A stretch of DNA of 64,000 nucleotides from an uncultured Opitutaceae bacterium. GTDB taxonomy: Bacteria > Verrucomicrobiota > Verrucomicrobiia > Opitutales > Opitutaceae. Of this stretch, positions 1 to 64,000 are shown in pieces. A model generated the notes under the pieces. The model saw only the letters and a program-made list of their open reading frames with translations. It was not told the origin of the DNA and did no database searches. Numbering within the stretch: the stretch's first letter is position 1; each line of letters starts with the position of its first letter. Where the stretch lies: positions 10,539 through 74,538 of the forward strand of contig CAIYUN010000041.1 of assembly GCA_903929355.1 (NCBI GenBank). Direction: 5' to 3'. The position numbers were made by a program, and so were the translations under genes.

Positions 1-13
1 CCGCGTAAGAGGA

Positions 14-150
14 GTAGCGCAGGCTTCCCAGCCTGATTCTATTGCCTTGAGGTGGAGCGCGTTGACCTCAACGCGCTGGGTTGGCCCGACCGGAAAGCCG
101 GTTGGGGTCAACCGGCTCCACCTTGATGGCAGGCAGGGATGCCTGCGCTA
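14..150. repeat. REP-A composite palindromic element (full copy)
   Basis: Terminal inverted GTAGCGCAGGC/GCCTGCGCTAC. Internal hairpin units GGTGGAGCGCGTTGACCTCAACGCGCTG (51..78) and CGACCGGAAAGCCGGTTGGGGTCAACCGGCTCCACC (87..122). Abuts the stop codon at 148. Confidence 0.8.
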
Positions 151-1254
151 CTTGTTTGTACCCGCGAACCTCTCCTTCAACGCCTTGGCATACACCCGGC
201 CACTCATCGGCAGCTCGATCGTCGAGTCGGTCCAGGTCGAAAGCAGCATGGCGTTGGCCAGCTCGAGCGAGCCGAGCCCCTCGGCGGCGGGCGCGATGAG
301 CGGCGCTCCGTCGAGGATGGCGTCCGCGAAATTCTGCAGCATCTCCACCTGTTGGCCGCCATGCCCGGTGACCGGGAAGATCTCCTCGGTGTTGGCGAGC
401 CGGGCAAAGGGCTCGGTCGCCGTGCGGGAAAACTCGGCGGCGGGCACGGCGTTGCGTCGGAAGGTCAGCCGGTCGGCCTCATACACCAGCCGGCCGTTTT
501 CCGCGGCGATCTCCAGCCGGTTGGTGCCGGGCGCCTCGCCCGTCGAGGTGGTGAGGACCCCGGTCGCGCCGTTCGGAAACTCCATGTAGGCGGTCACATC
601 GTCTTCGCCCTTGATGGCATGGTAACGCCCAAAGTTGCAGAACGCGCGGACGCGGACCGGCATCCCGAACATCCATTGGAGCAGATCGAGGTTGTGCGGG
701 CACTGGTTGAGGAGCACGCCACCGCCCACATCAGCCCCACTCGTGCGCCAGCCGACTGCCTGGTAGTAGGCTTCAGGGCGGAACATATCGGTGATCGTCC
801 AGCTCACGCGCCGAATCTCGCCCAGGGTGCCGCTCCTCACCAGCTCGCGGATCTTTTTGTAAAAGGGATCCGTGCGCTGGTTGAACATCGCGCCGAAGAC
901 CAGCTGCGGGTCGCGGTGGGCGGCAATCAGGCGTTGGGCGTCGGACTTGTCGTTGGCAATGGGCTTCTCGACCAGGACATGCCGGCCGGCCTTGAGTGCG
1001 GCGATGCCAATGGCGGTGTGCGAGGTTTGCGGCGTGGCCACGAGCACGGCGTCCACGAGGCTGGACGCCAGCATCGCACCGGCCGAGGCGAAGCCCTTCG
1101 CCTCCGGCACGCGCGCCCATTTGGCCGGGTCGCGGGCCGCCACGGCGGTGACCTTCATCCGGCGGACCTTGCCGGTGCGAATATGGTCGGCGTAATTGAC
1201 GCTGAAACCGAGACCGACGATCCCGAGTCGGACGATTTTTTGGGGGGAGGGCAT
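148..1254 (-). CDS. Gfo/Idh/MocA family oxidoreductase
   Basis: ORF 148..1275(-). Rossmann N-terminus KIVRLGIVGLGF follows the Met at 1254; 1275 is an alternative upstream start. Confidence 0.8.
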   Translation of the reverse strand: MPSPQKIVRLGIVGLGFSVNYADHIRTGKVRRMKVTAVAARDPAKWARVPEAKGFASAGAMLASSLVDAVLVATPQTSHTAIGIAALKAGRHVLVEKPIANDKSDAQRLIAAHRDPQLVFGAMFNQRTDPFYKKIRELVRSGTLGEIRRVSWTITDMFRPEAYYQAVGWRTSGADVGGGVLLNQCPHNLDLLQWMFGMPVRVRAFCNFGRYHAIKGEDDVTAYMEFPNGATGVLTTSTGEAPGTNRLEIAAENGRLVYEADRLTFRRNAVPAAEFSRTATEPFARLANTEEIFPVTGHGGQQVEMLQNFADAILDGAPLIAPAAEGLGSLELANAMLLSTWTDSTIELPMSGRVYAKALKERFAGTNK

Positions 1255-1314
1255 GAGCAAGGTAACGAAAACCACCCGGAAAAAGCCGCAAAATAATTGG
1301 CGGAAAACGCGCTC

Positions 1315-2199
1315 CTACGCCGGCGCCGCGCTCCAGTGCGGCCAGCGCGCACGGATATAATGCCGCCCCTCCTCGAGTATGGCCCGGATCAACGGCGTGG
1401 GCTGTCCCACCCATAGGCCGGCCACCTCCATGGGGGGAAACCCAGGCAGCGGAAGCACCCGGACCTTGGGATGCCGGATGATCTCGGGCAAGGCCACGCT
1501 CACCCCGATACCGTAGCCGTTGGCGACATACTGCATGACCAGCTCAAGCGAGCCCGCCTCAATGGCGGCCGGCCATTCGATCCCGAGGCGACGCAGGTGT
1601 TGTTGAAAAATATCGAAGGCGGGAGGGGTGATCAACGGCTCCTCGACCGACTTGCCCTTCCACAGCACCTCGGGCGATTTAAGCCCGGAAGCCCGGGGCA
1701 CCAACAGCACCAGCGGCAGCCGCAACAGCCGCTCGCACCGCACGCGTGTGGCGACCCGTGTCTCAAGCATGGTCACCGCAAAATCAATCTGCCGGTCCAG
1801 CAGCCACGCCTCAAGCTGCCGCTGGCGGCCCGTCCGCAGGGCGAGCCGCAGGCGGGGCTCCCGCTTCCGCAGCGGCTGGATCAAGCCCGGCAGGTGATCT
1901 CGCAGCACCATCTCGGACGCGCCCACACGGAACACGGGCGCCGTGCCCTTCCGCAGCCGTGCCGCGACCGGCTCCAGGTTGTCAAAGAAGGGCTGAACAA
2001 AAGCGTAAAGTTGATCACCCTCCGTCGTGAGCCGGAAGGGGGTGCGTTCAAACAGTCGGACCCCCAGATCCTGTTCCAGGAGCCGCATCTGCCCGCTCAC
2101 CGCCGGCTGCTGGATACCATAGGGCATGTGGCGCACCGCGCGGCTGATGCCGCCATGCCGGGCGACATGGAAGAAAAGCTCCAAGTGGTGGATGTTCAT
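1315..2199 (-). CDS. LysR family transcriptional regulator
   Basis: ORF 1315..2274(-). HTH N-terminus MNIHHLELFFHVARHGGISRAVRHMPYGIQQPAVSGQMRLLEQDLGVRLFER starts at the Met at 2199. Confidence 0.85.
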   Translation of the reverse strand: MNIHHLELFFHVARHGGISRAVRHMPYGIQQPAVSGQMRLLEQDLGVRLFERTPFRLTTEGDQLYAFVQPFFDNLEPVAARLRKGTAPVFRVGASEMVLRDHLPGLIQPLRKREPRLRLALRTGRQRQLEAWLLDRQIDFAVTMLETRVATRVRCERLLRLPLVLLVPRASGLKSPEVLWKGKSVEEPLITPPAFDIFQQHLRRLGIEWPAAIEAGSLELVMQYVANGYGIGVSVALPEIIRHPKVRVLPLPGFPPMEVAGLWVGQPTPLIRAILEEGRHYIRARWPHWSAAPA

Positions 2200-2396
2200 C
2201 GCGGTGGGGAAGGCTGGACCGACGCGCAGCCGAACAGGCGGCCCGCGGCAGGGCAACCCTGTTTGAACGCCCATCGGCCGGCGCGATGCGGCCCATCACT
2301 TTTATCAATTAACGATCCCGGGCCGCGGGCGGGTATCCTCAGGCGCACACCAAAACGACCGCAACCACCCACCTCCGCCAACCCGTCGGCCATCAA

Positions 2397-2468
2397 GGTG
2401 GAGCCGGTCGACCCAACCGGCTTTCCGGAGGTCCCCCACCAAGCGCGGTGAGGTCAACGCGCTCCACC
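2397..2468. repeat. REP-A element, inverted orientation
   Basis: GGTGGAGCCGGTCGACCCAACCGGCTTTCCGG...AGCGCGGTGAGGTCAACGCGCTCCACC is the reverse complement of the copy at 51..122. Confidence 0.8.
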
Positions 2469-2503
2469 TCCTCGCATTCAGGCCGGCTCAACCTTTCAAC
2501 TCT

Positions 2504-3745
2504 TCAACCTTTCAACCGATCTACCCGCGGCCCGCCCTGCGCGAGCTTCCGCGCGCGCAATCGCAGCCCGTTCAGGCGGATGAAGCCGGTCGCGTCGCTC
2601 TGGTTGTACCAGCTCTTCACTCCCTCCATCGAGGCGATCTTGTCGTCGTAGAGCGAATACGGCGACTTCCGGCCGCAGGTGATGATGTTGCCCTTGTAGA
2701 GCTTCAGCCGCACCGTCCCGGTGACAAACTTCTGGCTCTCGTCCACCAGAGCCTGCAGCGCCTCGCGTTCCGGCGCGAACCAGAACCCGTAATAGACCAG
2801 CTCCGCATATTTCGGGATCAGCGAGTCGCGCAGGTGCTGCACCTCGCGGTCGAGCGTGAGGCTTTCAATCTGCTTGTGCGCCTGCATCAGGATGGTGCCG
2901 CCGGGCGTCTCATAGACGCCGCGCGACTTCATGCCGACAAAGCGGTTCTCGACCAGATCCACCCGTCCCACCCCGTGCTTGCCGCCAAGCTGGTTCAGGG
3001 TCTTGAGCACCTTGCCGGGCGAAAGCTTTTTACCGTTCACCGCCACGCAGTCTCCCTTGACGAAATCCAGCTCGACGTATTCGGCGCGGTCGGAGGCGTC
3101 CTCGGGCGAGACGGAGAGCTTGAACATGGCCTTGTTCGCCTTCGTCGTCGGGTCAAACCAGGGATCCTCCAGGATGCCCGCCTCGTAGGAGATGTGCAGG
3201 AGGTTCCGGTCCATCGAGTAGGGCTTCTTGAGCGAGGCCTCGACGGGAATCTTGTGCTTGGCGCAGTAGGCGATCATCTCGGCGCGGCCGGGGAACTCGG
3301 CGCGAAACTCCTCGATCTTCCACGGCGCGATGATGGCGAGCTCCGGCGCGAGCGCCATGTAGGTCAGCTCGAACCGGCACTGGTCGTTGCCCTTGCCGGT
3401 GGCCCCGTGCGCGACGGTGTCGGCCTTCTCCTTGTGCGCGATCGCGATCTGCGCCTGGGCGATGAGCGGCCGCGCGATGGAGGTGCCGAGGTAATACTGG
3501 CCTTCATAGACCGCGTTGGCGCGGATCATCGGGTAGATGAAGTCGCGGGCAAACTCCTCGACGAGGTCGAGCGTGTAATGTTTCGAGGCGCCGGTCGCGC
3601 GGGCCTTCTGCGCGAGACCGTGCAACTCCTCCTCCTGGCCGATGTCGGCCGCGAAGGTGACGATCTCCGCCGCGTAGGTTTCGCGGAGCCATTTGACGAT
3701 GACGGACGTGTCGAGACCGCCCGAGTAAGCGAGGACAATTTTCAT
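2504..3745 (-). CDS. argG: argininosuccinate synthase
   Basis: ORF 2504..3790(-). [18 protein letters not shown]-pyrophosphatase motif at the Met at 3745; collinear with ArgG over about 413 aa. Confidence 0.95.
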
Positions 3746-3872
3746 GGAAAGAGAACAATCATTGGCCACAAAGAGGCACAAAGGACACAAAAAATTCCAG
3801 GCACGGCCCTAAAGCGGCCCAGGTTTCCCAGCCGGCCCGGAAGGCTGGCTGGCCGCATTCCGGTGCCATTGC

Positions 3873-4823
3873 TCAACCGCGCGCCGCCGCCAGCGCCGCG
3901 AGGATGGCCTTCTGCACGTGCAGGCGGTTCTCCGCCTGGTCGAAGATGATCGAGCGGGGGTTGTCCAGCACCGCCTGCGCGACCTCCTCGCCCGGGTGCG
4001 CCGGGAGGCAATGCATGAAAAACGCGTCCGGTTTCGCGTCGGCAAAAACCTTGGCCGAGACGGTATAGGGCGCGAGCTTCGCGAGCCGCTCCCGCTCCTC
4101 CTGCTCCTTGCCCATGCTCACCCACACATCGGTGTAGACCACGTCGGCGCCGCGCACCGCCTCATGCGCGTCATGCGTGAAGTTGAATGGTGCCGCGCCC
4201 GCGCGGCCCTCCCGGGCGAGGAGCGCGCGGATTTCCGCTCCCGGCTCGAAGCCCGGCGGCCCGGCCAGCGCGATCTGCATGCCGAAGAAATTGGCCCCGA
4301 GGATCCAGGAGTTGGCCACATTGCAGGCCGTGTCGCCGAGGAACGCGAGCTTGCGGCCCCGCAGCGCCGCGAACCGGTCGGCCCCGGGCGCGGCCCACCG
4401 CTCGGCCAGCGTGAACGCGTCCGCGTAGATCTGGCAGGGATGCAGCAGGTCCGTGAGCCCGTTGATGACCGGCACCGTGCCCGCCGCCGCCAGCCGCTCG
4501 ACCTCGGCGTGCGCGTGGGTCCGCACCACGATGCCATGGACAAACCGCGAGAGCACTCGCGCCGTGTCCTCCACCGACTCCCCGCGGCCGAGCTGGATGT
4601 CAACCTTGTTGAGAAACAGCGGGTTGCCCCCCAGCTCATGGATGCCCACCTCGAAGGAAACGCGCGTGCGGGTGCTCGATTTGGAGAAGATCATCGCCCA
4701 CGTCTGGCCGGCCAGGGGCCGCGCCAAGGACCGCCCGCGCTGCTGCTTGAACTCCGCTGCCCGCGCGAAAATGTCCGCCGCCTCCTGCGGCGTGAAGTCG
4801 GTCTCCTTGAGGAAATGCTTCAT
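3873..4823 (-). CDS. argF: ornithine carbamoyltransferase
   Basis: ORF 3873..4862(-). Motifs STRTR, HPCQ, DVWVSMG and HCLPA; start taken at MKHFLKETDF (4823); adjacent to argG. Confidence 0.85.
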   Translation of the reverse strand: MKHFLKETDFTPQEAADIFARAAEFKQQRGRSLARPLAGQTWAMIFSKSSTRTRVSFEVGIHELGGNPLFLNKVDIQLGRGESVEDTARVLSRFVHGIVVRTHAHAEVERLAAAGTVPVINGLTDLLHPCQIYADAFTLAERWAAPGADRFAALRGRKLAFLGDTACNVANSWILGANFFGMQIALAGPPGFEPGAEIRALLAREGRAGAAPFNFTHDAHEAVRGADVVYTDVWVSMGKEQEERERLAKLAPYTVSAKVFADAKPDAFFMHCLPAHPGEEVAQAVLDNPRSIIFDQAENRLHVQKAILAALAAARG

Positions 4824-5418
4824 AAATGGAAATGAAGCGCCCATGTCTGACATTTCAACCACCCCGACGCGAGCCCAAAATTCCTTGGCTGTTGTAAGCC
4901 GCTTGCCTGATAGGGGTAGGGACTCGCTGCGCCATTGCCTTCGCTCGCTCCTCGACTTGGGTCAACCTCGGGCAGTTGATCTTGTAGCCGTTGACCTAAT
5001 ACCAAGGTCCGTTAGGATTTACCCTATCGGGGGGTCTTCTGAGGGTAGGGCACGACCGCTGGGCGCGCCGTCGGAGAGTGTCGGCCGAACTTCCGCCCGA
5101 AAAATATAAACCTACGGGCTGCTGGTATCCTTTCCGACCTGCCGGCGGCCGGACCGGCGGAAAAGCTGCGGTCGGGGTGCCAAACCCCGCTTCGGTCAAG
5201 CTTTTCAGGCCCAATTTCTACGTTGAAGGGTGTAACCTTGGCCCGCCTTTCGCAGTCTTCACTGCTGTTCATCGTCCCGTGCCATCCCCGGCCTCCCCAA
5301 CGCATGAAGGCATTGCCCCCATCCAACCTCCCGCCCTGCCGGCCGGGATAAGCGTTCGTTGGGTGTGGCACAGGCGCAGCCTTCAGGTTCGGGTGGCGTT
5401 CGGGTTCACCGCCCCACC

Positions 5419-5724
5419 ATGAGCAACCTCACCAAACGAGAGATCGTCAACGACATCTACGCGGCCACCGGTTATCCCCAGAAGGAAATCATCACGGTGG
5501 TCCAGATGAGCCTGGACCACATCGTGGACGGGCTGGCGGCGGGCCGGAACGTGGAATTGCGGAACATCGGGGTGTTTCAGGTAAAAAAACGAAAAGCCCG
5601 GGTCGGACGCAACCCGAAGCAACCGGGCAGCGAGATGATCATCCCCCCGCGGGCGGTGGTGAAATTCAAGAGCGGGAAAATGCTGAACAACCTGCTCAAG
5701 CAGATCAAATTTTCCCCAGTCTGA
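5419..5724 (+). CDS. HU/IHF family DNA-binding protein
   Basis: ORF 5359..5724(+). Met at 5419 gives a 101-aa protein with RNIGVFQVKKRKARVGRNPKQPGSEMIIPPRAVVKFKSGK, the beta-arm typical of HU/IHF. Confidence 0.9.
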   Translation: MSNLTKREIVNDIYAATGYPQKEIITVVQMSLDHIVDGLAAGRNVELRNIGVFQVKKRKARVGRNPKQPGSEMIIPPRAVVKFKSGKMLNNLLKQIKFSPV

Positions 5725-5839
5725 ACGACCCGACGCGCCTGGGCCTGCCGGGGCCGCCCGTTTCGGCGTGACTTGCCCCGCCGGGGCGGCGATTCCTCAT
5801 GCGCTTGCGGGGTGAGGGCACCCCGCCTACATCCCTGCC

Positions 5840-7528
5840 ATGAACCGCCGCGATTCCGCTTCATCTTGGTGGCGCGACCTCGCGCTGCTCGCCCTCGCGC
5901 TCGGCGTCCTCTATGGCTTCCGCCTGGGCAGCTACCCGTTCAGCAACCCCGACGAGGGTCGCTATGCCGAAATCCCCCGCGAGATGCTCGCGACGGGCGA
6001 TTGGATCACCCCGCGGCTCGACGGGGTGAATTATTTTGAGAAGCCGCCGCTGGTCTATTGGGTGACGGCGGTGAGCGAGGAGCTCTTCGGCCAGAACGAG
6101 TGGGCGGTGCGGGCGGTGCCGGTGCTGTTCGCCATGGCGGGCGTCCTGCTGACCTATGCGGCCGCCCGGCGGCTCCACGGCCGCCCGGCGGGCCTGGTGG
6201 CGGCCATCGTGCTTGGTACTTCCGTGCTGTGGTTTGTCATCGGGCATATTCCCCTTCTCGACATGGCGGTGTCGGTGTTCATGTCCGCGACCCTGTTTTG
6301 CTTCATCCTCGGCATGCGCGAGCCGCCGGGCGCCCTCCGGCGCCGGCTGTTTTACGGCCTCTATGCCAGCGCGGCGCTGGCGACCCTGACCAAGGGCCTG
6401 ATGGGGTTCCTTGTGACCGGCGCGGTGATGTTCACCTGGCTGCTGGTCTTCAACCAATGGAAACGCCTGCGCCCGCTGCACCTGCCGACAGGGATCATGT
6501 TGTTCCTGGCCATCGCCCTGCCGTGGCACCTGCTCGTCTCCGCACGCAACCCCACCTGGTTTCATCGTTACATCATCTACGAGCACTACCTGCGGTTCAC
6601 CACCGCAACCGTGACCGGCCATCTGGAACCGTGGTGGTACTTCCTCCCGATCGTGTTGCTCGGGCTGTTTCCGTGGACGGGGTTGCTTTGGCCGGCCGGG
6701 CGCGAGGCGCTGCGCGGCGGCTGGGCGCGCCGGCAGGACAATGCGGACGTGTGGTTCTTCGTGGTCTGGGCGGGTTTCATCCTCCTGTTTTTCTCCGCCT
6801 CGCACTCGAAGCTAGCCCCCTACATCCTGCCAGTCTTTCCGGCGCTCGCCGTGCTGCTCGGCACGGGGGTGGCGAAAACCTTTGACGGGGTGGACGCCGC
6901 AAAGCGCCTGCGGGCCGGTTGGCGGACCTTCTCCTTCCTTTGCGGGCTGCTGGTGGTGGCGGTCGGCGTGATCATGGCGCGGCCCGATTTGGTCAAGATG
7001 GATCCGGCGCAGGCGCTCGCCCTCCAGCCGCCCGCGTTCACGATAGGGGTGATTCTGATGCTCGGCGGCATCCTGGCGCCATGGCTGGCGCGGACCCGCG
7101 GGGCCCGTGCCGCGCTCGCCGGGATGGGGGCGACGATGGCGCTGTTTTATGTCACGCTGCAGTTCGCCGCGCCCGACATCCAGAAAACCGGCACCAAGCC
7201 GCTCGCACTCTATGTGCGGGCCCACGCCCAACCCGGGGACCAGGTGGTGCACTACCTGGATTTTTTCCATGACTTCACCTTTTACGCCGGCCGCACGGTG
7301 GAGGTCGTGGACGGCAAGGGCGAGTTGGAGCTGGAGGAGGATGCCGCCGCGCGGGCCGGCGGCCGGTTCATGGACGTATCAGCCTTTCGGCGTCTTTGGG
7401 TGCAACCCGGCCGGGTTTATGCGGTCGGACGCAAGCGGGATGCGGGGCCGCTTTTTGCCGACCCGACCTTTCAATATCATTTGCTCGCCGAGACCGCGGA
7501 CCATTACCTTTTCAGCAACCAACCGTGA
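5840..7528 (+). CDS. arnT: ArnT-like GT-C glycosyltransferase (4-amino-4-deoxy-L-arabinose transferase family, PMT_2)
   Basis: 562-aa polytopic ORF. N-terminal SNPDEGRYAEIPREMLATGDWITPRLDGVNYFEKPPLVYW is collinear with E. coli ArnT (PDETRYAEISREMLASGDW...YFEKP). Confidence 0.85.
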   Translation: MNRRDSASSWWRDLALLALALGVLYGFRLGSYPFSNPDEGRYAEIPREMLATGDWITPRLDGVNYFEKPPLVYWVTAVSEELFGQNEWAVRAVPVLFAMAGVLLTYAAARRLHGRPAGLVAAIVLGTSVLWFVIGHIPLLDMAVSVFMSATLFCFILGMREPPGALRRRLFYGLYASAALATLTKGLMGFLVTGAVMFTWLLVFNQWKRLRPLHLPTGIMLFLAIALPWHLLVSARNPTWFHRYIIYEHYLRFTTATVTGHLEPWWYFLPIVLLGLFPWTGLLWPAGREALRGGWARRQDNADVWFFVVWAGFILLFFSASHSKLAPYILPVFPALAVLLGTGVAKTFDGVDAAKRLRAGWRTFSFLCGLLVVAVGVIMARPDLVKMDPAQALALQPPAFTIGVILMLGGILAPWLARTRGARAALAGMGATMALFYVTLQFAAPDIQKTGTKPLALYVRAHAQPGDQVVHYLDFFHDFTFYAGRTVEVVDGKGELELEEDAAARAGGRFMDVSAFRRLWVQPGRVYAVGRKRDAGPLFADPTFQYHLLAETADHYLFSNQP

Positions 7529-7530
7529 CC

Positions 7531-8709
7531 ATGCCCACCCCCGCCGAGCCCGCCCGCCCAGTGCCTGTCGAACGGGTCGAGCCATTCCTGCCGTTCACGC
7601 GCCCAAGCCTTGACGAGGAGACCATCGCCGGCGTCGTCGAGGTGCTGCGGTCGGGCTGGATCACTTCCGGCCCGCAGGTGAAGGCCTTTGAGGTGAAGCT
7701 CACGGAATATTTTGGTGGCCGGCCGGCGCGCGTGTTCAACTCCGGCACCTGCACGATGGAGATTGCTCTGCGGCTGGCGGGGGTCGGCCCCGGCCACGAG
7801 GTCATCACGACCCCGCTCTCCTGGGTCGCCACCAGCAATGTCATCCTTACCGTCGGCGCACGGCCGGTGTTCGTGGACATCGACCCGGTCACGCGCAACC
7901 TCGACCTCGACCGGGTCGAGGCCGCCCTCACGCCCGCCACCCGTGCCATCCTGCCGGTGGACCTTGCCGGCCTGCCGGTGGACCGCGACCGCTTGCACGC
8001 CCTCGCGCAAAAACACGGCCTGCGCGTGGTCGAGGACGCGGCCCAGTCGTTCGGCAGCACCTGGCGGGGGCGGCGCATCGGCTCTTTTGGCGATTTCGTC
8101 TCATTCAGCTTTCACCCCAACAAGAACATCACCAGCATCGAGGGTGGCTGCCTCGTCCTCCACGACGAGCGCGAGGCCAAACTCGCCGAGCAATACCGGC
8201 TGCAGGGGGTGATCCGCACCGGCCAGGACGGCATGGAGGTCGAGGTGCTGGGCGGGAAGTTCAATCTCACCGATGTCGCGGCGCGCGTGGGCCTCGGCCA
8301 GCTCGCGCGTCTCGACGAGTTCACGGCGAAACGCCGCGAGCTGGCCCGCTCCTATTTCGTGCAGCTCGACACCCCCGCCGCCCACGCCTCCGGTCTCGGC
8401 CTGCCCGTCGCGGATTTCACGCAGTGCAACTGGCACATGTTCCAGGTCATGCTCCCCGAGCATCCCTCCGCCCCCAAGCGCGCCGATGTGATGGCGCGGA
8501 TGCACGCGGCCGGCATCGCGACGGGGGTCCATTATCCGGCGATCCACCGTTTCGCGCTCTACCGGCGGCTGGGGTGGAAGGACGGCGATTTCCCCCACGC
8601 CGAGCACGCCGGCCGCAACCTGCTCACCCTGCCTCTCTTCCCCGCCATGACCCACCGCGACGTCACCCGCGTCGTCACCGCCCTCCTCACCATTCTCTCC
8701 GCGCCATAA
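7531..8709 (+). CDS. arnB: DegT/DnrJ/EryC1/StrS aminotransferase, ArnB-like
   Basis: ORF 7396..8709(+). ATG at 7531 lies 3 nt after the arnT stop. PLP-lysine region SFSFHPNKNITSIEGG; family-typical length. Confidence 0.85.
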   Translation: MPTPAEPARPVPVERVEPFLPFTRPSLDEETIAGVVEVLRSGWITSGPQVKAFEVKLTEYFGGRPARVFNSGTCTMEIALRLAGVGPGHEVITTPLSWVATSNVILTVGARPVFVDIDPVTRNLDLDRVEAALTPATRAILPVDLAGLPVDRDRLHALAQKHGLRVVEDAAQSFGSTWRGRRIGSFGDFVSFSFHPNKNITSIEGGCLVLHDEREAKLAEQYRLQGVIRTGQDGMEVEVLGGKFNLTDVAARVGLGQLARLDEFTAKRRELARSYFVQLDTPAAHASGLGLPVADFTQCNWHMFQVMLPEHPSAPKRADVMARMHAAGIATGVHYPAIHRFALYRRLGWKDGDFPHAEHAGRNLLTLPLFPAMTHRDVTRVVTALLTILSAP

Positions 8710-8772
8710 GGTCTTCCCATTGGACCTGGGCCATCCATCATGGCACCACGCGTCCCGGCCATGGTCCCGGTT

Positions 8773-8817
8773 CCGGAATCCAAATTCCAAAATCGAAATT
8801 CCAAAATCGAAATTTGC
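8773..8817. repeat. CCAAAAT/CGAAAT word tandem repeat inside the arn operon (arnB-arnC spacer)
   Basis: CCGGAATCCAAATTCCAAAATCGAAATTCCAAAATCGAAATTTGC. Same word family at 18383..18418(-), 37510..37546(+) and 40330..40375(-). Confidence 0.75.
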
Positions 8818-9759
8818 ATGCCCTCGCCCGCCCCCCAGCTTTCCGTCGTCATCCCCGTTTACAACGAGGCGCTCAATCTGCCGCCGCTTTTTGCCCGCCT
8901 TTACGCGGTGCTCGACGCGCTCGGCCGCCCCTACGAGGTCATCTTCACCAACGACGGCTCGGCCGACAACTCGTATGCGCTGCTCCAGGCCCGCCACGCC
9001 GCCCGGCCCGACGTGACCCGCGTGATCGATTTCAACACCAATTACGGACAGCACATGGCGATCATGGCGGCTTTTGAGCGCGTGCGCGGCGAGGTGATTG
9101 TGACCCTCGACGCCGACCTCCAGAACCCGCCCGAGGAGATTCCCAAGCTCCTCGCCCAAATTGCCGCCGGCCATGACTATGTCGGTGGTTTCCGGGTGGA
9201 CCGGCAGGATTCGTGGTTCCGCACCAACGCCTCGCGGCTCGTCAACTACGTCCGCGAACAGACCACGAACATTAAGATGACTGACCAGGGCTGCATGCTC
9301 CGGGCCTACACGCGGCCGGTGGTGGAGGCCATCGTGCGCAGCGGCGCGATCAACACCTTCATCCCCGCGCTCGCCTACAGCTACTCCAGCAACCCCGCCG
9401 AGGTGGCGGTGAAGCACGAGGAACGCCACTCGGGGGTGTCGAACTACTCCTTTTACCAGCTGATCCGCCTGAACTTCGACCTCATCACCGGCTTCTCGCT
9501 CGCCCCGCTGCAGTATTTCACGATGTTCGCGATGGCCTGCGCCGGCGGCAGCCTGCTGCTCGTGCTGGTGCTGGCCTACCGCCGTATCTTTGTCGGGGTG
9601 GAGGTTGATGGCGTGTTCACGCTCTTCGGGATCCTGTTCTTCCTGCTCAGTGTGGCGATGATCGGCATCGGGCTCATCGGTGAATACGTCGGCCGCACCT
9701 ACCAGGTCGTCCGCGCCCGCCAGCGGTATCATGTCCGCGAGCTGCTGGAGACTAAATGA
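8818..9759 (+). CDS. arnC: GT2 undecaprenyl-phosphate aminosugar transferase, ArnC-like
   Basis: ORF 8740..9759(+). LSVVIPVYNEALNLPPLF...FTNDGSADNS GT2 motifs from the Met at 8818; two C-terminal TM helices as in ArnC. Confidence 0.85.
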   Translation: MPSPAPQLSVVIPVYNEALNLPPLFARLYAVLDALGRPYEVIFTNDGSADNSYALLQARHAARPDVTRVIDFNTNYGQHMAIMAAFERVRGEVIVTLDADLQNPPEEIPKLLAQIAAGHDYVGGFRVDRQDSWFRTNASRLVNYVREQTTNIKMTDQGCMLRAYTRPVVEAIVRSGAINTFIPALAYSYSSNPAEVAVKHEERHSGVSNYSFYQLIRLNFDLITGFSLAPLQYFTMFAMACAGGSLLLVLVLAYRRIFVGVEVDGVFTLFGILFFLLSVAMIGIGLIGEYVGRTYQVVRARQRYHVRELLETK

Positions 9760-10664
9760 CCCCGCCCCCCCGCATCCTCTTCTTCGGCTACAGCGAGGTT
9801 GGCCACGACTGCCTGGCGCTGCTGCTGGAGCGCGACGACAACGTGATCGCGCTGATCACGCATGAGGACAACCCGCACGAGAAAATCTGGTTCCAGACCC
9901 CGGCGCTCGCCGCGCGGGCAAAAGGCATTCCCGTTTTCACGCCGGAAAAGGTGAACACCCCCGAGTGGATCGAGAAAATCGCCGCGCTGCGGCCCGACCT
10001 GATTCTCTCCGTCTATTACCGGAACATGATCAGCTCCAAAATCCTCGCCCTGCCGACGCTCGGGGCGTGGAACATGCACGGCTCGCTTCTGCCCAAATAC
10101 CGCGGCCGCGCGCCCATCAACTGGGCGGTCCTGCAGGGTGAGCCGCGCCTTGGCATGACCCTCCACCGCATGGTCAAGGCCGCCGACGCCGGCGCCATCG
10201 TGGACCAGGACGGCGTGGACCTCGGCCCGCGCGACACCGCCGAGCAGGCCTTCCGCAAGGTCCTGCCCTGCGCGCGCCGGGTGCTCGCCCGGCAGATCGA
10301 CGCGCTTCTCGCCGGCACCGCCCCCGAAACCCCGCAGGATGAGACTCAGGCGACCTATTTTGGCGGGCGCAAACCGGAGGACGGCCGCATCTCCTGGACG
10401 CAGTCCTCGGCCCAGATCTTCAACCTCATCCGGGCCGTGACCGACCCATATCCCGGGGCCTTCACCGACGTCGGTGATGCGCGCCTGATGGTCTGGTGGG
10501 CCGAGCCGGACTCGCCCGCCACGCGGGGCCGCCATGGCCGCCCCGGCGAAATCCTCTCCCTCGCCCCGCTCGTCATCGCCACCGCCAACGGTGCCTTGGA
10601 ACTCACCAAAACCGAGTGGCGAACCGCCCCCGTGCCCGAGTTGCGACTCGGACAGGTCTTGTAG
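9756..10664 (+). CDS. arnA: formyltransferase, equivalent to the ArnA N-terminal domain only
   Basis: Start overlaps the arnC stop by 4 nt. THEDNPHEK...NMHGSLLPKYRGRAPINWAVLQGE...GMTLHRMV closely mirrors the E. coli ArnA formyltransferase domain. No dehydrogenase/decarboxylase domain follows. Confidence 0.85.
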   Translation: MTPPPRILFFGYSEVGHDCLALLLERDDNVIALITHEDNPHEKIWFQTPALAARAKGIPVFTPEKVNTPEWIEKIAALRPDLILSVYYRNMISSKILALPTLGAWNMHGSLLPKYRGRAPINWAVLQGEPRLGMTLHRMVKAADAGAIVDQDGVDLGPRDTAEQAFRKVLPCARRVLARQIDALLAGTAPETPQDETQATYFGGRKPEDGRISWTQSSAQIFNLIRAVTDPYPGAFTDVGDARLMVWWAEPDSPATRGRHGRPGEILSLAPLVIATANGALELTKTEWRTAPVPELRLGQVL

Positions 10665-10740
10665 CCCCCAGGTTAGGTCTGTGACGGCCGCTTCCGTGTT
10701 GCCGCCACCCCGCGCATCCGCTCGACTTTGGCTCCCTCCC

Positions 10741-11736
10741 ATGTCGCATCAACCCGATCCCGCCCGCTACGCCCATCCTGCGCTCTACCGCCGCTGCGGC
10801 CGCCGCGGCCTCCTGCTGCCCAAGCTCGCGCTCGGACTCTGGCACAACTTTGGCACCGCCGACGACGCCGCCAACGCCCGTGCGCTCATCCTCCGCACGT
10901 TTGACCTCGGCATCACCCATTTCGACCTCGCCAACAACTACGGGCCGCCACCCGGCTCCGCGGAGGAGACCTTCGGCCGTGTGCTCCATGCCGACCTCGC
11001 CGCCCACCGCGACGAGCTCATCATCTCCACCAAGGCCGGCTACCTCATGTGGGATGGACCCTACGGCGAATGGGGCTCGCGGAAGTCCCTGCTTGCGTCG
11101 CTCGACCAGTCGCTCCGCCGCCTCGGCCTCGACTACGTGGACATCTTTTACTCACACCGGCCCGACCCCGACACCCCCTTGGAGGAAACCATGGGCGCGC
11201 TCGCCCACGCCGTGAAAAGCGGCAAGGCGCTCTACGCCGCCCTCTCCAACTACAACCCCGAGCAGACCGCCCGCGCCGCCCAGATCCTCCGCGACCTCGG
11301 CACGCCCTGCCTGCTCCACCAGCCCAAATACTCAATGTTTGAGCGCACCCCCGAGAGCGGCCTGTTTGACGTGCTCCTGCGCGAAGGCATCGGTGGCATC
11401 GCATTCAGCCCGCTCGCCCAGGGTCTGCTCACAAACCGCTATCTCGCCGGCATCCCCGCCGACTCCCGCGCCGGGCACGACGCACGCTTTCTCCGTCCCG
11501 AGCATATCACGGAGGCGAAGCTCAGAAAAATCCGCGCCCTCGACGCGCTCGCCCGGTCGCGCGGTCAGGCGCTCGCCCAACTCGCGCTCGCCTGGGTGCT
11601 GCGCGAGCCCGCCATCACCACCGTGCTGATCGGCGCCAGCCGCCCGGCGCAGTTGGAGGAAAATCTCGCGACGCTGGAAAATTCCGCGCTCTCGTCCGCC
11701 GAGCTGGCCGAGATCGAGCGCATCCTCGCCGGATAA
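10741..11736 (+). CDS. aldo/keto reductase (YghZ/Gpr-like)
   Basis: ORF 10534..11736(+). From the Met at 10741 it is collinear with YghZ-type AKRs: LGLWHNFG, DLANNYGPPPGSAEETFG, ELIISTKAG, VLIGASRPAQLEEN. Confidence 0.9.
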   Translation: MSHQPDPARYAHPALYRRCGRRGLLLPKLALGLWHNFGTADDAANARALILRTFDLGITHFDLANNYGPPPGSAEETFGRVLHADLAAHRDELIISTKAGYLMWDGPYGEWGSRKSLLASLDQSLRRLGLDYVDIFYSHRPDPDTPLEETMGALAHAVKSGKALYAALSNYNPEQTARAAQILRDLGTPCLLHQPKYSMFERTPESGLFDVLLREGIGGIAFSPLAQGLLTNRYLAGIPADSRAGHDARFLRPEHITEAKLRKIRALDALARSRGQALAQLALAWVLREPAITTVLIGASRPAQLEENLATLENSALSSAELAEIERILAG

Positions 11737-11757
11737 CTGACCCTTTCGACAACAGAA

Positions 11758-11930
11758 GTGTGCCACAGAGTCCACGGAGGGCAGACCGGGAGTTCACGGA
11801 GAAAACGCCCGGGGACCAATCTGGGAGAGAAGCAACCATCGCCCTTCGTACTGACTACCTTCTGACTTGTTTCAGACGGTCTTTCTCTGTGAACTCCGCC
11901 TTGGTCTCTGTGTTCTCTGTGTCCCATTTC
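11758..11930. repeat. MITE-like element with ~47-nt terminal inverted repeats built of CACAGAG/CACGGAG words
   Basis: Left arm GTGCCACAGAGTCCACGGAGGGCAGACCGGGAGTTCACGGAGAAAAC. The reverse complement of the right arm is GGGACACAGAGAACACAGAGACCAAGGCGGAGTTCACAGAGAAAG. Lies between convergent AKR and moeA. Confidence 0.75.
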
Positions 11931-11950
11931 TGAACTCCGGCATCTGATAG

Positions 11951-13165
11951 TCACCGAGCCCACGCCCAATACTGGGCGACGGTGCCGGCGGGGAACTCGG
12001 TGGGTCCTGGCGGCAGCTCAACCAAACCGTCCGTGCCGACCAGTTCGGCGAAGTCCCCCGAAGTGTTGCACACCGCCGGATGCGCCATGCGGCGGCCGTC
12101 GGGCGTGGAGGCGAGCCGCACGGCATTGAGGCGCGTCAGGGTCGGATGGCCGGGGGTGGCCTCTGCCAGGGGAACCCAGTCGGCGCGCGCGGGAGTGGCG
12201 CCAAGCATTTTCCCGAAAGCGGGCACCACATAACGGCGAAAGCAGACGCTGGCCGAAACCGGGTTGCCGGGAAGCGCAAACACCGGCGTGTGGCGCGGCG
12301 TCACCCCAAACCAGAACGGCTTGCCCGGCCGCTGGGCCACCCCTGCGATTTTTTTCACCACCCCGAGCGCCGCCAGCGCGGCGGGGATGAAGTCAAACTT
12401 CCCCTTGGACACGCCGCCCGTGAGCAGCACCACGTCGAATTCCGCCGTGGCGCGGCGCAGACCCGCCTCAACCTCGGGCCGCAGGTCGCGCAGGTGCAGC
12501 CGCTCGACCCGCGCCGCCAGCCCGCCCGCGAGCAGTGCGGCGCGCAATGCGTAATCGTTGGATTTGCGGACCTGGAACGGCGCGACGGCGGGCGAGTCCA
12601 CCTCCACCAGCTCGTCGCCCGTCGCCACCACGGCGACGCTCGGGAGCATTCCCACCTCAAGGGTCGCGCGGCCACACGCCGCCGCCACCGCCACCTCGAG
12701 CGCCGTGAGCCAACTGCCAGGAGCCACCAGCACCGCTCCCGCCGCGCAGTCGGTACCGCGCCCATGCACATTGGCGCCGGGTGCCAGCCCGGCACCCTCG
12801 GCGACAGTCATCGTCGCGCCCTCGCGGGTGGTTGCCTCGTAGGGCACCACGCAGTCGGCACCCGTGGGGAGCACCGCGCCGGTGGCGATCTCGACACATA
12901 CATCGTCCGCGTGCAGCGCAAGCGGCATCATCCCGGCGCCCTGCAGGCCGGTGACACGAAAGCTCCGCGTGCCGGCGGCCCAGGCGGCGGAACGCAGCGC
13001 AAACCCGTCCATCGTCACGCGGTCAAACGGCGGTAGCGCACGATCAGCCGTGATCGGCGCGCGCAGCACGCGAGCGTGCGCCGACGCGAGCGGGCAGTGT
13101 TCGGCCGGGAGGGAGGAAACATTCTCAAGAATGATGCGCTCGGCATCAGCGGGGGACGGCAGCAT
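11951..13165 (-). CDS. moeA: molybdopterin molybdotransferase
   Basis: ORF 11951..13192(-). MoeA motifs GADCVVPYE, LLTGGVSKGKFDF, QRPGKP. The Met at 13165 is preferred because the first 9 codons are encoded by a REP hairpin. Confidence 0.9.
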   Translation of the reverse strand: MLPSPADAERIILENVSSLPAEHCPLASAHARVLRAPITADRALPPFDRVTMDGFALRSAAWAAGTRSFRVTGLQGAGMMPLALHADDVCVEIATGAVLPTGADCVVPYEATTREGATMTVAEGAGLAPGANVHGRGTDCAAGAVLVAPGSWLTALEVAVAAACGRATLEVGMLPSVAVVATGDELVEVDSPAVAPFQVRKSNDYALRAALLAGGLAARVERLHLRDLRPEVEAGLRRATAEFDVVLLTGGVSKGKFDFIPAALAALGVVKKIAGVAQRPGKPFWFGVTPRHTPVFALPGNPVSASVCFRRYVVPAFGKMLGATPARADWVPLAEATPGHPTLTRLNAVRLASTPDGRRMAHPAVCNTSGDFAELVGTDGLVELPPGPTEFPAGTVAQYWAWAR

Positions 13166-13259
13166 GGGGGGAGTTGGGGTAGGAGCCTGCATGCAGGCGA
13201 AGTTCGAAAACCTGATCCGCCCGTGGCACGGAGGCCAGCGTACATTTTGTCCGTTTGAT

Positions 13260-13371
13260 GGTGGAGCGCGTTGACCCCAACGCGCTGGTTTGACCTGGAG
13301 CCGCGACGCCCTCGTCGCGGTCTGTGGCTCGGTGCGCTAAAGCCAGCGCATTGGGGTCAATGCGCTCCACC
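13260..13371. repeat. REP-A element (two inverted A units around a central hairpin)
   Basis: GGTGGAGCGCGTTGACCCCAACGCGCTGG ... CCGCGACGCCCTCGTCGCGG ... CCAGCGCATTGGGGTCAATGCGCTCCACC. Confidence 0.8.
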
Positions 13372-13455
13372 TGCAACCATCTGCCCCAGCAGCCAAAAGG
13401 CCTTGTCTCGCCCGCGGCGCGGGCGAAGGCTCCTGATCAATCCCCCCCGAGCAGA

Positions 13456-13752
13456 ATGCCCATCAACCAATACATTCTCCTCATCCAGGATAACGCGAAA
13501 AGTCGGGCCACCGCCGCGGAGTGGGGGCAATTCTTAACCGCAGCGAAAAAGAGCGGGATGTTTTACGGCGGCAGCGAAATCGGAAATCGCGAGGTGCTGG
13601 GCGACACCGATTTGGCGCGACCGACCCAACCCATCACGGGCTACATGCGCTTTGACACGGACGACAAGCCGAAGCTGCTTGAACTGCTGCAGAGCCATCC
13701 CGTGGTCAGGCACGGGGGAGCGGTGGAACTGTGCGAGCTGCCAAAATCGTGA
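13456..13752 (+). CDS. YCII-like domain protein (hypothetical)
   Basis: ORF 13324..13752(+). The Met at 13456 gives 98 aa (MPINQYILLIQDN...VELCELPKS) with YciI-like N- and C-terminal patterns. The upstream part of the ORF is REP-encoded. Confidence 0.55.
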   Translation: MPINQYILLIQDNAKSRATAAEWGQFLTAAKKSGMFYGGSEIGNREVLGDTDLARPTQPITGYMRFDTDDKPKLLELLQSHPVVRHGGAVELCELPKS

Positions 13753-14082
13753 GAAGCGCTTTCACCCCATGGGTGATTTCTATTCACGTGAACCGGTGCC
13801 GCTTTGACGCATTGTTTTATATGGTGTGCCTGCCGCCGCTGGCGTTGCGGCACTTGGGTGTTGGGGAAACGACCAACGCCTGTACCTTTACGCTGTCTTT
13901 TGCGGAGCGTTCGTTGGTGGACTCATTGGATGTTTTGGGGATGTCTGTTGACCGGCGCCGCATTGAGGTTATTGAATCTTTTGAATAAGATATGATGCAA
14001 GTTTAGCTTCCCTGGGGCAGCACTGAAATGGCCACATGAAGTTTGGTTTTCTTGCCCCGTTGTGCTTCTGTGCGCGCCGCCC

Positions 14083-15099
14083 ATGACCCAACCCCGCGAC
14101 CCGTTCAACCGCCCGCTGCGCGACCTGCGCATCTCGGTGACCGACCGCTGCAACTTCCGCTGCCCTTACTGCATGCCGGCGGAGGTGTTCGGGCCGGGCC
14201 ATGCGTTTCTGCGGGACCCGCAGTTGATGACGCGGCCGGAGATTGTGCGTCTGGCCGGGGCGTTCGTCGCGCTCGGGGTGGAGAAAATCCGCCTGACCGG
14301 CGGCGAACCGCTGCTGCGCGCCGACGTGCCGGAGCTCGTCCGCGCGCTCAAACAGGACCTGCATGTGCCCGACGTGGCGCTCACCACCAACGGCTGGCTG
14401 CTGGAAAAACGCGCGGCCGAGCTGCGCGCCGCCGGCCTCGACCGCGTGAATGTGTCGCTCGACTCGCTTGACCCCGCCACCGCCGGCCGGATGAACGGAC
14501 TGGGCTTCACCCCCGACCGGGTGCTGCGTGGCATCGCCGCAGCCGCAGCGGCCGGGTTGCCGGTCAAACTCAACATGGTGGTGCAGCGCGGGGTGAACGA
14601 TGGAGAAATCCTGACCATGGCGGAATTCGCCCGGGCCCGCCGCCACACGCTGCGCTTCATCGAGTTCATGGATGTCGGCAATACCAACCACTGGTCGGCG
14701 GCGCAGGTGGTGCCAGCCCACGAAATCGTGGCGCGCGTGGGGGCCAAATGGCCGCTGGAGCCGGCCGGGCCGGCCTACCGGGGTGAGGTGGCGTCGCGCT
14801 ACCGCTACCGCGACGGTCGGGGTGAGATTGGTCTGATCTCCTCGGTCACGGAGCCCTTCTGCAAGGACTGCCACCGCGCCCGCCTTTCGGCCGACGGCAA
14901 GATCTACACCTGCCTCTTCACCGCGCTGGGCTGGGATGTGCTGGGTGCCCTGCGGGCCGGCGCCGACGACGAGGGGCTGCGCGCCTATTTGGCCCGGGTG
15001 TGGGGCGGCCGGCTCGACCGCTACAGCGACGAGCGGGCCGAGTTGCTCGCCCGCGGCGAGCTGCGGCCCAAAGTGGAGATGAGCTATATCGGGGGGTAG
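14083..15099 (+). CDS. moaA: GTP 3',8-cyclase (radical SAM)
   Basis: LRISVTDRCNFRCPYCMP CxxxCxxC motif; MoaA-length ORF; ATG at 14083 (GTG at 14062 also possible). Confidence 0.95.
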   Translation: MTQPRDPFNRPLRDLRISVTDRCNFRCPYCMPAEVFGPGHAFLRDPQLMTRPEIVRLAGAFVALGVEKIRLTGGEPLLRADVPELVRALKQDLHVPDVALTTNGWLLEKRAAELRAAGLDRVNVSLDSLDPATAGRMNGLGFTPDRVLRGIAAAAAAGLPVKLNMVVQRGVNDGEILTMAEFARARRHTLRFIEFMDVGNTNHWSAAQVVPAHEIVARVGAKWPLEPAGPAYRGEVASRYRYRDGRGEIGLISSVTEPFCKDCHRARLSADGKIYTCLFTALGWDVLGALRAGADDEGLRAYLARVWGGRLDRYSDERAELLARGELRPKVEMSYIGG

Positions 15100-15205
15100 G
15101 GGCGGCGCTCGAGCCGACCGCGGCCGCCACAGAGTGACGTCCCGATGCCGGCCGCCGGGAAAACATTGCCTTGCGGCGGAAGACACGGCAGGGTGCTCCG
15201 TCCCG

Positions 15206-16513
15206 ATGCCTGATCTGCCGTCCACCTTTGCCTTGCTGGGCCTGCTCCTGCTGGCGCGCGGATTCTTTGCCCTGGCCGAGTTTGCGGTGCGCGGAGCGCA
15301 CAAGGGCCGGCTCCAAAAGCTGGCCGACGCGGGCGACGCCCGGGCCCGCCAGGCACTGGCCACGGCCGGCGTCCCGGCCCCGGCTTTGTCGGCCACGAGG
15401 GGATGCGTGACCCTCACCACCCTGCTGCTCGGCGCGCTGACGGGCCGGCCCTTGGTGGACGCCCTGACGGGCGCCTGGGGCGGGTGGCGCGGAGCCGCCT
15501 GGGCCGCCGTGGTCGCCGTGCTCACCCTGGCCGCCGTGGTCGCCGGCGAGGTCGTCCCTCGCCGGATCGTACGGCGCTCCCCGGAGCGGCTGGCGGTCGC
15601 ACTCGCCGGGGTCGTGGGCGCGCTCACCCGGCTGTTCGCGCCGGTGGTTCGAGCGCTCGACACGATGGTGGACACGGCCCTGCGGCCTTTCGGGGTCGTG
15701 CCGCCCCCCGCCGCCGTGACCAATGAGGAAGTCGGCCAGCTCATGGAGCAGGGCATCAACGCCGGGGTGTTTCACCGGACGGAAAAGGCCATGGTCGCCG
15801 GCGTGCTGCGGCTCGACGAGTTGCCCGTGACCGCGTTGATGACCCCCCGCCCGCGCATCGTGTTTCTCAACCTCGACGACCCCGACGAGACCAACTGGCG
15901 CAAAATCGTCACCAGCGGCCACTCGCATTTCCCGGTCTATCAGGCCAGCCGCGACCAGGTCGCGGGCATGGTGGCGGTGAAGGCGATCTGGGCCAACTCC
16001 GCCTTCGGCCTCTCCACCAACCTGAAAAATCTGCTCACCCCGCCGGTGATCGTACCGGAAACCATGACGGCCATCCAACTGCTCGAACAGTTCAAGCAGT
16101 CCGGGCGGCACCGCGCGCTCGTGGCCGACGAGTTCGGCGCCATCCAGGGGATGGTGACACTGATGGATGTGCTCGAGGCCGTCGTCGGCGACCTGCCCGA
16201 GCGGGGACGGCGTGAGGCGCCCGCCGTCCGGCCCCAAACTGACGGCACCTGGCTGGTGGACGCCACGCTGCCCACGGAGGAGCTCAAGACGCTGCTCAAG
16301 GTTTCCGCGCTGCCCGAGGAAGGCTCCGCCGGTTATCAGACCCTGGGTGGCCTGGTGATGACGCAGCTCGGACGAATGCCGCGCGCCGGCGACCACTTTG
16401 AGCTCCCCGGGTGGCGTTTCGAGGTCACCGAGATGGACCGTCAGCGCGTGGACAAGGTGCGGGTGAGCCGGGTCCAGGCCGTTGCGGACAACGTGTCGGC
16501 AACCGTCGAATAA
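15206..16513 (+). CDS. hemolysin-family/CNNM transporter (DUF21-CBS pair-CorC_HlyC)
   Basis: ORF 15134..16513(+). N-terminal TM DUF21 region, CBS-pair region (HSHFPVY...RHRALVADEFGAIQGMVTLMDVLE) and a C-terminal CorC-type domain. Confidence 0.85.
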   Translation: MPDLPSTFALLGLLLLARGFFALAEFAVRGAHKGRLQKLADAGDARARQALATAGVPAPALSATRGCVTLTTLLLGALTGRPLVDALTGAWGGWRGAAWAAVVAVLTLAAVVAGEVVPRRIVRRSPERLAVALAGVVGALTRLFAPVVRALDTMVDTALRPFGVVPPPAAVTNEEVGQLMEQGINAGVFHRTEKAMVAGVLRLDELPVTALMTPRPRIVFLNLDDPDETNWRKIVTSGHSHFPVYQASRDQVAGMVAVKAIWANSAFGLSTNLKNLLTPPVIVPETMTAIQLLEQFKQSGRHRALVADEFGAIQGMVTLMDVLEAVVGDLPERGRREAPAVRPQTDGTWLVDATLPTEELKTLLKVSALPEEGSAGYQTLGGLVMTQLGRMPRAGDHFELPGWRFEVTEMDRQRVDKVRVSRVQAVADNVSATVE

Positions 16514-16575
16514 AATCCGGCAAGTTCCGTTTGCCATTTCCCCGCCCCGCGCGAAATTCCGCCCATGGCCGAACC

Positions 16576-17505
16576 ATGCAAGACCCACTCACCGGCAAAC
16601 CGACCCGCGTCCGCGGCCAAGCCCTCCCCGGCGCGGACGAGCGGCGCGCCCTTCAGCACGATCACGAGCGACGACTGGAGGCGCTCGATCGTCTCGGCGC
16701 GTTCGCAGCCGAATGTGGCGTGGCAACAGATCCAGACCGCGATCTCGTCACACTCCCGGAAGACGCCATAAGCCTGCTGGAGCTGGGCGACCCGCTCTGG
16801 GCGCAACTGGGCGGGGCGATCCGGGAATGGCGGGCGCTCACCCCGCTCTGCACCTTGGAGGATTTTGGGTTTCCACCCGGCCCGGCGATCAATCTGGAGG
16901 AGGCGAGCCTGCGGCTGCGCTACCTGCACAGCGGAGTGGAGGCCTCGGCCTTCGTCGCGCTGCCGGACCAGTCGGTTTATAAGTTTTACCGGCCGGTCGA
17001 GGGCACGGAAAAGCTCGTGGGCAGCACCTTTGCCTTCCGGCCGGGCGAGGAGCAGCTGCTGCAGGCCGAAGCGTGTCCCGGCAATTACCGCGCGCTGTTT
17101 GAGAAACTGCTGCTGATTGACGCGCTGGGCGTGGCGACAGAGATCGTGGGAGTGACGCCGGAGGGCATTGTCGTGGCGAAGCAACCCTTGGGCGAGCCCC
17201 TGCCGCAGGGGGAGGACATGTCGCAACGTCTGCCGCCGGAGCTGATCGAGATCCCGTCCCGCTTTCTACGGGCCAACCGGGACCACCCCCGACTGTGTTT
17301 CCTCGCCGGGCGGGCCTGGCTGGTCGCGGACCTGCACGCGCGCAACTTTGTGCGCTGCAGCGACGGAGGGCTGCGCGTGATTGACCTCGTGGCCGCGCCC
17401 TGGCCGGAGCCGACGGGCAGCCCCCTCATCGCCGACTGGCTCGCCCGCGTGCGCGAAAACCCGCAGGCCGGCGTCCTGCGCCCGGTCGCCGACGCCGATT
17501 TGTAA
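16576..17505 (+). CDS. hypothetical protein, possible atypical kinase fold
   Basis: ORF 16411..17505(+), Met at 16576. The C-terminal half has kinase-like strings SVYKFY, LVADLHARNF, LRVIDLV. No confident family. Confidence 0.5.
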   Translation: MQDPLTGKPTRVRGQALPGADERRALQHDHERRLEALDRLGAFAAECGVATDPDRDLVTLPEDAISLLELGDPLWAQLGGAIREWRALTPLCTLEDFGFPPGPAINLEEASLRLRYLHSGVEASAFVALPDQSVYKFYRPVEGTEKLVGSTFAFRPGEEQLLQAEACPGNYRALFEKLLLIDALGVATEIVGVTPEGIVVAKQPLGEPLPQGEDMSQRLPPELIEIPSRFLRANRDHPRLCFLAGRAWLVADLHARNFVRCSDGGLRVIDLVAAPWPEPTGSPLIADWLARVRENPQAGVLRPVADADL

Positions 17506-17526
17506 GGCGGGATCAAGCAGCCCGAT

Positions 17527-17701
17527 TTAACCTCGGATAACACGGATGAACCCGGATCCGGCGATTAACTGGGTTGCTTCCGAGGGTAGGGCGTGACCAA
17601 CGCCGGGCGCGCCGTCTGGGAGGTTTGGTTGCCCTGGCCCAAATTCAGGTCGGACGAGCCATCGGCATTGTCCGTGTCCATCCGCGTTATCCGTGGTTAA
17701 A
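17527..17701. repeat. MITE-like element with CACGGAT-word inverted arms around a GAGGGTAGGGC-type REP
   Basis: Left arm TTAACCTCGGATAACACGGATGAACCCGGATCC; right arm TGTCCGTGTCCATCCGCGTTATCCGTGGTTAAA. The interior is similar to 5041..5100. Confidence 0.6.
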
Positions 17702-17794
17702 TTTCTGCCTCCCGCCATCAATCCGTGGTTGGCTCCGTGACCTCCCGGTCTGATCCTCTGTGCCCTCTGTGCCCCACTCCGGTTGTCCGCCCGC

Positions 17795-18331
17795 TCAGCC
17801 CTTCGGCTTCTCGGTCTTTCCTTCCGCCGGCTCGCGGGAGATAAAATCCAGGATGTTCTCGGCCTGCTTGGTGGTCACGCCGGTGTCGTGATAGACGATC
17901 TTGCCATCCTTGACGACATACGCCTCGCGGCTGGCGAAGAGCAGGCTGCTCTGGCCGAAAGCCTTGATGACCTTCCGGTCGGTATCGGCGATCAGGGTGA
18001 AGGGGAAATGGTTGTCGGCCTTGAACTTCTTCTGCGCCTCGACCGAGTCGGTGCTCACCCCGAAGATGGCAACCCCCTTCTGGGCGAGTTCGGCAAAGCC
18101 GTCGCGCAATGAGCAGCCCTGCGCGGTGCAGCCGGGCGTGCCGGCCTTGGGGTAAAAATAGACCACGGTGTATTTGTTCTTCGCATAGACGTCGGCGAGG
18201 TTGAGGGTCGTGCCGGCATCGGTGGCAAGGCCGGTGACGACCGGCGCGACGCTGCCGATCTTGAGCGGGTCGCCGAAGAGCGCGTTGAACATGGTGAGGA
18301 AAAGGACGGTCGGAAGGACGAGACGGGTCAT
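17795..18331 (-). CDS. bcp: thiol peroxidase / peroxiredoxin Bcp, with signal peptide
   Basis: YFYPKAGTPGCTAQGCSLRD peroxidatic Cys motif; N-terminal hydrophobic leader. Confidence 0.9.
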   Translation of the reverse strand: MTRLVLPTVLFLTMFNALFGDPLKIGSVAPVVTGLATDAGTTLNLADVYAKNKYTVVYFYPKAGTPGCTAQGCSLRDGFAELAQKGVAIFGVSTDSVEAQKKFKADNHFPFTLIADTDRKVIKAFGQSSLLFASREAYVVKDGKIVYHDTGVTTKQAENILDFISREPAEGKTEKPKG

Positions 18332-18382
18332 GGCAGGCTATGGACCCTGCCGGGAGGAAAAAGTTCTGGCAAGCCCACGAGA

Positions 18383-18418
18383 GATTTTCGAATTTGGATT
18401 TTCGTTTTGGATTTAAGG
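18383..18418. repeat. CCAAAAT word repeat (inverted orientation)
   Basis: GATTTTCGAATTTGGATTTTCGTTTTGGATTTAAGG, upstream of bcp. Confidence 0.7.
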
Positions 18419-18450
18419 TCCATGCGGTGCTCAGCCTCAGGTCGCTTGCA

Positions 18451-18479
18451 CCAGCGCGTTGAGGTCAACTCGCTCCACC
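18451..18479. repeat. REP-A single unit
   Basis: CCAGCGCGTTGAGGTCAACTCGCTCCACC; overlaps the 3' end of ORF 18465..19121. Confidence 0.7.
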
Positions 18480-19121
18480 GGCCAATCCCGGCGCGCCGCC
18501 GCTTGGTGCCACCTCGGCGATTTCAGCCAGGTCGCACAAGATGTCCAAGATAGCCGGAATACGGGCGCAGAAATTGGCGTCGGAAAACGAGTCATCCAGT
18601 GGAATATACTTCACCAGGAATTCCGCCAACTCGAAGCGCCCCTTCAATCCGGCCGCATGCACCGCCAGGAGCTTCCCGCGCAATTCCGGGAGCAGCGCCA
18701 CCACAAAATATTCTGGTCGGTTCGACTGGACGAACCACGCGGCATCAAAGACCGCATCGCATGTGGCCAGACTGTGCCATCCTCCGATCTCCTCGCCGAT
18801 CTTGCTGAAACTGGTCCGCGTGACCAATTGGAATGTTAGACCGGTATCCTGCGTTGGCCGTGCCGAAATCGTGGGCTCGCTCGTTTGACGACCGGGCCCA
18901 CCCCAGCCGCTGATTTCGGTGAACACCTCGACTGTTTTACCGCGCAGGATGCCCGTCACCGAGCGCGGTCGGGCCACAAACTCCAGCCCAAGCTGTTCCG
19001 CCAGCCTGCGTAGGTTTTCCTCCGGCTTCACGCCCTGCCTAGTGTATCCCACAATCCATACTACAATGAACACGAGCCCGAATGCATCGGATATAAACAT
19101 CGGGAGCAGACTTTTATCCAT
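18465..19121 (-). CDS. hypothetical membrane-anchored protein
   Basis: 218-aa ORF with one N-terminal TM helix (FGLVFIVVWIVGY). Visibly lower GC than its neighbours. The 3' end runs into a REP copy. Confidence 0.5.
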   Translation of the reverse strand: MDKSLLPMFISDAFGLVFIVVWIVGYTRQGVKPEENLRRLAEQLGLEFVARPRSVTGILRGKTVEVFTEISGWGGPGRQTSEPTISARPTQDTGLTFQLVTRTSFSKIGEEIGGWHSLATCDAVFDAAWFVQSNRPEYFVVALLPELRGKLLAVHAAGLKGRFELAEFLVKYIPLDDSFSDANFCARIPAILDILCDLAEIAEVAPSGGAPGLAGGAS

Positions 19122-19279
19122 GTCCGCAAACTGCCAGACCGTCCCGTCCGCGCCAACATATTATCGCGAACACTGGGTCTGGCATCATCCGGCCAGCGCG
19201 GCCCCACCCAAAACTCCTGCGGCTTCACCACCCGCTTCGGACTGATTTCGGGGTCAACCGACGAAGCTCCATTCAGGGT

Positions 19280-19313
19280 CTTATCCGTGTTGATCCGGGT
19301 AATCCGTGGTTAA
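19280..19313. repeat. CACGGAT word repeat (inverted orientation) abutting the uvrC stop
   Basis: CTTATCCGTGTTGATCCGGGTAATCCGTGGTTAA. Confidence 0.7.
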
Positions 19314-20822
19314 TCAGCCTTCCGCGCCTTCCGGCAATAATTGCTGTCCGCCCAGAAACACCTTCAGCTCCCCCGCGCGTTTCAGCCCGATTCCTGGGAC
19401 CTCGGCGATCTCGGCTGCGCCCGCCGCCCGCAATTTCTCCAATCCGCCGAAATGCGCCAGCACCGCGGCGCGGCGCTTCGGCCCGAGGCCGGGGAAATCG
19501 TCGAGCACGCTCTCGCGGATTTTCCTTGAGCGCAGATTGGCGTTGTAGGTGTTGGCGAAGCGGTGCGCCTCGTCGCGCAGGCGCTGGAGCAGCCGCAACC
19601 CGGGGTGCGCCAGGGGCAGGTTGAGCGGCTCGCGGGCGTCGGGAAAGATCACCGTCTCCTTCTTCTTGGCCAGACCGATGAGCGGCGGCGGGTTGAGGTC
19701 GAGCGCGAAAAACGCCTTGAGTGCCGCGCCCACCTGCCCCCTCCCACCGTCAATCACCACGAGGTCGGGAAACGGCTTCTGCTCGTTGGCGAGCCGCCGG
19801 TAGCGGCGCCCCACGACCTCCTCCATCGCGCGGAAGTCATCGTTGCCGATGAAGCTCTTGATCTGGAAGCGCCGGTATTGGGCCTTGTCCGGCCGGCCGT
19901 CGGCGAAGCGCACCATTGAGGCCACGACAAAGGTGCCGCTGATGTGCGAGATGTCGAAGCACTCCATCGTGCGCGGTGGCGCGGGCAACCCGAGTGCCTC
20001 CTGCAGCGCGTGGAGCGCCGTCGCGTCGGCCGCCGGCCGCGCCGGGTCGCCGCGCTCGAAGCGGCGCGTGCGGCGCAGCGTCTCCTCCAGGGCGAAGACG
20101 ATGTCGCGCAGCTCGGCCGCCTGCTCGAACGCCTGCTTCCCGGCGGCGGCCTGCATCTCGGCGCGCAGCGCCGCCAGCCACTCGCGCGACTTGCCCTCCA
20201 GGAACTCGCACGCGGCAGCGACCCGCGCCCGGTAGGCCTCGGCCGTCACGGTGTGCTCGCCGCCGTAGATTTCCTCGCGCACATCGTCGTACAGCCGCCA
20301 GGTGCCGTCGGGGAGCTGCTGCGGCGTGGAGTCGGCCAGCAGGATGCCAAACTGGCGGCGCATCTGTGCGAGGGTCTTCCGCAGCAACCCGCTGTGCGCG
20401 AACGGCCCGAAGTAGCGCGAACGGTCGTCCTTCCGCAGCCGCGTGAGCCTGAAGCACGGCAGCTCCTCGCCGGGGTCCACCCGCACCAGCAGGAAGCGCT
20501 TGTCGTCGGTGAAGTCGGTGTTGTAGCGCGGCCGCCACTGCTTGATGAGCTTGCCCTCCAGCAGCAGCGCCTCGGGCTCGGACCGCACCCCGATGGTGTC
20601 GAAATCGGCGATGAGGCTGATCAACGCCCGGATCTTCGGCTGCGCGACCGCCCGCGCCCGGCCGCGTTGAAAATAGGATGATACCCTTTTTTTAAGTGAT
20701 TTTGCCTTACCTACATATATGATTCTTCCAAGCCGGTCCTTCATCAAATAGACGCCGGGCGTGTCGGGCAGTTCCCTACATTTTTTCTTCAGACTGTTCG
20801 GGGCGGGCGCTGGCATTTTCAA
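19314..20822 (-). CDS. uvrC: excinuclease ABC subunit C
   Basis: GIY-YIG motif GVYLMKDRLGRIIYVGKAKSLKKRV, UVR-like FEQAAELRD, C-terminal HhH (VPGIGLKRAGEL). Compact at 502 aa. Confidence 0.9.
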   Translation of the reverse strand: MKMPAPAPNSLKKKCRELPDTPGVYLMKDRLGRIIYVGKAKSLKKRVSSYFQRGRARAVAQPKIRALISLIADFDTIGVRSEPEALLLEGKLIKQWRPRYNTDFTDDKRFLLVRVDPGEELPCFRLTRLRKDDRSRYFGPFAHSGLLRKTLAQMRRQFGILLADSTPQQLPDGTWRLYDDVREEIYGGEHTVTAEAYRARVAAACEFLEGKSREWLAALRAEMQAAAGKQAFEQAAELRDIVFALEETLRRTRRFERGDPARPAADATALHALQEALGLPAPPRTMECFDISHISGTFVVASMVRFADGRPDKAQYRRFQIKSFIGNDDFRAMEEVVGRRYRRLANEQKPFPDLVVIDGGRGQVGAALKAFFALDLNPPPLIGLAKKKETVIFPDAREPLNLPLAHPGLRLLQRLRDEAHRFANTYNANLRSRKIRESVLDDFPGLGPKRRAAVLAHFGGLEKLRAAGAAEIAEVPGIGLKRAGELKVFLGGQQLLPEGAEG

Positions 20823-20854
20823 CCGTCTGGCCTAATTTACGGTCCGCAACAAGC

Positions 20855-22228
20855 ATGGTTTCCAGTCCCGACATCCCTTCCCCCCGCGCGCGCCCGCGTT
20901 TTGAGTTGCTCACGCTCGGTGACGAGTTGCTCCTCGGGCTCACGGCCAACAGCCACCTCGCCTTCATCGGCCGCGAGCTCAGTCGGCGGGGCGTGGAGCT
21001 GGCGCGCAACGTCACGGTGGGCGATGCCGCCGACACCATCGCCGCCGAGGTCCGGGCGAGCTGGGCCAGCGCCGACGTGGTCATCCTCACCGGTGGCCTC
21101 GGGCCGACCTGCGATGACCGCACGCGCGAGGTCGTCGCCGCCGTGCTGGGGGAGGAGCTCGTGTTCGACCCTGCGATCGAGCATGCCATCGCCGAGCGGT
21201 TTGCCCGGTTCGGCCGGGCGATGACGCCCAACAACCGCAAGCAGGCGTTCAAGTTCGCGCGTGGCGAGGTGCTGCCCAACCCCAACGGCACCGCACCCGG
21301 CCTCTGGTTCACCTCCGACCGCAAGGCGCTCGTGCTGCTGCCCGGGCCGCCCCATGAATTGCATCCGATGTTCACCGAACAGGTGCTGCCGCGCCTGGCG
21401 CGGCTCGGCCTGCTCGCGGCCCGTGAGCCGTATGTGCAGTTCCGCACGGCGGGGGTTGGCGAGTCCCTCTTTGAGACGAAGCTCCAGCCGCTGTTCGACC
21501 GTTACGGCGACGGGCTCAACGTGGGCTTTTGCGCGCACCTGGGCGCGGTGGATGTCCGGCTTGGCGCGACCGACGGCCGACTGGATCTGGAGCGGCTGGA
21601 GCGGCTGACCGCCGGCTGTGAACGGCTGCTCGGCGAGGACTTTGTCTGTTACGGGCACGACTCGCTGGCGAAAGTCTGCGCCGATCTGCTGCGGGCGCGG
21701 GAAAAAAAACTCGCCGTCGCCGAGGCCGCGACCGGCGGCATGCTGGCGGCCGCGCTCACGGAAATCTGCGGGGCGGGCAAGTTTTTCGCCGGGGGCGTGG
21801 TGTGCTGCTCCAATGACGCCAAGATTCAGCTCCTCGGCGTGCCCGAGTGCCTGCTCAAACAACATGGCGCGGTGAGCGCCGAGTGCGCGGTCGCGCTGGC
21901 GACAGGCGCAGCGGAAATCTTTGGCGCCGACTACGCCGTGGCCATCACCGGCGCCACCGCGGCCGGCAGCACCGCGCCGTGGGGCCACTCGCCTCAGGGC
22001 GCCGACCCGGCGGGCAACGGCTCGGCCCAGGAAAATCCGGTCGGAACGATGTTCCTGGCCCTGCACGCGCCCCATGGCGTCTGGTCAAAAAAAATCTCCC
22101 ATCCCGGCCCGCGCCCGGCCGCGCGCGAGCGCGCCGTCAACGCCGCGCTCGACTGGCTCCGCCGCGAGCTGGTCCGCGCCCCCGCCAGCGCCCGCAGCCC
22201 CCGCGAGGACTCCGCCCTCCGGGCGTGA
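20855..22228 (+). CDS. cinA: CinA family protein (MoCF-like domain plus nicotinamide-nucleotide amidase PncC domain)
   Basis: FELLTLGDELLLG...LTGGLGPTCDDRTRE N-domain; C-terminal CinA domain AVAEAATGGMLAAALT. Confidence 0.85.
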   Translation: MVSSPDIPSPRARPRFELLTLGDELLLGLTANSHLAFIGRELSRRGVELARNVTVGDAADTIAAEVRASWASADVVILTGGLGPTCDDRTREVVAAVLGEELVFDPAIEHAIAERFARFGRAMTPNNRKQAFKFARGEVLPNPNGTAPGLWFTSDRKALVLLPGPPHELHPMFTEQVLPRLARLGLLAAREPYVQFRTAGVGESLFETKLQPLFDRYGDGLNVGFCAHLGAVDVRLGATDGRLDLERLERLTAGCERLLGEDFVCYGHDSLAKVCADLLRAREKKLAVAEAATGGMLAAALTEICGAGKFFAGGVVCCSNDAKIQLLGVPECLLKQHGAVSAECAVALATGAAEIFGADYAVAITGATAAGSTAPWGHSPQGADPAGNGSAQENPVGTMFLALHAPHGVWSKKISHPGPRPAARERAVNAALDWLRRELVRAPASARSPREDSALRA

Positions 22229-22241
22229 GGCTGCCCCACAA

Positions 22242-22283
22242 GGGTGGAACCGGTTGACCCAACCGGTTGCGCGCTTCGCGCGC
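22242..22283. repeat. REP-A single B-type unit
   Basis: GGGTGGAACCGGTTGACCCAACCGGTTGCGCGCTTCGCGCGC, just after the cinA stop. Confidence 0.65.
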
Positions 22284-22343
22284 TCATGGTCAAGACCCGC
22301 CGATCCGCGACCAACTTTCCGCCCTTCCCTGTCCGCGCCAACT

Positions 22344-23357
22344 TCAGCGACGGCCGAAACCTTCCTTGTCCTCCGTAGCTTCAGCGAAGGAGGAAGCCTT
22401 TTGGCGTGCCGCCCGCCAGCGCGCGCACAGGTCGCGGGCGGCCCCGGCCCATTCGGGAAACTCAAACTTAAACCCGTCCTGCAGCAGCCGGGTCGGCACG
22501 ACCCGCCGGCTTTTCAGGATCAGCTCAGTCTCGGTCCGCATGAACCATGCCCCGGCCTCCAGCACCAAACCCGACGCCGGCAGGCCGAGCCGGCGGCCCC
22601 ACGCCTCCCGCAGCGCCCGCATGAATTCCGCGTTGGGCAGCGGGCCGGGCGCGGCCAGATTGACCGGGCCGGCGAGCGTGTCGCGATCGATGAGCCAGCG
22701 GACCGCCCGCACGAAATCATGCTCGTGAATCCATGAGACATATTGGCGACCGTCCCCGGCCCTGCCGCCCAACCCGCGCCGCACCAGGCCCAGCATGACC
22801 TCGAACGCCCCGCCCGGCTCCGCGCTCATCATTATCGTAGTACGCAACAACACCTGCCGCGTGTGAGGCAGCGGGCCGCCCTCCGTCGCGGCCTGCTCCC
22901 ACGCCGTGGCGACCTTCAGGATGTCCTGCCAGGTTTTTGGCGTGTCCGTCGCCCCAGTGGCCATGAGGCCGGTCAGCTCGTCGTTGGGGGCATCATAGCG
23001 GTGGGCGTAGATGGTCGCGGTGGACGCCTGCAACCACACGCGGGGCGGATTGGCCGCGCGGCGGATGGCCTGCCCCACAATGAGGGTGGCATCCACCCGC
23101 GACTCGGTGAGGGCACGGAGATTGGCGGGAGTGTAGCGGCAGTTGATGCTCCGCCCGGCGAGATTGATCACCGCGTCCGCGCCCTCAAATTCCGCCACCC
23201 AGCCGCCCAACGAGCGCGCGTCCCACGGCACCACGCGGAATGGTGCGTCGGCGACCGCCCCGCGACTGAGGACAACCACCTCGTGGCCTTCCTCATGGAA
23301 AGCGTGCGCCAGTATCCGTCCGATCTGTCCGGTGCCGCCGGGGATGATGATTTTCAT
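22344..23357 (-). CDS. TIGR01777/SDR39U1-type epimerase family protein (DUF1731)
   Basis: MKIIIPGGTGQIGRILA Rossmann start; paralog of 49418..50368. The last ~20 codons are encoded by a REP-like hairpin. Confidence 0.8.
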   Translation of the reverse strand: MKIIIPGGTGQIGRILAHAFHEEGHEVVVLSRGAVADAPFRVVPWDARSLGGWVAEFEGADAVINLAGRSINCRYTPANLRALTESRVDATLIVGQAIRRAANPPRVWLQASTATIYAHRYDAPNDELTGLMATGATDTPKTWQDILKVATAWEQAATEGGPLPHTRQVLLRTTIMMSAEPGGAFEVMLGLVRRGLGGRAGDGRQYVSWIHEHDFVRAVRWLIDRDTLAGPVNLAAPGPLPNAEFMRALREAWGRRLGLPASGLVLEAGAWFMRTETELILKSRRVVPTRLLQDGFKFEFPEWAGAARDLCARWRAARQKASSFAEATEDKEGFGRR

Positions 23358-23377
23358 GGGGGGAGGGGAGTTGCGTG

Positions 23378-23478
23378 ACAGGAGCCTGCATGGTCGCGCC
23401 GGATACCTAGTGTCGGCGGATGCAGGCGGTGGAGAGATGGTGACATGCCCTTGATCGCCTGCAAGCAGGCTCCTACAG
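23378..23478. repeat. REP-B hairpins (GGAGCCTGC-N-GCAGGC type)
   Basis: GACAGGAGCCTGCATGG...GGATGCAGGCGG and GATCGCCTGCAAGCAGGCTCCTACAG, between divergent genes. A similar GTAGGAGCCTGCATGCAGGCGA lies at 13179..13200. Confidence 0.6.
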
Positions 23479-23490
23479 TCGGAGGCTCAC

Positions 23491-24609
<1,119 letters not shown>

Positions 24610-24624
24610 CACCCTGTCTTCCTA

Positions 24625-24668
24625 CCGGCCATCGGCCAGATCGGTCCGATCCGTCCGTTCCGACGGCT
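24625..24668. repeat. GATCCGA/CCGATC word repeat between convergent rlmN and SLT genes
   Basis: CCGGCCATCGGCCAGATCGGTCCGATCCGTCCGTTCCGACGGC. Confidence 0.6.
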
Positions 24669-24708
24669 CCCACGCGACCAACGCAGGCTCCCCCAGGTGG
24701 CCTGCTAA

Positions 24709-25755
24709 TCACGGCCCCGCCGGCCCATCCAGGTCCACGCCCTCGCGCAGATTCACAATCGCGAGCACCTTGGGCACATAGAGGCGGGTCTCGCCCGGCA
24801 GCGCGTCGGCGATCCCGGCGAAGGTGGTGGTGTGGCGCGAGGCCAGCAGACGGCTCACGCGGCCTTCCCCGGTGTTGTCGGCCGCGAGCGCAAGCGGCCA
24901 GGTGCCGAATTTCGCGTGCAACCGGCGCAACAGTTGCGCCGAGGCGTGGGCGCTCTTGGCGGGGTCGGTGCGGTCGTCAGGAAAAAAGGTGCTCAGGCCC
25001 AGGTCATGGGCTGTTCCCGGCATGAGCTGATAGAGGCCCCGAGCGCCGGCCGGGCTGCGGGCCAGCGGATTGAAGCCCGATTCCGCCTCGGCCAGCCAGG
25101 CCAGCGCCGGCGGCACGCCCTCGGAGGCGAAGGCTGTTTTTGCCGCCGGCAACAGCGCCGCGGCCCGTGCGGGCGGTGGTCGGTCACGCAGCCGGGCGGC
25201 CCACAGCTCATACAACGGGACCTTGGTCCGGGGTGGTGGCGGCGGGGGCGGTTCGCCGGGTTGGGGCGGAATGATGGTGGGCGGTGGTGGCGGCGGCTTC
25301 AGGCTCTCCCGGGCCACGTCCATTTCCTCAATCCGGGCCTGGAGCCAGTCGGCATAGTCCCGGTCCTCGGGCACCGTCCGCAGGGCCGCCAGCGCCAGTT
25401 TCGCGTTGTCCTCATAGGCGACGAGGCTGGCGAGCGAGCCGGTGTCGAGCGCGGTCTGCAGGTGCGCGACAAACTCCTCCAGCTCCGCGCGCGTGGGAAA
25501 ATCGTACTGCGCCTTGATCTCCGGCGGGGCCAGCGCGTCGAACAGCGCCTTGGCCTGGTCGTAGAGCTCCGCGTCGGACGGCGGTGCGGCCGGTGGCGGG
25601 CTGGTCGCCGGCGGGGCCGCGCCGCTTGATGCGGCCAGCAGCAGCGCGAGCGCGCCCAGAGAGAGTTTGGCGGAGATTTTTTTCACCGGGGAATGGCCGA
25701 CCCACACCTTAACGGTTCCCTCGGGAACCGCGAGCGGGATTAGTAACGCCGGCAT
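24709..25755 (-). CDS. lytic transglycosylase (SLT domain) with proline-rich linker
   Basis: C-terminal third of ORF 24709..27030(-). AEAESGFNPLARSPAGARGLYQLMPGTA SLT motif. Met at 25755, or more likely GTG at 25686 giving the signal peptide KKISAKLSLGALALLLAASS. Confidence 0.8.
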   Translation of the reverse strand: MPALLIPLAVPEGTVKVWVGHSPVKKISAKLSLGALALLLAASSGAAPPATSPPPAAPPSDAELYDQAKALFDALAPPEIKAQYDFPTRAELEEFVAHLQTALDTGSLASLVAYEDNAKLALAALRTVPEDRDYADWLQARIEEMDVARESLKPPPPPPTIIPPQPGEPPPPPPPRTKVPLYELWAARLRDRPPPARAAALLPAAKTAFASEGVPPALAWLAEAESGFNPLARSPAGARGLYQLMPGTAHDLGLSTFFPDDRTDPAKSAHASAQLLRRLHAKFGTWPLALAADNTGEGRVSRLLASRHTTTFAGIADALPGETRLYVPKVLAIVNLREGVDLDGPAGP

Positions 25756-25878
25756 CCTGCCTGCCTCCAGCCTCCGGTTTGCGTCCTTTGCGAACTTGGT
25801 GTCAAATACTCCGGCCTCCCCCCAGACTTTCCCGTTTGACCCCTCCGCCGGCGCGGTTAGACAGACCAGCCCGCTCCC

Positions 25879-27252
25879 TTGAACCGCGTCCACCTCAAGA
25901 CCTATGGCTGCCAGATGAACGAGCGCGACAGCGAGGCTGTCGCGGCCATGCTGCGTGCGCGCGGCTACCGGATTGTCGCCGATGAAAACGACTGCGACAT
26001 CCTGCTCCTCAACACCTGCTCGGTGCGCGATGCGGCCGAGCAAAAGGCCATCGGCAAGGCCGGCTATCTCTCCCAGCGGAAGAAAAGGCAGCCGGCCTTC
26101 ATCCTGGGCATCCTCGGCTGCATGGCGCAGAACCGGGGCGCGGCGCTCCTCGACCAGCTGCCCGATGTGGATCTCATCGTCGGCACCCAGAAGTTTCACC
26201 GCGTGCCCGATTACCTCGACAATCTTCGCGCCGCGCGCGAGGCGGGTGTGCCCATCGGCGCCGGCCTGGTGGACATTGCCGAGGAGGCCGGCTCGCAAAA
26301 CACCATCCGCGACCACCTGCCGCCGGCCGCGGAAGACGAGACCCCCGCCGTGGGTGCCTTTGTCTCCATCCAACAGGGCTGCGACATGCATTGCTCGTTC
26401 TGCATCGTCCCCAAGACCCGTGGCGACGAGCGCTCGCGGCCGATGGAGGAGATTGTCGCGGAGTGCCGCCAGCTCGCGGAGCGCGGGGTGCGCGAGATCA
26501 CGCTGCTCGGCCAGATCGTCACCAGCTACGGTCGGCGCGATTACGCGGCGGTCGGCGGCGTCTCGGCGTTTGTGCAGTTGCTGGACCGCATCCACGCGAT
26601 CGAAGGCCTGGAGCGCATCCGGTTCACGTCGCCCCATCCGCGGGGATTCCGGGAGGACCTGGTCGCGGCCTACGCGCGCCTGCCGAAACTGTGCGAATAC
26701 GTCCACCTGCCGATGCAGAGCGGCAGCAACCGCATCCTCCGCGCGATGAACCGGCCCTACACCCGCGAGCGTTACCTGGAGATCGTGGCCGCCCTGCGCG
26801 CCGCGCAGCCGAAGATGTATTTCTCGACCGACGTGATCGTGGGCTTCCCCGGCGAGACCGAGGAGGACTTTGCGCAGACCCGCGAGGTCTTCGAGGCGGC
26901 CAACTACGACATGGCCTACATCTTCAAGTATTCCGTCCGCACGGGCACGCCCGCCGCCGCCATGCCCGACCAGGTCCCGGATGAGGTCAAGGAGGCGCGC
27001 AACCAGCTCCTGCTCGACGTGCTCCGGCAAAACTCGCTGCGCCGGAACGAGGCGCTGGTCGGCACCGTGGAGGAGGTCCTGGTCGAGGGACGCGACCAGA
27101 CCGGCCAGCGCTTCACCGGCCGCACCCGGGGCAACCGGGTGTGTGTGTTTGACGCCGAGCCCCGCCTGATCGGCACGCTCCTCCCCCTGAAGATCACCCG
27201 CACCTCCGTGAGCACGCTCTACGGCGAGCTGGTGCTGGCGGGGGTTGGCTAA
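25879..27252 (+). CDS. miaB: tRNA-2-methylthio-N6-dimethylallyladenosine synthase
   Basis: VHLKTYGCQMNERDSE UPF0004 domain, GCDMHCSFCIVP radical SAM motif, TRAM C-terminus; TTG start. Confidence 0.95.
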   Translation: MNRVHLKTYGCQMNERDSEAVAAMLRARGYRIVADENDCDILLLNTCSVRDAAEQKAIGKAGYLSQRKKRQPAFILGILGCMAQNRGAALLDQLPDVDLIVGTQKFHRVPDYLDNLRAAREAGVPIGAGLVDIAEEAGSQNTIRDHLPPAAEDETPAVGAFVSIQQGCDMHCSFCIVPKTRGDERSRPMEEIVAECRQLAERGVREITLLGQIVTSYGRRDYAAVGGVSAFVQLLDRIHAIEGLERIRFTSPHPRGFREDLVAAYARLPKLCEYVHLPMQSGSNRILRAMNRPYTRERYLEIVAALRAAQPKMYFSTDVIVGFPGETEEDFAQTREVFEAANYDMAYIFKYSVRTGTPAAAMPDQVPDEVKEARNQLLLDVLRQNSLRRNEALVGTVEEVLVEGRDQTGQRFTGRTRGNRVCVFDAEPRLIGTLLPLKITRTSVSTLYGELVLAGVG

Positions 27253-27418
27253 TCATCGTTCTCGTTCTCCTTTCCGGCTCTGCCCTCCTCCCATGCCCAC
27301 CACCACCTTCGATCACGAAAAGCTCCGCGCCGACCAGGAAGCACTTCGCTTCGTCGCCGATGAAGGCGGGGCTGGCTTTGGAAATGAGAACGAGTAGGAG
27401 TAAGAGAACGAGCACGAT
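27252..27418. repeat. MITE-like element with GAGAACG-word inverted arms
   Basis: Left arm ATCATCGTTCTCGTTCTCC; right arm GAGAACGAGTAGGAGTAAGAGAACGAGCACGAT. Encloses the mini-ORF 27293..27397. Related arms at 31428..31516. Confidence 0.65.
27293..27397 (+). pseudogene. 34-codon mini-ORF resembling the N-terminus of a four-helix-bundle protein
   Basis: My translation is MPTTTFDHEKLRADQEALRFVADEGGAGFGNENE*. The FDHEKL-x-x-Q-x-AL-x-F pattern is typical of that family's first helix. It lies between inverted GAGAACG-word arms. Confidence 0.3.
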
Positions 27419-27427
27419 TTTATAACC

Positions 27428-27973
27428 ATGTCCCTCGCTGTCGCCACCCTCATCCCCGGCCTGCTGCTGTTTGCGCTGGGCGCGTTTCTCCTCATCGGCG
27501 GTCCGTCCGCCGGTCCCTTATTCAAGGCCTTCCCGCGCTCCCTAGCGGCGACCGTGGTCCTGTTCGGGGGCGCGGCGGGCTGGTTTCTCAGCAACGTCCT
27601 CGACCTGACCGCCGCCGACTTTGGCGATTATCGGAAGCCGCTGTTTGCGGTCTTCGCGCTGGTGGCAGTGCTGGCGTTCAAGTTCGCCCCCGATTTTCTG
27701 GCGGTGCGTGGCCTGGCGGCCCTGACGCTGCTGGGCTCGTGGCCGCTGCTCACGGCGGCCTACATGAAGTATGACCAGCCCTCGCGCCTGTTCATGGTGA
27801 CGGTGGTGTATGTGGCCATCACGCTCGCCCTCTGGCTGGGCGCGGCCCCCTTCCGCCTGCGGGATTTTTTCCAGTGGCTCTTTGCCCGGCCGGGCCGCAT
27901 CCGCGCGGCCGGCGGGCTGGCCGCCGGGTACGGCCTGCTGTTGGTCGTGGTGGCGTTCACCTACAAATCCTGA
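27428..27973 (+). CDS. hypothetical membrane protein
   Basis: 181-aa ORF of about 5 predicted TM helices; no family recognised. Confidence 0.6.
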   Translation: MSLAVATLIPGLLLFALGAFLLIGGPSAGPLFKAFPRSLAATVVLFGGAAGWFLSNVLDLTAADFGDYRKPLFAVFALVAVLAFKFAPDFLAVRGLAALTLLGSWPLLTAAYMKYDQPSRLFMVTVVYVAITLALWLGAAPFRLRDFFQWLFARPGRIRAAGGLAAGYGLLLVVVAFTYKS

Positions 27974-27977
27974 CCCC

Positions 27978-28589
27978 GTGGACGGCGCCGGTCACTCTTC
28001 CGCGGTGCTGTTGGTCCTCGCGGGCCCCGCGGGCGCGGGCAAGACCACCCTCTGCGAGCGCCTGGTGGCTGTCGTGCCGGACTGCCAGCGCGTCGTCACC
28101 GCCACCACCCGGCCGCCCCGCCCCGGCGAGGCCGACGGCCGGGACTACCATTTTCTCACGCCGGAGCAGTTCGACGCCAAGGTGGCGGCGGGCGAGTTTC
28201 TGGAATGGGCCTGCGTCCATGGCCGGCACCGCTACGGCACCCTGGCCTCCGCAGTGCTCGGGCCCCTCGCGGCCGGCCATGGCCTCGTCCTCAATCTGGA
28301 CGTGCAGGGCGTAGCCGCCTTGCGCCGGTCCGCCGCCACCTCCCTGTTCCTAGCCCAGCGGATGGGCACGGTGTTTATTGACGTCGCCCCGCCCGCGGAG
28401 TTGCGCCGCCGCCTGACGGCCCGCGGCGACAACCCCGCCGAGATTGACCGCCGGATGGAGACGGCGGCGATGGAGTTGCTCGAAAAGGGGAAATTCGACC
28501 ATGTCATCGCCAGCGGCACCCGCGACGCGGATTTCCAGTCGCTGCTCACGATCTGGCGCGAGCTGCAAACCCGCGCCACCGAGGTTTGA
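27978..28589 (+). CDS. gmk: guanylate kinase
   Basis: ORF 27810..28589(+). GTG at 27978 lies just after the preceding stop. P-loop LAGPAGAGKTTL, TTRPPRPGEADGRDYHF. Confidence 0.9.
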   Translation: MDGAGHSSAVLLVLAGPAGAGKTTLCERLVAVVPDCQRVVTATTRPPRPGEADGRDYHFLTPEQFDAKVAAGEFLEWACVHGRHRYGTLASAVLGPLAAGHGLVLNLDVQGVAALRRSAATSLFLAQRMGTVFIDVAPPAELRRRLTARGDNPAEIDRRMETAAMELLEKGKFDHVIASGTRDADFQSLLTIWRELQTRATEV

Positions 28590-28726
28590 ATCCGGGATTC
28601 ACCTTTACTGAACACCGAGGGGAGTCGAAAGAGGGGCACCTGGAGCCGGGGTCAACGACCGCCTGCTCCAGTTCACCCCATTTTCCATTGACCGCGCCCG
28701 ACCGCCAAACCTACCTTCTCCACCCC

Positions 28727-29563
28727 ATGTTTGCCCCCACCATTCGCCGGATGCCGCGCCCGTCCGAGGTCGCGCGGATGACCACCTCGGAGCTGCGCGA
28801 GACCTTCCAGGTCCAAAGCCTGTTTGCCCCGGGCGAGCTGCGCGGCGTGTTCACCGACCTCGACCGGCTCGTGGTTGGCGGCGTGGTTCCGGTGGAGACC
28901 CCGGTGGTGCTGCCGAATCACAAGGAGACCGGGCGCGCGACCTTCCTGGAACGCCGCGAGCTGGGCGCCATCAATCTCGGCGGTCCGGGCGTCATCCATG
29001 TGGACGGCCGGACTTTTTCACCCGACCGGCTGGACTGTGTCTATGTGCCGATGGGGGCAAAGGAGGTCACCTTCGAGAGCCAGGACCCCACCCAACCGGC
29101 GAAATTCTATTTCCTCAGCTGCCCGGCGCACACCGCCCACCCCGCCGCGATGATCAAGCCCAAGGACGCCTCGCCCGTCGCGGCCGGCGCGGCGGCGACC
29201 GCCAACCAGCGCACGATCTGCAAGCTCATCCACCAGGGCGGCATCCAGAGCTGCCAGCTCGTCATGGGCTTCACCGACCTAGCCGAGGGCAGCGTGTGGA
29301 ACTCCTTCCCCCCACATACCCACTGGCGCCGGACGGAGGTATACCTTTATTTCGACCTCGGGGACAAGGTGCTATCCCATTTCATGGGCGAGCCGCAGGA
29401 AACCCGCCATCTCTTCCTGCACAACGAGGACGCCGTCCTGTCGCCCGCCTGGTCCATCCATTGTGGCTGCGGCACGGGCAACTACAAATTCGTCTGGGGC
29501 ATGGCCGGAGAGAACCAGACCTTCAACGACATGGACGCCGTCAACCCCGTTGATTTACGATGA
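28727..29563 (+). CDS. kduI: 5-dehydro-4-deoxy-D-glucuronate isomerase
   Basis: ORF 28586..29563(+), Met at 28727. KduI-length cupin protein with FLERRELGAINLGG and MGFTDL...WNSFPPHTH. Confidence 0.85.
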   Translation: MFAPTIRRMPRPSEVARMTTSELRETFQVQSLFAPGELRGVFTDLDRLVVGGVVPVETPVVLPNHKETGRATFLERRELGAINLGGPGVIHVDGRTFSPDRLDCVYVPMGAKEVTFESQDPTQPAKFYFLSCPAHTAHPAAMIKPKDASPVAAGAAATANQRTICKLIHQGGIQSCQLVMGFTDLAEGSVWNSFPPHTHWRRTEVYLYFDLGDKVLSHFMGEPQETRHLFLHNEDAVLSPAWSIHCGCGTGNYKFVWGMAGENQTFNDMDAVNPVDLR

Positions 29564-30336
29564 AACGTTTTGCCAACAAAATCGTGGTGGTCACCGGGGC
29601 GAGCCGCGGCATCGGACAGGGCATTTGCGTCGCGTTCGCACGTGAGGGCGCCCGGGTCGTGGGCGTGGCCCGCAGCGATCTGGCGGAAACCGGGGGGCTG
29701 GTCACGGCCGCCGGCGGCGCGTTTGTCGCTCACAATGCCGACCTGAGCACCGGCACCCAGGCGGAAGCCGCCGGCCTCATCGCGTCCATCTTGGAACAGA
29801 CCGGGCGGATCGATGCGCTGATCAACAACGCCGGCACCATTCGCCGCTCCCCTGCGGCGGACTTTTCCGAGGCGGATTGGAACGAGGTCCTGCGCACCAA
29901 TTTGAGCTCACCGTTCTTCCTCTGCCAGGCCGTCGCCAAATGGTGGCTCACCAGCGGGCGGGAAAAGTCACCCGCCGATGCCCGGCTGCGGATCGTGAAC
30001 ATCGCCTCGATGCTCTCCTTCCAGGGCGGGGTGTTCGTCTCCGCCTACACCGCGAGCAAGCACGGCCTCGCGGGCATCACCAAGGCGCTGGCCAACGAAT
30101 GGGCCCCGGAGCGCATCAACGTCAACGCCGTCGCGCCCGGCTACATCGCGACGGAAAACACCCGGTTGCTGCAGGCGGACCCGAAGCGGGCCCCGGCGAT
30201 CCTGGCCCGCATCCCCGAGGGCCGGTGGGGCCGGCCGGACGACATCGCGGGCTCCTGCGTCTTTCTGTCCTCGACCGACGCCGATTACCTGAACGGCACC
30301 ATCCTCAACGTGGACGGCGGCTGGCTGGCCCGATAG
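29560..30336 (+). CDS. kduD: 2-dehydro-3-deoxy-D-gluconate 5-dehydrogenase (SDR)
   Basis: Overlaps the kduI stop by 4 nt. TGASRGIGQG, NNAG and YTASKHG SDR motifs. Confidence 0.85.
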   Translation: MKRFANKIVVVTGASRGIGQGICVAFAREGARVVGVARSDLAETGGLVTAAGGAFVAHNADLSTGTQAEAAGLIASILEQTGRIDALINNAGTIRRSPAADFSEADWNEVLRTNLSSPFFLCQAVAKWWLTSGREKSPADARLRIVNIASMLSFQGGVFVSAYTASKHGLAGITKALANEWAPERINVNAVAPGYIATENTRLLQADPKRAPAILARIPEGRWGRPDDIAGSCVFLSSTDADYLNGTILNVDGGWLAR

Positions 30337-30357
30337 ACCAACGAACCCGCAGAATTT

Positions 30358-30712
30358 GGACACTGAGGGCACAGTGCCCGGCAGGAGGGCACGGAGAAAA
30401 CCATTTGAACCTCAGTCTGGATTCGGACGTCGGATATCACCACAAATCACATAGATATACACGGATACAGAGTGATACGGAATATGATCCAAGTCGTATC
30501 TGACGCCCATAGGGTGAAAGTTTAAGGATTTGCCAGGGATTGGTTATCCGTGCCCATCCGTGTAATCCGTGGTTTCAAATGAGTTTTTCAGGCTCAGTGG
30601 ACTGCGACTGAGATGACCTAGCCTGTGCGAGGTGACATCAACCTCAGACTAAACTTCAAGATATTCTCTGTGAACTCGGTTTGGGTCTCTGTGGCCTCTG
30701 TGTCCCATTCCG
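30358..30712. repeat. MITE-like element of the same family as 11758..11930, with nested CACGGAT-word arms
   Basis: The right arm TTCTCTGTGAACTCGGTTTGGGTCTCTGTGGCCTCTGTGTCCCATTCC is near-identical to 11884..11930. The left arm is GGACACTGAGGGCACAGTGCCCGGCAGGAGGGCACGGAGAAAACC. The low-GC interior has inverted CACGGAT/ATCCGTG blocks at ~30468 and ~30545. Confidence 0.7.
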
Positions 30713-30722
30713 GGCTCCGAAT

Positions 30723-31376
30723 TTATTTCTGTGTTTGCTGGGCGATCTTCATCGCCTCGGCGGTCAGCGCAGTGATCTTGTCCCAGGCTTTGTCGGCGAC
30801 GAGTTTGCGCTCCGCCATCCAAGAGCCGCCCACGGCCGCGACTTGGGGGACCGCCAGATAACTGGGCAAATTCGCCGCGGTGACACCCCCGGTGGGGATA
30901 AACTTAACCCCGGTGTGGCCAAACGGGCCCGCCAGCGCCTTGAGCATGTCCACCCCGCCGGCCGCACCCGCGGGGAAGAATTTCAACGTGGTCCAGCCCA
31001 GGTCGAGGGCGTGCATGACTTCCGTCGGGGTGATCACCCCGGGGAAAAGCGGCAGCTTGTGTTTCTGCGCGGCGTTCGACACGGACTCGCTCAGGCCCGG
31101 CGCCACGCCGAACTGCGCGCCCGCCTCGCTCGCCTGGCGGACCTGGTCGGCCGTCAGCAGGGTGCCGGCACCGACCCCCATGGTCGGCAAACTCCGTCGA
31201 ATGCGGGCGATGGCCTCGGCGGCGGCGGCTGTGCGGAAAGTCACCTCGATGACGTTCAGCCCGCCGGCCAGCAGCGCCTCGGCCAGCGGCACGGCGTCTT
31301 CTGTCCGGTCAATCACGGCGACGCAGATCAGGCGTTGGGCAAGAAAGGATTCGTTGGACATGGGTGCGGGGGACAT
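30723..31376 (-). CDS. eda: KDPG / 4-hydroxy-2-oxoglutarate aldolase
   Basis: VIEVTFRT...GAGTLL...KFFPA...GGV Eda motifs; Met at 31376 or 31361. Confidence 0.85.
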   Translation of the reverse strand: MSPAPMSNESFLAQRLICVAVIDRTEDAVPLAEALLAGGLNVIEVTFRTAAAAEAIARIRRSLPTMGVGAGTLLTADQVRQASEAGAQFGVAPGLSESVSNAAQKHKLPLFPGVITPTEVMHALDLGWTTLKFFPAGAAGGVDMLKALAGPFGHTGVKFIPTGGVTAANLPSYLAVPQVAAVGGSWMAERKLVADKAWDKITALTAEAMKIAQQTQK

Positions 31377-31695
31377 GATGCACGGCCACCGTCTGGTGTG
31401 AACCAGAAAACTCGGTCACCATCTCCTCGCCTCGTTCTCGTTCCCTGTCCGCCGTAGCCTTGCCTGCGACCCAAAGCCTTGGCGAAGGAGGAACTTACTC
31501 CTACTCGTTCTCCTCCGAGTCGATAATCGGATTGATTCCGCCCCGCTCATCCACCTCGTGTCAGTAAACGATGGACGCCCTCAATGGGGTGCGGCTCGAG
31601 CGACTACGTGCGCCGACGGCGGTCAGTATTTTCTTATTGCCGTTGGCCGGCGGCAAGGATTTTTAGTCAAGCTGAGCCGGTTTGGCTCCATCCCC

Positions 31696-32322
31696 ATGCG
31701 CAACTCACTGCCGATCGTCCGATTTGTGCTCTGCCTTTGGTTGCTGCCCCTACTGGCGCAGGCACGCACCTGGACCAGCCAGGATGGGCGGACGTTGGAG
31801 GCCGACCTGATCGCCAAGACTGTCAGCACGGTCACACTCCGCCGCCAAGGCGATGGCCGCGAGTTTGCCGTGACCATCGCCAGCCTTTCGCCGGCCGACC
31901 GGGAATACATCGCCGGCTGGCAGCCGGCTGACGTGCCTCCGCCCAGGAAAGCCGTGACCGAACAGCAGATTGCCGACCTGGTAGCCGGGCTGCCGGAGAT
32001 CAAAAATCCCCGCGCCCCACTGGAAGCCAACTATCCGAATGTGGTCGATTTTCGGGAAAAATACTCTCGGGCGCTGAAGCAGATGCGCCCTGCCACGATC
32101 CCGCAAACCCTCGCTATCGTGCGCGAGATGGCCCGCAAAGACGCCGACATCCTTCTCGCCATCACCAAGACCGTGCTGACCAACCCGCCCATCCTCACCC
32201 CTTTTGGTTGGAGCAAAGGCTCTGGCTCCTGGAAGGAATCCTACTCGGCCCAGGCCAATCTCAACTGGCTCACTTCCGAGCTGCCCCCCTATTTGTCCAG
32301 ATTTGAGGATTTGTCAAAATAA
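31696..32322 (+). CDS. secreted hypothetical protein with SHD1-like domain
   Basis: ORF 31558..32322(+). Met at 31696 gives a signal peptide (LCLWLLPLLAQA), followed by TWTSQDGRTLEADLIAKTVSTVTLRRQGDGREFAVTIASLSPADREYI. Confidence 0.6.
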   Translation: MRNSLPIVRFVLCLWLLPLLAQARTWTSQDGRTLEADLIAKTVSTVTLRRQGDGREFAVTIASLSPADREYIAGWQPADVPPPRKAVTEQQIADLVAGLPEIKNPRAPLEANYPNVVDFREKYSRALKQMRPATIPQTLAIVREMARKDADILLAITKTVLTNPPILTPFGWSKGSGSWKESYSAQANLNWLTSELPPYLSRFEDLSK

Positions 32323-32403
32323 GGTGCCCGTTGACGCATCGTTAGACCGGGCTTGGGCCACGGTAATTCCAGCCAGCACGCCGCTGACAAATCGGCCGCC
32401 TCC

Positions 32404-33405
32404 TCACCTCCCTCTTGTCAGCAGCCGCCGCACCCCCTCGATCGGCGGCTGGTCGAGCGGCGTGAAGCGGAGCGAGCAGCGCGAGGCCAGCGCCGCCACG
32501 ACGACCCGGTGGGTGAGGATCGGCCCGCTCAGGCCGGTCGGAAGCTCGTCAATCGGGATCCCAGGAAAGAGTTGCATCACCACGCGCATCGCCAGGTCGA
32601 GCAGCTCTCCGGTGGACTCCAGCACGAGCTGGTGCGCGGTGTGGTCGCCCTCCTCGGTCAGGCGCAACACGGCGGGCGCGAGCGAGGCGATCTGTTTGTT
32701 CGGCTCGGCATGGTGGTAAAAGAAACGGGTGATCGCCGCCGCGTCTTCGAGGCCGGTGTGGCCGCGCAGCATCGGCGCAATCCGCGAGGCCGGCGCCCAG
32801 CCCTGCAGTTCCAGCAACCCTCGCGCGAGCACACGCCGGCCCAGCTCATAGGCGCTGCCGGGGTCGCCAAAACGCCAGCCCAGCCCGCCGGCATAGTGGA
32901 TGGTGTGGTCGGGCGCCCGGGCGGCCACAAACGAGCCGGTGCCGCTGTGCAGCACCAGGCCCGGTCGGCCGTTGGTCGCGAGCTCGAGCACGGGCCGCGC
33001 ATCGTCAAACACCGTCACCTGGCCGAAGCCCTCCAGGTTCACCGCAAACTCCTTCCAAAACCCGCGCGCCCCGGCCATGCAGAGCAGGGTGTGCGCGACC
33101 GGCAGCGGGGTGCGGGCGCGCAGCGCATAGAGCGCGTCCACCACCGTGAGCCGCGCGGCCTCGGCCCCGGCGACGCTGGGGTTGCTGCCGGCGACCGTGA
33201 GCCGCTCGACCACATTGTCGGCCAGGTCGAGCAGGATCAGCTCCGTCTTGGTGCCGCCGCCATCGACCCCGATCTTGGCGCCGGCGACATCGGAGACCGG
33301 AAAGGGTGGGTTGGAGAATTGCACGGCAGGAACCACGAAACAGACCCGGGACGGGAAATGAAGCCCGAACTGCGCGGATTCCGGCGGGTTGCGAGTTGAC
33401 CACAA
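32404..33405 (-). CDS. BadF/BadG/BcrA/BcrD-type ATPase (N-acetylglucosamine kinase-like)
   Basis: IGVDGGGTKTELIL phosphate-1 motif and LHSGTGSF. The true start is probably the internal GTG near 33324, because the motif sits 45 aa into the ORF. Confidence 0.7.
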   Translation of the reverse strand: MWSTRNPPESAQFGLHFPSRVCFVVPAVQFSNPPFPVSDVAGAKIGVDGGGTKTELILLDLADNVVERLTVAGSNPSVAGAEAARLTVVDALYALRARTPLPVAHTLLCMAGARGFWKEFAVNLEGFGQVTVFDDARPVLELATNGRPGLVLHSGTGSFVAARAPDHTIHYAGGLGWRFGDPGSAYELGRRVLARGLLELQGWAPASRIAPMLRGHTGLEDAAAITRFFYHHAEPNKQIASLAPAVLRLTEEGDHTAHQLVLESTGELLDLAMRVVMQLFPGIPIDELPTGLSGPILTHRVVVAALASRCSLRFTPLDQPPIEGVRRLLTRGR

Positions 33406-33420
33406 CGCACTAAGTTGCGA

Positions 33421-33489
33421 CGACCGGAAAGCCGGTTGAGGTCAACCGGCTCCACCTTCAAGCCGGGCAGGCAGGGAGGCCTGCGCTAC
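33421..33489. repeat. REP-A half element
   Basis: CGACCGGAAAGCCGGTTGAGGTCAACCGGCTCCACC plus the terminal hairpin GCAGGCAGGGAGGCCTGCGCTAC. Nearly identical to 87..150. Confidence 0.8.
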
Positions 33490-33494
33490 TGGTC

Positions 33495-34220
33495 TCAGGC
33501 CAGCTGGCGGCTGAGTCGGCCGGCGTATTTCTGCCCAAGCGCGCGGTTGTGCTCGATCGCACCCGCGAGGTTCTGGCTGCGGAGCAGCGGTGGCGTGTGG
33601 CCGTGCGCCACCAGCCAGTCCACGGTGGCCAGCATCAGCCAGTTGAGCACCGAGCAGCCGATGAGCGTTGAGGTCGGCCCCGCCCTCACGCCGTCGCCCG
33701 CGTCCACAATGGCGTCACCGGGCACCCCGCCGTTGTCGAGCACCCGATCAGCCACCTCGAACAGCTTTCGGCCCGACGGATGCTGCGAGGGCGTCTCGCG
33801 CGACATGGCGAGGCAGGTGAGCGCGACCACCGTGAGCCCTTTTTGTTTGGCCTGCAGCGCCACCTCGATGGGCGAACAATTTTTTCCCGAGTTGGAGATG
33901 GCGATGAGCACCTCGCCGGCCCGCAACTGGTATTGGCGGTCGTAACGCTCGATCAGCTTCGTGCCGTAGCCCGGCAGGTTTTCCACGAAGCCGCCCGTCG
34001 GGTCCGGAATGGCGGTCACACAGACCAGCCCGCCGGCCCGGCCGATGATCTCGCGTGCGACCACCTCGCTGTGCCCGCTGCCAAACACATGGATCACCCC
34101 GCCCCGGGCAATGTTCTCGCCAAGGATCGGGGCGAGCGCGGCGAGGGTCGCGGCGTTGGACTCCCAGGCCCGGGCGAGCAGCCCGTTCGCGCGGTTGAAG
34201 TAGGTGTCAGCGAGGGCCAT
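33495..34220 (-). CDS. SIS (sugar isomerase) domain protein
   Basis: ORF 33495..34370(-), Met at 34220. VIHVFGSGHSEVVARE...ISNSGKNCSPIE SIS motifs. Confidence 0.75.
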   Translation of the reverse strand: MALADTYFNRANGLLARAWESNAATLAALAPILGENIARGGVIHVFGSGHSEVVAREIIGRAGGLVCVTAIPDPTGGFVENLPGYGTKLIERYDRQYQLRAGEVLIAISNSGKNCSPIEVALQAKQKGLTVVALTCLAMSRETPSQHPSGRKLFEVADRVLDNGGVPGDAIVDAGDGVRAGPTSTLIGCSVLNWLMLATVDWLVAHGHTPPLLRSQNLAGAIEHNRALGQKYAGRLSRQLA

Positions 34221-34227
34221 GGTGGAT

Positions 34228-35298
34228 TCAGTAAAAAAAGGTGATACTGACGGAGCCGAAATTGTCCGGCTTGGGCTGCCCGACAAACTCGCGGCTGCGG
34301 TTGGCCTGGCTGTAGGTGAACTGCCAGTGCCGCGTGCCGCAACCGAGGCCGAATGAGAGGTCGGAGACAAAGTGATCCACCGTCACGCTTGGGCTGTCTC
34401 CGAAGGTGTTGCCCTGGAGGGTGAGGTCACGGGCGACCGCCCGGCCTTCGACCGCCCCGAAGAGGAAGATGCTGAAGCCCGGGCGGATGTTCTTGGAGTC
34501 GCTGGAGTCGCTGCTGGGGCGGATGAGGTCGGTGCCGAAGTCGCCGGGCAGCTTCCAGCCCACCCGCGTCTCGAGGCCGGCATTGGCATAGGTGAAGACA
34601 TTGCCGAGGGTGAGGCCGGCATGGGGGATCAGGTCGGCACCGAGGCCCGTGTGGGCGCCAACGGTCTCGTAACGCCACTTGCGTTCGTAGATGAGGTCGA
34701 GGCCGGGCTCGTTGTGAATCTGGTGGGCCCAGCCCTGGGCATGCGGGATGCGGAGCGCACTGTGGACCCCGTTCTGGATTTGCTCGCCGAGGGCGGCCGG
34801 GCCGACCATGCCGAGATTGATCTCAAAGGAGTCAAGCTGATCGCCCCCGCCCCAGCCCGGACTGGCGAGGGTGTAGCTCTGGAAAAGCGCGCCGAGGTAA
34901 AGCCACGCGGCGTAGGGCCGGTCTGTGGGGTCGGGCGTGGGCGTGTGGATGTTGATCGGCGTGTAGATGTTCTGGCCGAGGGAGAGGCCGAGCTTGCACT
35001 CGTGGCCGGGCGGGATGAGCGCGCTGAGATTGGTCGCAACCCAGCGGACCGGCGCGGGCACCTCGGCCCCGGTGAAGTTGCTCAACGGCGCACTGAGGGC
35101 CGAGATTTTGGCCCCATTGGTGTAATACTTGTCGGACCCGGAAAAATATTTGTCGTTTTCGGAATAAACCGAGACCGAACCATACCGGAGCGGTTCGACG
35201 GCGCCGGCCGCCGGCGGGACGGCGGTGTCGGCGGCGAACAGCGGTGCGGCGCTCAGGAGCGCGAGCAAGAACTGGTGGGACGGGAAGGCGGCGGGCAT
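34228..35298 (-). CDS. outer-membrane LpxR-like lipid A deacylase family protein (DUF2219)
   Basis: ORF 34228..35382(-). The Met at 35298 gives a signal peptide. SENDKYFSGSDKYYTNGAKIS is a family-like N-terminal motif; beta-barrel-like C-terminus ending in F-Y. Confidence 0.6.
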   Translation of the reverse strand: MPAAFPSHQFLLALLSAAPLFAADTAVPPAAGAVEPLRYGSVSVYSENDKYFSGSDKYYTNGAKISALSAPLSNFTGAEVPAPVRWVATNLSALIPPGHECKLGLSLGQNIYTPINIHTPTPDPTDRPYAAWLYLGALFQSYTLASPGWGGGDQLDSFEINLGMVGPAALGEQIQNGVHSALRIPHAQGWAHQIHNEPGLDLIYERKWRYETVGAHTGLGADLIPHAGLTLGNVFTYANAGLETRVGWKLPGDFGTDLIRPSSDSSDSKNIRPGFSIFLFGAVEGRAVARDLTLQGNTFGDSPSVTVDHFVSDLSFGLGCGTRHWQFTYSQANRSREFVGQPKPDNFGSVSITFFY

Positions 35299-35460
35299 GC
35301 GGTAGCCAGGCAGCGAAACTGGTGGGACTCGCGACGTCAGCGAAAATCGCGCGGGGCCGAGGACCGACCGGGGGCATTTCACAACCAGTCGGGCCTGCCT
35401 CCGTTCGCGGGCCGGCCAGGGATCCGCCTTCGCCGGGCTACGGCTCGACCAGTGCCTGCG

Positions 35461-36351
35461 CTACTGTTCCCAGCGTCCGTAGATCCCGCAGGGCAGGATC
35501 TTCCCGTCGCGCCGGACCGGGAGGCCAACCTCGCCGGCGGTGATCGTGCCGCCCACCCCGCCGAGGAGCGCGGCCAGGAGGTTGGCCACGACGGTGGGTG
35601 AAAGCCGGGCGGTGTAGGCGTTGATCAGGAAGAAGAGGGGGCGGTCGGAGAGGAGTTTCTTGGTCTCCACCAGCAACTCCCAGAGGTGGTCCTCCAGCTT
35701 CCACAGCTCGCCCCCGCCGCCACGGCCGTAGGTCGGGGGATCCATGATGATGGCGTCGTAGCGCCGGCCGCGTTTCTGCTCGCGCCGGACAAACTTGAGG
35801 CAGTCATCCACGAGGTAGCGCACCGGGGCCGCGGCCAGGCCGGACAGCGTGGCATTCTCGCGCGCCCACTTCACCATGCCCTCGGCGGCATCCACATGGC
35901 AGACGCTGGCGCCTGCGTGGGCGGCCGCGACCGTGGCCGCGCCGGTGTAGCCAAAGAGATTCAGCACGGCGGCCTCGCGGCCGGTGGCCCGGGCGGCCTT
36001 GATCTTGGCCGAGCACCAGTCCCAGTTGACCGCCTGCTCGGGGAAGAGTCCGGTGTGCTTGAACGAGGTCGGGTGAATGCGGAACGTCAGCGGGCCGTAG
36101 CGGATGTTCCAATGATCCGGGAGCGGGCGGCGATATTCCCATTTGCCGCCGCCGCTCTCGCTGCGGTGGTAAAAGCCTTCCCAATCAGTCCAGGTCTTTT
36201 CACCGCCGCCGCGGGGCCAGATGATCTGGGGATCCGGCCGCACGAGGGTGAACCCGCCCCAGCGCTCCTGCTTGAGGCCGTCACCGGTGTCGAGGAGCGC
36301 ATAGTCCTCCCAGCGGTCGGCGAGGAGGAGGGCGGGGCGGATGGTGGTCAT
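35461..36351 (-). CDS. class I SAM-dependent methyltransferase (RlmI/PF10672-like, no PUA domain)
   Basis: ORF 35461..36573(-), Met at 36351. VLNLFGYTGAATVAAA SAM motif I and IIMDPPTYGRG. Confidence 0.75.
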   Translation of the reverse strand: MTTIRPALLLADRWEDYALLDTGDGLKQERWGGFTLVRPDPQIIWPRGGGEKTWTDWEGFYHRSESGGGKWEYRRPLPDHWNIRYGPLTFRIHPTSFKHTGLFPEQAVNWDWCSAKIKAARATGREAAVLNLFGYTGAATVAAAHAGASVCHVDAAEGMVKWARENATLSGLAAAPVRYLVDDCLKFVRREQKRGRRYDAIIMDPPTYGRGGGGELWKLEDHLWELLVETKKLLSDRPLFFLINAYTARLSPTVVANLLAALLGGVGGTITAGEVGLPVRRDGKILPCGIYGRWEQ

Positions 36352-36430
36352 CCGAAGGATTTGCCCACGAAACACCCGAAAACACACGAAAAAATTGGGG
36401 AATGAGCTTCCTGGTCTGCACCTCCCATGG

Positions 36431-37201
36431 ATGATGAAACTTCCCTCCCTGCTCGCCCTGACCCTCGGATTGCTCGCCGCCGGCCCGCTTCGGGCCTCGG
36501 CCGCCGCAACGGCGGCGAAACCCACGGTTTTCACCAGCGGCGAGGCCCGCACGCGGCTCATCGAACTCTTCACGTCGGAAGGCTGCAGCAGTTGCCCGCC
36601 CGCCGAGGACTGGCTGGCCGGACTGCGTAACCATCCAGGTTTGTGGCGCGATTTCGTCCCGGTGTCCTTTCATGTGGTCTATTGGGACGCTCTGGGCTGG
36701 CCGGATCGTTTCGCGAGCAAGCCCTTCACCGCCCGCCAATACGCGCTCGCCGCCTCCTGGTCCAGCAACCAGGTCTACACCCCCTGCTTGGCGTTGGATG
36801 GCGCGGAGTGGAAAGCGCTTTTCTCCCGCGCCGCACCAGCGGCGGCCGGACCGACGGGGATTCTTCGCGTGGATTATGCGAATGACGGCACAACCCTGGT
36901 GACCTTCACCCCCGTCGGGCTGGCGCCGGGCGTCGGGTATGAAGCGCAAGTGGCCGTGCTCGGAGGAGGCCTCTCCTCGGATGTAAAAGCGGGGGAAAAC
37001 GCCGGTCACACCCTGCGCCACGAGTTCGTGGCGCTGGCGCTCACGACCGTTCCACTGAAACTCGCCGGCGGGGTCTGGCAGGCCGACACCACCATGGCCC
37101 GGCCCAAGGTTGCGGGGGTCAAGGACCTCGCGCTGGCCGTCTGGGTGACGCGGCGCGGCGAACTCGCCCCCGTGCAGGCCACGGGCGGCTGGCTGCCGTA
37201 G
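36431..37201 (+). CDS. DUF1223 domain protein (thioredoxin-like, secreted)
   Basis: ORF 36341..37201(+). Met-Met at 36431 gives a signal peptide. ELFTSEGCSSCPPAE is the hallmark. Confidence 0.75.
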   Translation: MMKLPSLLALTLGLLAAGPLRASAAATAAKPTVFTSGEARTRLIELFTSEGCSSCPPAEDWLAGLRNHPGLWRDFVPVSFHVVYWDALGWPDRFASKPFTARQYALAASWSSNQVYTPCLALDGAEWKALFSRAAPAAAGPTGILRVDYANDGTTLVTFTPVGLAPGVGYEAQVAVLGGGLSSDVKAGENAGHTLRHEFVALALTTVPLKLAGGVWQADTTMARPKVAGVKDLALAVWVTRRGELAPVQATGGWLP

Positions 37202-37214
37202 AGGCGGCCCCGAG

Positions 37215-37546
37215 TTTAACCACGGATTGCACGGATCGTCACGGATGGGACAAATCGGAGAAGAAGTTGTAACACGGAGGACGCGGAGCACACGGAGGGG
37301 CGAGGGAGCGATGACCAAGGCCCAGAGATTGGGCCGGCCTGAGTTCCTGAATTCCAGATTTGATTAATTTGGAAATCAGGAAATCAGGAACGGGACGAAG
37401 TTATAACCACGGATTACACGGATGATCACGGATCCAGAAAATTAAAATTCGCCAGACTTCCGCGTCCATCCCCGGTTACGCTGCATCGGGGCTGGATGCA
37501 GGAGTTTGACCGAAATCCAAAATCGAAATTCCCCAATCCAAAATCC
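37215..37546. repeat. mosaic of five word-repeat blocks (CACGGAT, CACGGAG, AATCAGG, CACGGAT, CCAAAAT)
   Basis: Blocks at 37215..37250, 37268..37298, 37344..37392, 37400..37435 and 37510..37546, read directly from the sequence. Confidence 0.8.
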
Positions 37547-38609
37547 TCAGAGCAGGCCCTTCTTCACCTTGGCGGCGAGCAGGCGCTCCAACTCCTTGCG
37601 GAGCGCCTTTTCCTTGCCGCGCAGGCCGGGCATGAGCGCGAGCCAGTTGTAGATTTCCTCCCGCAGATGGCGGGGCATGGCCGGCTCCTCGGCGATCACC
37701 TTGTCGAGCGCACGCACCACGGCCGTCGCCACCTGGTCGCACAACACGGCGGCGGTGGCGGAGGCGTGCTGGCCGGCCAGGCGTACCACCTCGTCGAGTG
37801 CGGCCCGGCGGCCGCGGGCGCGGCGGCGCTGGAGCGCGCGATAGGCGTGCAGGCTGTCCAGCCCGAGCGTGACCGTGCGCGGGAAAAAGTCCGTCAGCCG
37901 GCCGCGCGGCGCCCGCCGGGGGCCCGATCCCGTCGCGGCGTCGCAGAGGACGACCGCAGGCAGGTCGGCAAACTTGGCAAACATGAAATCCGCCGCCGTC
38001 CCGTCGTCCGGCCCGGCATCGTCGAGACAGAACAGGCCCGCGTCGCATTCCAGCAGCGTCCGCAGATGGTGGTCGCGGACGAGCCGCGGGTGCCGACCCC
38101 GCGGCGCGAAGTCCTGGGGCAGGCGGCAGAGGTATTTGCCGTGGGACTTCTCGTACACCGCCTCGGCCAGGCCGGCGTGCCCGAGCAGGCGCGCGAAGCC
38201 GGCGCGCTCTCCCGCGAAATAGACCGGGTGGCTGGTTTTCTTTTTCACGACAGATCGACGATGGCGGTGGCCGGGCGCGGCTCAACGAGAAACCGCCGTG
38301 GCCGCAGAATGGGTGCACCACCACGTTGTGTCCAAGATTCTGTCGTTGTGCACCGAGACCACTGCGGTAAATCCAAGGGTCGAGAGCAATCCATCGGAAG
38401 GAGCGGAGCGGTTGTTTTCAGCTGCCGGATGCGGGTGCTGCAACCAAACTGAATTCTTTAAGTGATTAGCTCCGTGTGCGCTCTGGCTGTGTGTTCGGTG
38501 CAATCAATCTGCGCATTTTTGTTCTGTATCCGGGTCCATCCGTGGTTCATCCGTGGTTCATCCGTGGTTAAAAACTACTTCCCCTCCGTACCTGATTTCC
38601 TGATTTCCC
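37371..38609. mobile_element. 1.24-kb cassette bounded by ~70-nt composite inverted repeats, carrying the NDT-like gene
   Basis: Left arm GGAAATCAGGAAATCAGGAACGGGACGAAGTTATAACCACGGATTACACGGATGATCACGGATCC (37371..37435). The reverse complement of the right arm (38533..38609) is GGAAATCAGGAAATCAGGTACGGAGGGGAAGTAGTTTTTAACCACGGATGAACCACGGATGAACCACGGATGG. Confidence 0.55.
37547..38248 (-). CDS. nucleoside 2-deoxyribosyltransferase-like protein
   Basis: 233-aa ORF. N-terminal VYFAGE and later DDGTAADFMFAKFADLPAVVL resemble the NDT/PF05014 pattern. Sits inside a TIR-bounded cassette. Confidence 0.5.
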   Translation of the reverse strand: MKKKTSHPVYFAGERAGFARLLGHAGLAEAVYEKSHGKYLCRLPQDFAPRGRHPRLVRDHHLRTLLECDAGLFCLDDAGPDDGTAADFMFAKFADLPAVVLCDAATGSGPRRAPRGRLTDFFPRTVTLGLDSLHAYRALQRRRARGRRAALDEVVRLAGQHASATAAVLCDQVATAVVRALDKVIAEEPAMPRHLREEIYNWLALMPGLRGKEKALRKELERLLAAKVKKGLL

Positions 38610-38617
38610 TATAAAAT

Positions 38618-39745
38618 TCAGCGGAAATTTCCGGGTGAGTTGGAGTTCTGAATCGCCTCGTCGGCGCTGATGGTGCCCGCATGGAGCAGCGTGCGCAGGT
38701 GGCTCTCCATCGTGCTCATACCCTCCTTTTTGCCGGTCTCGATCACCGACTGCAACTGGTGGATGGAGTTTTGGCGGATGAGATTGGCGACGGATGGGCT
38801 GTTCTTGAGAATTTCCATGGCCAGCACCCGGCCGCCGTCCGTGCGGGCGAGCAGCTTCTGCCCGAGCACATAGGCGAGGCTGAGCGAGAGCTGCGTGGCC
38901 GTCTCGGCCGCCCGTTCCGACGGCATGGCGTCAATCACACGGGTGATGGCGCTCCGGGTGTCGCGGGTGTGCAGGGTGCTGAGCACCAGGTGGCCGGTCT
39001 CCGCCGCCGTGAGGGCGAGCGCGACCGTCTCCGGATCCCGCAACTCGCCCACGTAGATCACGTCGGGATCCTCGCGGAGCGCGCTGCGCAGGCCCTCGGC
39101 GAACGAACCCATGTGCCGGCCCAGCTCGCGCTGGGAAAACAGCGCCCGGTCGCTTTCAAAGATATACTCAATCGGGTCCTCCAGCGTGATGACGCGGACC
39201 TGCCTGGTCTGGTTGATGTGGTTGAGCAAGGCGGCGATGGTCGTGGACTTGCCGCTGCCCGTCGGCCCGGTGACGAGGATCAATCCCTGCATGAGCATGC
39301 AGATCTCCTGCCAGACCAGGTCGCTGGGCATACCCAGGTCGCGGATGTCGGGGATGGTGACCGGGAGGACCCGCAGCACGGCGGCCAACCCGTCGAGGTC
39401 GTTGAACACGTTCAGCCGGAAATTGATTTTTTTCGCGGTCCAATACCAGGACGTGTCCACATCCCCCGGTGGCACCCCGCGCAGGCGCTCGATCTGCCGG
39501 TCATTTAGAAAAGGGAGAATGAGGCGCTCCGCGATCCAAGGGGTGAGGACGCTCGCGCCCGGCAGCGCGATGATATCGCCCTCCCGGCGGTAATGCGCGG
39601 GCCGGCCGACCTTGAGGTGCAGGTCGGAGTAGGGCGAGACCAGGCCGGCCTGCTCCGGCGGCAGGATGAATTTGGCCAGCAGATCCTGCGCGGAAAAAAG
39701 CTCGTCGCCGACGGGATAGACGGGATCGGTGAACAAATGGGGCAT
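38618..39745 (-). CDS. pilT: PilT/PilU-type twitching-motility ATPase
   Basis: ORF 38618..39865(-), Met at 39745. Walker A VTGPTGSGKSTT, ITLEDPIEY, Walker B/His box LVLSTLHT. Confidence 0.85.
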   Translation of the reverse strand: MPHLFTDPVYPVGDELFSAQDLLAKFILPPEQAGLVSPYSDLHLKVGRPAHYRREGDIIALPGASVLTPWIAERLILPFLNDRQIERLRGVPPGDVDTSWYWTAKKINFRLNVFNDLDGLAAVLRVLPVTIPDIRDLGMPSDLVWQEICMLMQGLILVTGPTGSGKSTTIAALLNHINQTRQVRVITLEDPIEYIFESDRALFSQRELGRHMGSFAEGLRSALREDPDVIYVGELRDPETVALALTAAETGHLVLSTLHTRDTRSAITRVIDAMPSERAAETATQLSLSLAYVLGQKLLARTDGGRVLAMEILKNSPSVANLIRQNSIHQLQSVIETGKKEGMSTMESHLRTLLHAGTISADEAIQNSNSPGNFR

Positions 39746-39868
39746 GGGGATCGGGAGCAGGGGAAGGACGCGGGTGAACGAAACGGACGACGGTCTGAGA
39801 ACGGCAGGCGGGGGGAAAAGTTCAACGGGAATCTGCCGGACGGGAAAAAGGGCGGAGAACTCCACCTC

Positions 39869-40330
39869 TCACCCCTGCTCCCACCGGCGCTCGCCCAGGG
39901 GATCGCGGCCTTCGTCCAGCTCGATGAAGTCGAAGAATGTTTCCAAAGGTTGGGCGGCGAGACCGGCTTCGGCCATCCGCTCGCGCAGCACCACCGTGCG
40001 GTCGTCGCGCCAGCCTAGTTTCATCATAAACCGGCTCCAAATATTGCACTCGTCGTCAGTGCGGGCGACGCCCTGCGTCCCGGCCCAGGCGAGGATTTCG
40101 GCGTCGGTGCCGCCAGCGAGCACCCGCGCCTTCAAATCCTCGTAGGGCACGCCCAAGAAGCGGCAGCAACGCGCGTCAAACACCACCGGGCGCGGTTCGC
40201 CGAGATTGGCGACATACTCGGCGGGCAGCCGCCCGGCAGCATGCAGGCGGATCTTGTCGAGCATCCGGCCGAAATAGACGAGGCGGCCGACTTGGTCGTA
40301 GGGACTGCGGAGACCGGGGATGGTGGGCAT
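39869..40330 (-). CDS. DUF5069 domain protein
   Basis: PGLRSPYDQVGRLVYFGRMLDKIRLHAAGRLPAEY matches the DUF5069 N-terminal pattern; paralog at 41522. Confidence 0.7.
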   Translation of the reverse strand: MPTIPGLRSPYDQVGRLVYFGRMLDKIRLHAAGRLPAEYVANLGEPRPVVFDARCCRFLGVPYEDLKARVLAGGTDAEILAWAGTQGVARTDDECNIWSRFMMKLGWRDDRTVVLRERMAEAGLAAQPLETFFDFIELDEGRDPLGERRWEQG

Positions 40331-40375
40331 TTTGAGATTTTGGAATGCGGAATTTGGAATTTGGATTGGAAAAGG
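40330..40375. repeat. CCAAAAT word repeat (inverted orientation)
   Basis: TTTTGAGATTTTGGAATGCGGAATTTGGAATTTGGATTGGAAAAGG, immediately upstream of the DUF5069 gene start (40330). Confidence 0.7.
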
Positions 40376-40384
40376 CGGTGCCGA

Positions 40385-40825
40385 TCAGGGGCGGCGGAGA
40401 TAAACAAACGTGATCAGGGCGGCGAAGGCCAGGGTGGGACCGTTGATCCACCAGGCGCTAAACGGCACCTGGTAGGTTTGCACCAACCACCACACCCCCC
40501 AGCACTTCAGCCCGATGAGCACCCAGCCCGCAGCGATGATCCGTTCGGAGCGCCGGCTGCGCGGCTCGCGCGGCACAACTGCGCGCACCTCCTCCACAAA
40601 CGCGCGCTCATAGTTCTCCCCGGCGGAGGGGCGCGTGAAGAGCTTGAAAAAATTGGCGAGCACCCGGGAAAAGTAGTCACCCAGGGTCTTTTGCCAAGCC
40701 CGCGCTGGTTCTGGCGGCGCCAGGTGGCACCGGTGACCCAACCCGTTGGCCCCGCCGACCCGCCAAATTTGGGCTGGCAATCCGGCCGGAACTCCGCACG
40801 GTAAACCCTGTGAAAGTGATTCCAT
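40385..40825 (-). CDS. hypothetical membrane protein
   Basis: ORF with two C-terminal TM helices (AAGWVLIGLKCWGVWWLV, TLAFAALITFVYL). The 5' end overlaps the divergent gene, so the real start is probably downstream. Confidence 0.4.
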   Translation of the reverse strand: MESLSQGLPCGVPAGLPAQIWRVGGANGLGHRCHLAPPEPARAWQKTLGDYFSRVLANFFKLFTRPSAGENYERAFVEEVRAVVPREPRSRRSERIIAAGWVLIGLKCWGVWWLVQTYQVPFSAWWINGPTLAFAALITFVYLRRP

Positions 40826-41382
40826 TCTGCGCCGGACTGCTGCTCGGCGGCGGGCTTGTGCTCGCCGGACCCGCGCCGTCGTCCTCCCGCGGGCTGGATG
40901 AGCTGGTCAAGGACTCCCCTTTTCTGCCCCATGTGGGCAGCCCCGCCGATGGGCTGATGAACGCACTGGAGTTTCGCGGCGTGCTCGCCTCGCCCGCCGG
41001 GGTGATGGTGGGGCTCTATGATCGCGCGAGCGACAACAGCTACTGGTTGCCGGCGCCCAAACCCGGCCAGGCGGGGCCACCGGCCGCCCCCGGGGAGATC
41101 GCCGTGCGCGAATTTGACCCTCTCAACAACCGGTTGCGGGTGGATAATGCGGGGCGGGTTCTCACTCTCATCCTCGCGCCGGACAAGGTCGGCCTTCTCC
41201 TGCCGACCAACGACGCTCCGCCCGCGCCCGACCTCACCCCCGCGATCAATGGCAATATCCCCCAGATCGCCGGGGAGGTTCCGCGCCGCCGTTCCTTACG
41301 GCAGGTCGAGGTCGTAAACCAGGCTTTGCGCGAGGCCGGCTCGACCGAGCTGCTGCCGGGCAATCCGCCGGCGGCGGAGTAA
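40810..41382 (+). CDS. hypothetical secreted protein (PilP/GspC-like feel)
   Basis: GTG start, signal peptide IPFCAGLLLGGGLVLAG, then LEFRGVL...YWL...VREFD...LRV beta-rich pattern. Confidence 0.5.
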   Translation: MKVIPFCAGLLLGGGLVLAGPAPSSSRGLDELVKDSPFLPHVGSPADGLMNALEFRGVLASPAGVMVGLYDRASDNSYWLPAPKPGQAGPPAAPGEIAVREFDPLNNRLRVDNAGRVLTLILAPDKVGLLLPTNDAPPAPDLTPAINGNIPQIAGEVPRRRSLRQVEVVNQALREAGSTELLPGNPPAAE

Positions 41383-41521
41383 ACTGATTTTCAGGTTTGG
41401 CCTCAGTCCGGGTGGGTGATCGCACCAACCACCAGCACGATCAGCCCGACAGATACACCAAACCCCGCCAGGACCGCGCGGCGTTGACGCCCGGTGGAAC
41501 CGCGCCACACTCCGCCCTCCG

Positions 41522-41983
41522 ATGCCCTCCCGCCCCATCCCCGGCTCGACCGGCGAAGTGCTCACCTGCCTGCCGTCCCCCTATCTGCCCCACGCGGCGA
41601 CGGGGCTGCTTTACCTGCCGCGCTTTCTCGCCAAGTGCAACTATGTGAAGGCCCACGGCGCGCTCCCCGCCAGCTACGCGAAAAACTACCGTCGCGGGCT
41701 CGACCGTTTCCTCTGTCAACACCTCGGCATCGAGCCGGCCGCAGTGGAGAAGATCGTGTTTGAGTCGACCGACGACGCGGCGATCGAGGCCGGACTGAAA
41801 TCACTGCTGCCCGCCGACGTGCGCGCCGCCCAGTGGAACCGCGCCCTGGTGCAAAAGGGCCTGACGCCCGCCGGGCAGGAGTTTCTCCTGGAGGCCCTGA
41901 CGGCCATGGGTTGCGCCGACCGCGCCGGTGAGATCAGGAGCGTGCCCGACCTGATTGATTTCGACGAGGGGCGGATCGAGTGA
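41522..41983 (+). CDS. DUF5069 domain protein
   Basis: LPSPYLPHAATGLLYLPRFLAKCNYVKAHGALPASY is a paralog of 39869..40330. Confidence 0.7.
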   Translation: MPSRPIPGSTGEVLTCLPSPYLPHAATGLLYLPRFLAKCNYVKAHGALPASYAKNYRRGLDRFLCQHLGIEPAAVEKIVFESTDDAAIEAGLKSLLPADVRAAQWNRALVQKGLTPAGQEFLLEALTAMGCADRAGEIRSVPDLIDFDEGRIE

Positions 41984-42016
41984 GGGGACGGCCGGATCGA
42001 AAGGTGGTACGCGACC

Positions 42017-43681
42017 TCAGCGCGGGCGCACGAGCAGCAGGGTGCGGTCGTCGCCCCGGGTCGCCAGGACGGCAAACTCCCGCAAATCGCGGTCCACGGC
42101 TTCGGTGATCTCGGCCAGGGGACGGCCGGCGTCGCGCCGGAGGACCGCGGCGAGCCGGTCGCTGCCGAACTCCTCGTCCGCCGCGCTGGCCGCCTCGGTG
42201 ATGCCATCGGTGTAAAGGGCGAGCAGGTCGCCGGGGCTCAGGGTCACCTCGCCCTCCGCCAGCTCGGCGTCAAAAATCGGCCCGGGGTCGAGGCCGAGCG
42301 CCAGGCCGCCCGCATGGAGGTACTCCTCCTTCTTCGCACCGGCGCGCAGCAGCAACGCCGGCTCGTGGCCGGCGCGGACATAACGCAACCGGTTGGTATC
42401 GAGGTCGAGGATGCCGTAGAAAAGGGAGATGAACATGCCGCGCGGCATGTCGGAGTGGAGGGCCCGGTTGACCCGGCGCACGACGGCGGCGGCGCTGGGT
42501 TCGTCAGTGGCGCACTGGCGCAGCGTGGCCCGGCAGGCGGCCATCATCAGCGCGGCGGCGGGGCCCTTCCCCGCGACGTCCGCGATGACAAAACCCCAGC
42601 GGCGCGCGGCCACGGGCAGCACGTCGTAATAGTCGCCGCCGATGTGCGCCGAGGGTTGCGCCAGCGCCGCGATCTCGACCGTGCCGATGTCCGGGAACAC
42701 ATGGGGCCGCAGATGGTGCTGCACCTCGCCGGCGAGGCGCAGGTCGCGCTCCTGGCGCTCGCGCTCGCGCTGCTCCGCCTCCTTGCGCACGGTGATGTCC
42801 GTGATGAGGCCCTCGTGGTGGGTCACGCTGTTCCCGGCCGAGAACCGCACGACGGTGTGGTCGTCCACCCAGCGCGCGGAGCCGTCGGCGCAGAGGAGGC
42901 GGTATTCCTGATTGTATTCGGCATGGCCGCCGGCGGCATGAACGGCCATCTCCGCCTTCACCCGCTCCCGGTCGTCGGGATGGGTGATGTCGAGGAAGGT
43001 GAGGCGACGGCTGGTGAAATCCTCGGATGTGTAGCCGAACTGGCGGATGCTGGCGGAGACAAATTCGACCGGCCAGCCCGGCTCCGCCTTCCACAGGACG
43101 ACGACGGACGGTGAGCGGTTGACGATGCGCTCGAGCTCCTCGCGCCGGCGCAACACGTCATGCAGCTCGGCCTCGGCCTGTTTGCGGGCCGTGATGTCCT
43201 CCAGCAGCGAAAACTGGTGGGTCACATGGCCGGCGGCGTCGCGCAGCACGACCACGGTGAGGCTGCCCCACACCAGGCTGCCGTCGCGGTGCCGGTAGCG
43301 TTTATCCAGCGCGAAGCCGGTGCCCTCGCCCCGGTGGAGCGCGGCCGCCATCTCGTCCTGGCGGGCCAGGTCGTCCGGATGGGTGATGTTGCGGACGTTG
43401 GTGTAATCGGCGGCCTCCGCCGGGGTCAGACCGATGATCTCGCAGAAGCGGTGGTTGAGATAATGGACCTCCCGCGCGCCGTCCTGGGCCCATTCAACCC
43501 AACTGATGCCGATGGGGGCATGGTCGAAAAACAGCCGCAGTTGTTCATGCACCTCCTGGGCGGCGGTAGCCGGACCAGGTGGCAACAGGATGGTTTCAAC
43601 CCGCATGGGTGGACGGGTCTGGCGGACGGCTTCGGGCATGGGCAGGTGGTGAGGGGTCAAACTTGGGCAGGAATGAGCCAA
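42017..43681 (-). CDS. PAS-PAS sensor with PP2C/SpoIIE phosphatase domain (RsbU-like)
   Basis: Two PAS-like repeats (FFDHAPIGISWVEW...; IVNRSPSVVVLWKAE...) and a C-terminal SpoIIE pattern GGDYYDV...FVIADVAGKG...LYTDGITEA. Confidence 0.85.
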   Translation of the reverse strand: MAHSCPSLTPHHLPMPEAVRQTRPPMRVETILLPPGPATAAQEVHEQLRLFFDHAPIGISWVEWAQDGAREVHYLNHRFCEIIGLTPAEAADYTNVRNITHPDDLARQDEMAAALHRGEGTGFALDKRYRHRDGSLVWGSLTVVVLRDAAGHVTHQFSLLEDITARKQAEAELHDVLRRREELERIVNRSPSVVVLWKAEPGWPVEFVSASIRQFGYTSEDFTSRRLTFLDITHPDDRERVKAEMAVHAAGGHAEYNQEYRLLCADGSARWVDDHTVVRFSAGNSVTHHEGLITDITVRKEAEQRERERQERDLRLAGEVQHHLRPHVFPDIGTVEIAALAQPSAHIGGDYYDVLPVAARRWGFVIADVAGKGPAAALMMAACRATLRQCATDEPSAAAVVRRVNRALHSDMPRGMFISLFYGILDLDTNRLRYVRAGHEPALLLRAGAKKEEYLHAGGLALGLDPGPIFDAELAEGEVTLSPGDLLALYTDGITEAASAADEEFGSDRLAAVLRRDAGRPLAEITEAVDRDLREFAVLATRGDDRTLLLVRPR

Positions 43682-43781
43682 CCGCCAGCGCAGAATTTGA
43701 AGCCAGCTGTCCCCGTCCGCGCCCCCTTGGTTGTGGACCGGGCTGGTTTAAACCGATTGGCCAACGGTTGGAACTGGCTAT

Positions 43782-43804
43782 AATGTCAACTATTGGTTGA
43801 CATT
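43782..43804. promoter_or_regulatory. AT-rich palindrome AATGTCAAC-TATTG-GTTGACATT, candidate operator ~100 nt upstream of the PAS-PP2C gene
   Basis: A perfect 9-bp inverted repeat in an otherwise GC-rich spacer. It contains TTGACA hexamers on both strands. Confidence 0.35.
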
Positions 43805-43900
43805 GTTTGACGGCGCCCGCGATGCCGGCCCGGCGGGCAGCGGCAGAGTGTCGGCCGAAGCCAGACTGAATATATCCCTGCTGATGCTGAGAGTTGCGCC

Positions 43901-44773
43901 CTACCCTTTCACCGCGCCGGCGGTCACGCCCCGGACGAGATGCCCTTGCAGCGCGACGTAAACGATGAGGATCGGCAGCGTCACCAGTACCAGCCCGGCG
44001 AAGAGCATCCCCTGGCTGGCGTGGTATTGCGCGGTGATGGCGAGGTTGGCCAGCCCGAGAGGCAGCGTGCGCGCCGTGCCGGCGGGGTCGCCGCCCACCA
44101 GCATGAAGGCGAAAAAATACTCCTTCCACACCCCGATGAACTGGAACACCCCTACCGTCACCAGACCCGGCCGCGCGAGCGGGAGCATCACCCGCCAGAA
44201 CGCCCCCGCCTCGGTGCAGCCGTCCACCACTGCGGCCTCGTAGAGGGAGCGGGGGAGCGTCTTGAAAAACCCCGCGAGGATGAAGATGGCAAAAGGCAGG
44301 CCGTTGGCGGTGTAGACCAGGATGAGGCCCATCCGTGAGTTGAGCAGACCCAGTGCGCGCAGCTCGAAGAACAGCGGCACCATCGCCAACTGGGCCGGGA
44401 GCATGAGTCCCGCGAGGAACAGCCAGAACACCGCCCGCCCGAGCGGATGCGCAAACCGCGCCAGCGCATAGGCCGCCATCGCCCCGAGCAGCACGATCAG
44501 GCCGACCGAGACCGTGGTCACAAGCACGCTGTTGAGAAAATAGTCGCCGAAACCGGCCTCATGCCACGCCCGGGCGTAGTTCTCCGGGTGCAGCGCCCCC
44601 GCCGTCGGCAGCGCGAAGGCGTCGGTGAAAATCGCCTGGTCCGACTTGAGCGAGGAATATGCCACCCAGACCATGGGAAACACGACCCACAACCCGTAAG
44701 CGGCGAGCGTGGAAAGGAGCAAGGCGCGGGAGACGGTAAATTTGTTTTTTAACACGGAGGGCACGGAGAGCAC
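43901..44773 (-). CDS. carbohydrate ABC transporter permease (MalG-like)
   Basis: EAA-loop region LYEAAVVDGCTEAGAFWRVMLPLARPG; 6 TM. The first ~10 codons are encoded by the CACGGAG repeat, so the real start is uncertain. Confidence 0.85.
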   Translation of the reverse strand: MLSVPSVLKNKFTVSRALLLSTLAAYGLWVVFPMVWVAYSSLKSDQAIFTDAFALPTAGALHPENYARAWHEAGFGDYFLNSVLVTTVSVGLIVLLGAMAAYALARFAHPLGRAVFWLFLAGLMLPAQLAMVPLFFELRALGLLNSRMGLILVYTANGLPFAIFILAGFFKTLPRSLYEAAVVDGCTEAGAFWRVMLPLARPGLVTVGVFQFIGVWKEYFFAFMLVGGDPAGTARTLPLGLANLAITAQYHASQGMLFAGLVLVTLPILIVYVALQGHLVRGVTAGAVKG

Positions 44774-45204
44774 GGAGTGAGAGAGTGAGGGCCGTTGACC
44801 ACGCGGCGCACGCCATCGGTCAGTTTGGACACATGAAAGTTGATCAGCAGGCCCACGGGTTTGGCGGCCAGCCGCAGATAGGAGAGAAGTTGGGCCTCGT
44901 GGATGGGATCCAACCGGCTCACCGCCTTCAGTTCGACGATGACCGTATCTCCGACCAGCAAGTCGAGGCGATAGCCCTCGTCGAGCTGCAGGCCGCGATA
45001 GGTCACAGGCAGAAGCTTTTGCCTTTCAACCGTGAGTCCGCCGTCTGCCAGCTCATAGGCCATGCATGCCTCGTAGGCCGACTCGAGCAGCCCCGGCCCC
45101 AGCTCCCGGTGCACCCGGATGGCCGCGCCAATAATCCTCTCCGTCAGCTCGTTTGGTTGCATCATGATTTTCTCCGTGTTGTCCGTGCTCTCCGTGTTAA
45201 AAAT
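44745..45204. mobile_element. 460-bp cassette bounded by ~36-nt inverted repeats, carrying the GxxExxY gene inside an ABC transporter operon
   Basis: Left arm TTTTTTAACACGGAGGGCACGGAGAGCACGGAG (44745..). The reverse complement of the right arm is GATTTTTAACACGGAGAGCACGGACAACACGGAGAA (..45204). It fills exactly the gap between the upstream stop (45204) and the downstream permease start. Confidence 0.6.
44749..45165 (-). CDS. GxxExxY protein (PD-(D/E)XK-like small protein family)
   Basis: ORF 44749..45390(-), Met-Met at 45165. NELTERIIGAAIRVHRELGPGLLESAYEACMAYEL...VIVELKAV...HEAQLLSYL contains the eponymous G-LL-E-SA-Y motif. Confidence 0.8.
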   Translation of the reverse strand: MMQPNELTERIIGAAIRVHRELGPGLLESAYEACMAYELADGGLTVERQKLLPVTYRGLQLDEGYRLDLLVGDTVIVELKAVSRLDPIHEAQLLSYLRLAAKPVGLLINFHVSKLTDGVRRVVNGPHSLTPCSPCPPC

Positions 45205-47648
45205 CAGCGTTCCACCGTCTCCCGGCGGAGGGCGCGCATCACCGCGGCGCTGCCGGCGAGCACGAGGACGAACATCACGACCGCGATCGCGGTCGCCCGG
45301 CCGATTTGGAAATCCTGGAACATGGTCGAGACCATCAGCGTGCCGAGCGTGTGTGTGCCGCTGGCCGGGGCCTGGTTGGTGAGCAGCCACACCAGCTCGA
45401 AGGCATTTAGCCCCCCGATCACCAGAAACACCGCCGACACCACCAGCACCTCGCGGATGAGCGGCAGCGTGATCGTGAAAAACTGCCTCACCTTTGACGC
45501 CCCTTCCAGCTCCGCCGCCTCATACAGCTCCATCGGGATACCCTGCATCGCCGCGAGATAAAGCACCAGATTGAAGCCGCACGCCATCCACAGGTAGATG
45601 GGGATGAGCGCGGGGTAAAGATGGGCCTGAGCCAGCCAGGGGTAACCATCGAAGGAGCGAAACCACGCGACCCAAGCCGCCGGCGCGTGCGTCGCGGCCA
45701 GCAGACCGCCGAACTTCACCAAGGCCGCGTTCACCAGCCCGGAGTGCGGATTGTAGGCGTTGAGCCAGAGCAGGGCGGCCGCCACGCCACCGAGCAGGTT
45801 GGGAAACAGCAGCACCATCTGGAAAACCTTGGCTCCCCGCCCGCCGCGATGGATGAACGCCGCCAGCAGCAGGGCCGCCGGCACCACCACCAGCGCGGGT
45901 ACCACCATGAGGAAGAGATTGTTGCCCAGCGCGGACCAAAACGTGTCGCTCTCCAGCAGCAGCCACTTGAAATTGAACCACCCCGCCCAGGTCCGCGCGC
46001 TGATCCCATCCCAGCGCGTGAACGCCCACGCCAGCGCCGCCAGGCCGGGCAGCAGCACGAGCGCGCCATAGAGCAGCAGCGCCGGGCCGACAAAGCCCAT
46101 CGCGAAGCGGCCCCGCAGCGGGCCCAGGTGGGCCGCGTTGCCTTCGGCAACGCGGGTGAATGCGGATTGCGGATTGCGGATTGCGGATTGGGCGGAAGCT
46201 GCGGCGCCGCTGGGAGCGCGACCGCCTGTTTTCTCCCGCCACCATCCCCACCCCAACCACCCCGCCACGCCGGCGAGCACGAGCAGCAGCACCCCGGCCG
46301 GGAGACCGTGACGCACTTCGACGCGGTCCGGATCGGTCGCCCGGGCGCGGTCGGTCGCCGCCGCCTGCTCCAAGCGGGCCGCAAACTCGTCCGGGGTGAT
46401 GCGGCCGGTGGTGAGCTGCTGGCTCGCGTCAATGAGCGCCTGCCGGAGGGCCGGCGGCTGAAGCATGGTCTGGGGCATGTTGAAGGCCGCCTTGGCCTGA
46501 GCGATCAATGCGGCGGTATCCTGCATCAAGGGGGAAAAGGCCGACTCCGGCACGCCCCGGATCGCGACGGGCGCGTCGGCGCTCCGGACAAATGCCTCCG
46601 CCCGCGCCCGGGAGGTGAGGAAGCGGAGGAAATCCACCGTCAGCCGCTCGCGGGCGGCGTCACCGGTGGCGAAGACAAAGAAGCAGTCGCTCCCCGTCTG
46701 AATGGTCGTGGGATCGGCCGCGCCGTCGGCAAAAACCGGAAAATTCATCGCGCCCAGCTCAAAACCGGCGGGGATCTTGCCGCGCATCTCGTTGACGAAC
46801 CAGGAGCCGGAGACGGTCATGGCCGCCCGCCCGGCGAGGAACGCCTGTTCCGCGCCGGTGTGCGACTCGCCCTCCCAGCCCGGCGCGGTCTCCTCCCGGG
46901 TCACGCGCTGGAGCAATGCGGCGGCGCGCACCGAGCGCGGGTCGAGCCGGGCGCCCACTGCGGCCGGATCGTCGAGCGCACGCCAGGCGTCGTCGCCGAG
47001 GAGGTTGTGGCTGGCGGCCCGCCGGAAAGCGTCGGCGTAAAGCCAGCTCTGGCCGGGGAGACTGAGGGGAGTCAGGCCGGCGGCACGGATCTTGGCGCCA
47101 AGGACGAAAAACTCATCCCAGGTTTTGGGCACCGACCAGCCATGGGCGCGAAAGAGCGCCTTGTCGTAGAAAATAGTCCAGCAGGCCGAGGCGAACGGCA
47201 CCCCATAGACGCGGCCGCCAACCCGCCAGGAGTCGAGCGCACCCGGCAGATAGGTCGTGTCCCAACGGGCGTCGCCGTCCCAGTTCTGACCGGCGAGCGC
47301 GGGGTTGAGGTCGAGCACCTTGCCCGCCGCGATCAGCACAGGCCAGGGCAGCTCGGAGGTGAGGGTGGCGTCGGGCAGGTGGCCGTCCATGACGCGGACG
47401 CGCACCTGGTCGGCGATGCGCGGGTCGCCGTGGAGGTTGATCCGCACGCCCGGCCGCAGCGCCTCAAACTGCCGCGCCGTCTCCACATAAAAGGCGGTGC
47501 CGTAGCCGCCGTCGAAAACCGGGATGTCGAGAGTGACCTCGGCTGCGCGGGCCGGGAGTCCGGGCAGGGCGCCGCCAGCCATCACCGCCGCCAGCACGAG
47601 CCGGCGGAGGCGGGGAGTGGACGGTAGAAGTCGAAGGTCGAACGTCAA
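45204..47648 (-). CDS. fused sugar ABC substrate-binding protein / TM anchor / MalF-like permease
   Basis: Single 814-aa ORF. It has a signal peptide plus a family-1 SBP (~aa 1-450), one TM helix (VLLLVLAGVAGWLGWGWW), a linker encoded by (GCGGATT)4, then a 6-TM permease with the EAA loop LYEAAELEGASKVRQFFTITLPL. Confidence 0.75.
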   Translation of the reverse strand: MTFDLRLLPSTPRLRRLVLAAVMAGGALPGLPARAAEVTLDIPVFDGGYGTAFYVETARQFEALRPGVRINLHGDPRIADQVRVRVMDGHLPDATLTSELPWPVLIAAGKVLDLNPALAGQNWDGDARWDTTYLPGALDSWRVGGRVYGVPFASACWTIFYDKALFRAHGWSVPKTWDEFFVLGAKIRAAGLTPLSLPGQSWLYADAFRRAASHNLLGDDAWRALDDPAAVGARLDPRSVRAAALLQRVTREETAPGWEGESHTGAEQAFLAGRAAMTVSGSWFVNEMRGKIPAGFELGAMNFPVFADGAADPTTIQTGSDCFFVFATGDAARERLTVDFLRFLTSRARAEAFVRSADAPVAIRGVPESAFSPLMQDTAALIAQAKAAFNMPQTMLQPPALRQALIDASQQLTTGRITPDEFAARLEQAAATDRARATDPDRVEVRHGLPAGVLLLVLAGVAGWLGWGWWREKTGGRAPSGAAASAQSAIRNPQSAFTRVAEGNAAHLGPLRGRFAMGFVGPALLLYGALVLLPGLAALAWAFTRWDGISARTWAGWFNFKWLLLESDTFWSALGNNLFLMVVPALVVVPAALLLAAFIHRGGRGAKVFQMVLLFPNLLGGVAAALLWLNAYNPHSGLVNAALVKFGGLLAATHAPAAWVAWFRSFDGYPWLAQAHLYPALIPIYLWMACGFNLVLYLAAMQGIPMELYEAAELEGASKVRQFFTITLPLIREVLVVSAVFLVIGGLNAFELVWLLTNQAPASGTHTLGTLMVSTMFQDFQIGRATAIAVVMFVLVLAGSAAVMRALRRETVER
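46162..46189. repeat. (GCGGATT)x4 heptanucleotide tandem repeat inside a coding region
   Basis: GCGGATTGCGGATTGCGGATTGCGGATT. It encodes ...SAIRNPQSA... in the linker of the SBP-permease fusion ORF. Confidence 0.9.
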
Positions 47649-47835
47649 AAGTCCAATGGGAGGAGCCAGATGTCATACGTCGGAGGGTGGAAAGGGAAGA
47701 ATAACCCGTGACAGAAATCGGACGGCGGAAATCGAATGTCTCAACTCGCAAGTCGGGCGCGGTTGGAGTGAATTGCGCCTGATCCAAGGGAATCAAGGGT
47801 TGCGCGAAAGGGCATACTCGTTGACGAATTGCCGC

Positions 47836-48204
47836 ATGCGTGAACCCATCCGGCCCAAGCGACGCACGCATGATCCACTCGTGGTGGTGGCGGTCCTCGT
47901 GGCCGTCGGGTTGGCCGCCGCCATGGGCTGGGCCGGGTGGCGGGCGTTTGGGCACAGTGCTGCATCGCAGGACAACGCGATTTTGGGCAATCTCCGCAAT
48001 CTTCAGGCGGCGGCCGATCAGTACTTTCTCGCCAATGGGGTCAGTTCCGTCGCTTCCGTCACCATTGTGGGCACCAACTCATCTCAATACTTCCCTACGT
48101 TGTATATCGTCGCGCAGGAGACTTACCCCGCCAGAATCGTCCAAGGTCAGGGCATTAGCGCCGCCGGCGTCGCCGGGGCCAGGACTGTCACCTTCGGCCC
48201 ATGA
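47836..48204 (+). CDS. hypothetical membrane-anchored protein (pilin-like N-terminal helix)
   Basis: ORF 47524..48204(+), Met at 47836. One TM helix (LVVVAVLVAVGLAAAMGWAGW) then ILGNLRNLQAAADQYFLANG. Confidence 0.45.
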   Translation: MREPIRPKRRTHDPLVVVAVLVAVGLAAAMGWAGWRAFGHSAASQDNAILGNLRNLQAAADQYFLANGVSSVASVTIVGTNSSQYFPTLYIVAQETYPARIVQGQGISAAGVAGARTVTFGP

Positions 48205-48222
48205 ATTGGGCTGGGGTCAATT

Positions 48223-48277
48223 GGTGGAACCGGTTGACCTCAACCGGTTCAGCGCGTTGAGGTCAACGCGCTCCACC
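48223..48277. repeat. REP-A element
   Basis: GGTGGAACCGGTTGACCTCAACCGGTTCAGCGCGTTGAGGTCAACGCGCTCCACC. Confidence 0.8.
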
Positions 48278-48377
48278 TGCGGAGCAGGCTGGGCCACCGT
48301 CGGGCGATGGGCGGCAATAACTTAAGGGGCAAAGAAATGCTTGCCATTCCTGATATTTCTGTATTTTCTGTAAGCGC

Positions 48378-48920
48378 ATGAAACTGACACCGACTACACA
48401 GAAGTTTATCCTGCACTGGGGCGAGATGGGCGGGCGGTGGGGGGTCAACCGCGCGGTGGCCCAGGTCCACGCGCTGCTCATGCTCTCGCCAGCCCCGCTG
48501 CCGGCCGACGAGATCGCCGAGACGCTCGCCGTCGCCCGCTCCAACGTGAGCACCAGCCTCAAGGAACTGCAGGGTTGGGGGTTGGCGCGCCGGGTCCATG
48601 TCTTCGGCGACCGGCGGGAGCACTTTGAGACACTCCAGGACGTGTGGGAGATGTTCCAGGTCATCCTGCGCGAGCGGAAGAAACGCGAGCTCGATCCGAC
48701 CCTCAGCACCCTCCGCACCTGCGCGGCCGAGCTCGCGGCCGAAAAAGGGGGCGACAAGGCGGAGCAGGCTGCGACCGACCATGCGGCCCGACGCATCGCC
48801 GGGCTGATCGAGTTCATCGAGCTGAGCGCCAGCTGGGCCGAGCGCGGGCAGGCGCTGGCGCCGAAAAACGCCCGGCGGCTGTTTCAGCTCGGCGACAAGA
48901 TTTTCCGCCTCGTCGGCTGA
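48378..48920 (+). CDS. GbsR/MarR family transcriptional regulator
   Basis: KFILHWGEMGGRWGVNRAVAQVHALLMLSPAPLPADEIAETLAVARSNVSTSLKELQGWGL is the typical GbsR-type wHTH. Confidence 0.8.
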   Translation: MKLTPTTQKFILHWGEMGGRWGVNRAVAQVHALLMLSPAPLPADEIAETLAVARSNVSTSLKELQGWGLARRVHVFGDRREHFETLQDVWEMFQVILRERKKRELDPTLSTLRTCAAELAAEKGGDKAEQAATDHAARRIAGLIEFIELSASWAERGQALAPKNARRLFQLGDKIFRLVG

Positions 48921-48964
48921 CCGGGTGCCCTTCTCCGCGACACAAACCTGCAACCTCCACCACC

Positions 48965-49366
48965 ATGAACTACACCGTCCAAGCCTATCTCATCTATCTC
49001 CCGGTCGCGGTCGCGATGACCATCTGGGTCGCACGCACGCTGCACCACAATGGCCGCGTTTTCCTGGTGCAGGCGTTCCGAGGCAACGAGGCGATGGCCG
49101 ACTCGGTCAACCACCTCCTGGTGGTGGGGTTCTACCTCATCAACATCGGTTTCATCACGATGGCGCTGCGCTACGGCGACAAGCCGGTGGACTTGCAGGG
49201 CATGATCGAGTTCCTCAGCACGAAGCTGGGAGTCGTGCTGCTGGTGCTCGGCGCGATGCATTTCTTCAACCTGTTCAATTTCGACAAAATGCGCCGCAAG
49301 GGCCTGCGGCCTGAGGCGACAGTGGCCGCCGGCACTCCGCCGCCACTTCCAACGTTACATCGCTGA
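48965..49366 (+). CDS. hypothetical membrane protein (partner of GbsR-type regulator)
   Basis: ORF 48644..49366(+), Met at 48965; 4 TM helices. Confidence 0.6.
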   Translation: MNYTVQAYLIYLPVAVAMTIWVARTLHHNGRVFLVQAFRGNEAMADSVNHLLVVGFYLINIGFITMALRYGDKPVDLQGMIEFLSTKLGVVLLVLGAMHFFNLFNFDKMRRKGLRPEATVAAGTPPPLPTLHR

Positions 49367-49417
49367 TTCATCCACCCCGCCACGGGTCCGTCCCAGACCT
49401 CCGCGCCCTTCCCTCCC

Positions 49418-50368
49418 ATGAAAATCATCCTCCCAGGCGGCAATGGACAGGTGGGACGCGTGCTGGTGCGGGCGCTGGCGGGCGACGGCCATGACTGCGT
49501 CGTCCTCAGCCGCCGCCCGGGTGCGGGGGTGCCCGGGGCGCGCGTCGTCGGCTGGGACGGTCGCACACTGGGCCCGTGGACGGCGGAGCTGGAAAGGACG
49601 GACGCAGTGATCAACCTCGCCGGGCGCTCGGTCGACTGCCGCTACCATGAGCGCAATCTGACCGAGATGATGCGCTCGCGCGTGGACTCGACCCGCGCGA
49701 TTGGCGCGGCCATCGCGGCGGCCAATAATCCGCCCAAGGTCTGGCTGCAGGCCGCCACGGCCACGATCTACGCCCACCGTTTCGATGCGCCCAATGACGA
49801 GGAGACCGGCGTGATTGGTGGCCATGAGCCCGGCGTGCCTGCCTTGTGGGCCAAGAGCATCGACATAGCTCTGGCCTGGGAGGCCGAGATTAACGCCGCC
49901 AACACCCCGCGCACCCGCAAGGTGATCCTCCGCTCGGCCATGACGATGAGCCCGGACCGCGGCGGCGTGTTTCATGTGCTGGCCCGGCATTGCCGGCTGG
50001 GCCTTGGGTGGTTCGGCGACGGCCGGCAATACGTGTCATGGATCCATGAGCATGATTTTGTGGCGGCAGTGCGGTTTCTAACCGCGCGGGAGGACCTGGC
50101 CGGCGCGTTCAACCTCGCCGCGCCGGAGCCCCTCCCCTTCCGCGATTTCATCGCCGGGCTGCGCGCGGCGCTGGGCACCCGGCTGAGCGTACCGGTGCCC
50201 GTCTGGGCGCTGGAGATTGGGGCTGTGTTCCTGCGCACCGAATCGGAGCTGGTGTTGAAAAGCCGCCGCGTGGTTCCCACCCGGCTGCTCCAGAGCGGCT
50301 TCACCTTCCGTTATCCGCAGTGGCCAGCCGCCGCCGCAGAGCTGACAGCGCGCTGGCGCGGCCTTTGA
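49418..50368 (+). CDS. TIGR01777/SDR39U1-type epimerase family protein (DUF1731)
   Basis: MKIILPGGNGQVGRVL; collinear paralog of 22344..23357. Confidence 0.8.
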   Translation: MKIILPGGNGQVGRVLVRALAGDGHDCVVLSRRPGAGVPGARVVGWDGRTLGPWTAELERTDAVINLAGRSVDCRYHERNLTEMMRSRVDSTRAIGAAIAAANNPPKVWLQAATATIYAHRFDAPNDEETGVIGGHEPGVPALWAKSIDIALAWEAEINAANTPRTRKVILRSAMTMSPDRGGVFHVLARHCRLGLGWFGDGRQYVSWIHEHDFVAAVRFLTAREDLAGAFNLAAPEPLPFRDFIAGLRAALGTRLSVPVPVWALEIGAVFLRTESELVLKSRRVVPTRLLQSGFTFRYPQWPAAAAELTARWRGL

Positions 50369-51380
50369 ACGAATGCCCCCAATCCCATGACTCGCCGAAA
50401 ACGCATTCTGATTGAGCTGCTCGCCCCGCCACCGCTCGGCGCGCTTTTGCTGCTGGCCCCTTGGTTGATTCAGAGCGCGTATGCCCAAGGGTTTGGATCA
50501 CCACTTGAACTATTGTCAGCGCTCGTCGGGCTGGTGCCATTTGCTACATTTATCTCTTATCTTTTTGCCGGCATTCCCTCCATTATTTTCACCGTGTTGA
50601 TGGAGTGCGGATTTTTCCTCGGTTTGAATCCGGCTTCGTGGCGGGTGCTGGGCTATTCAACCATTCTCGGGGGATTCATGGGATACTCTCTGCCCTTGAT
50701 CGCCTCGGAAGCACATCAGGATTCCATTGGCATTGATGAAGCCAGACTCGGTGTAACCGGACTTATGGTCGGATTCATCGTCGGCCTCATGATTAAAATC
50801 GCCTCGGCCAACAAGCAGAAGCGGTGCCAGACGGAATCCAATGCCGCCGCGTCTTTCGACATCCGCAGCGGTCCGCCGCCGCCCCCGAGCTGACAGCGCG
50901 CTGGTGCCAACCCTGATCGAACACGCAATCCCATAACCCGCCGCAAGCGCATCCTGATCGAGCTATTGGTGACACCGCCGCTGGCGGTGTTTCTGTGGTT
51001 GCTTTTCGCCCTGATCCTGGGAACGGCCGAGGAGGGATTTGGCTCACTGCCCGCGCTGTTGGAATATCTGTTCATCATCGTGCTCGCGATGTTGTTCTCG
51101 TATTTTTACGCCGGCATCCCGACCATAGTTTATACGTTGATGATGGAATGGAGATTCGCCCGGGGGCTGAATCCAGCCTCGCGGCAAATGGTGCGCTATT
51201 CCACCATGCTCGGGGGAATCATCGGCAGCTCGTTCTCTATAGTCTCCCTCTTCAAGGAACAGTCCCTTCACGCCGACTTCGGCGACTTTGCGACATTCCT
51301 TTACGGTGTTTCATTAATTACCGCCCCAGCTGGCATGGCTGTCGGATACATCATCGGCACCCTAATCCGCCGTGGCTCGA
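50328..51380. repeat. diverged tandem duplication (period ~543 nt)
   Basis: 50328..50440 aligns with 50870..50985: CCGCCGC-GAGCTGACAGCGCGCTGG...CAATCCCAT(G/A)AC-CGCCG-AA-CGCAT-CTGAT-GAGCT. The encoded proteins stay homologous for ~150 aa. Confidence 0.7.
50387..50893 (+). CDS. hypothetical membrane protein (tandem paralog 1)
   Basis: 168-aa, 4-TM ORF. Homologous to the N-terminal ~150 aa of the next gene (RRKRILIELL..., YxFAGIPxIxxTxxME, GLNPASxxxxxYST). Confidence 0.6.
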   Translation: MTRRKRILIELLAPPPLGALLLLAPWLIQSAYAQGFGSPLELLSALVGLVPFATFISYLFAGIPSIIFTVLMECGFFLGLNPASWRVLGYSTILGGFMGYSLPLIASEAHQDSIGIDEARLGVTGLMVGFIVGLMIKIASANKQKRCQTESNAAASFDIRSGPPPPPS

Positions 51381-52270
51381 CTGATAGCCACGAGTCAGAC
51401 GCAGCTGAATATGGCCAGGTCGCCGCCACCGCCGGCTTGTTTTTCGGACCGGTATTGGCGTGGGTTGCAACCCGTAACGCCCCGCCATGGGTGACGATGT
51501 GGGCGGTCGCAATTGTCGAGCTTTACGCATTGAAGCTGCTCACGCTCGCCGGGCGCTGGCGCACCGCGAGCGCCTGGAGGGTGGTGGCGTATCTTCTCCT
51601 CTGGCCGGGGCTGGATGCGGAGGCGTTTTTGGGCGAGCGGAAAAATGGACAGTTGGCGGGCACAACTGGGGAGTTGGGGTGGGCGGCGTTGAAATTCGGG
51701 TTCGGGCTCGCACTGTTTTATTGGGCGGCGGAACACCCGGCGAGCGCGTCCGCACCCTGGGCCGGAATGGTGGGAATCATCTTCTTCCTGCACTTCGGGT
51801 TGTTTCATGTGCTGTCATGGTGCTGGCGGAAATACGGGGTGGACGCGCGGCCGCTCATGCGGTCGCCGATCCTCGCGGTGTCGGTGGCGGAGTTTTGGGG
51901 CGAACGCTGGAATGTCGCCTTTGCGGAAACAGCGCGCCGTTATCTGCTCCGCCCGCTGGCGCGGCGCTGGGGAGTGCGTTGGGCGGGGGCATTTGTTTTC
52001 CTGGTGTCGGGCCTCGTGCATGAGACAGTGATCTCGCTGCCTGCGGGCGGTGGTTGGGGCGGACCGACTGGGTATTTCCTGCTGCAGGCGGCGGGGGTTG
52101 GGTTGGAAAAGAGCGCGGCCGGACGCCAGCTCGGACTGGGCGCGGGTGGCCGTGGGCGGGCGTGGATGCTGCTGGTGACCCTCGCACCGCTGCCGTTGAT
52201 GCTAAATGCCCCGTTCACCGAACGGGTGTTCCGGCCGATGCTGGAGGCGGCCGGCAGGTATCTGTCGTGA
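50966..52270 (+). CDS. membrane protein: paralogous N-domain fused to an MBOAT_2/wax-synthase-like acyltransferase domain
   Basis: C-terminal SVAEFWGERWNVAFAETARRYLLRPL...VSGLVHE resembles the MBOAT_2 motif. TTG start; the frame is open upstream to the TGA at 50891. Confidence 0.65.
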   Translation: MVTPPLAVFLWLLFALILGTAEEGFGSLPALLEYLFIIVLAMLFSYFYAGIPTIVYTLMMEWRFARGLNPASRQMVRYSTMLGGIIGSSFSIVSLFKEQSLHADFGDFATFLYGVSLITAPAGMAVGYIIGTLIRRGSTDSHESDAAEYGQVAATAGLFFGPVLAWVATRNAPPWVTMWAVAIVELYALKLLTLAGRWRTASAWRVVAYLLLWPGLDAEAFLGERKNGQLAGTTGELGWAALKFGFGLALFYWAAEHPASASAPWAGMVGIIFFLHFGLFHVLSWCWRKYGVDARPLMRSPILAVSVAEFWGERWNVAFAETARRYLLRPLARRWGVRWAGAFVFLVSGLVHETVISLPAGGGWGGPTGYFLLQAAGVGLEKSAAGRQLGLGAGGRGRAWMLLVTLAPLPLMLNAPFTERVFRPMLEAAGRYLS

Positions 52271-52287
52271 ACACGTTCAGAGCCATG

Positions 52288-52326
52288 GTTTAACCACGGA
52301 TTCCACAAATAAACACGGATGAAACT
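52288..52326. repeat. CACGGAT word repeat
   Basis: GGTTTAACCACGGATTCCACAAATAAACACGGATGAAAC, followed by a GGGGTCG...CGACCCC hairpin (52350..52395). Confidence 0.65.
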
Positions 52327-52419
52327 GCCGGAGGTCAAGACTTCGGACCGGGGTCGTCCGCCTGCGCCAAGCTACGGCGCGACAAGGCGACCCCGGCTAC
52401 AACCGGAAAAATATAAACC

Positions 52420-52833
52420 ATGAAACCAAATCCAGAGATTATCCTGAAGCTCGCGGCGGTCGCACATCTGGGGTTGATCGCGGCTGGGATGCTGATGCCA
52501 CGCGTGACCGGGCTGTGGGCCGAGCTGGCGAAGCTCGCGCCCTTTGCGCGGCGGCTGTTCTGCGTCTATTATGCTTTCATCGGGCTGTGCCTGGTCTCGT
52601 TCGGGCTCGGCTCGTGGTTGCTCGCGCCGGAGCTGGCCGGGGGCACCACGCTGGCGCGGGCGGTGTGCGGATTTCTCGCGGCATTCTGGTTTATCCGGCT
52701 GGTGGCGGCGATCTGGGTCTTCGACGTGAGGTCGTTCCTGACCACCCCTTGGCTGCGCCTCGGCTACCATGCGACCAACGTGGTGTTCGGCGCACTGCCG
52801 TTCGTGTACACGTGGCTGGCGCTGCGGGGGTGA
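52420..52833 (+). CDS. hypothetical membrane protein
   Basis: 137-aa ORF with 4 TM helices. Confidence 0.55.
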   Translation: MKPNPEIILKLAAVAHLGLIAAGMLMPRVTGLWAELAKLAPFARRLFCVYYAFIGLCLVSFGLGSWLLAPELAGGTTLARAVCGFLAAFWFIRLVAAIWVFDVRSFLTTPWLRLGYHATNVVFGALPFVYTWLALRG

Positions 52834-52893
52834 CAACGGACAACAAACGGATTTTTGGGTTGTCCATCCGGAGGCGACAGCTACTCTCATCGT

Positions 52894-53124
52894 ATGACCG
52901 CGCTGGCCGAAAAGATCAAACCGCAGTTCGCCGGCTTGTCCACCGCCGACCGCGCAGAGCTTGCGCGTTATCTCCTCGAATCGCTCGATGAGCCGGCCAA
53001 CCCTGCCGCCGGTCAACGGTGGGAAACCGAGCTGGCGCGCCGCGCGGATGAAATCCGTTCCGGTCGTGCGGAAGGCCGTCCCGTTGACGAGGCTCTGGCC
53101 GACCTGCGAAAACGATATTCGTGA
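52894..53124 (+). CDS. addiction-module antitoxin component (TIGR02574-like)
   Basis: ORF 52855..53124(+), Met at 52894. LSTADRAELARYLLESLDE...WETELARRADEIRSGRAEGRPVDEALADLRKRY is the typical pattern. Confidence 0.75.
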   Translation: MTALAEKIKPQFAGLSTADRAELARYLLESLDEPANPAAGQRWETELARRADEIRSGRAEGRPVDEALADLRKRYS

Positions 53125-53419
53125 AAAGGTATCTGCTCCACGGGAGGCCGAGCTCGAACTGAACGCCGCCATGGCCTATTATGAGGAGCAGCGGCCCGGT
53201 CTCGGGCTGGCTTTGCTCGCCGAGGTGGAACGCGCCGCTGAGATGATCCGCCATTTTCCCGCCGCGTGGCCGTTGCACGGGCCGGCCGGTCATCGCAAGG
53301 CGGTCTTGGTTGGTTTTCCTTTCGCGCTCCATTATTTGGAGCTGCCGGATGTGCTTTGGATCAGCGCGGTGGCCCATGCCAAGCGGGAGCCGTTCTATTG
53401 GCGCGATCGTACGTGCTGA
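53117..53419 (+). CDS. ParE/RelE family toxin (start unresolved; possibly frameshifted at the 5' end)
   Basis: Frame of ORF 52961..53419. EAELELNAAMAYYEEQRPGLGLALLAEVERAAEMIRHFP...HYLELPDVLWISAVAHAKREP is ParE-like. There is no canonical start at the expected position. Confidence 0.6.
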   Translation: MREKVSAPREAELELNAAMAYYEEQRPGLGLALLAEVERAAEMIRHFPAAWPLHGPAGHRKAVLVGFPFALHYLELPDVLWISAVAHAKREPFYWRDRTC

Positions 53420-53464
53420 CCACCGGCTGGAGTCAGGCAAATGGGGAGAACTTGCCTGACACGC

Positions 53465-55805
53465 TCACGGCGCGGGCGCGCCCGCGCCGTCGTCGATTGT
53501 CAGCCGCGAAAAATCCAGGGTCGACTCCGACCCGGGCGGGCGGCGCAGCTCCAGCGTGTTTGCACCCGCCTGACAGGGCAGCGAGAGCTCAAAGTCGTGC
53601 GTGCCGGCCGTCGCAAACTCAAGCCGCTGGGCCGGCCCGCCGTTGAGGGAAAGCTCGATCCACCCCGCCGCCGTGGTGGTCCGCACCGTACCCGCAATCC
53701 GGGCGCGGCCCACCCAGCCGGGAAAAAATACCCGGGCGAGCTCCGCTCCCATCACCCGGTGGCTCACGGGCGCGCCGATGTCGATCGGCTCGTCCACCGT
53801 GAGCGGGAGGTTGGCATCGGCCGTCCAGCCCGCAAACGCCGGCAGTCGTCGCTCCCAGCCGAGCGCCTGCACCCGCGCCTCGGGGAGATACAGCCCGTCG
53901 CCGGCACCCGCTCCCACCAGCCGGTAGCGCGCGCCGTCCCCCAGCGTTTCGAACAGCGGGCAGGGTGCGCCGAGCTTGAGGACGATGAGGGCCCCGGGGT
54001 TGCGGATGGAATCGGTCGCCGGCGCGCCGTAAAAATGCACCCCGGGAATCTCAGCCTGCAGCCGTCGCATCAGCGGGTAGGCGATGTCGTGCAGGGCGAC
54101 GAACTCGACGTCGCTTACGCCCGCCACGCGCGCCAGCTCCGCCAGAGCCGTGTCGCGCGCGAGGAAGTCCGCATGGTAGCGGTAGTAATTGATGTCCCGC
54201 GGGGTCTCGAAGACCGTCGGCGAGGTCCAAATCGGACGGGCGGACGTCTCCCGGTCGGGCCACCACACCAGCAAACCCAGCGCCGCCGCGCCCCACGCGG
54301 CCGGGCCGCGCCACCGCCCCGGCAGCGCGCCGACCAGGCCGGCCGCGAGCAACGAGCCGGTGACAAAGCCGGGCAACTGGAGCCGCGCGCCCCACAACTG
54401 CCAGCGCACCGCCGCGCAATACAACAGGGCCATGGCCGCGACCACGGCGGCCAGCCAGCGCCAGTCACGCCCGCCCCGCCAGAGGCACGCCGCCAGCACG
54501 GAAGCCCCGATGAGCAGCAAGTGCCAAGGGGCACCGGCCACGGTCTCGGCGCGCGGCCACCACTCCACGGAAAACTTGAGGATCCACAACGTGCTGCGCG
54601 GGTCGTCGGCCGAAATTCCAAGCCAGCCGTGGGCCGCGCGCACCGCCCCGGCCAGCCCCGAGTTCCAGGCCGGCCAGGGCCCGGCGAAATGCGAGGCGGC
54701 GTCGCGGAGGGCGTTGGAGGCGATGATCGCCGGCGTGACGGCGGCATTGGCCTGTTCGCCGCCGTCCTCGGCATGCTGCACGCCCAGCGGATGGGTGGGA
54801 CCATACCAGGCGAGGTTGCGGGCGAAAAACGGGGCCGCCAGCAGCACCACCACCATTGCGGCCAGCGCACCGGCCCGGTTGGCCGCCCCCCCACCCCGCC
54901 GCCCGCCGCCACGCGAACCAGCCGGCCAGCAGCAACGGAGGCGCAAAAAGGAACGCCGTGCTCTTGGTGAGTAGTGCCAATGCGAGGGTGACGCCCACGA
55001 GGACCGAGTCACCCCGGGTTGGTGGCGCGGCGGCGGCCCGCGCACGCGCGACCTGCCAGAGCAGCAGCGCGAGCCAGAATGCGCCCTGCAGGTCGTTCTT
55101 GCCGTTGGACGCCTCGTGCCAAGCCATCGGCAGGCAGACGACCAGCCAGGCCGCCAGGGCCGCCGGAGCGCGTGCGAGACCGAGTGTACGCGCGGTCTGC
55201 CATCCCACCAAGGGCAACAGCGCATAGGCAAACCACTGCGGCAGATTCGCCCAATGGTCGCCTCCGGTGAGGGCGAGAAACTGCAGCCCGATGACCTCGG
55301 CCAGCGGCGGCATCAGCAACTGACGCTCACTGAGGGTTACAAAATGCTCCAGACTGCCCTGCTGCAGCCACATGAGCTGGCGCGGCAAATGATAGCTGAG
55401 CACATCCACGGTGACGGGCGGCGCGGCGACCGCGGTGACGAGCGTGAGCAGCAGCAGCACGCCGATGGCGGCGGCCACGGACCACTCGAAAAGGCGGGCG
55501 GGACAACTGGAATCCGACTCGGAAGGCGTGTTTGAGTCAACCCGCCCCACCATCGTGCGCCAGGCGCGCAGGCCCCAGGTGATGGCCGCCACTGCGAGCA
55601 CCAGCCAGGCGGCGCGGAGCGGCGCGGGCCGGAGCGCGCCAAAGAGCCCCAGCACGTTGGCCAGCACCCACACGCCCGCCGCCCAAAAGATCGCCGCGCG
55701 CAGCAACGCTCCGGACCAGCCATCGCCCCGGGCGCGCCGTCCGGTGGCCAGCCCGCCAAAGGCCAAGAGCGGCAGGACGCCCCAAAGTTCGCCGAGCAGG
55801 GTCAT
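53465..55805 (-). pseudogene. GT-C (PMT_2/ArnT-like) membrane glycosyltransferase with C-terminal periplasmic domain, interrupted by a frameshift at a C7/G7 run
   Basis: ORF 54465..55967(-) carries the sensible N-terminal part (Met 55805; VDVLSYHLPR, LLTKSTAFLFAPPLLLAGW). ORF 53465..55231(-) carries the sensible C-terminal part (ALAAMVVVLLAAPFFARNLAWYG...). The sense switches at 54886..54892. Confidence 0.75.
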
Positions 55806-55940
55806 AGTTTCGCCTGCCACCAGACACGCGCGCGGCGCGCGCGGCGAGCCGAAAGGCCGGATGGCAATGACCCTCTGGTTCCGACTTCGCGTTCTCCGCG
55901 ACCTTCCTGTTAGAACCTCCGTTTCAGTTTCCGCCTGATT

Positions 55941-55977
55941 GATCCATCCGTGGTTATCCGTGTCCATCCGTGGTTAA
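55941..55977. repeat. CACGGAT word repeat (inverted orientation) in the divergent promoter region of the GT-C gene and the aminosugar operon
   Basis: GATCCATCCGTGGTTATCCGTGTCCATCCGTGGTTAA. Confidence 0.7.
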
Positions 55978-56074
55978 TACCTCCGTCCGTTGCCTCCGTT
56001 ACCTCCTGTTCAAGTTTTCTTCCGTCATGGTTTCACGCTCGACAGGGCGGCGGCGTGGCGGCGAGGCTGGCCCC

Positions 56075-57106
56075 ATGAGCGACTCCCCTTCCGTGGTCCG
56101 CATCGGCGTGATCGGCTTCGGCCAGTGGGGGCCCAACCACGTCCGCAACTTCGGCCTGTTCGAGGGCTGCGAGGTGCGCCGGATCTGCGACTCTTCGGAC
56201 GCGCGCCTCGCCGCGGCGCGGAAGTTCGCGCGGGGCGTCAGCGTCACCAAGAATCCCGCCGACATCACCGAGGCGGATGACATTGACGCCGTCGTTGTCG
56301 CCACGCCGACCGGCACCCACCACGCGCTCGTGCGGGCCGCGCTCCTGGCCGGCAAGGATGTGCTCTGCGAAAAGCCCCTGGCGCGCACCGCCGCCGAGTG
56401 CCGCGAGCTGGCTGCGCTCGCGGCCCAGCACCGGCGCGTGCTCATGGTCGGCCATGTGTTCCTCTACAACCCCGCCGTGCTCCACCTGAAGACCGACCTC
56501 GATCGCGGCGAGCTGGGCCGCATCTATTACATGGACGCGGTGCGGACCAACCTTGGCCCCGTGCGGTCCGATGTCGGCGCGATCTACGACCTCGCGAGCC
56601 ATGACATCTCCATCTTCAACTTCCTGCTCGGGGCGGAGCCGCTGGAGGTGTCCGCCACCGGCAGCAGCGTGCTGCAAAAAGGGATCGAGGACGTCGGTTT
56701 CCTCACGCTTCATTACCCGGGCAACATCGTGTGCCATGCGCACATTTCCTGGCTGAACCCGCGCAAGGTCCGCCAACTGACCATCGTGGGCGACCACAAG
56801 ATGGCGGTCTGGGACGACATGAACAACCTGGAGCCGATCCGCCACTACGACAAGGGCGTGACCGCCGACCATTACTCCTCGTTCGGCGAGTTTCACATGA
56901 TCCTGCGCGACGGCCAGATCACAATCCCGAAGGTGAAAATGTCCGAGCCGCTGCAGCAGCAGGACGCCGACTTTGTTGACTGCGTCCGCACCCGCCGCAC
57001 GCCGGTGTCGGATGCCCGCCGCGGGCTCGCCGTCGTGCTGGCACTGGAGGCCGCCTTGGAGTCGCTGCACCACCACGGCCGCACCACCCGGGTGGCGAAC
57101 CCATGA
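56075..57106 (+). CDS. Gfo/Idh/MocA sugar-nucleotide oxidoreductase (WbpB/GnnA-like)
   Basis: ORF 55970..57106(+), Met at 56075. VRIGVIGFGQWGPNH Rossmann motif, EKPLA motif. First gene of a coupled operon. Confidence 0.8.
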   Translation: MSDSPSVVRIGVIGFGQWGPNHVRNFGLFEGCEVRRICDSSDARLAAARKFARGVSVTKNPADITEADDIDAVVVATPTGTHHALVRAALLAGKDVLCEKPLARTAAECRELAALAAQHRRVLMVGHVFLYNPAVLHLKTDLDRGELGRIYYMDAVRTNLGPVRSDVGAIYDLASHDISIFNFLLGAEPLEVSATGSSVLQKGIEDVGFLTLHYPGNIVCHAHISWLNPRKVRQLTIVGDHKMAVWDDMNNLEPIRHYDKGVTADHYSSFGEFHMILRDGQITIPKVKMSEPLQQQDADFVDCVRTRRTPVSDARRGLAVVLALEAALESLHHHGRTTRVANP

Positions 57107-57834
57107 GCGGGACCGCGCCGTGTCCGCTCACGGTGGTCGTGCCCGCCTTCAACGAGGAGGCGCTGCTCGCCGGGACCGTGCTCGGCCTGCGCGAGGCGCT
57201 CACCGCCCTTGGTCTGGCCGCTGAGATTGTGATCGTGAACGACGGCAGCCGCGACGGCACGGGCGCGATCGCCGACGGGCTCGCCGCCCGGGACGCCGCG
57301 CTCACCGTCTGCCACCAGCCAAACCAGGGGCTCGGCGGCGCGCTCCGCACCGGCTTTGGCCGCGCCCGCGGCGAATACGTCCTCACCTGGCCGGCCGACA
57401 TGCCCGCCACCCGCGCGGACCTGGCGCCGTTCGTGGCCAAGCTCGGGGCGGCCGATGTGCTCGTGGGTGTGCGCGCCCGGCGCGCCGGCTACAACCCCCT
57501 CATGCGGTTCAACTCGTGGCTCTACCCCCACCTCGTGATCGCGCTCTTTGGGCTGCGCCTGCGCGATGTGAACTGGATCCAGGTCTACCGCACGGCGCTG
57601 ATCCGGCGGGTGACGCTCACCCAGCGCGGCATCCCGATGCTGGTCGAGACGCTGGTGCGCCTGCGCGACCTCGGCGCGAAGTTTGCGGAGGTGCCCTGCG
57701 AGATGCAGCCCCGGGCCGCAGGCATAGCGTCGGCCTCGCGGCTCAAAATCATGTGGCGAACTTTGCGCGGCCTGCTGCAATTCTGGTGGCAATGGCGGCG
57801 TGACCGCCCGCAAACTCCCGCCGCGCATGGCTGA
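57103..57834 (+). CDS. GT2 polyprenyl-phosphate glycosyltransferase-like (DPM1/ArnC-type catalytic domain, no TM tail)
   Basis: ATGA overlap with the upstream stop. LTVVVPAFNEEALL...IVNDGSRDGT...PADM motifs. Confidence 0.75.
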   Translation: MSGTAPCPLTVVVPAFNEEALLAGTVLGLREALTALGLAAEIVIVNDGSRDGTGAIADGLAARDAALTVCHQPNQGLGGALRTGFGRARGEYVLTWPADMPATRADLAPFVAKLGAADVLVGVRARRAGYNPLMRFNSWLYPHLVIALFGLRLRDVNWIQVYRTALIRRVTLTQRGIPMLVETLVRLRDLGAKFAEVPCEMQPRAAGIASASRLKIMWRTLRGLLQFWWQWRRDRPQTPAAHG

Positions 57835-58831
57835 ACCCATCCTCTCTCCCTCCGCCCTGATCGCACCCGACGCCACGGTGCGGTCCGGCGCCGTCGTCGG
57901 GGCCAATGTCCGCATCGGCCCACGATCGGTGATCGGTCACGGGGTGGTGTTGCACGAGGACACGGTGGTCGGCGCGGACGTGACGGTGTTCGACCACGCG
58001 GTGCTGGGCCGCCGGCCGCTGGGGGTCGGCAGCATGACGCGGCCGCCGCGCACCGACCTGGGGCCGCTGCGACTCGGCGACGGCTGCGTGGTGGGCGCAG
58101 GCGCGGTGCTGTACCGCGGCACCACCATCGGGCGCGAGACGCTGCTCGGCGACCTGTGCTCGATCCGCGAGGAATGCGTGGTCGGCGACCGGTGCATCAT
58201 CGCGCGCGGCGTCACGGTGAATTACGCGACCCGGATCGGCCACCGCGTGAAGATTCAGGACAACACCCACCTGACCGGCAACATGGTCATCGAGGACGGG
58301 GTGTTCGTGAGCGTGCTCGTCGCGACCACCAACGACAACAGCATGGACCGAGGCCCGCACGACCCGGCGAAATTGGGCGGCCCGGTGATCCGGCGCGGCG
58401 CGAGCGTCGGCGCGGGCGCCGTCCTGCTGCCGGGCATCACCATCGGCGAATATGCGGTCGTCGGCGCGGGCGCGGTCGTCAGCCAAGACGTGCCGCCGCG
58501 CCAACTGGTGGCGGGCAACCCCGCCCGGGTGGTTAAGGCCGTGCCAGCCGAATGGCTGCCGAAGGAAGCGGCCCCACCCGCCGCACTCCCACCCAGCCTG
58601 GACCTGCCGGAGTTCATCGAGGCCTTCGCCTGGGAGCTGCAGATCGCCCCCGGCCCGCTCACCGCCGCCACCCGCCTCGCCGACATCCCGCGCTTCGACT
58701 CGATGGGCCGGCTCGCGTTCATGGCCATGATCGACACCCGGCTCGGCCTGGTCCTCGACGCCGACGCGCTCGACGGCTGCGCCACCCTGGGCGACCTGCA
58801 TGATTTGGTGACCAAGACCGGCGGCGGCTGA
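57827..58831 (+). CDS. left-handed beta-helix (hexapeptide) acyltransferase fused to a C-terminal acyl-carrier-protein-like domain
   Basis: ORF 57800..58831(+). The ATG at 57827 overlaps the GT2 stop. Hexapeptide repeats run through aa ~20-245. The C-terminal ~75 aa contain IPRFDSMGRLAFMAMIDTRLGLVLD, a DSx phosphopantetheine-type motif with Ser codon at 58700..58702. Confidence 0.7.
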   Translation: MAEPILSPSALIAPDATVRSGAVVGANVRIGPRSVIGHGVVLHEDTVVGADVTVFDHAVLGRRPLGVGSMTRPPRTDLGPLRLGDGCVVGAGAVLYRGTTIGRETLLGDLCSIREECVVGDRCIIARGVTVNYATRIGHRVKIQDNTHLTGNMVIEDGVFVSVLVATTNDNSMDRGPHDPAKLGGPVIRRGASVGAGAVLLPGITIGEYAVVGAGAVVSQDVPPRQLVAGNPARVVKAVPAEWLPKEAAPPAALPPSLDLPEFIEAFAWELQIAPGPLTAATRLADIPRFDSMGRLAFMAMIDTRLGLVLDADALDGCATLGDLHDLVTKTGGG

Positions 58832-58847
58832 GGGCAGGGCGCCTCCC

Positions 58848-59882
58848 ATGAGCACCGACCGCCGGGCCACGATCGCCGCCATCCGCAGCCAGCTGCCCGC
58901 GCGGGTCGTCACCAACGCGGAGCTGGCGCCCGACGTGGGCTGGAGCGCGGAGGAGATTTTTGCCAAGACCGGCATCGCCCGGCGCCATGTCGCCGGGCCC
59001 GACGAATGCGTCTCCGACCTCGCGACGGCCGCCGCCGAGAAGTTGTTGCGCGACACCGGCACCGATCGCGCGCGGGTGGATTTTCTCATCCTCTGCACGC
59101 AGACGCCCGACCACCTGCTGCCGGCCACGGCCTGCCTCGTCCACGCCCGCCTCGGGCTGGGCTCGTCGTGCGCGGCCTTTGACCTCAACCAAGGCTGCTC
59201 CGGCTACCTTTACGCACTGGGAGTGGCCAGCGCGCTCATCCGCAGCGGCATGGCGACCCAGGGGCTCGTGCTCACCGGCGACACCTACACCAAGTTCATC
59301 AACCGACAGGACCGCTCGGTGCGCACGCTGTTCGGCGACGCCGCCACCGCCACGCTGGTGCGCGCGACCGACGGGCCCGGACTCGACCATTTCGTGCTCG
59401 GCACCGACGGCGCCGGCGCGCGCAACCTCATCATCCCCGCCGGCGGCACGCGGCTGCCTCGGAGCGCCGCGACCGCTCAAACCACGACTGACGCCTCCGG
59501 CAACACCCGCTCGTCGGACGACCTGCTGATGAACGGAACCCAGATCTTCAATTTCACGCTCCAACGGGTGCCCGGGCTGGTCGCCGGGGTCCTCGCGGCC
59601 GCCGGCCGCCGGCCGGAGGAGATCGACTGGTTCGTCTTTCACCAGGCCAACCGCTTTATGTTGGACCACCTGCGGCAGAAGCTCGGCGTGCCGCCCGAAA
59701 AGATGGTCTGGTTTCTGGAAAACACCGGCAACACGGTGTCTTCCACCATCCCGCTCGCGCTGGAACACGCGGCCGCCGGGGGAAAATTCTCTCCTGGCCA
59801 GCGCGTGCTCCTCGCCGGCTTCGGGGTCGGTTACTCCTGGGGTGGCGCGCTGCTCGAATGGCCCGCAGACTATCTGCCATGA
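58848..59882 (+). CDS. 3-oxoacyl-ACP synthase III (FabH-like KAS III)
   Basis: Catalytic triad contexts [16 protein letters not shown] and [12 protein letters not shown]; FabH length. Confidence 0.85.
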
Positions 59883-61003
59883 ATCTCCGCGTTCCCTTCC
59901 AAGACCTGCCACTCCAGACGCGCGGCCTGCGCGCCGAGCTCGACCCGGCCATCGGCGCGGTGCTCGAGCACTGCCAGTTCATCCACGGGCCCGAGTGCGC
60001 GGCGTTTGAGGGGGAGTTCGCCGCCTTCGTCGGCTCCGCCCACGCGGTGGGCCTCGGCTCGGGGACTGACGCGCTCGAGTTCATCCTGCGCGGGCTGGGC
60101 CTCGGGGCGGGCGACGAGGTCATCACGGTGGCCAACAGCTTCATCGCCTCCGCCGAGGCGATCTCCCACGCCGGCGCCACGCCGGTGCTGGTGGACTGCG
60201 GGCCCGACGACTATCTGATTGATCCCGCCGCCGTCGCCGCGGCGATCACCCCGCGCACGAAGGCGGTGCTGCCGGTGCATCTCTATGGGCAGCCGGCCAA
60301 TATTGAGGCCATCGCACCCCTCTGCGAAAAGCACGGGCTCGCGCTGATTGAGGACGCGGCGCAGGCCCATGGCGCGACGCTGGCCGACGGCCGGGCCTGC
60401 GGGACGCTCGGGGTCGCGGCGGGCTTCAGCTTTTATCCTGGCAAAAACCTGGGCGCGTTTGGCGATGGCGGGGCGGTGACGACCAACGACCCTGCGCTCG
60501 CGCACCGGCTCCGCCTGCTGCGCAACTGGGGCTCGGTGGTGAAATACCACCACGAGATCCCCGGCTACAACTCGCGCCTCGACACCCTCCAGGCGGCGGT
60601 GCTGCGGGTGAAGCTGCGCCACCTCGCCGGATGGAACGACGCCCGCCAAACTGCGGCCGGCTGGTATGGCGAGGAGCTGCGCGACTGTCCCGGGCTCGAG
60701 CTGCCCGTCGTGATGCCGTGGTGCGGCCGGCACGCCTGGCACCTTTATGTCGTGCGGATCAAAGACCGCGACCGCGACGCCATGGCGCGCCAACTGCTCG
60801 AGGCCGGCGTGCAGACCGTCGTGCACTACCCGGTCCCGATCCACCTGCAGCCGGCCTACGCGAGCCTCGGCCACCGGCCGGGGGCGTTCCCCAACGCCGA
60901 ACGCGCCGCGCGGTCGGTGCTCTCGCTGCCCATGTTCCCGGAGATCACACGCGAGCAGGTCGCGCATGTGGCCGCGAGCCTGAGGAAGATTCTCGAGGGG
61001 TGA
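59879..61003 (+). CDS. DegT/DnrJ/EryC1/StrS sugar aminotransferase (WbpE/GnnB/ArnB-like)
   Basis: ORF 59858..61003(+). The ATG at 59879 overlaps the KAS III stop (ATGA). [23 protein letters not shown]-lysine motif. Confidence 0.85.
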
Positions 61004-61008
61004 TCACC

Positions 61009-61815
61009 ATGGCGCAGAGCGATCCAGAAAAGCCTTCATCGGACGGATCGGACCGATCCGTCGGATCCGACCGATTGTCCCCGACGCAACCCCGGCGACT
61101 GCGGCCCAGCGGAGGTTATCGCAACCTGCGCAGCTACCAGGTGGCCACGGTGGTTTACGATGCCACGGTGTCGTTCTGCGACCGCTTCGTGGACAAGCGC
61201 AGCCGCACGCATGACCAGATGGTGCAGGCGGCGCGCAGCGGTGGCAAGAATATCGCCGAGGGCAGCCGGGCCGCCGCCACCACCAGCCAGACCGAGTTGC
61301 GGCTGGTCAACGTGGCACGGGCCAGCCTCGAGGAACTGCTGCTGGATTATGAGGATTACCTGCGGCAGCACCGCCAGCGCCAGTGGCACAAGGACGACCC
61401 CGAGGCGCGCGCGGTGCGGGCCGTGGGGCAACCGGGGGCAAGTGATCCGACCGCACAGAGCGATCCCGGCAGACACTGGAAAATCTACGCGCGCTGGCTT
61501 GAGCACACCGACCCGGCGGTGGTGACCAACACGCTGATCTGCCTGATCCACCAGACCAACTACCTGCTCGACCAGCAGATCAGCGCGTTGGAGCGCGATT
61601 TTGTGCAGGCGGGAGGCTACAGCGAGCAGCTGGCGGCCGCGCGCATGGCGGAGCGGCAGAAGCCACCATCGCGACCGACCACACCCGCAGCGCCCAACTG
61701 CCCGCGCTGCGCCAAGCCGATGGCCTTGCGCACCGCCCGCACGGGTGCGCAGGCCGGCTCACAGTTTTGGGGTTGTTCGGGCTACCCCGCGTGCAAGGGC
61801 ACGCGGGCCCTTTAG
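61009..61815 (+). CDS. four-helix-bundle (23S rRNA IVS protein-like) protein with suffix domain and C-terminal topoisomerase-type C4 zinc finger
   Basis: In-frame Met at 61009 of ORF 60631..61815. YRNLRSYQVATVVYDATVSFCDRF...MVQAARSGGKNIAEGS...LRLVNVARASLEELLLDYEDYL; C-terminus CPRCAKPM...FWGCSGYPACKG. Confidence 0.75.
   Translation: MAQSDPEKPSSDGSDRSVGSDRLSPTQPRRLRPSGGYRNLRSYQVATVVYDATVSFCDRFVDKRSRTHDQMVQAARSGGKNIAEGSRAAATTSQTELRLVNVARASLEELLLDYEDYLRQHRQRQWHKDDPEARAVRAVGQPGASDPTAQSDPGRHWKIYARWLEHTDPAVVTNTLICLIHQTNYLLDQQISALERDFVQAGGYSEQLAAARMAERQKPPSRPTTPAAPNCPRCAKPMALRTARTGAQAGSQFWGCSGYPACKGTRAL
61037..61077. repeat. GATCCGA word repeat (inside the 5' coding region of the four-helix-bundle gene)
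   Basis: CATCGGACGGATCGGACCGATCCGTCGGATCCGACCGATTG. Shares a 21-nt perfect core GACCGATCCGTCGGATCCGAC with 61822..61875. Confidence 0.75.
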
Positions 61816-61821
61816 CCGCAG

Positions 61822-61875
61822 GTTTGATCCGACTGATCCGACCGATCCGTCGGATCCGACTGATCGACCGTCCGC
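61822..61875. repeat. GATCCGA word repeat just after the four-helix-bundle gene
   Basis: GTTTGATCCGACTGATCCGACCGATCCGTCGGATCCGACTGATCGACCGTCCG. Confidence 0.75.
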
Positions 61876-61937
61876 CCGAGAAAAACCCTCGCCGGCCCGC
61901 CGACCACGCCCATCCTAGGCCCACCCACCGCAGCCCC

Positions 61938-62915
61938 ATGCTCACCCTGCTCTTTCCCCCCCCCACCCGCCTGCTCGCGACTGCCGCCGCGCTGCTGCTC
62001 AGCCTCGCTCCCGCGCGCGCCGCGGATTATCTTTTCAGCTACTTCACCAATAACGGCGAGGACGGCCTGCACCTCGCCTGGAGCACCGACGGCTACACCT
62101 GGGCGGCCCTCAACGGCGGCAAAAGCTTTCTCGCCCCCAAGGTCGGCAAGGAAAAGCTCATGCGCGACCCCTGCCTGCTCCTCGGCCCCGACGGCACGTT
62201 CCGCATGGTCTGGACCGACTCCTGGTCCGACAAATCCATCGGTTACGCCTCCTCGAAGGATCTCCTCACCTGGTCGGAACAGACCGCCGTGCCGGTGATG
62301 GCCACCGAGCCCACCGCGCGCAACTGCTGGGCGCCCGAGGTGGACTACGACGCGAAGCAGGGGGACTACGTCATCTTCTGGGCAACCACCATCACCGGCA
62401 AATTTCCGGAAACCGCCACGCCGGAGGACCAAGCGCACGAGAGCGGCTACAACCACCGGATCTACCGCACCACGACCAGGGACTTCGCGACCTTCACCCC
62501 GACGCAGCTCTTTTATGAGCCGGGGTTCAACGTCATCGATGCCACCATGCTCGCGGCCAACGACCGGTTTTGGCTCATCGTCAAGGACGAGACGATCACG
62601 CCGGTGCCAAAGAAAAACCTGCGACTCGCCTCCAGCGACAGCCCGGAGGGGCCGTTCACCAACCTGTCCGCCCCGTTCAGCCCCGCCGGCGTCTGGGCCG
62701 AGGGGCCGACCGCGCTCAAGGTGGGCGACGACTATGTGGTCTATTACGACATGTACCGGGACCATAAATATGGCGCCGTGCGCTCGCGCGACCTGAAGGC
62801 TTGGGAGGACGTGAGCGCCAGGCTGCACTTCCCCGCCGGCATGCGCCACGGCACCGCACTCGCCGTGCCGCATGCGGTGGTGGAGAAGCTGCAGGCTCTG
62901 CCGGGGAAAAGCTGA
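61938..62915 (+). CDS. glycoside hydrolase family 43-like protein (secreted)
   Basis: ORF 61767..62915(+), Met at 61938 with signal peptide. YLFSYFTNNGEDGLHLAWSTDGYTW...LMRDPCLLLGPDGTFRMVWT. Confidence 0.7.
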   Translation: MLTLLFPPPTRLLATAAALLLSLAPARAADYLFSYFTNNGEDGLHLAWSTDGYTWAALNGGKSFLAPKVGKEKLMRDPCLLLGPDGTFRMVWTDSWSDKSIGYASSKDLLTWSEQTAVPVMATEPTARNCWAPEVDYDAKQGDYVIFWATTITGKFPETATPEDQAHESGYNHRIYRTTTRDFATFTPTQLFYEPGFNVIDATMLAANDRFWLIVKDETITPVPKKNLRLASSDSPEGPFTNLSAPFSPAGVWAEGPTALKVGDDYVVYYDMYRDHKYGAVRSRDLKAWEDVSARLHFPAGMRHGTALAVPHAVVEKLQALPGKS

Positions 62916-62917
62916 AG

Positions 62918-62960
62918 TCCGTTCCGACCGATCCATCTGACCCGTCCGATCCGGCTGATG
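62918..62960. repeat. GATCCGA word repeat after the GH43 gene
   Basis: GTCCGTTCCGACCGATCCATCTGACCCGTCCGATCCGGCTGATG. Confidence 0.65.
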
Positions 62961-63013
62961 TCACGCGCCCGCCCGCGCTTGCCGTGGCCCGGTCGGGGTG
63001 TTTTGGTCGGCCC

Positions 63014-64000
63014 ATGCCTTCCCGCGTTTTTTCCCTGCTCCTCGGCGCCACGGTGCTTGGACTGGCCGGCTGCGCCAAAAAGGACGCCGGCCCCGCCGTG
63101 GGTGCGCCGCAGGCGCAATTCCTCCGCGTCGGCAACGGTGCCGAACCGGAGGAGCTCGATCCGCAGGTGGTCACCGGTGTGACCGAGCACAAGCTGGACC
63201 TCGCGCTGTTCGAGGGGCTGCTCACCGAGGACCCGCACGACCTGCACCCGGTCCCCGGCGTCGCGGAGACGTGGGCCACGTCGGCCGACGGGCTCACCTA
63301 CACGTTTCACCTGCGCGCCGACGCCAAGTGGTCCAACGGCGACCCCGTGACCGCGCAGGATTTCGTCGAATCCTACCGGCGTATGCTCTCGCCCAAGTTC
63401 GCGGCCGAATACGCCTACCTGCTCTACAACTTTGTCGTCGGCGCCAAGGACTACTACGACGGCAAGCTCACGGATTTCTCGAAGGTGGGATTTGCCGCGC
63501 CCGACGCGCGCACCCTCGTCGTGACGCTCCGCAACGCCACCCCCTTCCTGCTCAACATCATCGCCTGCCATCAGGCCTGGGCGGCGGTGCCGGTGAAGGT
63601 CATCGCCCGGTTCGGACCGCTCGACGCCAAAAACACCGGCTGGACCAAGCCCGGCAACTTCGTGGGTAACGGCCCTTTTGTGCTCAAGGAATGGCTTCCC
63701 AACCAGCGGATCACGGTGGTCCGCAACCCGACCTACTGGGACGCCGCCAACGTGAAGCTCGCCGGCCTCGAGTTCGACCCCATCTCGGAGGAAAACACGG
63801 AGGAGGAGATGTTCCGCACCGGCCAGCTCGACGTGACCGAGACCATGCCGCCGGCCAAGATCGACGGTTACCGCCGCGATCATCCCGACACGTTTCACCT
63901 CGATCCCTATCTGGGCGTCTATTACTACCGCTGCAACGTCACGCGGCCGCCGCTCAACGACAAGCGCGTGCGCCGCGCGCTCGCCCTTGCCATCGACCGC
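63014..64000 (+). CDS. ABC transporter substrate-binding lipoprotein, family 5 (OppA/DppA-like), 3'-partial
   Basis: Not in the ORF track because it is open at the window end. My translation from the ATG at 63014 gives MPSRVFSLLLGATVLGLAGC (lipobox)...FLRVGNGAEPEELDPQ...ETWATSADGLTYTFHLRADAKWSNGDPVTAQDF...NPTYWDA. Confidence 0.8.
   Translation, partial: MPSRVFSLLLGATVLGLAGCAKKDAGPAVGAPQAQFLRVGNGAEPEELDPQVVTGVTEHKLDLALFEGLLTEDPHDLHPVPGVAETWATSADGLTYTFHLRADAKWSNGDPVTAQDFVESYRRMLSPKFAAEYAYLLYNFVVGAKDYYDGKLTDFSKVGFAAPDARTLVVTLRNATPFLLNIIACHQAWAAVPVKVIARFGPLDAKNTGWTKPGNFVGNGPFVLKEWLPNQRITVVRNPTYWDAANVKLAGLEFDPISEENTEEEMFRTGQLDVTETMPPAKIDGYRRDHPDTFHLDPYLGVYYYRCNVTRPPLNDKRVRRALALAIDR

Follow-up and report, generated by a model that had tools for sequence, protein, structure and literature searches.

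In REPIN-RAYT systems, short palindromic repeats are scattered between genes, for the most part as hairpin doublets without a gene, and are accompanied by a small, single-copy nuclease gene that is flanked by inverted repeats and encodes an IS200-like HUH tyrosine (Y1) transposase, the RAYT. REPs are GTAG- or CGTC-tagged (PMC3733652), and the protein shows long vertical inheritance and purifying selection (PMC3116915; 10.1101/2021.07.10.451892). Correia elements, which are Neisseria MITEs, contain no gene, are bounded by 26-bp unique terminal inverted repeats (TIRs) and duplicate a TA target. They are co-transcribed with their neighbors, the arm hairpin being an RNase III substrate that alters flanking gene expression (PMC2649163). 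The 23S rRNA intervening sequences (IVSs) with an S23p ORF, as in Coxiella and Leptospira, are units of ∼430 nt with terminal inverted repeats and an ORF of ∼125 aa for a four-helix bundle (PF05635), placed at helix 25 or 45 of the rRNA, a highly expressed transcript, and in its sense orientation. In the Coxiella IVS, the ORF is preceded by three tandem heptamers (GACAGAT), contiguous and thus of period 7, the first of which is an RNase III cleavage site (PMC4990558). Free-standing, intron-less homing endonuclease genes sit precisely between host genes, have empty alleles in relatives and are directed at one long specific target site, and MITEs and TIR transposons combine terminal inverted repeats with numerous copies and empty sites in relatives.

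The cassette described here lies at an ABC permease junction in a window of 64,000 nt (the whole stretch of DNA analyzed) from an uncultured Opitutaceae bacterium. It is a palindromic element with a promoter-less PD-(D/E)XK gene in its loop and with arms in which a 7-nt unit recurs every 9 nt, and elements of the same kind, usually gene-free (empty hairpins), are scattered through the source genome and through many bacterial phyla. In its dispersed, mostly gene-free hairpins, its small nuclease gene between inverted repeats and its vertical inheritance with purifying selection the system is like REPIN-RAYT, but the enzyme is of the PD-(D/E)XK and not the HUH type, the 7-nt units with their 9-nt period bear no tag, and the gene resides inside operons and is spread over many phyla. 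With Correia elements it has in common that an inverted-repeat-bounded unit lies among co-transcribed genes, RNase III action being a feature of the former, whereas heptamer-array arms, a conserved nuclease cargo and the absence of a visible target duplication set it apart. The likeness to IVSs extends to unit length, ORF size, sense orientation and terminal inverted repeats that pair in the predicted transcript fold; here, however, the unit occupies an mRNA operon, its heptamers are spaced, and its ORF is not of the PF05635 type. As with homing endonuclease genes, a small nuclease gene is set precisely between host genes that adjoin directly in relatives, and the nuclease is plausibly active in its own propagation; homing endonucleases, however, come without multi-copy subterminal arrays or gene-free derivatives, and the GxxExxY family is nearly absent from phage contigs. 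With MITEs and TIR transposons it shares terminal inverted repeats; no target-site duplication is visible, however, and the cargo is not a transposase of any known family (DDE, HUH, serine or tyrosine). Our search of the literature on the GxxExxY family, heptamers, IVSs and repeats found no description of the arrays, and the cassette is apparently one copy of a very widespread bacterial repeat-plus-nuclease element that has so far gone undescribed.

The inverted-repeat arms (44743–44777 and 45172–45206) are 35 nt each, 89% complementary and separated by 394 nt. In both, TTTTTAA precedes three heptamers that repeat every 9 nt, all of them CACGGAG except for one CACGGAC. All genes at this junction are read from the reverse strand. 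In gene orientation, the upstream (5′) arm (45172–45206) reads TGA-TTTTTAA-CACGGAG-AG-CACGGAC-AA-CACGGAG and is kept in the orthologous loci L003, L006 and L007 (alignment A2). It contains the TGA stop codon (45204–45206) of the host gene on that side, in which a solute-binding protein (SBP) is fused to an ABC permease (45204–47648; Pfam SBP_bac_1 and BPD_transp_1), and the GGAG from its last heptamer stands 6 nt ahead of the ATG of the GxxExxY minigene (44749–45165; 138 codons plus stop). The downstream (3′) arm (44743–44777; CTCCGTG-CT-CTCCGTG-CC-CTCCGTG-TTAAAAAACA in gene orientation, alignment A3) encodes the final ∼10 codons of the minigene (...LTPCSPCPPC*) with its TAA stop, and also holds three GTG codons in frame with the MalG-like ABC permease that follows (43901–44773; Pfam BPD_transp_1), the last of which (44755–44753) overlaps the GxxExxY stop as GTGTTAA. 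The longest ORF of this permease opens at GTG 44773 (MLSVPSV...), inside the arm. N-terminal comparison with empty-site orthologs indicates that its ancestral ATG is lost at the filled junction, and its true start is probably one of the arm GTGs at 44755, 44764 or 44773. In the original prediction, a GxxExxY ORF and the inverted arms around it take up the whole spacer of two ABC permease genes, with the arms supplying the last codons of the minigene and the first of the permease; the arrangement is real, and the ORF coordinates bear out the shared codons. Scanning the cassette for promoters and terminators gave nothing above chance.

The minigene ORF matches the profiles PF13366 (PDDEXK_3; E 8e-43, 145.9 bits at a cutoff of 22), its only Pfam match, and TIGR04256 (GxxExxY; E 1e-44, 151.5 bits at a cutoff of 35). 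Residues E28, E32, D68, E78 and K80 are invariant in an alignment of 20 diverse homologs (A1) and constitute the PD-(D/E)XK signature of a helix Glu, an Asp and Glu-x-Lys. The AF2 model (pLDDT 84.6) is mixed α/β with the order H-H-E-E-E-H-E, and Foldseek retrieves PD-(D/E)XK nucleases only, weakly (best E 6e-3, TM 0.47); searches of the PDB yielded nothing relevant by sequence and no informative close relative by fold. By profile, residue and model evidence, GxxExxY is a PD-(D/E)XK nuclease family protein with a predicted α/β fold. The four-helix-bundle identity first proposed for the minigene, that of S23p (PF05635), is therefore wrong, and the 23S rRNA IVS background invoked along with it has no direct application. 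The cargo protein measures about 125–138 aa, and the family comprises 23,765 representatives at 50% identity (E up to 1e-3), with many paralogs per genome being likely. The sole classification paper that we found gives the function of GxxExxY/PDDEXK_3 as unknown (PMC3424549). Among orthologs the dN/dS of GxxExxY is 0.06–0.11, which indicates that the protein is under strong purifying selection.

That the cassette is an insertion, as had been claimed, is supported by empty sites with directly coupled permease genes in relatives. The junction reads TGAacgcATG in Rariglobus hedericola, the permease genes overlap as ATGA in two Opitutaceae MAGs, and two further, closer relatives are also empty; in the empty-site loci L211, L212 and L215 the upstream stop overlaps the next start or lies 4–7 nt from it. 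Filled orthologs (84–88% protein identity) all have the cassette in the same slot, and relatives carry the gene together with its repeats. Among them the heptamers are ∼95% intact, spacers and flanks drift (alignments A2 and A3), and the dS of GxxExxY (0.75–1.85) is at least as high as that of MalG in the same pairs (0.63–1.09). These comparisons show a genuine insertion between the stop of one transporter gene and the start of the next, and place the event at an overlapping ABC-gene junction in an ancestor of this Opitutaceae lineage, with vertical inheritance since. The exact GxxExxY protein of the window was found at this locus only; its closest homologs are all orthologs and no second copy was found, so that there is no sign of recent transposition. 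Filled and empty operons are interleaved in the MalG tree, and one relative (L216) has another array type at the same junction, for which reason the filled operons need not all go back to one gain in their common ancestor. The target-site duplication that the original prediction had proposed to look for among orthologs is not visible, a comparison of filled with empty sites revealing no direct repeat at either boundary.

Within the window, 17 matches to CACGGAGnnCACGGAG were found at up to 2 mismatches, where 1.22 would be expected, and none of 100 shuffles gave as many. There are at least 14 arrays, of three types, and one GxxExxY gene in the 64 kb. An empty element, consisting of an inverted CACAGAG/CACGGAG array pair without ORF, lies between convergent genes at 11764–11921. 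The stretch 17530–17775 comprises an empty CACGGAT-type hairpin (17530–17700) followed by a CACAGAG/CACGGAG reverse array (17721–17771), and the same composite, with a degenerate CACGGAT hairpin and then a CACAGAG reverse array, is found at 30450–30706. Three forward arrays (CACGGAT ×3, CACGGAG-type ×3 at 37273–37297, and CACGGAT ×3) span 37221–37433 on the forward strand, and a reverse CACGGAT array at 38538–38566, on the reverse strand, pairs with 37408–37433 across an ordinary host gene. The 233-aa ORF between these CACGGAT arrays was considered as a second cassette and rejected, as it represents an ordinary Opitutaceae nucleoside 2-deoxyribosyltransferase-like gene. Since arrays flank an ordinary host gene, they exist independently of the nuclease gene. 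The arms at the permease junction are not confined to it: they are members of a repeat family that is dispersed and includes numerous empty hairpins of MITE-like character. Of the earlier notion of an IVS-like or MITE-like mobile cassette, the insertion, the dispersed repeats and the empty hairpins stand; the S23p ORF does not, the unit lies between ABC permease genes and not in a 23S rRNA gene, and probes for conserved rRNA segments found no cassette inside or next to rRNA among about 215 loci.

Across 80 GxxExxY loci, an array is present on at least one side in 77, and 56, from many phyla and archaea, have a forward array upstream together with a reverse-complement array downstream. The other 24 have noncanonical layouts, among them reverse-gene-reverse and reverse-gene-forward. 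Flanking inverted repeats reached significance (z ≥ 4) in 57 of 78 loci. The heptamer unit varies by locus (CACAGAG, CGCAGAG, CGCGGAG, CACGAAG, CGCAAAG and others) and is shared by the two arms of a locus in 23 of 39 cases; permuted pairings averaged 4.7 such matches and never exceeded 11. An unbiased scan for CACGGAGnnCACGGAGnnCACGGAG returned 91 arrays, 45 of them with a reverse array within 150 nt, and GxxExxY was the only cargo found in loops of 331–480 nt. No second recurrent cargo, such as a four-helix bundle, was encountered beside arrays, the other ORFs being host genes or array translations, and no transposase was seen adjoining the cassettes. In one locus (L093), an empty hairpin and a filled cassette have a common extended terminus.

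Cassettes usually lie in tight same-strand gene junctions. Among 43 canonical loci, a same-strand gene ends at most 45 nt before the 5′ arm in 30 and one starts in, or at most 45 nt after, the 3′ arm in 33; both neighbors fall within these limits in 27, compared to 5 of 84 control positions. At the permease junction the upstream arm contributes a stop codon and GGAG before the nuclease ATG, and the downstream arm in-frame GTG starts that overlap the nuclease stop; read in this manner, the arm-borne stop, GGAG and GTG signals can carry translation on from one gene to the next.

We put at somewhat above even (a probability of roughly 0.55) the reading that the cassette belongs, as its gene-bearing form, to a REPIN/MITE-like family of palindromic repeats on the arrays of which the nuclease would act. 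Its association with the arrays suggests that GxxExxY is the element's own enzyme. Its target, for recognition or cleavage, may be the heptamer arrays themselves or a hairpin or cruciform built from them, and its action would maintain or spread the repeat family, with break repair as a possible route from empty hairpins to filled ones. GxxExxY and arrays would in that case be an analogue of RAYT transposases and REPINs, and, as a secondary point, the arms may pair in the mRNA as well. A broader proposal is possible but decidedly tentative: GxxExxY proteins might be the dedicated nucleases of an unrecognized pan-prokaryotic class of selfish or domesticated heptamer-array hairpins, a PD-(D/E)XK counterpart of REPIN-RAYT in which filled copies carry the nuclease and empty ones are non-autonomous derivatives. 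Such elements would home to closely spaced gene junctions within operons. As the arms would bring the signals for stopping, ribosome binding and starting, and probably a stem that spans a long distance in the mRNA, the host operon would be left unbroken.

Alternatively, the arrays could be REP-like host repeats that serve the host as a protein binding site or in mRNA-end stabilization or termination, with GxxExxY an unrelated cellular repair or defense nuclease and ordinary recombination between repeats accounting for the movement of the cassette. Arrays are indeed mostly gene-free and located at gene ends, and in the window they border the deoxyribosyltransferase-like gene; the vertical inheritance and purifying selection are host-gene-like, viral contigs contain 1 GxxExxY locus in 2.9 million, and the protein has weak similarity to Cas4. 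We nevertheless consider this model unlikely, as the association is too specific and regular, with GxxExxY the sole recurrent cargo, its polarity relative to the arms fixed in the 56 canonical loci across phyla and archaea, and the arms of one locus covarying. Nor does the model predict a gene in a hairpin loop that splits tight operon junctions.

About equally unlikely, in our view, is an element acting at the RNA level, in line with the original prediction, in which the arms would pair in the polycistronic mRNA to an imperfect stem of ∼35 bp that serves RNase III cutting or a long-range switch coupling the permease cistrons, the nuclease gene being a passenger. Folding as RNA, as originally suggested, predicts that the arms pair in the operon mRNA: in a 491-nt transcript they are joined in the MFE and in the centroid structure alike (ΔG −212.7 kcal/mol, z −4.7; none of 100 shuffles was equally stable). 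Cassette and operon run in the same direction at this junction and at most loci, and there are the precedents of the Coxiella IVS, with its RNase III-cut terminal inverted repeats and three tandem heptamers (PMC4990558), and of Correia elements, which are bound and cut by RNase III in operon transcripts (PMC2649163). Over 2456 aligned arm positions from 64 loci, however, G:T and T:G mismatches number 102 against 90 for A:C and C:A; wobble-compatible mismatches are not enriched, and RNA pairing on the sense strand is thus not visibly selected. Moreover, the heptamers are conserved among orthologs, not compensatory, and the 2-nt spacers are often mismatched. Reverse-gene-reverse layouts are unable to enclose the gene in a stem, an Rfam scan of 44000–46000 at E up to 1 gave 0 matches, and strong purifying selection on the protein is unexplained if it is a mere passenger. 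Chance similarity or an assembly artifact, for which we found no supporting point, can be dismissed in view of repeat statistics far above chance and the presence of the same cassette in independent assemblies from several samples and related species.

If the gene-bearing-repeat reading holds, the GxxExxY family, a very large family of unknown function here tied across phyla to a repeat architecture, gene-free hairpins and operon-junction insertion, would gain a concrete role that can be tested, that of a repeat element's nuclease. Should the arms also act in mRNA, elements would have in them a general means of residing within an operon that stays intact. For annotation, the arms are a common source of wrong neighbor start codons and of mis-annotated tails (TEDTENTE, HGEHGEHG and SVPSVLSV); among database homologs, the predicted N- and C-terminal tails are translated arms.

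The GxxExxY ORF (44749–45165, minus strand, 138 aa) lies between a solute-binding protein–permease fusion gene (SBP-permease; 45204–47648, minus strand) upstream and a MalG-like permease gene (43901–44773, minus strand) downstream, and is flanked by two inverted minus-strand arms, in gene orientation the 5′ arm at 45172–45206 and the 3′ arm at 44743–44777, which measure 35 nt each, are 89% complementary and lie 394 nt apart. On the minus strand the 5′ side reads TGA-TTTTTAA-CACGGAG-AG-CACGGAC-AA-CACGGAG-AAAATC-ATG and the 3′ side CTCCGTG-CT-CTCCGTG-CC-CTCCGTG-TTAAAAAACA, and from this order of 7-nt units (heptamers) each arm is therefore a three-unit array with a 9-nt period. The 5′ arm contains the stop TGA of the SBP-permease gene, and its last heptamer places a GGAG 6 nt ahead of the GxxExxY ATG; the ORF extends into the 3′ arm, where its stop TAA overlaps the last GTG of this arm as GTGTTAA. 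Since the array period is divisible by 3, all three 3′-arm GTGs share the reading frame of the permease. The layout of arms, ORF and flanking genes given in the original prediction is accurate. The sequence suggests a translation relay in which ribosomes leaving the upstream stop would restart at the minigene, through its GGAG and ATG, and then enter the permease at the GTGTTAA overlap.

The ORF matches the profiles PF13366 (PDDEXK_3, E 8e-43) and TIGR04256 (GxxExxY, E 1e-44). Alignment of 20 diverse homologs shows E28, E32, D68, E78 and K80 to be invariant, and the AlphaFold model (pLDDT 84.6) is an alpha/beta fold whose structural matches, all weak, comprise only Cas4, lambda-exonuclease relatives, Bax1, Hjc and restriction enzymes; PADLOC also returns a weak Cas4 match. 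By its invariant residues, model and structural matches GxxExxY is a PD-(D/E)XK protein, and the four-helix-bundle assignment made earlier was mistaken: the protein of that fold in 23S rRNA intervening sequences (IVSs) is S23p, a separate family (PMC4990558).

Source names of close homologs assign the organism to the Opitutaceae (Verrucomicrobiota). Comparison of orthologous ABC operons bears out an insertion at a coupled junction, with both empty and filled junctions (those lacking and carrying the cassette) found among relatives. The permease genes of Rariglobus hedericola meet at TGAacgcATG; those of two Opitutaceae MAGs, likewise free of a cassette, share an ATGA. Empty junctions also occur in two closer relatives, with MalG identities of 86% and 83%: the permease genes leave a gap of 7 nt in one and overlap by 4 nt in the other. 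The closest GxxExxY homologs (84–88% identity) all lie in exactly this junction in related MAGs, with arms present. Between the same pairs of filled orthologs, dS of GxxExxY (0.75–1.85) equals or exceeds that of MalG (0.63–1.09), GxxExxY dN/dS is 0.06–0.11, and in arm alignments A2 and A3 about 95% of the heptamers are kept while spacers and flanks vary; the cassette is therefore older than these species splits, has been inherited vertically, and is constrained in both protein and arms. All filled permeases start at the arm's GTG with a derived N-terminus, M-L-K/T-N-..., whereas those at empty sites start at ATG with MK(I/A)...; no target-site duplication is visible between filled and empty junctions. 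Filled and empty operons interleave in the MalG tree. At locus L216, whose contig ends 78 nt upstream and whose ATG-initiated MalG is closest to that of the filled locus L006, a reverse-type array of another kind, CTTTGTG..CTTCGTGG (CTTTGTGggCTTTTGTGccTCTTCGTGG), sits 10 nt ahead of that start codon and looks like an independent element. Tree and array together suggest that the junction received insertions more than once, or that losses occurred. At L003 (6400–6565), in an orthologous species, an additional forward array (AACACGGAGAGCACGGAG) and a spacer of ~100 nt stand between GxxExxY and the reverse arm, so that a further empty hairpin (an inverted array pair without a gene) is nested at the cassette 3′ end. 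GC3 of the ORF (44779–45165) is 0.775 versus 0.86–0.87 in both flanking permease genes, although the cassette is old.

A GxxExxY profile scan of species-representative genomes gave 80 loci, from Acidobacteriota, Bacteroidota, Verrucomicrobiota, Planctomycetota, Chloroflexota, Proteobacteria, Cyanobacteria, Chlamydiota and even archaea, and the gene-in-hairpin layout is family-wide, the cassette in the window being a textbook example. The flanking inverted repeat is significant (z of 4 or more) in 57 of 78 loci, an upstream forward array is combined with a downstream reverse array in 56/80, and at least one side carries an array in 77/80. Units vary by locus (CACAGAG, CGCAGAG, CGCGGAG, CGCCGAG, CACGAAG, CGCAAAG, CACAAAG and others), both arms having the same unit in 23 of 39 (permuted mean 4.7, maximum 11), and elements usually end TTCACC.../...GGTGAA. 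At 30 of 43 canonical loci a same-strand gene ends no more than 45 nt ahead of the 5′ arm, at 33 one starts in the 3′ arm or within 45 nt after it, and at 27 both are close, versus 5 of 84 control positions. The 'tails' of many database homologs (NTEDTENTEK, HGVHGEHG, PPCTQRPPC, QRTQRAQR) are translated arms. The family counts 23,765 representatives at 50% identity (E up to 1e-3) and is nearly absent from viral contigs. The top-scoring representatives (P0361–P0373) are 260–295 aa long with two GxxExxY domains, probably from tandem cassettes that form a single ORF, since 9-nt-period arrays often lack a stop codon. The layout at L038 (225–1640), on a contig of a Propionicimonas MAG, departs from the usual inverted pairs: GxxExxY is surrounded by eight directly oriented forward arrays, ~120–140 nt apart.

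As to function, arm mismatches carry no wobble signal (G:T plus T:G 102 versus A:C plus C:A 90), orthologs keep the heptamer sequence rather than showing compensatory change, and at some loci the arrays do not enclose the gene; on these grounds our first-ranked explanation is that the arrays act at the DNA level in a sequence-specific way. Linked to the arrays only by association, the resident PD-(D/E)XK nuclease is their likely partner, with a logic like that of REPIN-RAYT (PMC3116915). Pairing of the arms in mRNA is nonetheless predicted, as proposed originally, a long-range stem appearing in both MFE and centroid structures (z −4.7). By analogy with the stems of the Coxiella IVS (PMC4990558) and Correia elements (PMC2649163), both RNase III sites, this stem could be one too, and could leave the permease start accessible only during translation of the upstream gene. 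On the DNA-level view the RNA effect would be secondary, allowing the insertion to be tolerated. Membership of the IVS class, also suggested originally, fails on host RNA and ORF family; REP/RAYT elements differ in enzyme and in the GTAG or CGTC tag, absent here (PMC3733652), and classical MITEs in the target-site duplication and known transposase that the cassette lacks. The region has no Rfam match, and in the literature searched PF13366 is given only as 'unknown' (PMC3424549) and heptamer arrays are not described. We place the cassette, as a distinct form, in the known kind of palindromic repeat elements that come with a nuclease; its protein family is already catalogued.

The arms recur beyond this site, with at least 14 related arrays of three kinds (CACGGAT, CACAGAG and CACGGAG) in the 64-kb window, nearly all intergenic at gene ends and several being gene-free inverted pairs. 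Two intervals between convergent genes, 17530–17775 and 30450–30706, have one layout in common: a hairpin of the CACGGAT type (loop ~100 nt) and, directly after it, a CTCTGTG..(13 nt)..CTCTGTGnnCTCTGTGTCCC reverse array. The CACAGAG type, also at 11764–11921, has fixed internal spacing (2 units, 13-nt gap, 1 unit). A composite inverted repeat (37364–37439 and 38522–38615), with an outer 30-nt pair of GGAAATCA repeats and inner CACGGAT arrays, was considered as a second cassette and rejected, since the enclosed 233-aa nucleoside 2-deoxyribosyltransferase-like gene (37547–38248, minus strand) is an ordinary host gene conserved in Opitutaceae. Of the 91 distinct arrays that an unbiased metagenome scan for three CACGGAG units yielded from its first 80 loci, 45 have a reverse array within 150 nt, and gene-free derivatives of the element are evident. 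Loops of 331–480 nt numbered four, three encoding GxxExxY, and no second recurrent cargo appeared. L093 carries both forms, empty and filled, and the two share an extended terminus.

Follow-up and report, generated by a model that had tools for sequence, protein, structure and literature searches.

The locus described here occupies positions 53465 to 61003 of the window, meaning the whole 64-kb stretch of Opitutaceae DNA that was analysed. It consists of a glycosyltransferase gene on the minus strand and five genes on the plus strand, separated by a common spacer:

53465..55805, minus strand: GT-C glycosyltransferase gene, frameshifted (GC3 frame switch, repaired translation, homologs)
54886..54892, minus strand: G7 homopolymer (C7 on the plus strand), site of the reading-frame shift (GC3 frame switch, repair)
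55806..56074, no strand: divergent intergenic spacer, 269 bp (no Rfam match)
56075..57106, plus strand: Gfo/Idh/MocA oxidoreductase, 343 aa (Pfam, NCBIfam, PDB comparison)
57103..57834, plus strand: GT2, 243 aa, polyprenyl-phosphate glycosyltransferase type (Pfam, PDB matches, AF2/Foldseek)
57827..58597, plus strand: LbH (hexapeptide) N-acyltransferase domain with Pro/Ala-rich linker (Pfam Hexapep, PDB matches)
58598..58831, plus strand: predicted acyl carrier protein (ACP) domain, fused to LbH (PF00550 on the tail alone, profile search)
58848..59882, plus strand: KAS III (FabH-type) condensing enzyme, 344 aa (Pfam, NCBIfam, PDB, motifs)
59879..61003, plus strand: DegT/DnrJ/EryC1 PLP aminotransferase, C3-type, 374 aa (Pfam, PDB)

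All five plus-strand ORFs have coding-type GC3 (0.89-0.92). Oxidoreductase and GT2 are joined by an ATGA overlap (57103-57106), GT2 and LbH-ACP by an 8-nt overlap (57827-57834), and KAS III and DegT by a further ATGA overlap (59879-59882), while 16 nt separate LbH-ACP from KAS III (between 58831 and 58848). The five genes are real and translationally coupled, and both the single, tightly packed operon of the original prediction and its shared divergent spacer of ~270 bp were confirmed by these measurements. Neither an Rfam match nor a sigma-70-like consensus was present in the 269-bp spacer (55806-56074), which, compared with contig L002, lacks a 420-aa membrane-protein gene (1.3 kb). Pfam searches of the six proteins returned the expected families for the five operon proteins, but nothing for the GT-C protein. 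Neither the operon nor its flanks encode a reductase, PPTase, malonyl transferase, flippase or deacylase. The locus is bordered by accessory genes, which include a toxin-antitoxin pair.

The oxidoreductase (Pfam GFO_IDH_MocA, 97.9 bits) scored under every NCBIfam cut-off, including that of the archaeal UDP-GlcNAc 3-dehydrogenase (173.7 bits). It matched GnnA (PDB 7bvj) over its full length at 80 bits and 3q2k at ~52 bits, its nearest relatives are UDP-GlcNAc 3-dehydrogenases, and by sequence it is a probable nucleotide-sugar 3-dehydrogenase. The best PDB relatives of the aminotransferase (Pfam DegT_DnrJ_EryC1, 403.9 bits) are the C3 aminotransferases DesV (2oga, 377 bits), QdtB and WbpE, whereas ArnB gave only 181-196 bits. 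Together with the relation of LbH to QdtC, these affinities bear out the earlier proposal that oxidoreductase, DegT and LbH follow a 3-amino-sugar logic. Kanosamine pathways start from UDP-glucose or a sugar phosphate, and by analogy the oxidoreductase may alternatively act on one of these.

The LbH domain (Pfam Hexapep, 107.8 bits) found its best PDB matches in QdtC (3fs8), 3mqg and 7s43. Its nearest relatives are QdtC and a Bordetella LPS acetyltransferase, with a further likeness, at ~80 bits, to LpxA and LpxD, which depend on acyl-ACP. Homologs of ~250 aa are widespread, almost always with an adjoining DegT gene, and four of them are fused to a MaoC hydratase. The carrier-like tail scored 20.3 bits against PF00550 within the whole protein and 24.5 bits when scanned alone (cut-off 20.8), and a profile built from the tail together with its homologs matched only ACPs in the PDB. 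On this evidence the tail is a true ACP domain, as anticipated, with a predicted phosphopantetheine serine at Ser292 of the 334-aa LbH-ACP (motif FDSMGRL, 58700-58702); in contigs L001 and L010 its homologs are stand-alone genes of 76-78 aa. No LbH-ACP fusion occurred among the best 150 of 176 relatives found in 1.84 billion representatives.

The condensing enzyme (ACP_syn_III, 81.5 bits; ACP_syn_III_C, 118.9 bits) has an intact catalytic triad, Cys117/His265/Asn295, in the NQGC, FHQAN and GNT contexts already read from the sequence, and carries a ~20-residue insertion. It scored 300.7 bits against NF006829 (cut-off 249) and 256.3 bits against TIGR00747 fabH, under the cut-off of 292.1. Its best PDB match was 3gwa, a Burkholderia paralog (333 bits), with E. 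coli FabH at ~180 bits. A housekeeping fabH was ruled out on these two comparisons and because the gene travels with the cassette described below, in agreement with the original prediction.

For GT2 (Glycos_transf_2, 83.9 bits), the best PDB sequence matches were ArnC, DPMS and GtrB, and the top 19 Foldseek matches of its AF2 model (pLDDT 89.4) were all GtrB, ArnC or DPMS (TM 0.62-0.76), so that assignment to the polyprenyl-phosphate type is supported by predicted fold. Hydropathy indicated no TM helices in GT2, and its C-terminus forms an amphipathic W/R-rich helix (residues 214-234); its description as a soluble DPM1/ArnC-type enzyme holds.

The divergent gene, announced as a PMT_2/ArnT-like GT-C, is present but is not a single ORF. 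It is split over two frames on the minus strand, and the coding frame switches at the G7 run (54886-54892). Deletion of one G yielded a 779-aa protein colinear with 760-870-aa homologs, in which a multi-TM N-terminal part with a conserved 'TVDVLSYHLPRQ' loop is followed by a C-terminal beta-sandwich domain. Full-length homologs with 45-77% identity bear GT39/ArnT-family names, and among 33 GT-C homologs Pfam detected PMT_2 in 12 and PMT in 14; neither the split nor the repaired protein has a Pfam match of its own, so the label PMT_2 is true only of its relatives. BLAST found no relation to the ArnT-like protein of the same window. An AF2 model of a 77% identical homolog (P0121, pLDDT 90.4) best matched AftD, EmbA/B/C, ArnT and Pmt4, and CBM6/35 at its C-terminus. 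The GT-C identity of this neighbour rests on the full-length Opitutaceae homologs and the model of one of them, and the predicted CBM6/35-like domain points to a glycan acceptor, not lipid A.

Only four G/C runs of at least 7 nt occur in the 64 kb, against ~39 expected from base composition. Since the frameshifted state is on record, as a shortened 463-aa product, from at least five contigs and in two sequence variants (99% identical), the frameshift is probably genuine rather than an isolated assembly error. A frameshift fixed in several contigs, the absence of the 1.3-kb gene of L002 and the accessory genes at the flanks, the toxin-antitoxin pair among them, could also mean that the locus is decaying and functionless here, with GT-C a pseudogene, the neighbouring membrane-protein gene lost and the operon a remnant. 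This is very unlikely, given that all five operon genes are intact, with strong codon-position bias and preserved start/stop overlaps, that intact copies in relatives share 88-95% identity with them, and that relatives retain the operon without any adjacent GT-C.

Orthologs of the oxidoreductase (68-80% identity), GT2 (66-76%) and DegT (61-77%) were found in contigs L091-L096, and by sequence these three genes make up a cassette that is conserved, at ~60-80% identity, in other contigs of the family. Its N-acyl slot holds a short LbH in L093 and L096, a 225-aa LbH in L094, and GNAT, ACP-like, SDR and AMP-ligase genes, with or without LuxE/LuxC, in L091, L092 and L095. A GT-C gene directly adjoins the cassette in six of eight contexts, among which two arrangements are conserved, and L096 carries an intact 871-aa ortholog (57%) of the window GT-C, transcribed away from the cassette just as in the window. 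Further homologs of this GT-C are encoded at a great distance from cassettes of this kind, and in the closest relatives (L087-L090) the operon is retained but has no GT-C gene in its vicinity. Of the six-gene set whose co-occurrence was to be checked, the cassette and GT-C neighbours recur, but the acyl module varies and L087-L090 lack the GT-C.

LbH, ACP, KAS III, oxidoreductase and DegT recur in L001 and in L010, a Planctomycetota MAG. The GT2 of L001 shares 25% identity over 92 aa with the one here and is no ortholog of it, and the L010 module adjoins TPR-GT2, TPR-GT41 and fliD; beyond the Opitutaceae, therefore, LbH-ACP-KAS III has no fixed link to a polyprenyl-phosphate GT2. In L025, the order KAS III, 3-hydroxyacyl-CoA dehydrogenase, LbH is found in a dTDP-3-aminosugar locus of Wzy type. 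Such neighbourhoods, a precedent that glycosylates flagellin (the viosamine island, below), the missing GT-C of L087-L090 and the broken one here would suit an operon that only feeds an N-acylated amino nucleotide-sugar to ordinary cytoplasmic glycosylation of an O-antigen/EPS repeat unit, flagellin or another protein, with GT2 acting as a conventional Leloir transferase and GT-C genes adjoining by coincidence in genomes that are rich in them. We regard this as unlikely, though deserving real weight: the leading structural and sequence matches of GT2 are without exception polyprenyl-phosphate GTs, and GT-C genes flank the orthologous cassette in most contexts, in two conserved arrangements.

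We favour, at a probability of about 0.55, the reading that the operon represents one form of a cassette of the Opitutaceae by which an N-acylated 3-amino sugar is added to an envelope glycan via a lipid-linked donor; we infer the sugar, nucleotide, chain length and acceptor from family resemblance. The Gfo/Idh/MocA enzyme would oxidise C3 of a UDP-hexose, most likely UDP-GlcNAc, and DegT would aminate the keto group, giving for example UDP-GlcNAc3N. The LbH-fused ACP would be activated and loaded by a housekeeping PPTase and malonyl transferase, and the dedicated KAS III would condense an acyl-CoA primer (in the simplest case acetyl-CoA) with malonyl-ACP, the beta-ketoacyl product (most simply acetoacetyl) staying on the fused carrier domain. 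A reductase may convert acetoacetyl to 3-hydroxybutanoyl, and would be encoded elsewhere because the operon has none. The LbH domain would then acylate the C3 amine from the carrier domain fused to it, the peripheral GT2 would load the sugar onto undecaprenyl phosphate, and after flipping a GT-C enzyme would attach it to a periplasmic acceptor, likely a polysaccharide because of the CBM-like domain in the neighbouring GT-C. As that GT-C is out of frame at G7, the last step would need another GT-C or would be switched off. The original prediction is largely supported as a whole: the gene logic agrees with an N-acylated aminosugar on polyprenyl phosphate, but the adjacent GT-C is frameshifted and the CBM-like domain speaks against lipid A as acceptor.

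A short C4 acyl group is hinted at by the MaoC fusions, the 3-hydroxyacyl-CoA dehydrogenase neighbour in L025 and the viosamine precedent. The likeness of LbH to LpxA and LpxD, the place of KAS III in the paralog clade of 3gwa with its ~20-residue insertion, and the AMP-ligase/LuxC/LuxE modules of other cassette versions, typical of fatty-acyl handling, might instead suggest that KAS III takes a medium- or long-chain acyl-CoA primer, so that, much as with LpxD, the product would be a lipid-like N-(3-oxoacyl) aminosugar serving as a glycolipid or membrane anchor, not a small decoration. This seems quite improbable for an operon with no elongating KS, dehydratase or enoyl reductase, and the C4 hints are independent of one another.

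Transient N-acyl protection is known for formyl in the Arn pathway and for acetyl in Francisella/Bordetella GalN/GlcN systems, and ArnC takes only the N-formylated sugar. By analogy with this logic, and with an Arn-like operon lying in the same window (5840-10664), the acyl group here might likewise be removed after lipid-carrier transfer, leaving a free, cationic amine for delivery to the envelope. We give this only a slim chance: genes for a deacylase or deformylase were found neither within nor next to any cassette version, and there would be little reason to exchange such elaborate acyl modules for the sake of a group that is later lost.

For the preferred reading, a glycan decoration that keeps its acyl group, the KAS III, ACP, LbH and DegT logic is, by analogy, already known genetically from the viosamine island of P. 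syringae pv. tabaci. This island comprises vioA (DegT), vioS (KAS III), vioB (LbH), vioR, acp, vioM and vioT, makes N-(3-hydroxy-1-oxobutyl)viosamine with a proposed N-acetoacetyl intermediate, and is homologous to orfA-orfE of the P. aeruginosa PAK flagellin glycosylation island (PMC3927599). The view that no characterised pathway is known to combine these parts consequently fails for the acylation logic (PMC3927599); a polyprenyl-phosphate GT2 and a GT-C are absent there. Compared by gene families and descriptions (VioS, VioB, Acp), the two systems share a DegT, a KAS III, a dedicated ACP of small size and a hexapeptide acyltransferase, which there attach, and here would attach, a beta-keto or beta-hydroxy C4 acyl to the amino group of a sugar. 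However, the viosamine amine is on C4 of a dTDP-6-deoxyhexose and not on C3, the ACP is a separate 69-aa protein and not fused to LbH, a dedicated 3-oxoacyl reductase, vioR, is part of the island and needed there whereas the operon here has none, VioB belongs to the NeuD/PglB/VioB class of LbH proteins whereas the LbH here is of the QdtC/WlbB class, and the sugar reaches flagellin by a soluble transferase.

WbpB/WbpE/WbpD of P. aeruginosa, WlbA/WlbC/WlbB of Bordetella and GnnA/GnnB of Acidithiobacillus and Leptospira share the Gfo/Idh/MocA 3-dehydrogenase, DegT C3 aminotransferase and LbH N-acyltransferase acting on UDP-HexNAc. Their acyl donor is acetyl-CoA, in contrast to the fused ACP that KAS III would load here; the present operon lacks a UDP-GlcNAc 6-dehydrogenase and a 2-epimerase; and their products reach O-antigen or lipid A by cytoplasmic enzymes, not as a polyprenyl-phosphate monosaccharide.

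The Arn-like operon was correctly noticed in the window, but as a parallel Arn system the present locus is alike in logic only. The Arn pathway (ArnB, ArnA, ArnC, ArnD, ArnE/F, ArnT) shares aminotransferase, N-acylation, GT2 transfer to undecaprenyl phosphate and a periplasmic GT-C. Its amine is on C4 of a pentose, unlike the C3 of a hexose proposed here, and its acyl group is formyl from N10-formyl-THF and not from an ACP. Equivalents of ArnA, ArnD and ArnE/F are absent here (no decarboxylase, no deformylase), GT2 lacks the two C-terminal TM helices, and the GT-C, at ~780 aa with a CBM-like domain, differs from ArnT.

Three-component systems (GtrA/B/C, CsbB/GtcA/YfhO, GacI/J/L, PpgS/Rv3779, FlmF2/NaxD/FlmK and PPPRS/MATE/GT136) also pair a polyprenyl-phosphate sugar synthase with a GT-C to modify a finished glycan outside the cytoplasm, and the C-terminal CBM on the GT-C of the last of these, GT136, binds polysaccharide (PMC11127046). 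A flippase candidate was not found at the present locus, in which, unlike in those systems, the donor sugar would be made and N-acylated by four dedicated enzymes of the same operon, with an acyl module that varies between related genomes.

Third-position G+C was 0.89-0.92 in all five plus-strand ORFs at 56075-61003, the signature of genes in this genome (window G+C ~67%), and the ORFs are therefore taken to be real genes. The starts at 56075 and 59879 are consistent with the lengths of close homologs. The three overlapping junctions described in the original prediction were all recovered, and the genes follow one another as below.

57103-57106, plus strand: oxidoreductase/GT2 junction, ATGA overlap
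57827-57834, plus strand: junction of GT2 and the left-handed beta-helix (LbH) acyltransferase, 8-nt overlap
Plus strand: junction of LbH-ACP (the acyltransferase with its carrier tail) and KAS III, genes 16 nt apart
59879-59882, plus strand: KAS III/DegT junction, ATGA overlap

Pfam bore out the predicted families of all five proteins (GFO_IDH_MocA, Glycos_transf_2, Hexapep, ACP_syn_III with ACP_syn_III_C, and DegT_DnrJ_EryC1). Neither an Rfam scan nor a promoter scan of 52-62 kb turned up anything usable: Rfam matched ALIL once, below threshold, and no sigma-70 consensus was seen.

The best solved relatives of the DegT protein, DesV (377 bits), QdtB and WbpE, are all C3 aminotransferases, and ArnB scored about half as high as DesV. 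For the oxidoreductase, the best NCBIfam match was the archaeal UDP-GlcNAc 3-dehydrogenase family (173.7 bits, under the cut-off). The structures 3q2k and 3q2i, which we take to be WlbA, matched it at ~43-52 bits. A full-length alignment at 80 bits was obtained with PDB 7bvj, identified as GnnA in a preprint.

The acyltransferase domain is nearest to QdtC, the Bordetella LPS acetyltransferase 3mqg and other sugar N-acetyltransferases, with weaker matches to the acyl-ACP-dependent LpxA and LpxD. By profile and motif, its tail is an ACP/PP-binding domain, for which phosphopantetheinylation is predicted. Scanned alone, the 77-residue tail passed PF00550 (24.5 bits, cut-off 20.8), whereas the whole protein fell just under the cut-off at 20.3 bits; all five homologs, whether tails or stand-alone proteins, also matched this family. 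In the alignment of the tail with its homologs, the Asp-Ser pair of the attachment motif, where helix 2 begins, is invariant, and the predicted attachment serine aligns with the DSL serine of solved ACPs. A profile built from the tail and four homologs returned only carrier proteins from the PDB (37/37 matches; best 2lml, E = 1.2e-7). Two relative loci, L001 and L010, encode the homologous ACP as a separate gene of 76-78 aa between LbH and KAS III. Among 1.84 billion representative proteins, 176 ACP relatives were found at E <= 1e-3; the best 150 of these 176 were nearly all stand-alone proteins of 73-82 aa and included no LbH fusion, which points to a recent fusion in the clade of the window.

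The KAS III protein matched PF08545 (81.5) and PF08541 (118.9) and passed NF006829 (300.7, cut-off 249). By motif, its predicted Cys-His-Asn triad is intact, in the expected order and spacing (NQGC117, FH265QAN and GN295T). A housekeeping FabH is ruled out by a score of 256.3 bits against the equivalog TIGR00747 (cut-off 292.1), by a much closer match to 3gwa, a Burkholderia paralog (333 bits, versus only ~180 bits for E. coli FabH), and by the position of the gene inside a sugar operon with which it moves among relatives. The original prediction had named two ways in which this acyl module could prove ordinary, a tail lacking a PP-binding match and a housekeeping KAS III, and neither was found.

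The GT2 protein carries a GT-A domain (PF00535, 83.9 bits), and its NDGSxDxT region reads VIVNDGSRDGT, with D47, G48, S49, D51 and T53 invariant in 27 homologs. In Foldseek searches with its model (pLDDT 89.4), ranks 1-19 were all GtrB, ArnC or DPMS (query-normalised TM 0.62-0.76 over 224-242 columns), and the best sequence matches were to the same enzymes. The modeled fold is thus of the polyprenyl-phosphate type, and transfer to polyprenyl phosphate is predicted. In contrast to the ArnC-like protein of the window, which has two TM helices, no C-terminal TM segment was found in this GT2, only a W/R-rich amphipathic helix at 214-234. Soluble or peripheral polyprenyl-phosphate GT2s exist, for example PpgS and the eukaryotic DPM1, and the missing helices are therefore not strictly defining. 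In a rival reading, the GT2 is a Leloir enzyme and the operon only provides a nucleotide sugar that is used for glycosylation in the cytoplasm; with a structural neighborhood made up of GtrB, ArnC and DPMS, we consider this rather unlikely and favor a lipid-carrier enzyme. The L001 GT2 was rejected as an ortholog on direct comparison.

The divergent minus-strand gene (53465-55805) had been predicted to encode a PMT_2/ArnT-like GT-C transferase. The GT-C fold was upheld on a homolog, but a PMT_2 match and an intact reading frame were not upheld. Near 54900 the coding frame shifts within the run GGGGTGGGGGGG; the G7 of this run lies at 54886-54892. Deletion of one G in silico yields a 779-aa protein, 99-100% of which is colinear with Opitutaceae MAG and isolate proteins of 760-870 aa, several of which are named by NCBI as GT39, ArnT-family or "phospholipid carrier-dependent glycosyltransferase." No Pfam family matched the repaired protein at E <= 10 or its two halves at 0.01, and neither the halves nor the repaired protein matched NCBIfam; among 33 homologs, PMT was matched by 14 and PMT_2 by 12. 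The fold was assessed on P0121, a 77%-identical homolog, whose AlphaFold model (pLDDT 90.4) had ten PDB matches at E <= 1e-3, all of them GT-C enzymes (AftD, EmbA/B/C, ArnT, Pmt4). This model predicts a GT-C fold followed by a C-terminal beta-sandwich that matches CBM6/CBM35 modules. The loop TVDVLxYHLPRQ is present in the window protein, and D155 of its TVDV is invariant in the 33 homologs.

The truncated 463-aa product has been recorded from no fewer than five contigs, with a 99%-identical variant from another assembly, and the frameshift is therefore probably genuine. Since the adjacent GT-C is out of frame, the final step in this genome would depend on another GT-C or be off. The broken frame could also be taken as a sign that the locus is decaying and inactive, which appears very doubtful beside the genic composition of the five operon ORFs and the conservation of their order in close relatives (KAS III 92-93% identical). 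Only four G/C runs of at least 7 nt occur in the 64 kb, against ~39 expected from composition (9765-9771, 13442-13448, 54886-54892 and 61956-61964). Glycan-related genes contain three of the four: one in the first codons of a formyltransferase, one at the GT-C frameshift site and one, a run of C9, where a GH43-like gene encodes its signal-peptide region. Such long runs may act as slipped-strand switches.

Accessory-type genes were observed on both flanks of the locus (52855-53419 and 61030-61815), and membrane proteins lie further out.

50387-52270, plus strand: 434-aa membrane O-acyltransferase of the MBOAT_2 family; the gene ahead of it encodes a 168-aa membrane protein that resembles the N-terminus of the adjoining MBOAT in sequence
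52420-52833, plus strand: 137-aa membrane protein that matches no family and shows three TM-like segments in its hydropathy
52855-53419, plus strand: Unstab_antitox antitoxin gene, then a small toxin-like ORF, directly beyond the GT-C 3' end
61030-61815: 23S_rRNA_IVP/Zn-ribbon protein, after DegT

The MBOAT_2, 168-aa and 137-aa membrane proteins are all less than 3 kb from the GT-C gene, and their roles are only putative.

The co-occurrence expected for these genes was found at two levels. Close relatives retain all five genes in an unchanged order, and their flanks differ, so the operon appears to be a unit found at different places: L002, a 93%-identical relative, has the GT-C gene, whereas four other contigs (L087-L090) have wholly different flanks and no GT-C. 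Between GT-C and operon, L002 also encodes a polytopic membrane protein of 420 aa that matched no Pfam family (1055-2317, minus strand); at that spot the window has 172 bp in place of 1483 bp and the gene is missing. A 39% homolog lies in L094 (~17600-18700, minus strand), adjoining a GT-C of the window family. It is possible that this protein is a third component (flippase or partner) that was lost in the window.

More widely, orthologs of the window GT2 are abundant in Opitutaceae, and in L091-L096 the GT2 (66-76% identical) is flanked by an oxidoreductase ortholog (68-80%) and a DegT ortholog (61-77%). The acyl module of this cassette varies.

Acyl modules in the Opitutaceae cassettes
L093, L096: 158-159-aa LbH
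L094: 225-aa LbH
L095, 9747-12741: GNAT, small ACP-like protein, SDR and AMP-ligase
L091/L092, 8728-14039: GNAT, small ACP-like protein, SDR, AMP-ligase, LuxE and LuxC

The GNAT/ACP-like/SDR/ligase module, with or without LuxE and LuxC, presumably resembles the rfbK-O perosamine N-acylation genes of Vibrio cholerae O1, which would imply yet another unusual N-acyl group in L091, L092 and L095.

In the few contexts compared, on contigs selected by length, the cassette lies beside a GT-C gene in six of eight distinct cases. L096 has an intact 871-aa ortholog (57%) of the window GT-C, divergent from the cassette as in the window, and in L094 a 40% homolog adjoins the relative of the L002 membrane protein. 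The window's GT-C did not hold up as a constant or universal partner: besides the contigs that lack it (L087-L090), L091-L094 use a different PMT/PMT_2 family of 607-643 aa, directly upstream of the cassette and co-directional (58-66% identical among L092, L093 and L094). This family has no BLAST match to the window GT-C and no copy within the 64-kb window. As counter-evidence to the association, two homologs of the window GT-C (59 and 48% identical) occur away from any such cassette.

In 80 GTDB loci with LbH relatives, DegT is adjacent in most cases and the oxidoreductase often, which is the WbpB/E/D logic. Among these loci, ACP and KAS III of the window type were found together only in L010, a Planctomycetota MAG, and the window-type ACP was not detected beside the more distant KAS III neighbors in L012, L025, L035, L049 and L050. 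In L010 (8858-20049), the LbH, ACP, KAS III, DegT and oxidoreductase genes have a TPR-GT2 gene on one side and a TPR-GT41 gene on the other and adjoin fliD, a setting that suggests attachment of an N-acylated 3-amino sugar to flagellin. A Wzy-type locus in a Verrucomicrobia MAG (L025) combines RmlB-like, FdtA, KAS III, 3-hydroxyacyl-CoA dehydrogenase, LbH and DegT genes. In four LbH relatives (~46% identical: P0077, P0080, P0094 and P0096), a MaoC-type enoyl-CoA hydratase is fused at the N-terminus, another coupling of the acyltransferase to 3-hydroxyacyl-donor production. The L025 locus and these fusions suggest acyl donors of the C4 type, either 3-oxo or 3-hydroxy. Beside them, a long-chain, lipid-like product, to which the weaker LpxA and LpxD matches might hint, seems quite unlikely.

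With a short acyl donor as the preferred reading, a UDP-hexose, most likely UDP-GlcNAc, would be oxidized at C3 and then aminated. KAS III would make a beta-ketoacyl group, in the simplest case acetoacetyl, on the ACP domain of LbH, which would transfer it to the C3 amine. There is no reductase in the operon, so the group would either stay 3-oxo or be reduced by an enzyme encoded elsewhere; PPTase, malonyl transferase and flippase genes are likewise absent near the operon. The peripheral GT2 would load the sugar onto undecaprenyl phosphate, and a GT-C would deliver it to an acceptor in the periplasm. A polysaccharide is suggested as this putative acceptor by the CBM-like domain that the neighboring GT-C carries, a precedent being the CBM of a GT136 enzyme in a three-component system (PMC11127046).

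Taken together, we tentatively propose, with a probability of about 0.35, an Opitutaceae-wide decoration of an envelope glycan by a polyprenyl-phosphate-delivered 3-acylamido sugar, in which the N-acyl group is diversified by swapping donor-making modules (plain acetyl; beta-ketoacyl made in cis on LbH-ACP via KAS III; ligase/LuxCE-derived acyl) within a fixed oxidoreductase-GT2-aminotransferase frame, and the GT-C step is perhaps poly-G-switched. If so, this would generate O-antigen-like diversity in the acyl group that one side-chain sugar carries. The alternative modules suggest surface variation at the level of the acyl substituent in a little-studied soil and freshwater phylum, which bears on phage and predator recognition. 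The N-acyl modules could serve as parts for glycoengineering of N-acyl sugars, and LbH-ACP, as a putative sugar N-acyltransferase carrying its own acyl donor, would be convenient for studying how LbH enzymes read acyl-ACP. One compact operon would join 3-amino-sugar synthesis, ACP/KAS III-dependent N-acylation and lipid-carrier/GT-C periplasmic glycosylation, a combination of which we know no characterized example. To our knowledge, the only genetic evidence for ACP/KAS III-dependent N-acylation has so far come from the flagellin glycans of Pseudomonas.

The locus does not belong to the Arn system. In it, ArnA (UDP-GlcA decarboxylase and formyltransferase), the deformylase ArnD, an ArnE/F flippase and an ArnT with Arnt_C are absent from 53465-61003, and DegT is nearer to C3 aminotransferases than to ArnB. 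Acylation ahead of lipid-carrier transfer would allow the acyl group to be a transient protecting group as in Arn, which we regard as highly improbable in a locus with no deformylase or deacylase gene. The second, Arn-like operon predicted for the window is present at 5840-10664, but the decarboxylase domain of ArnA was not seen nearby, nor were ArnD or ArnE/F.

5840-10664, plus strand: ArnT-like GT-C (PMT, PMT_2, weak Arnt_C), DegT, a GT2 of 339 aa that ends in two TM helices, and formyltransferase (Formyl_trans_N/C)

The operon is followed by an aldo/keto reductase gene.

No characterized O-antigen or capsule locus, a match that could have explained the cluster, emerged as a close match among the homologs and loci examined; a keyword search of the literature for 3-hydroxybutanoyl, FabH and ACP in O-antigen loci gave no precedent there, and we found no characterized system with this combination. 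With WbpB/WbpE/WbpD the locus shares a 3-dehydrogenase, a C3 aminotransferase and an LbH N-acyltransferase encoded together, but the operon lacks a UDP-GlcNAc 6-dehydrogenase, and its fused ACP and its KAS III speak for a donor other than acetyl-CoA. For the acyl module, the characterized precedent, likened by the gene families described for it, comes from P. syringae pv. tabaci, whose viosamine island has vioA (aminotransferase), vioS (KAS III), vioB (acetyltransferase family), vioR (3-oxoacyl-ACP reductase) and acp, genes required for 4-N-(3-hydroxy-1-oxobutyl)-2-O-methyl-viosamine on flagellin; dTDP-N-acetoacetylviosamine is a proposed intermediate, and P. aeruginosa PAK has the homologous orfA-orfE (PMC3927599). 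The locus would work like the three-component extracytoplasmic systems, with a donor sugar made as by WbpB/E/D and a Vio-like acylation by ACP and KAS III.
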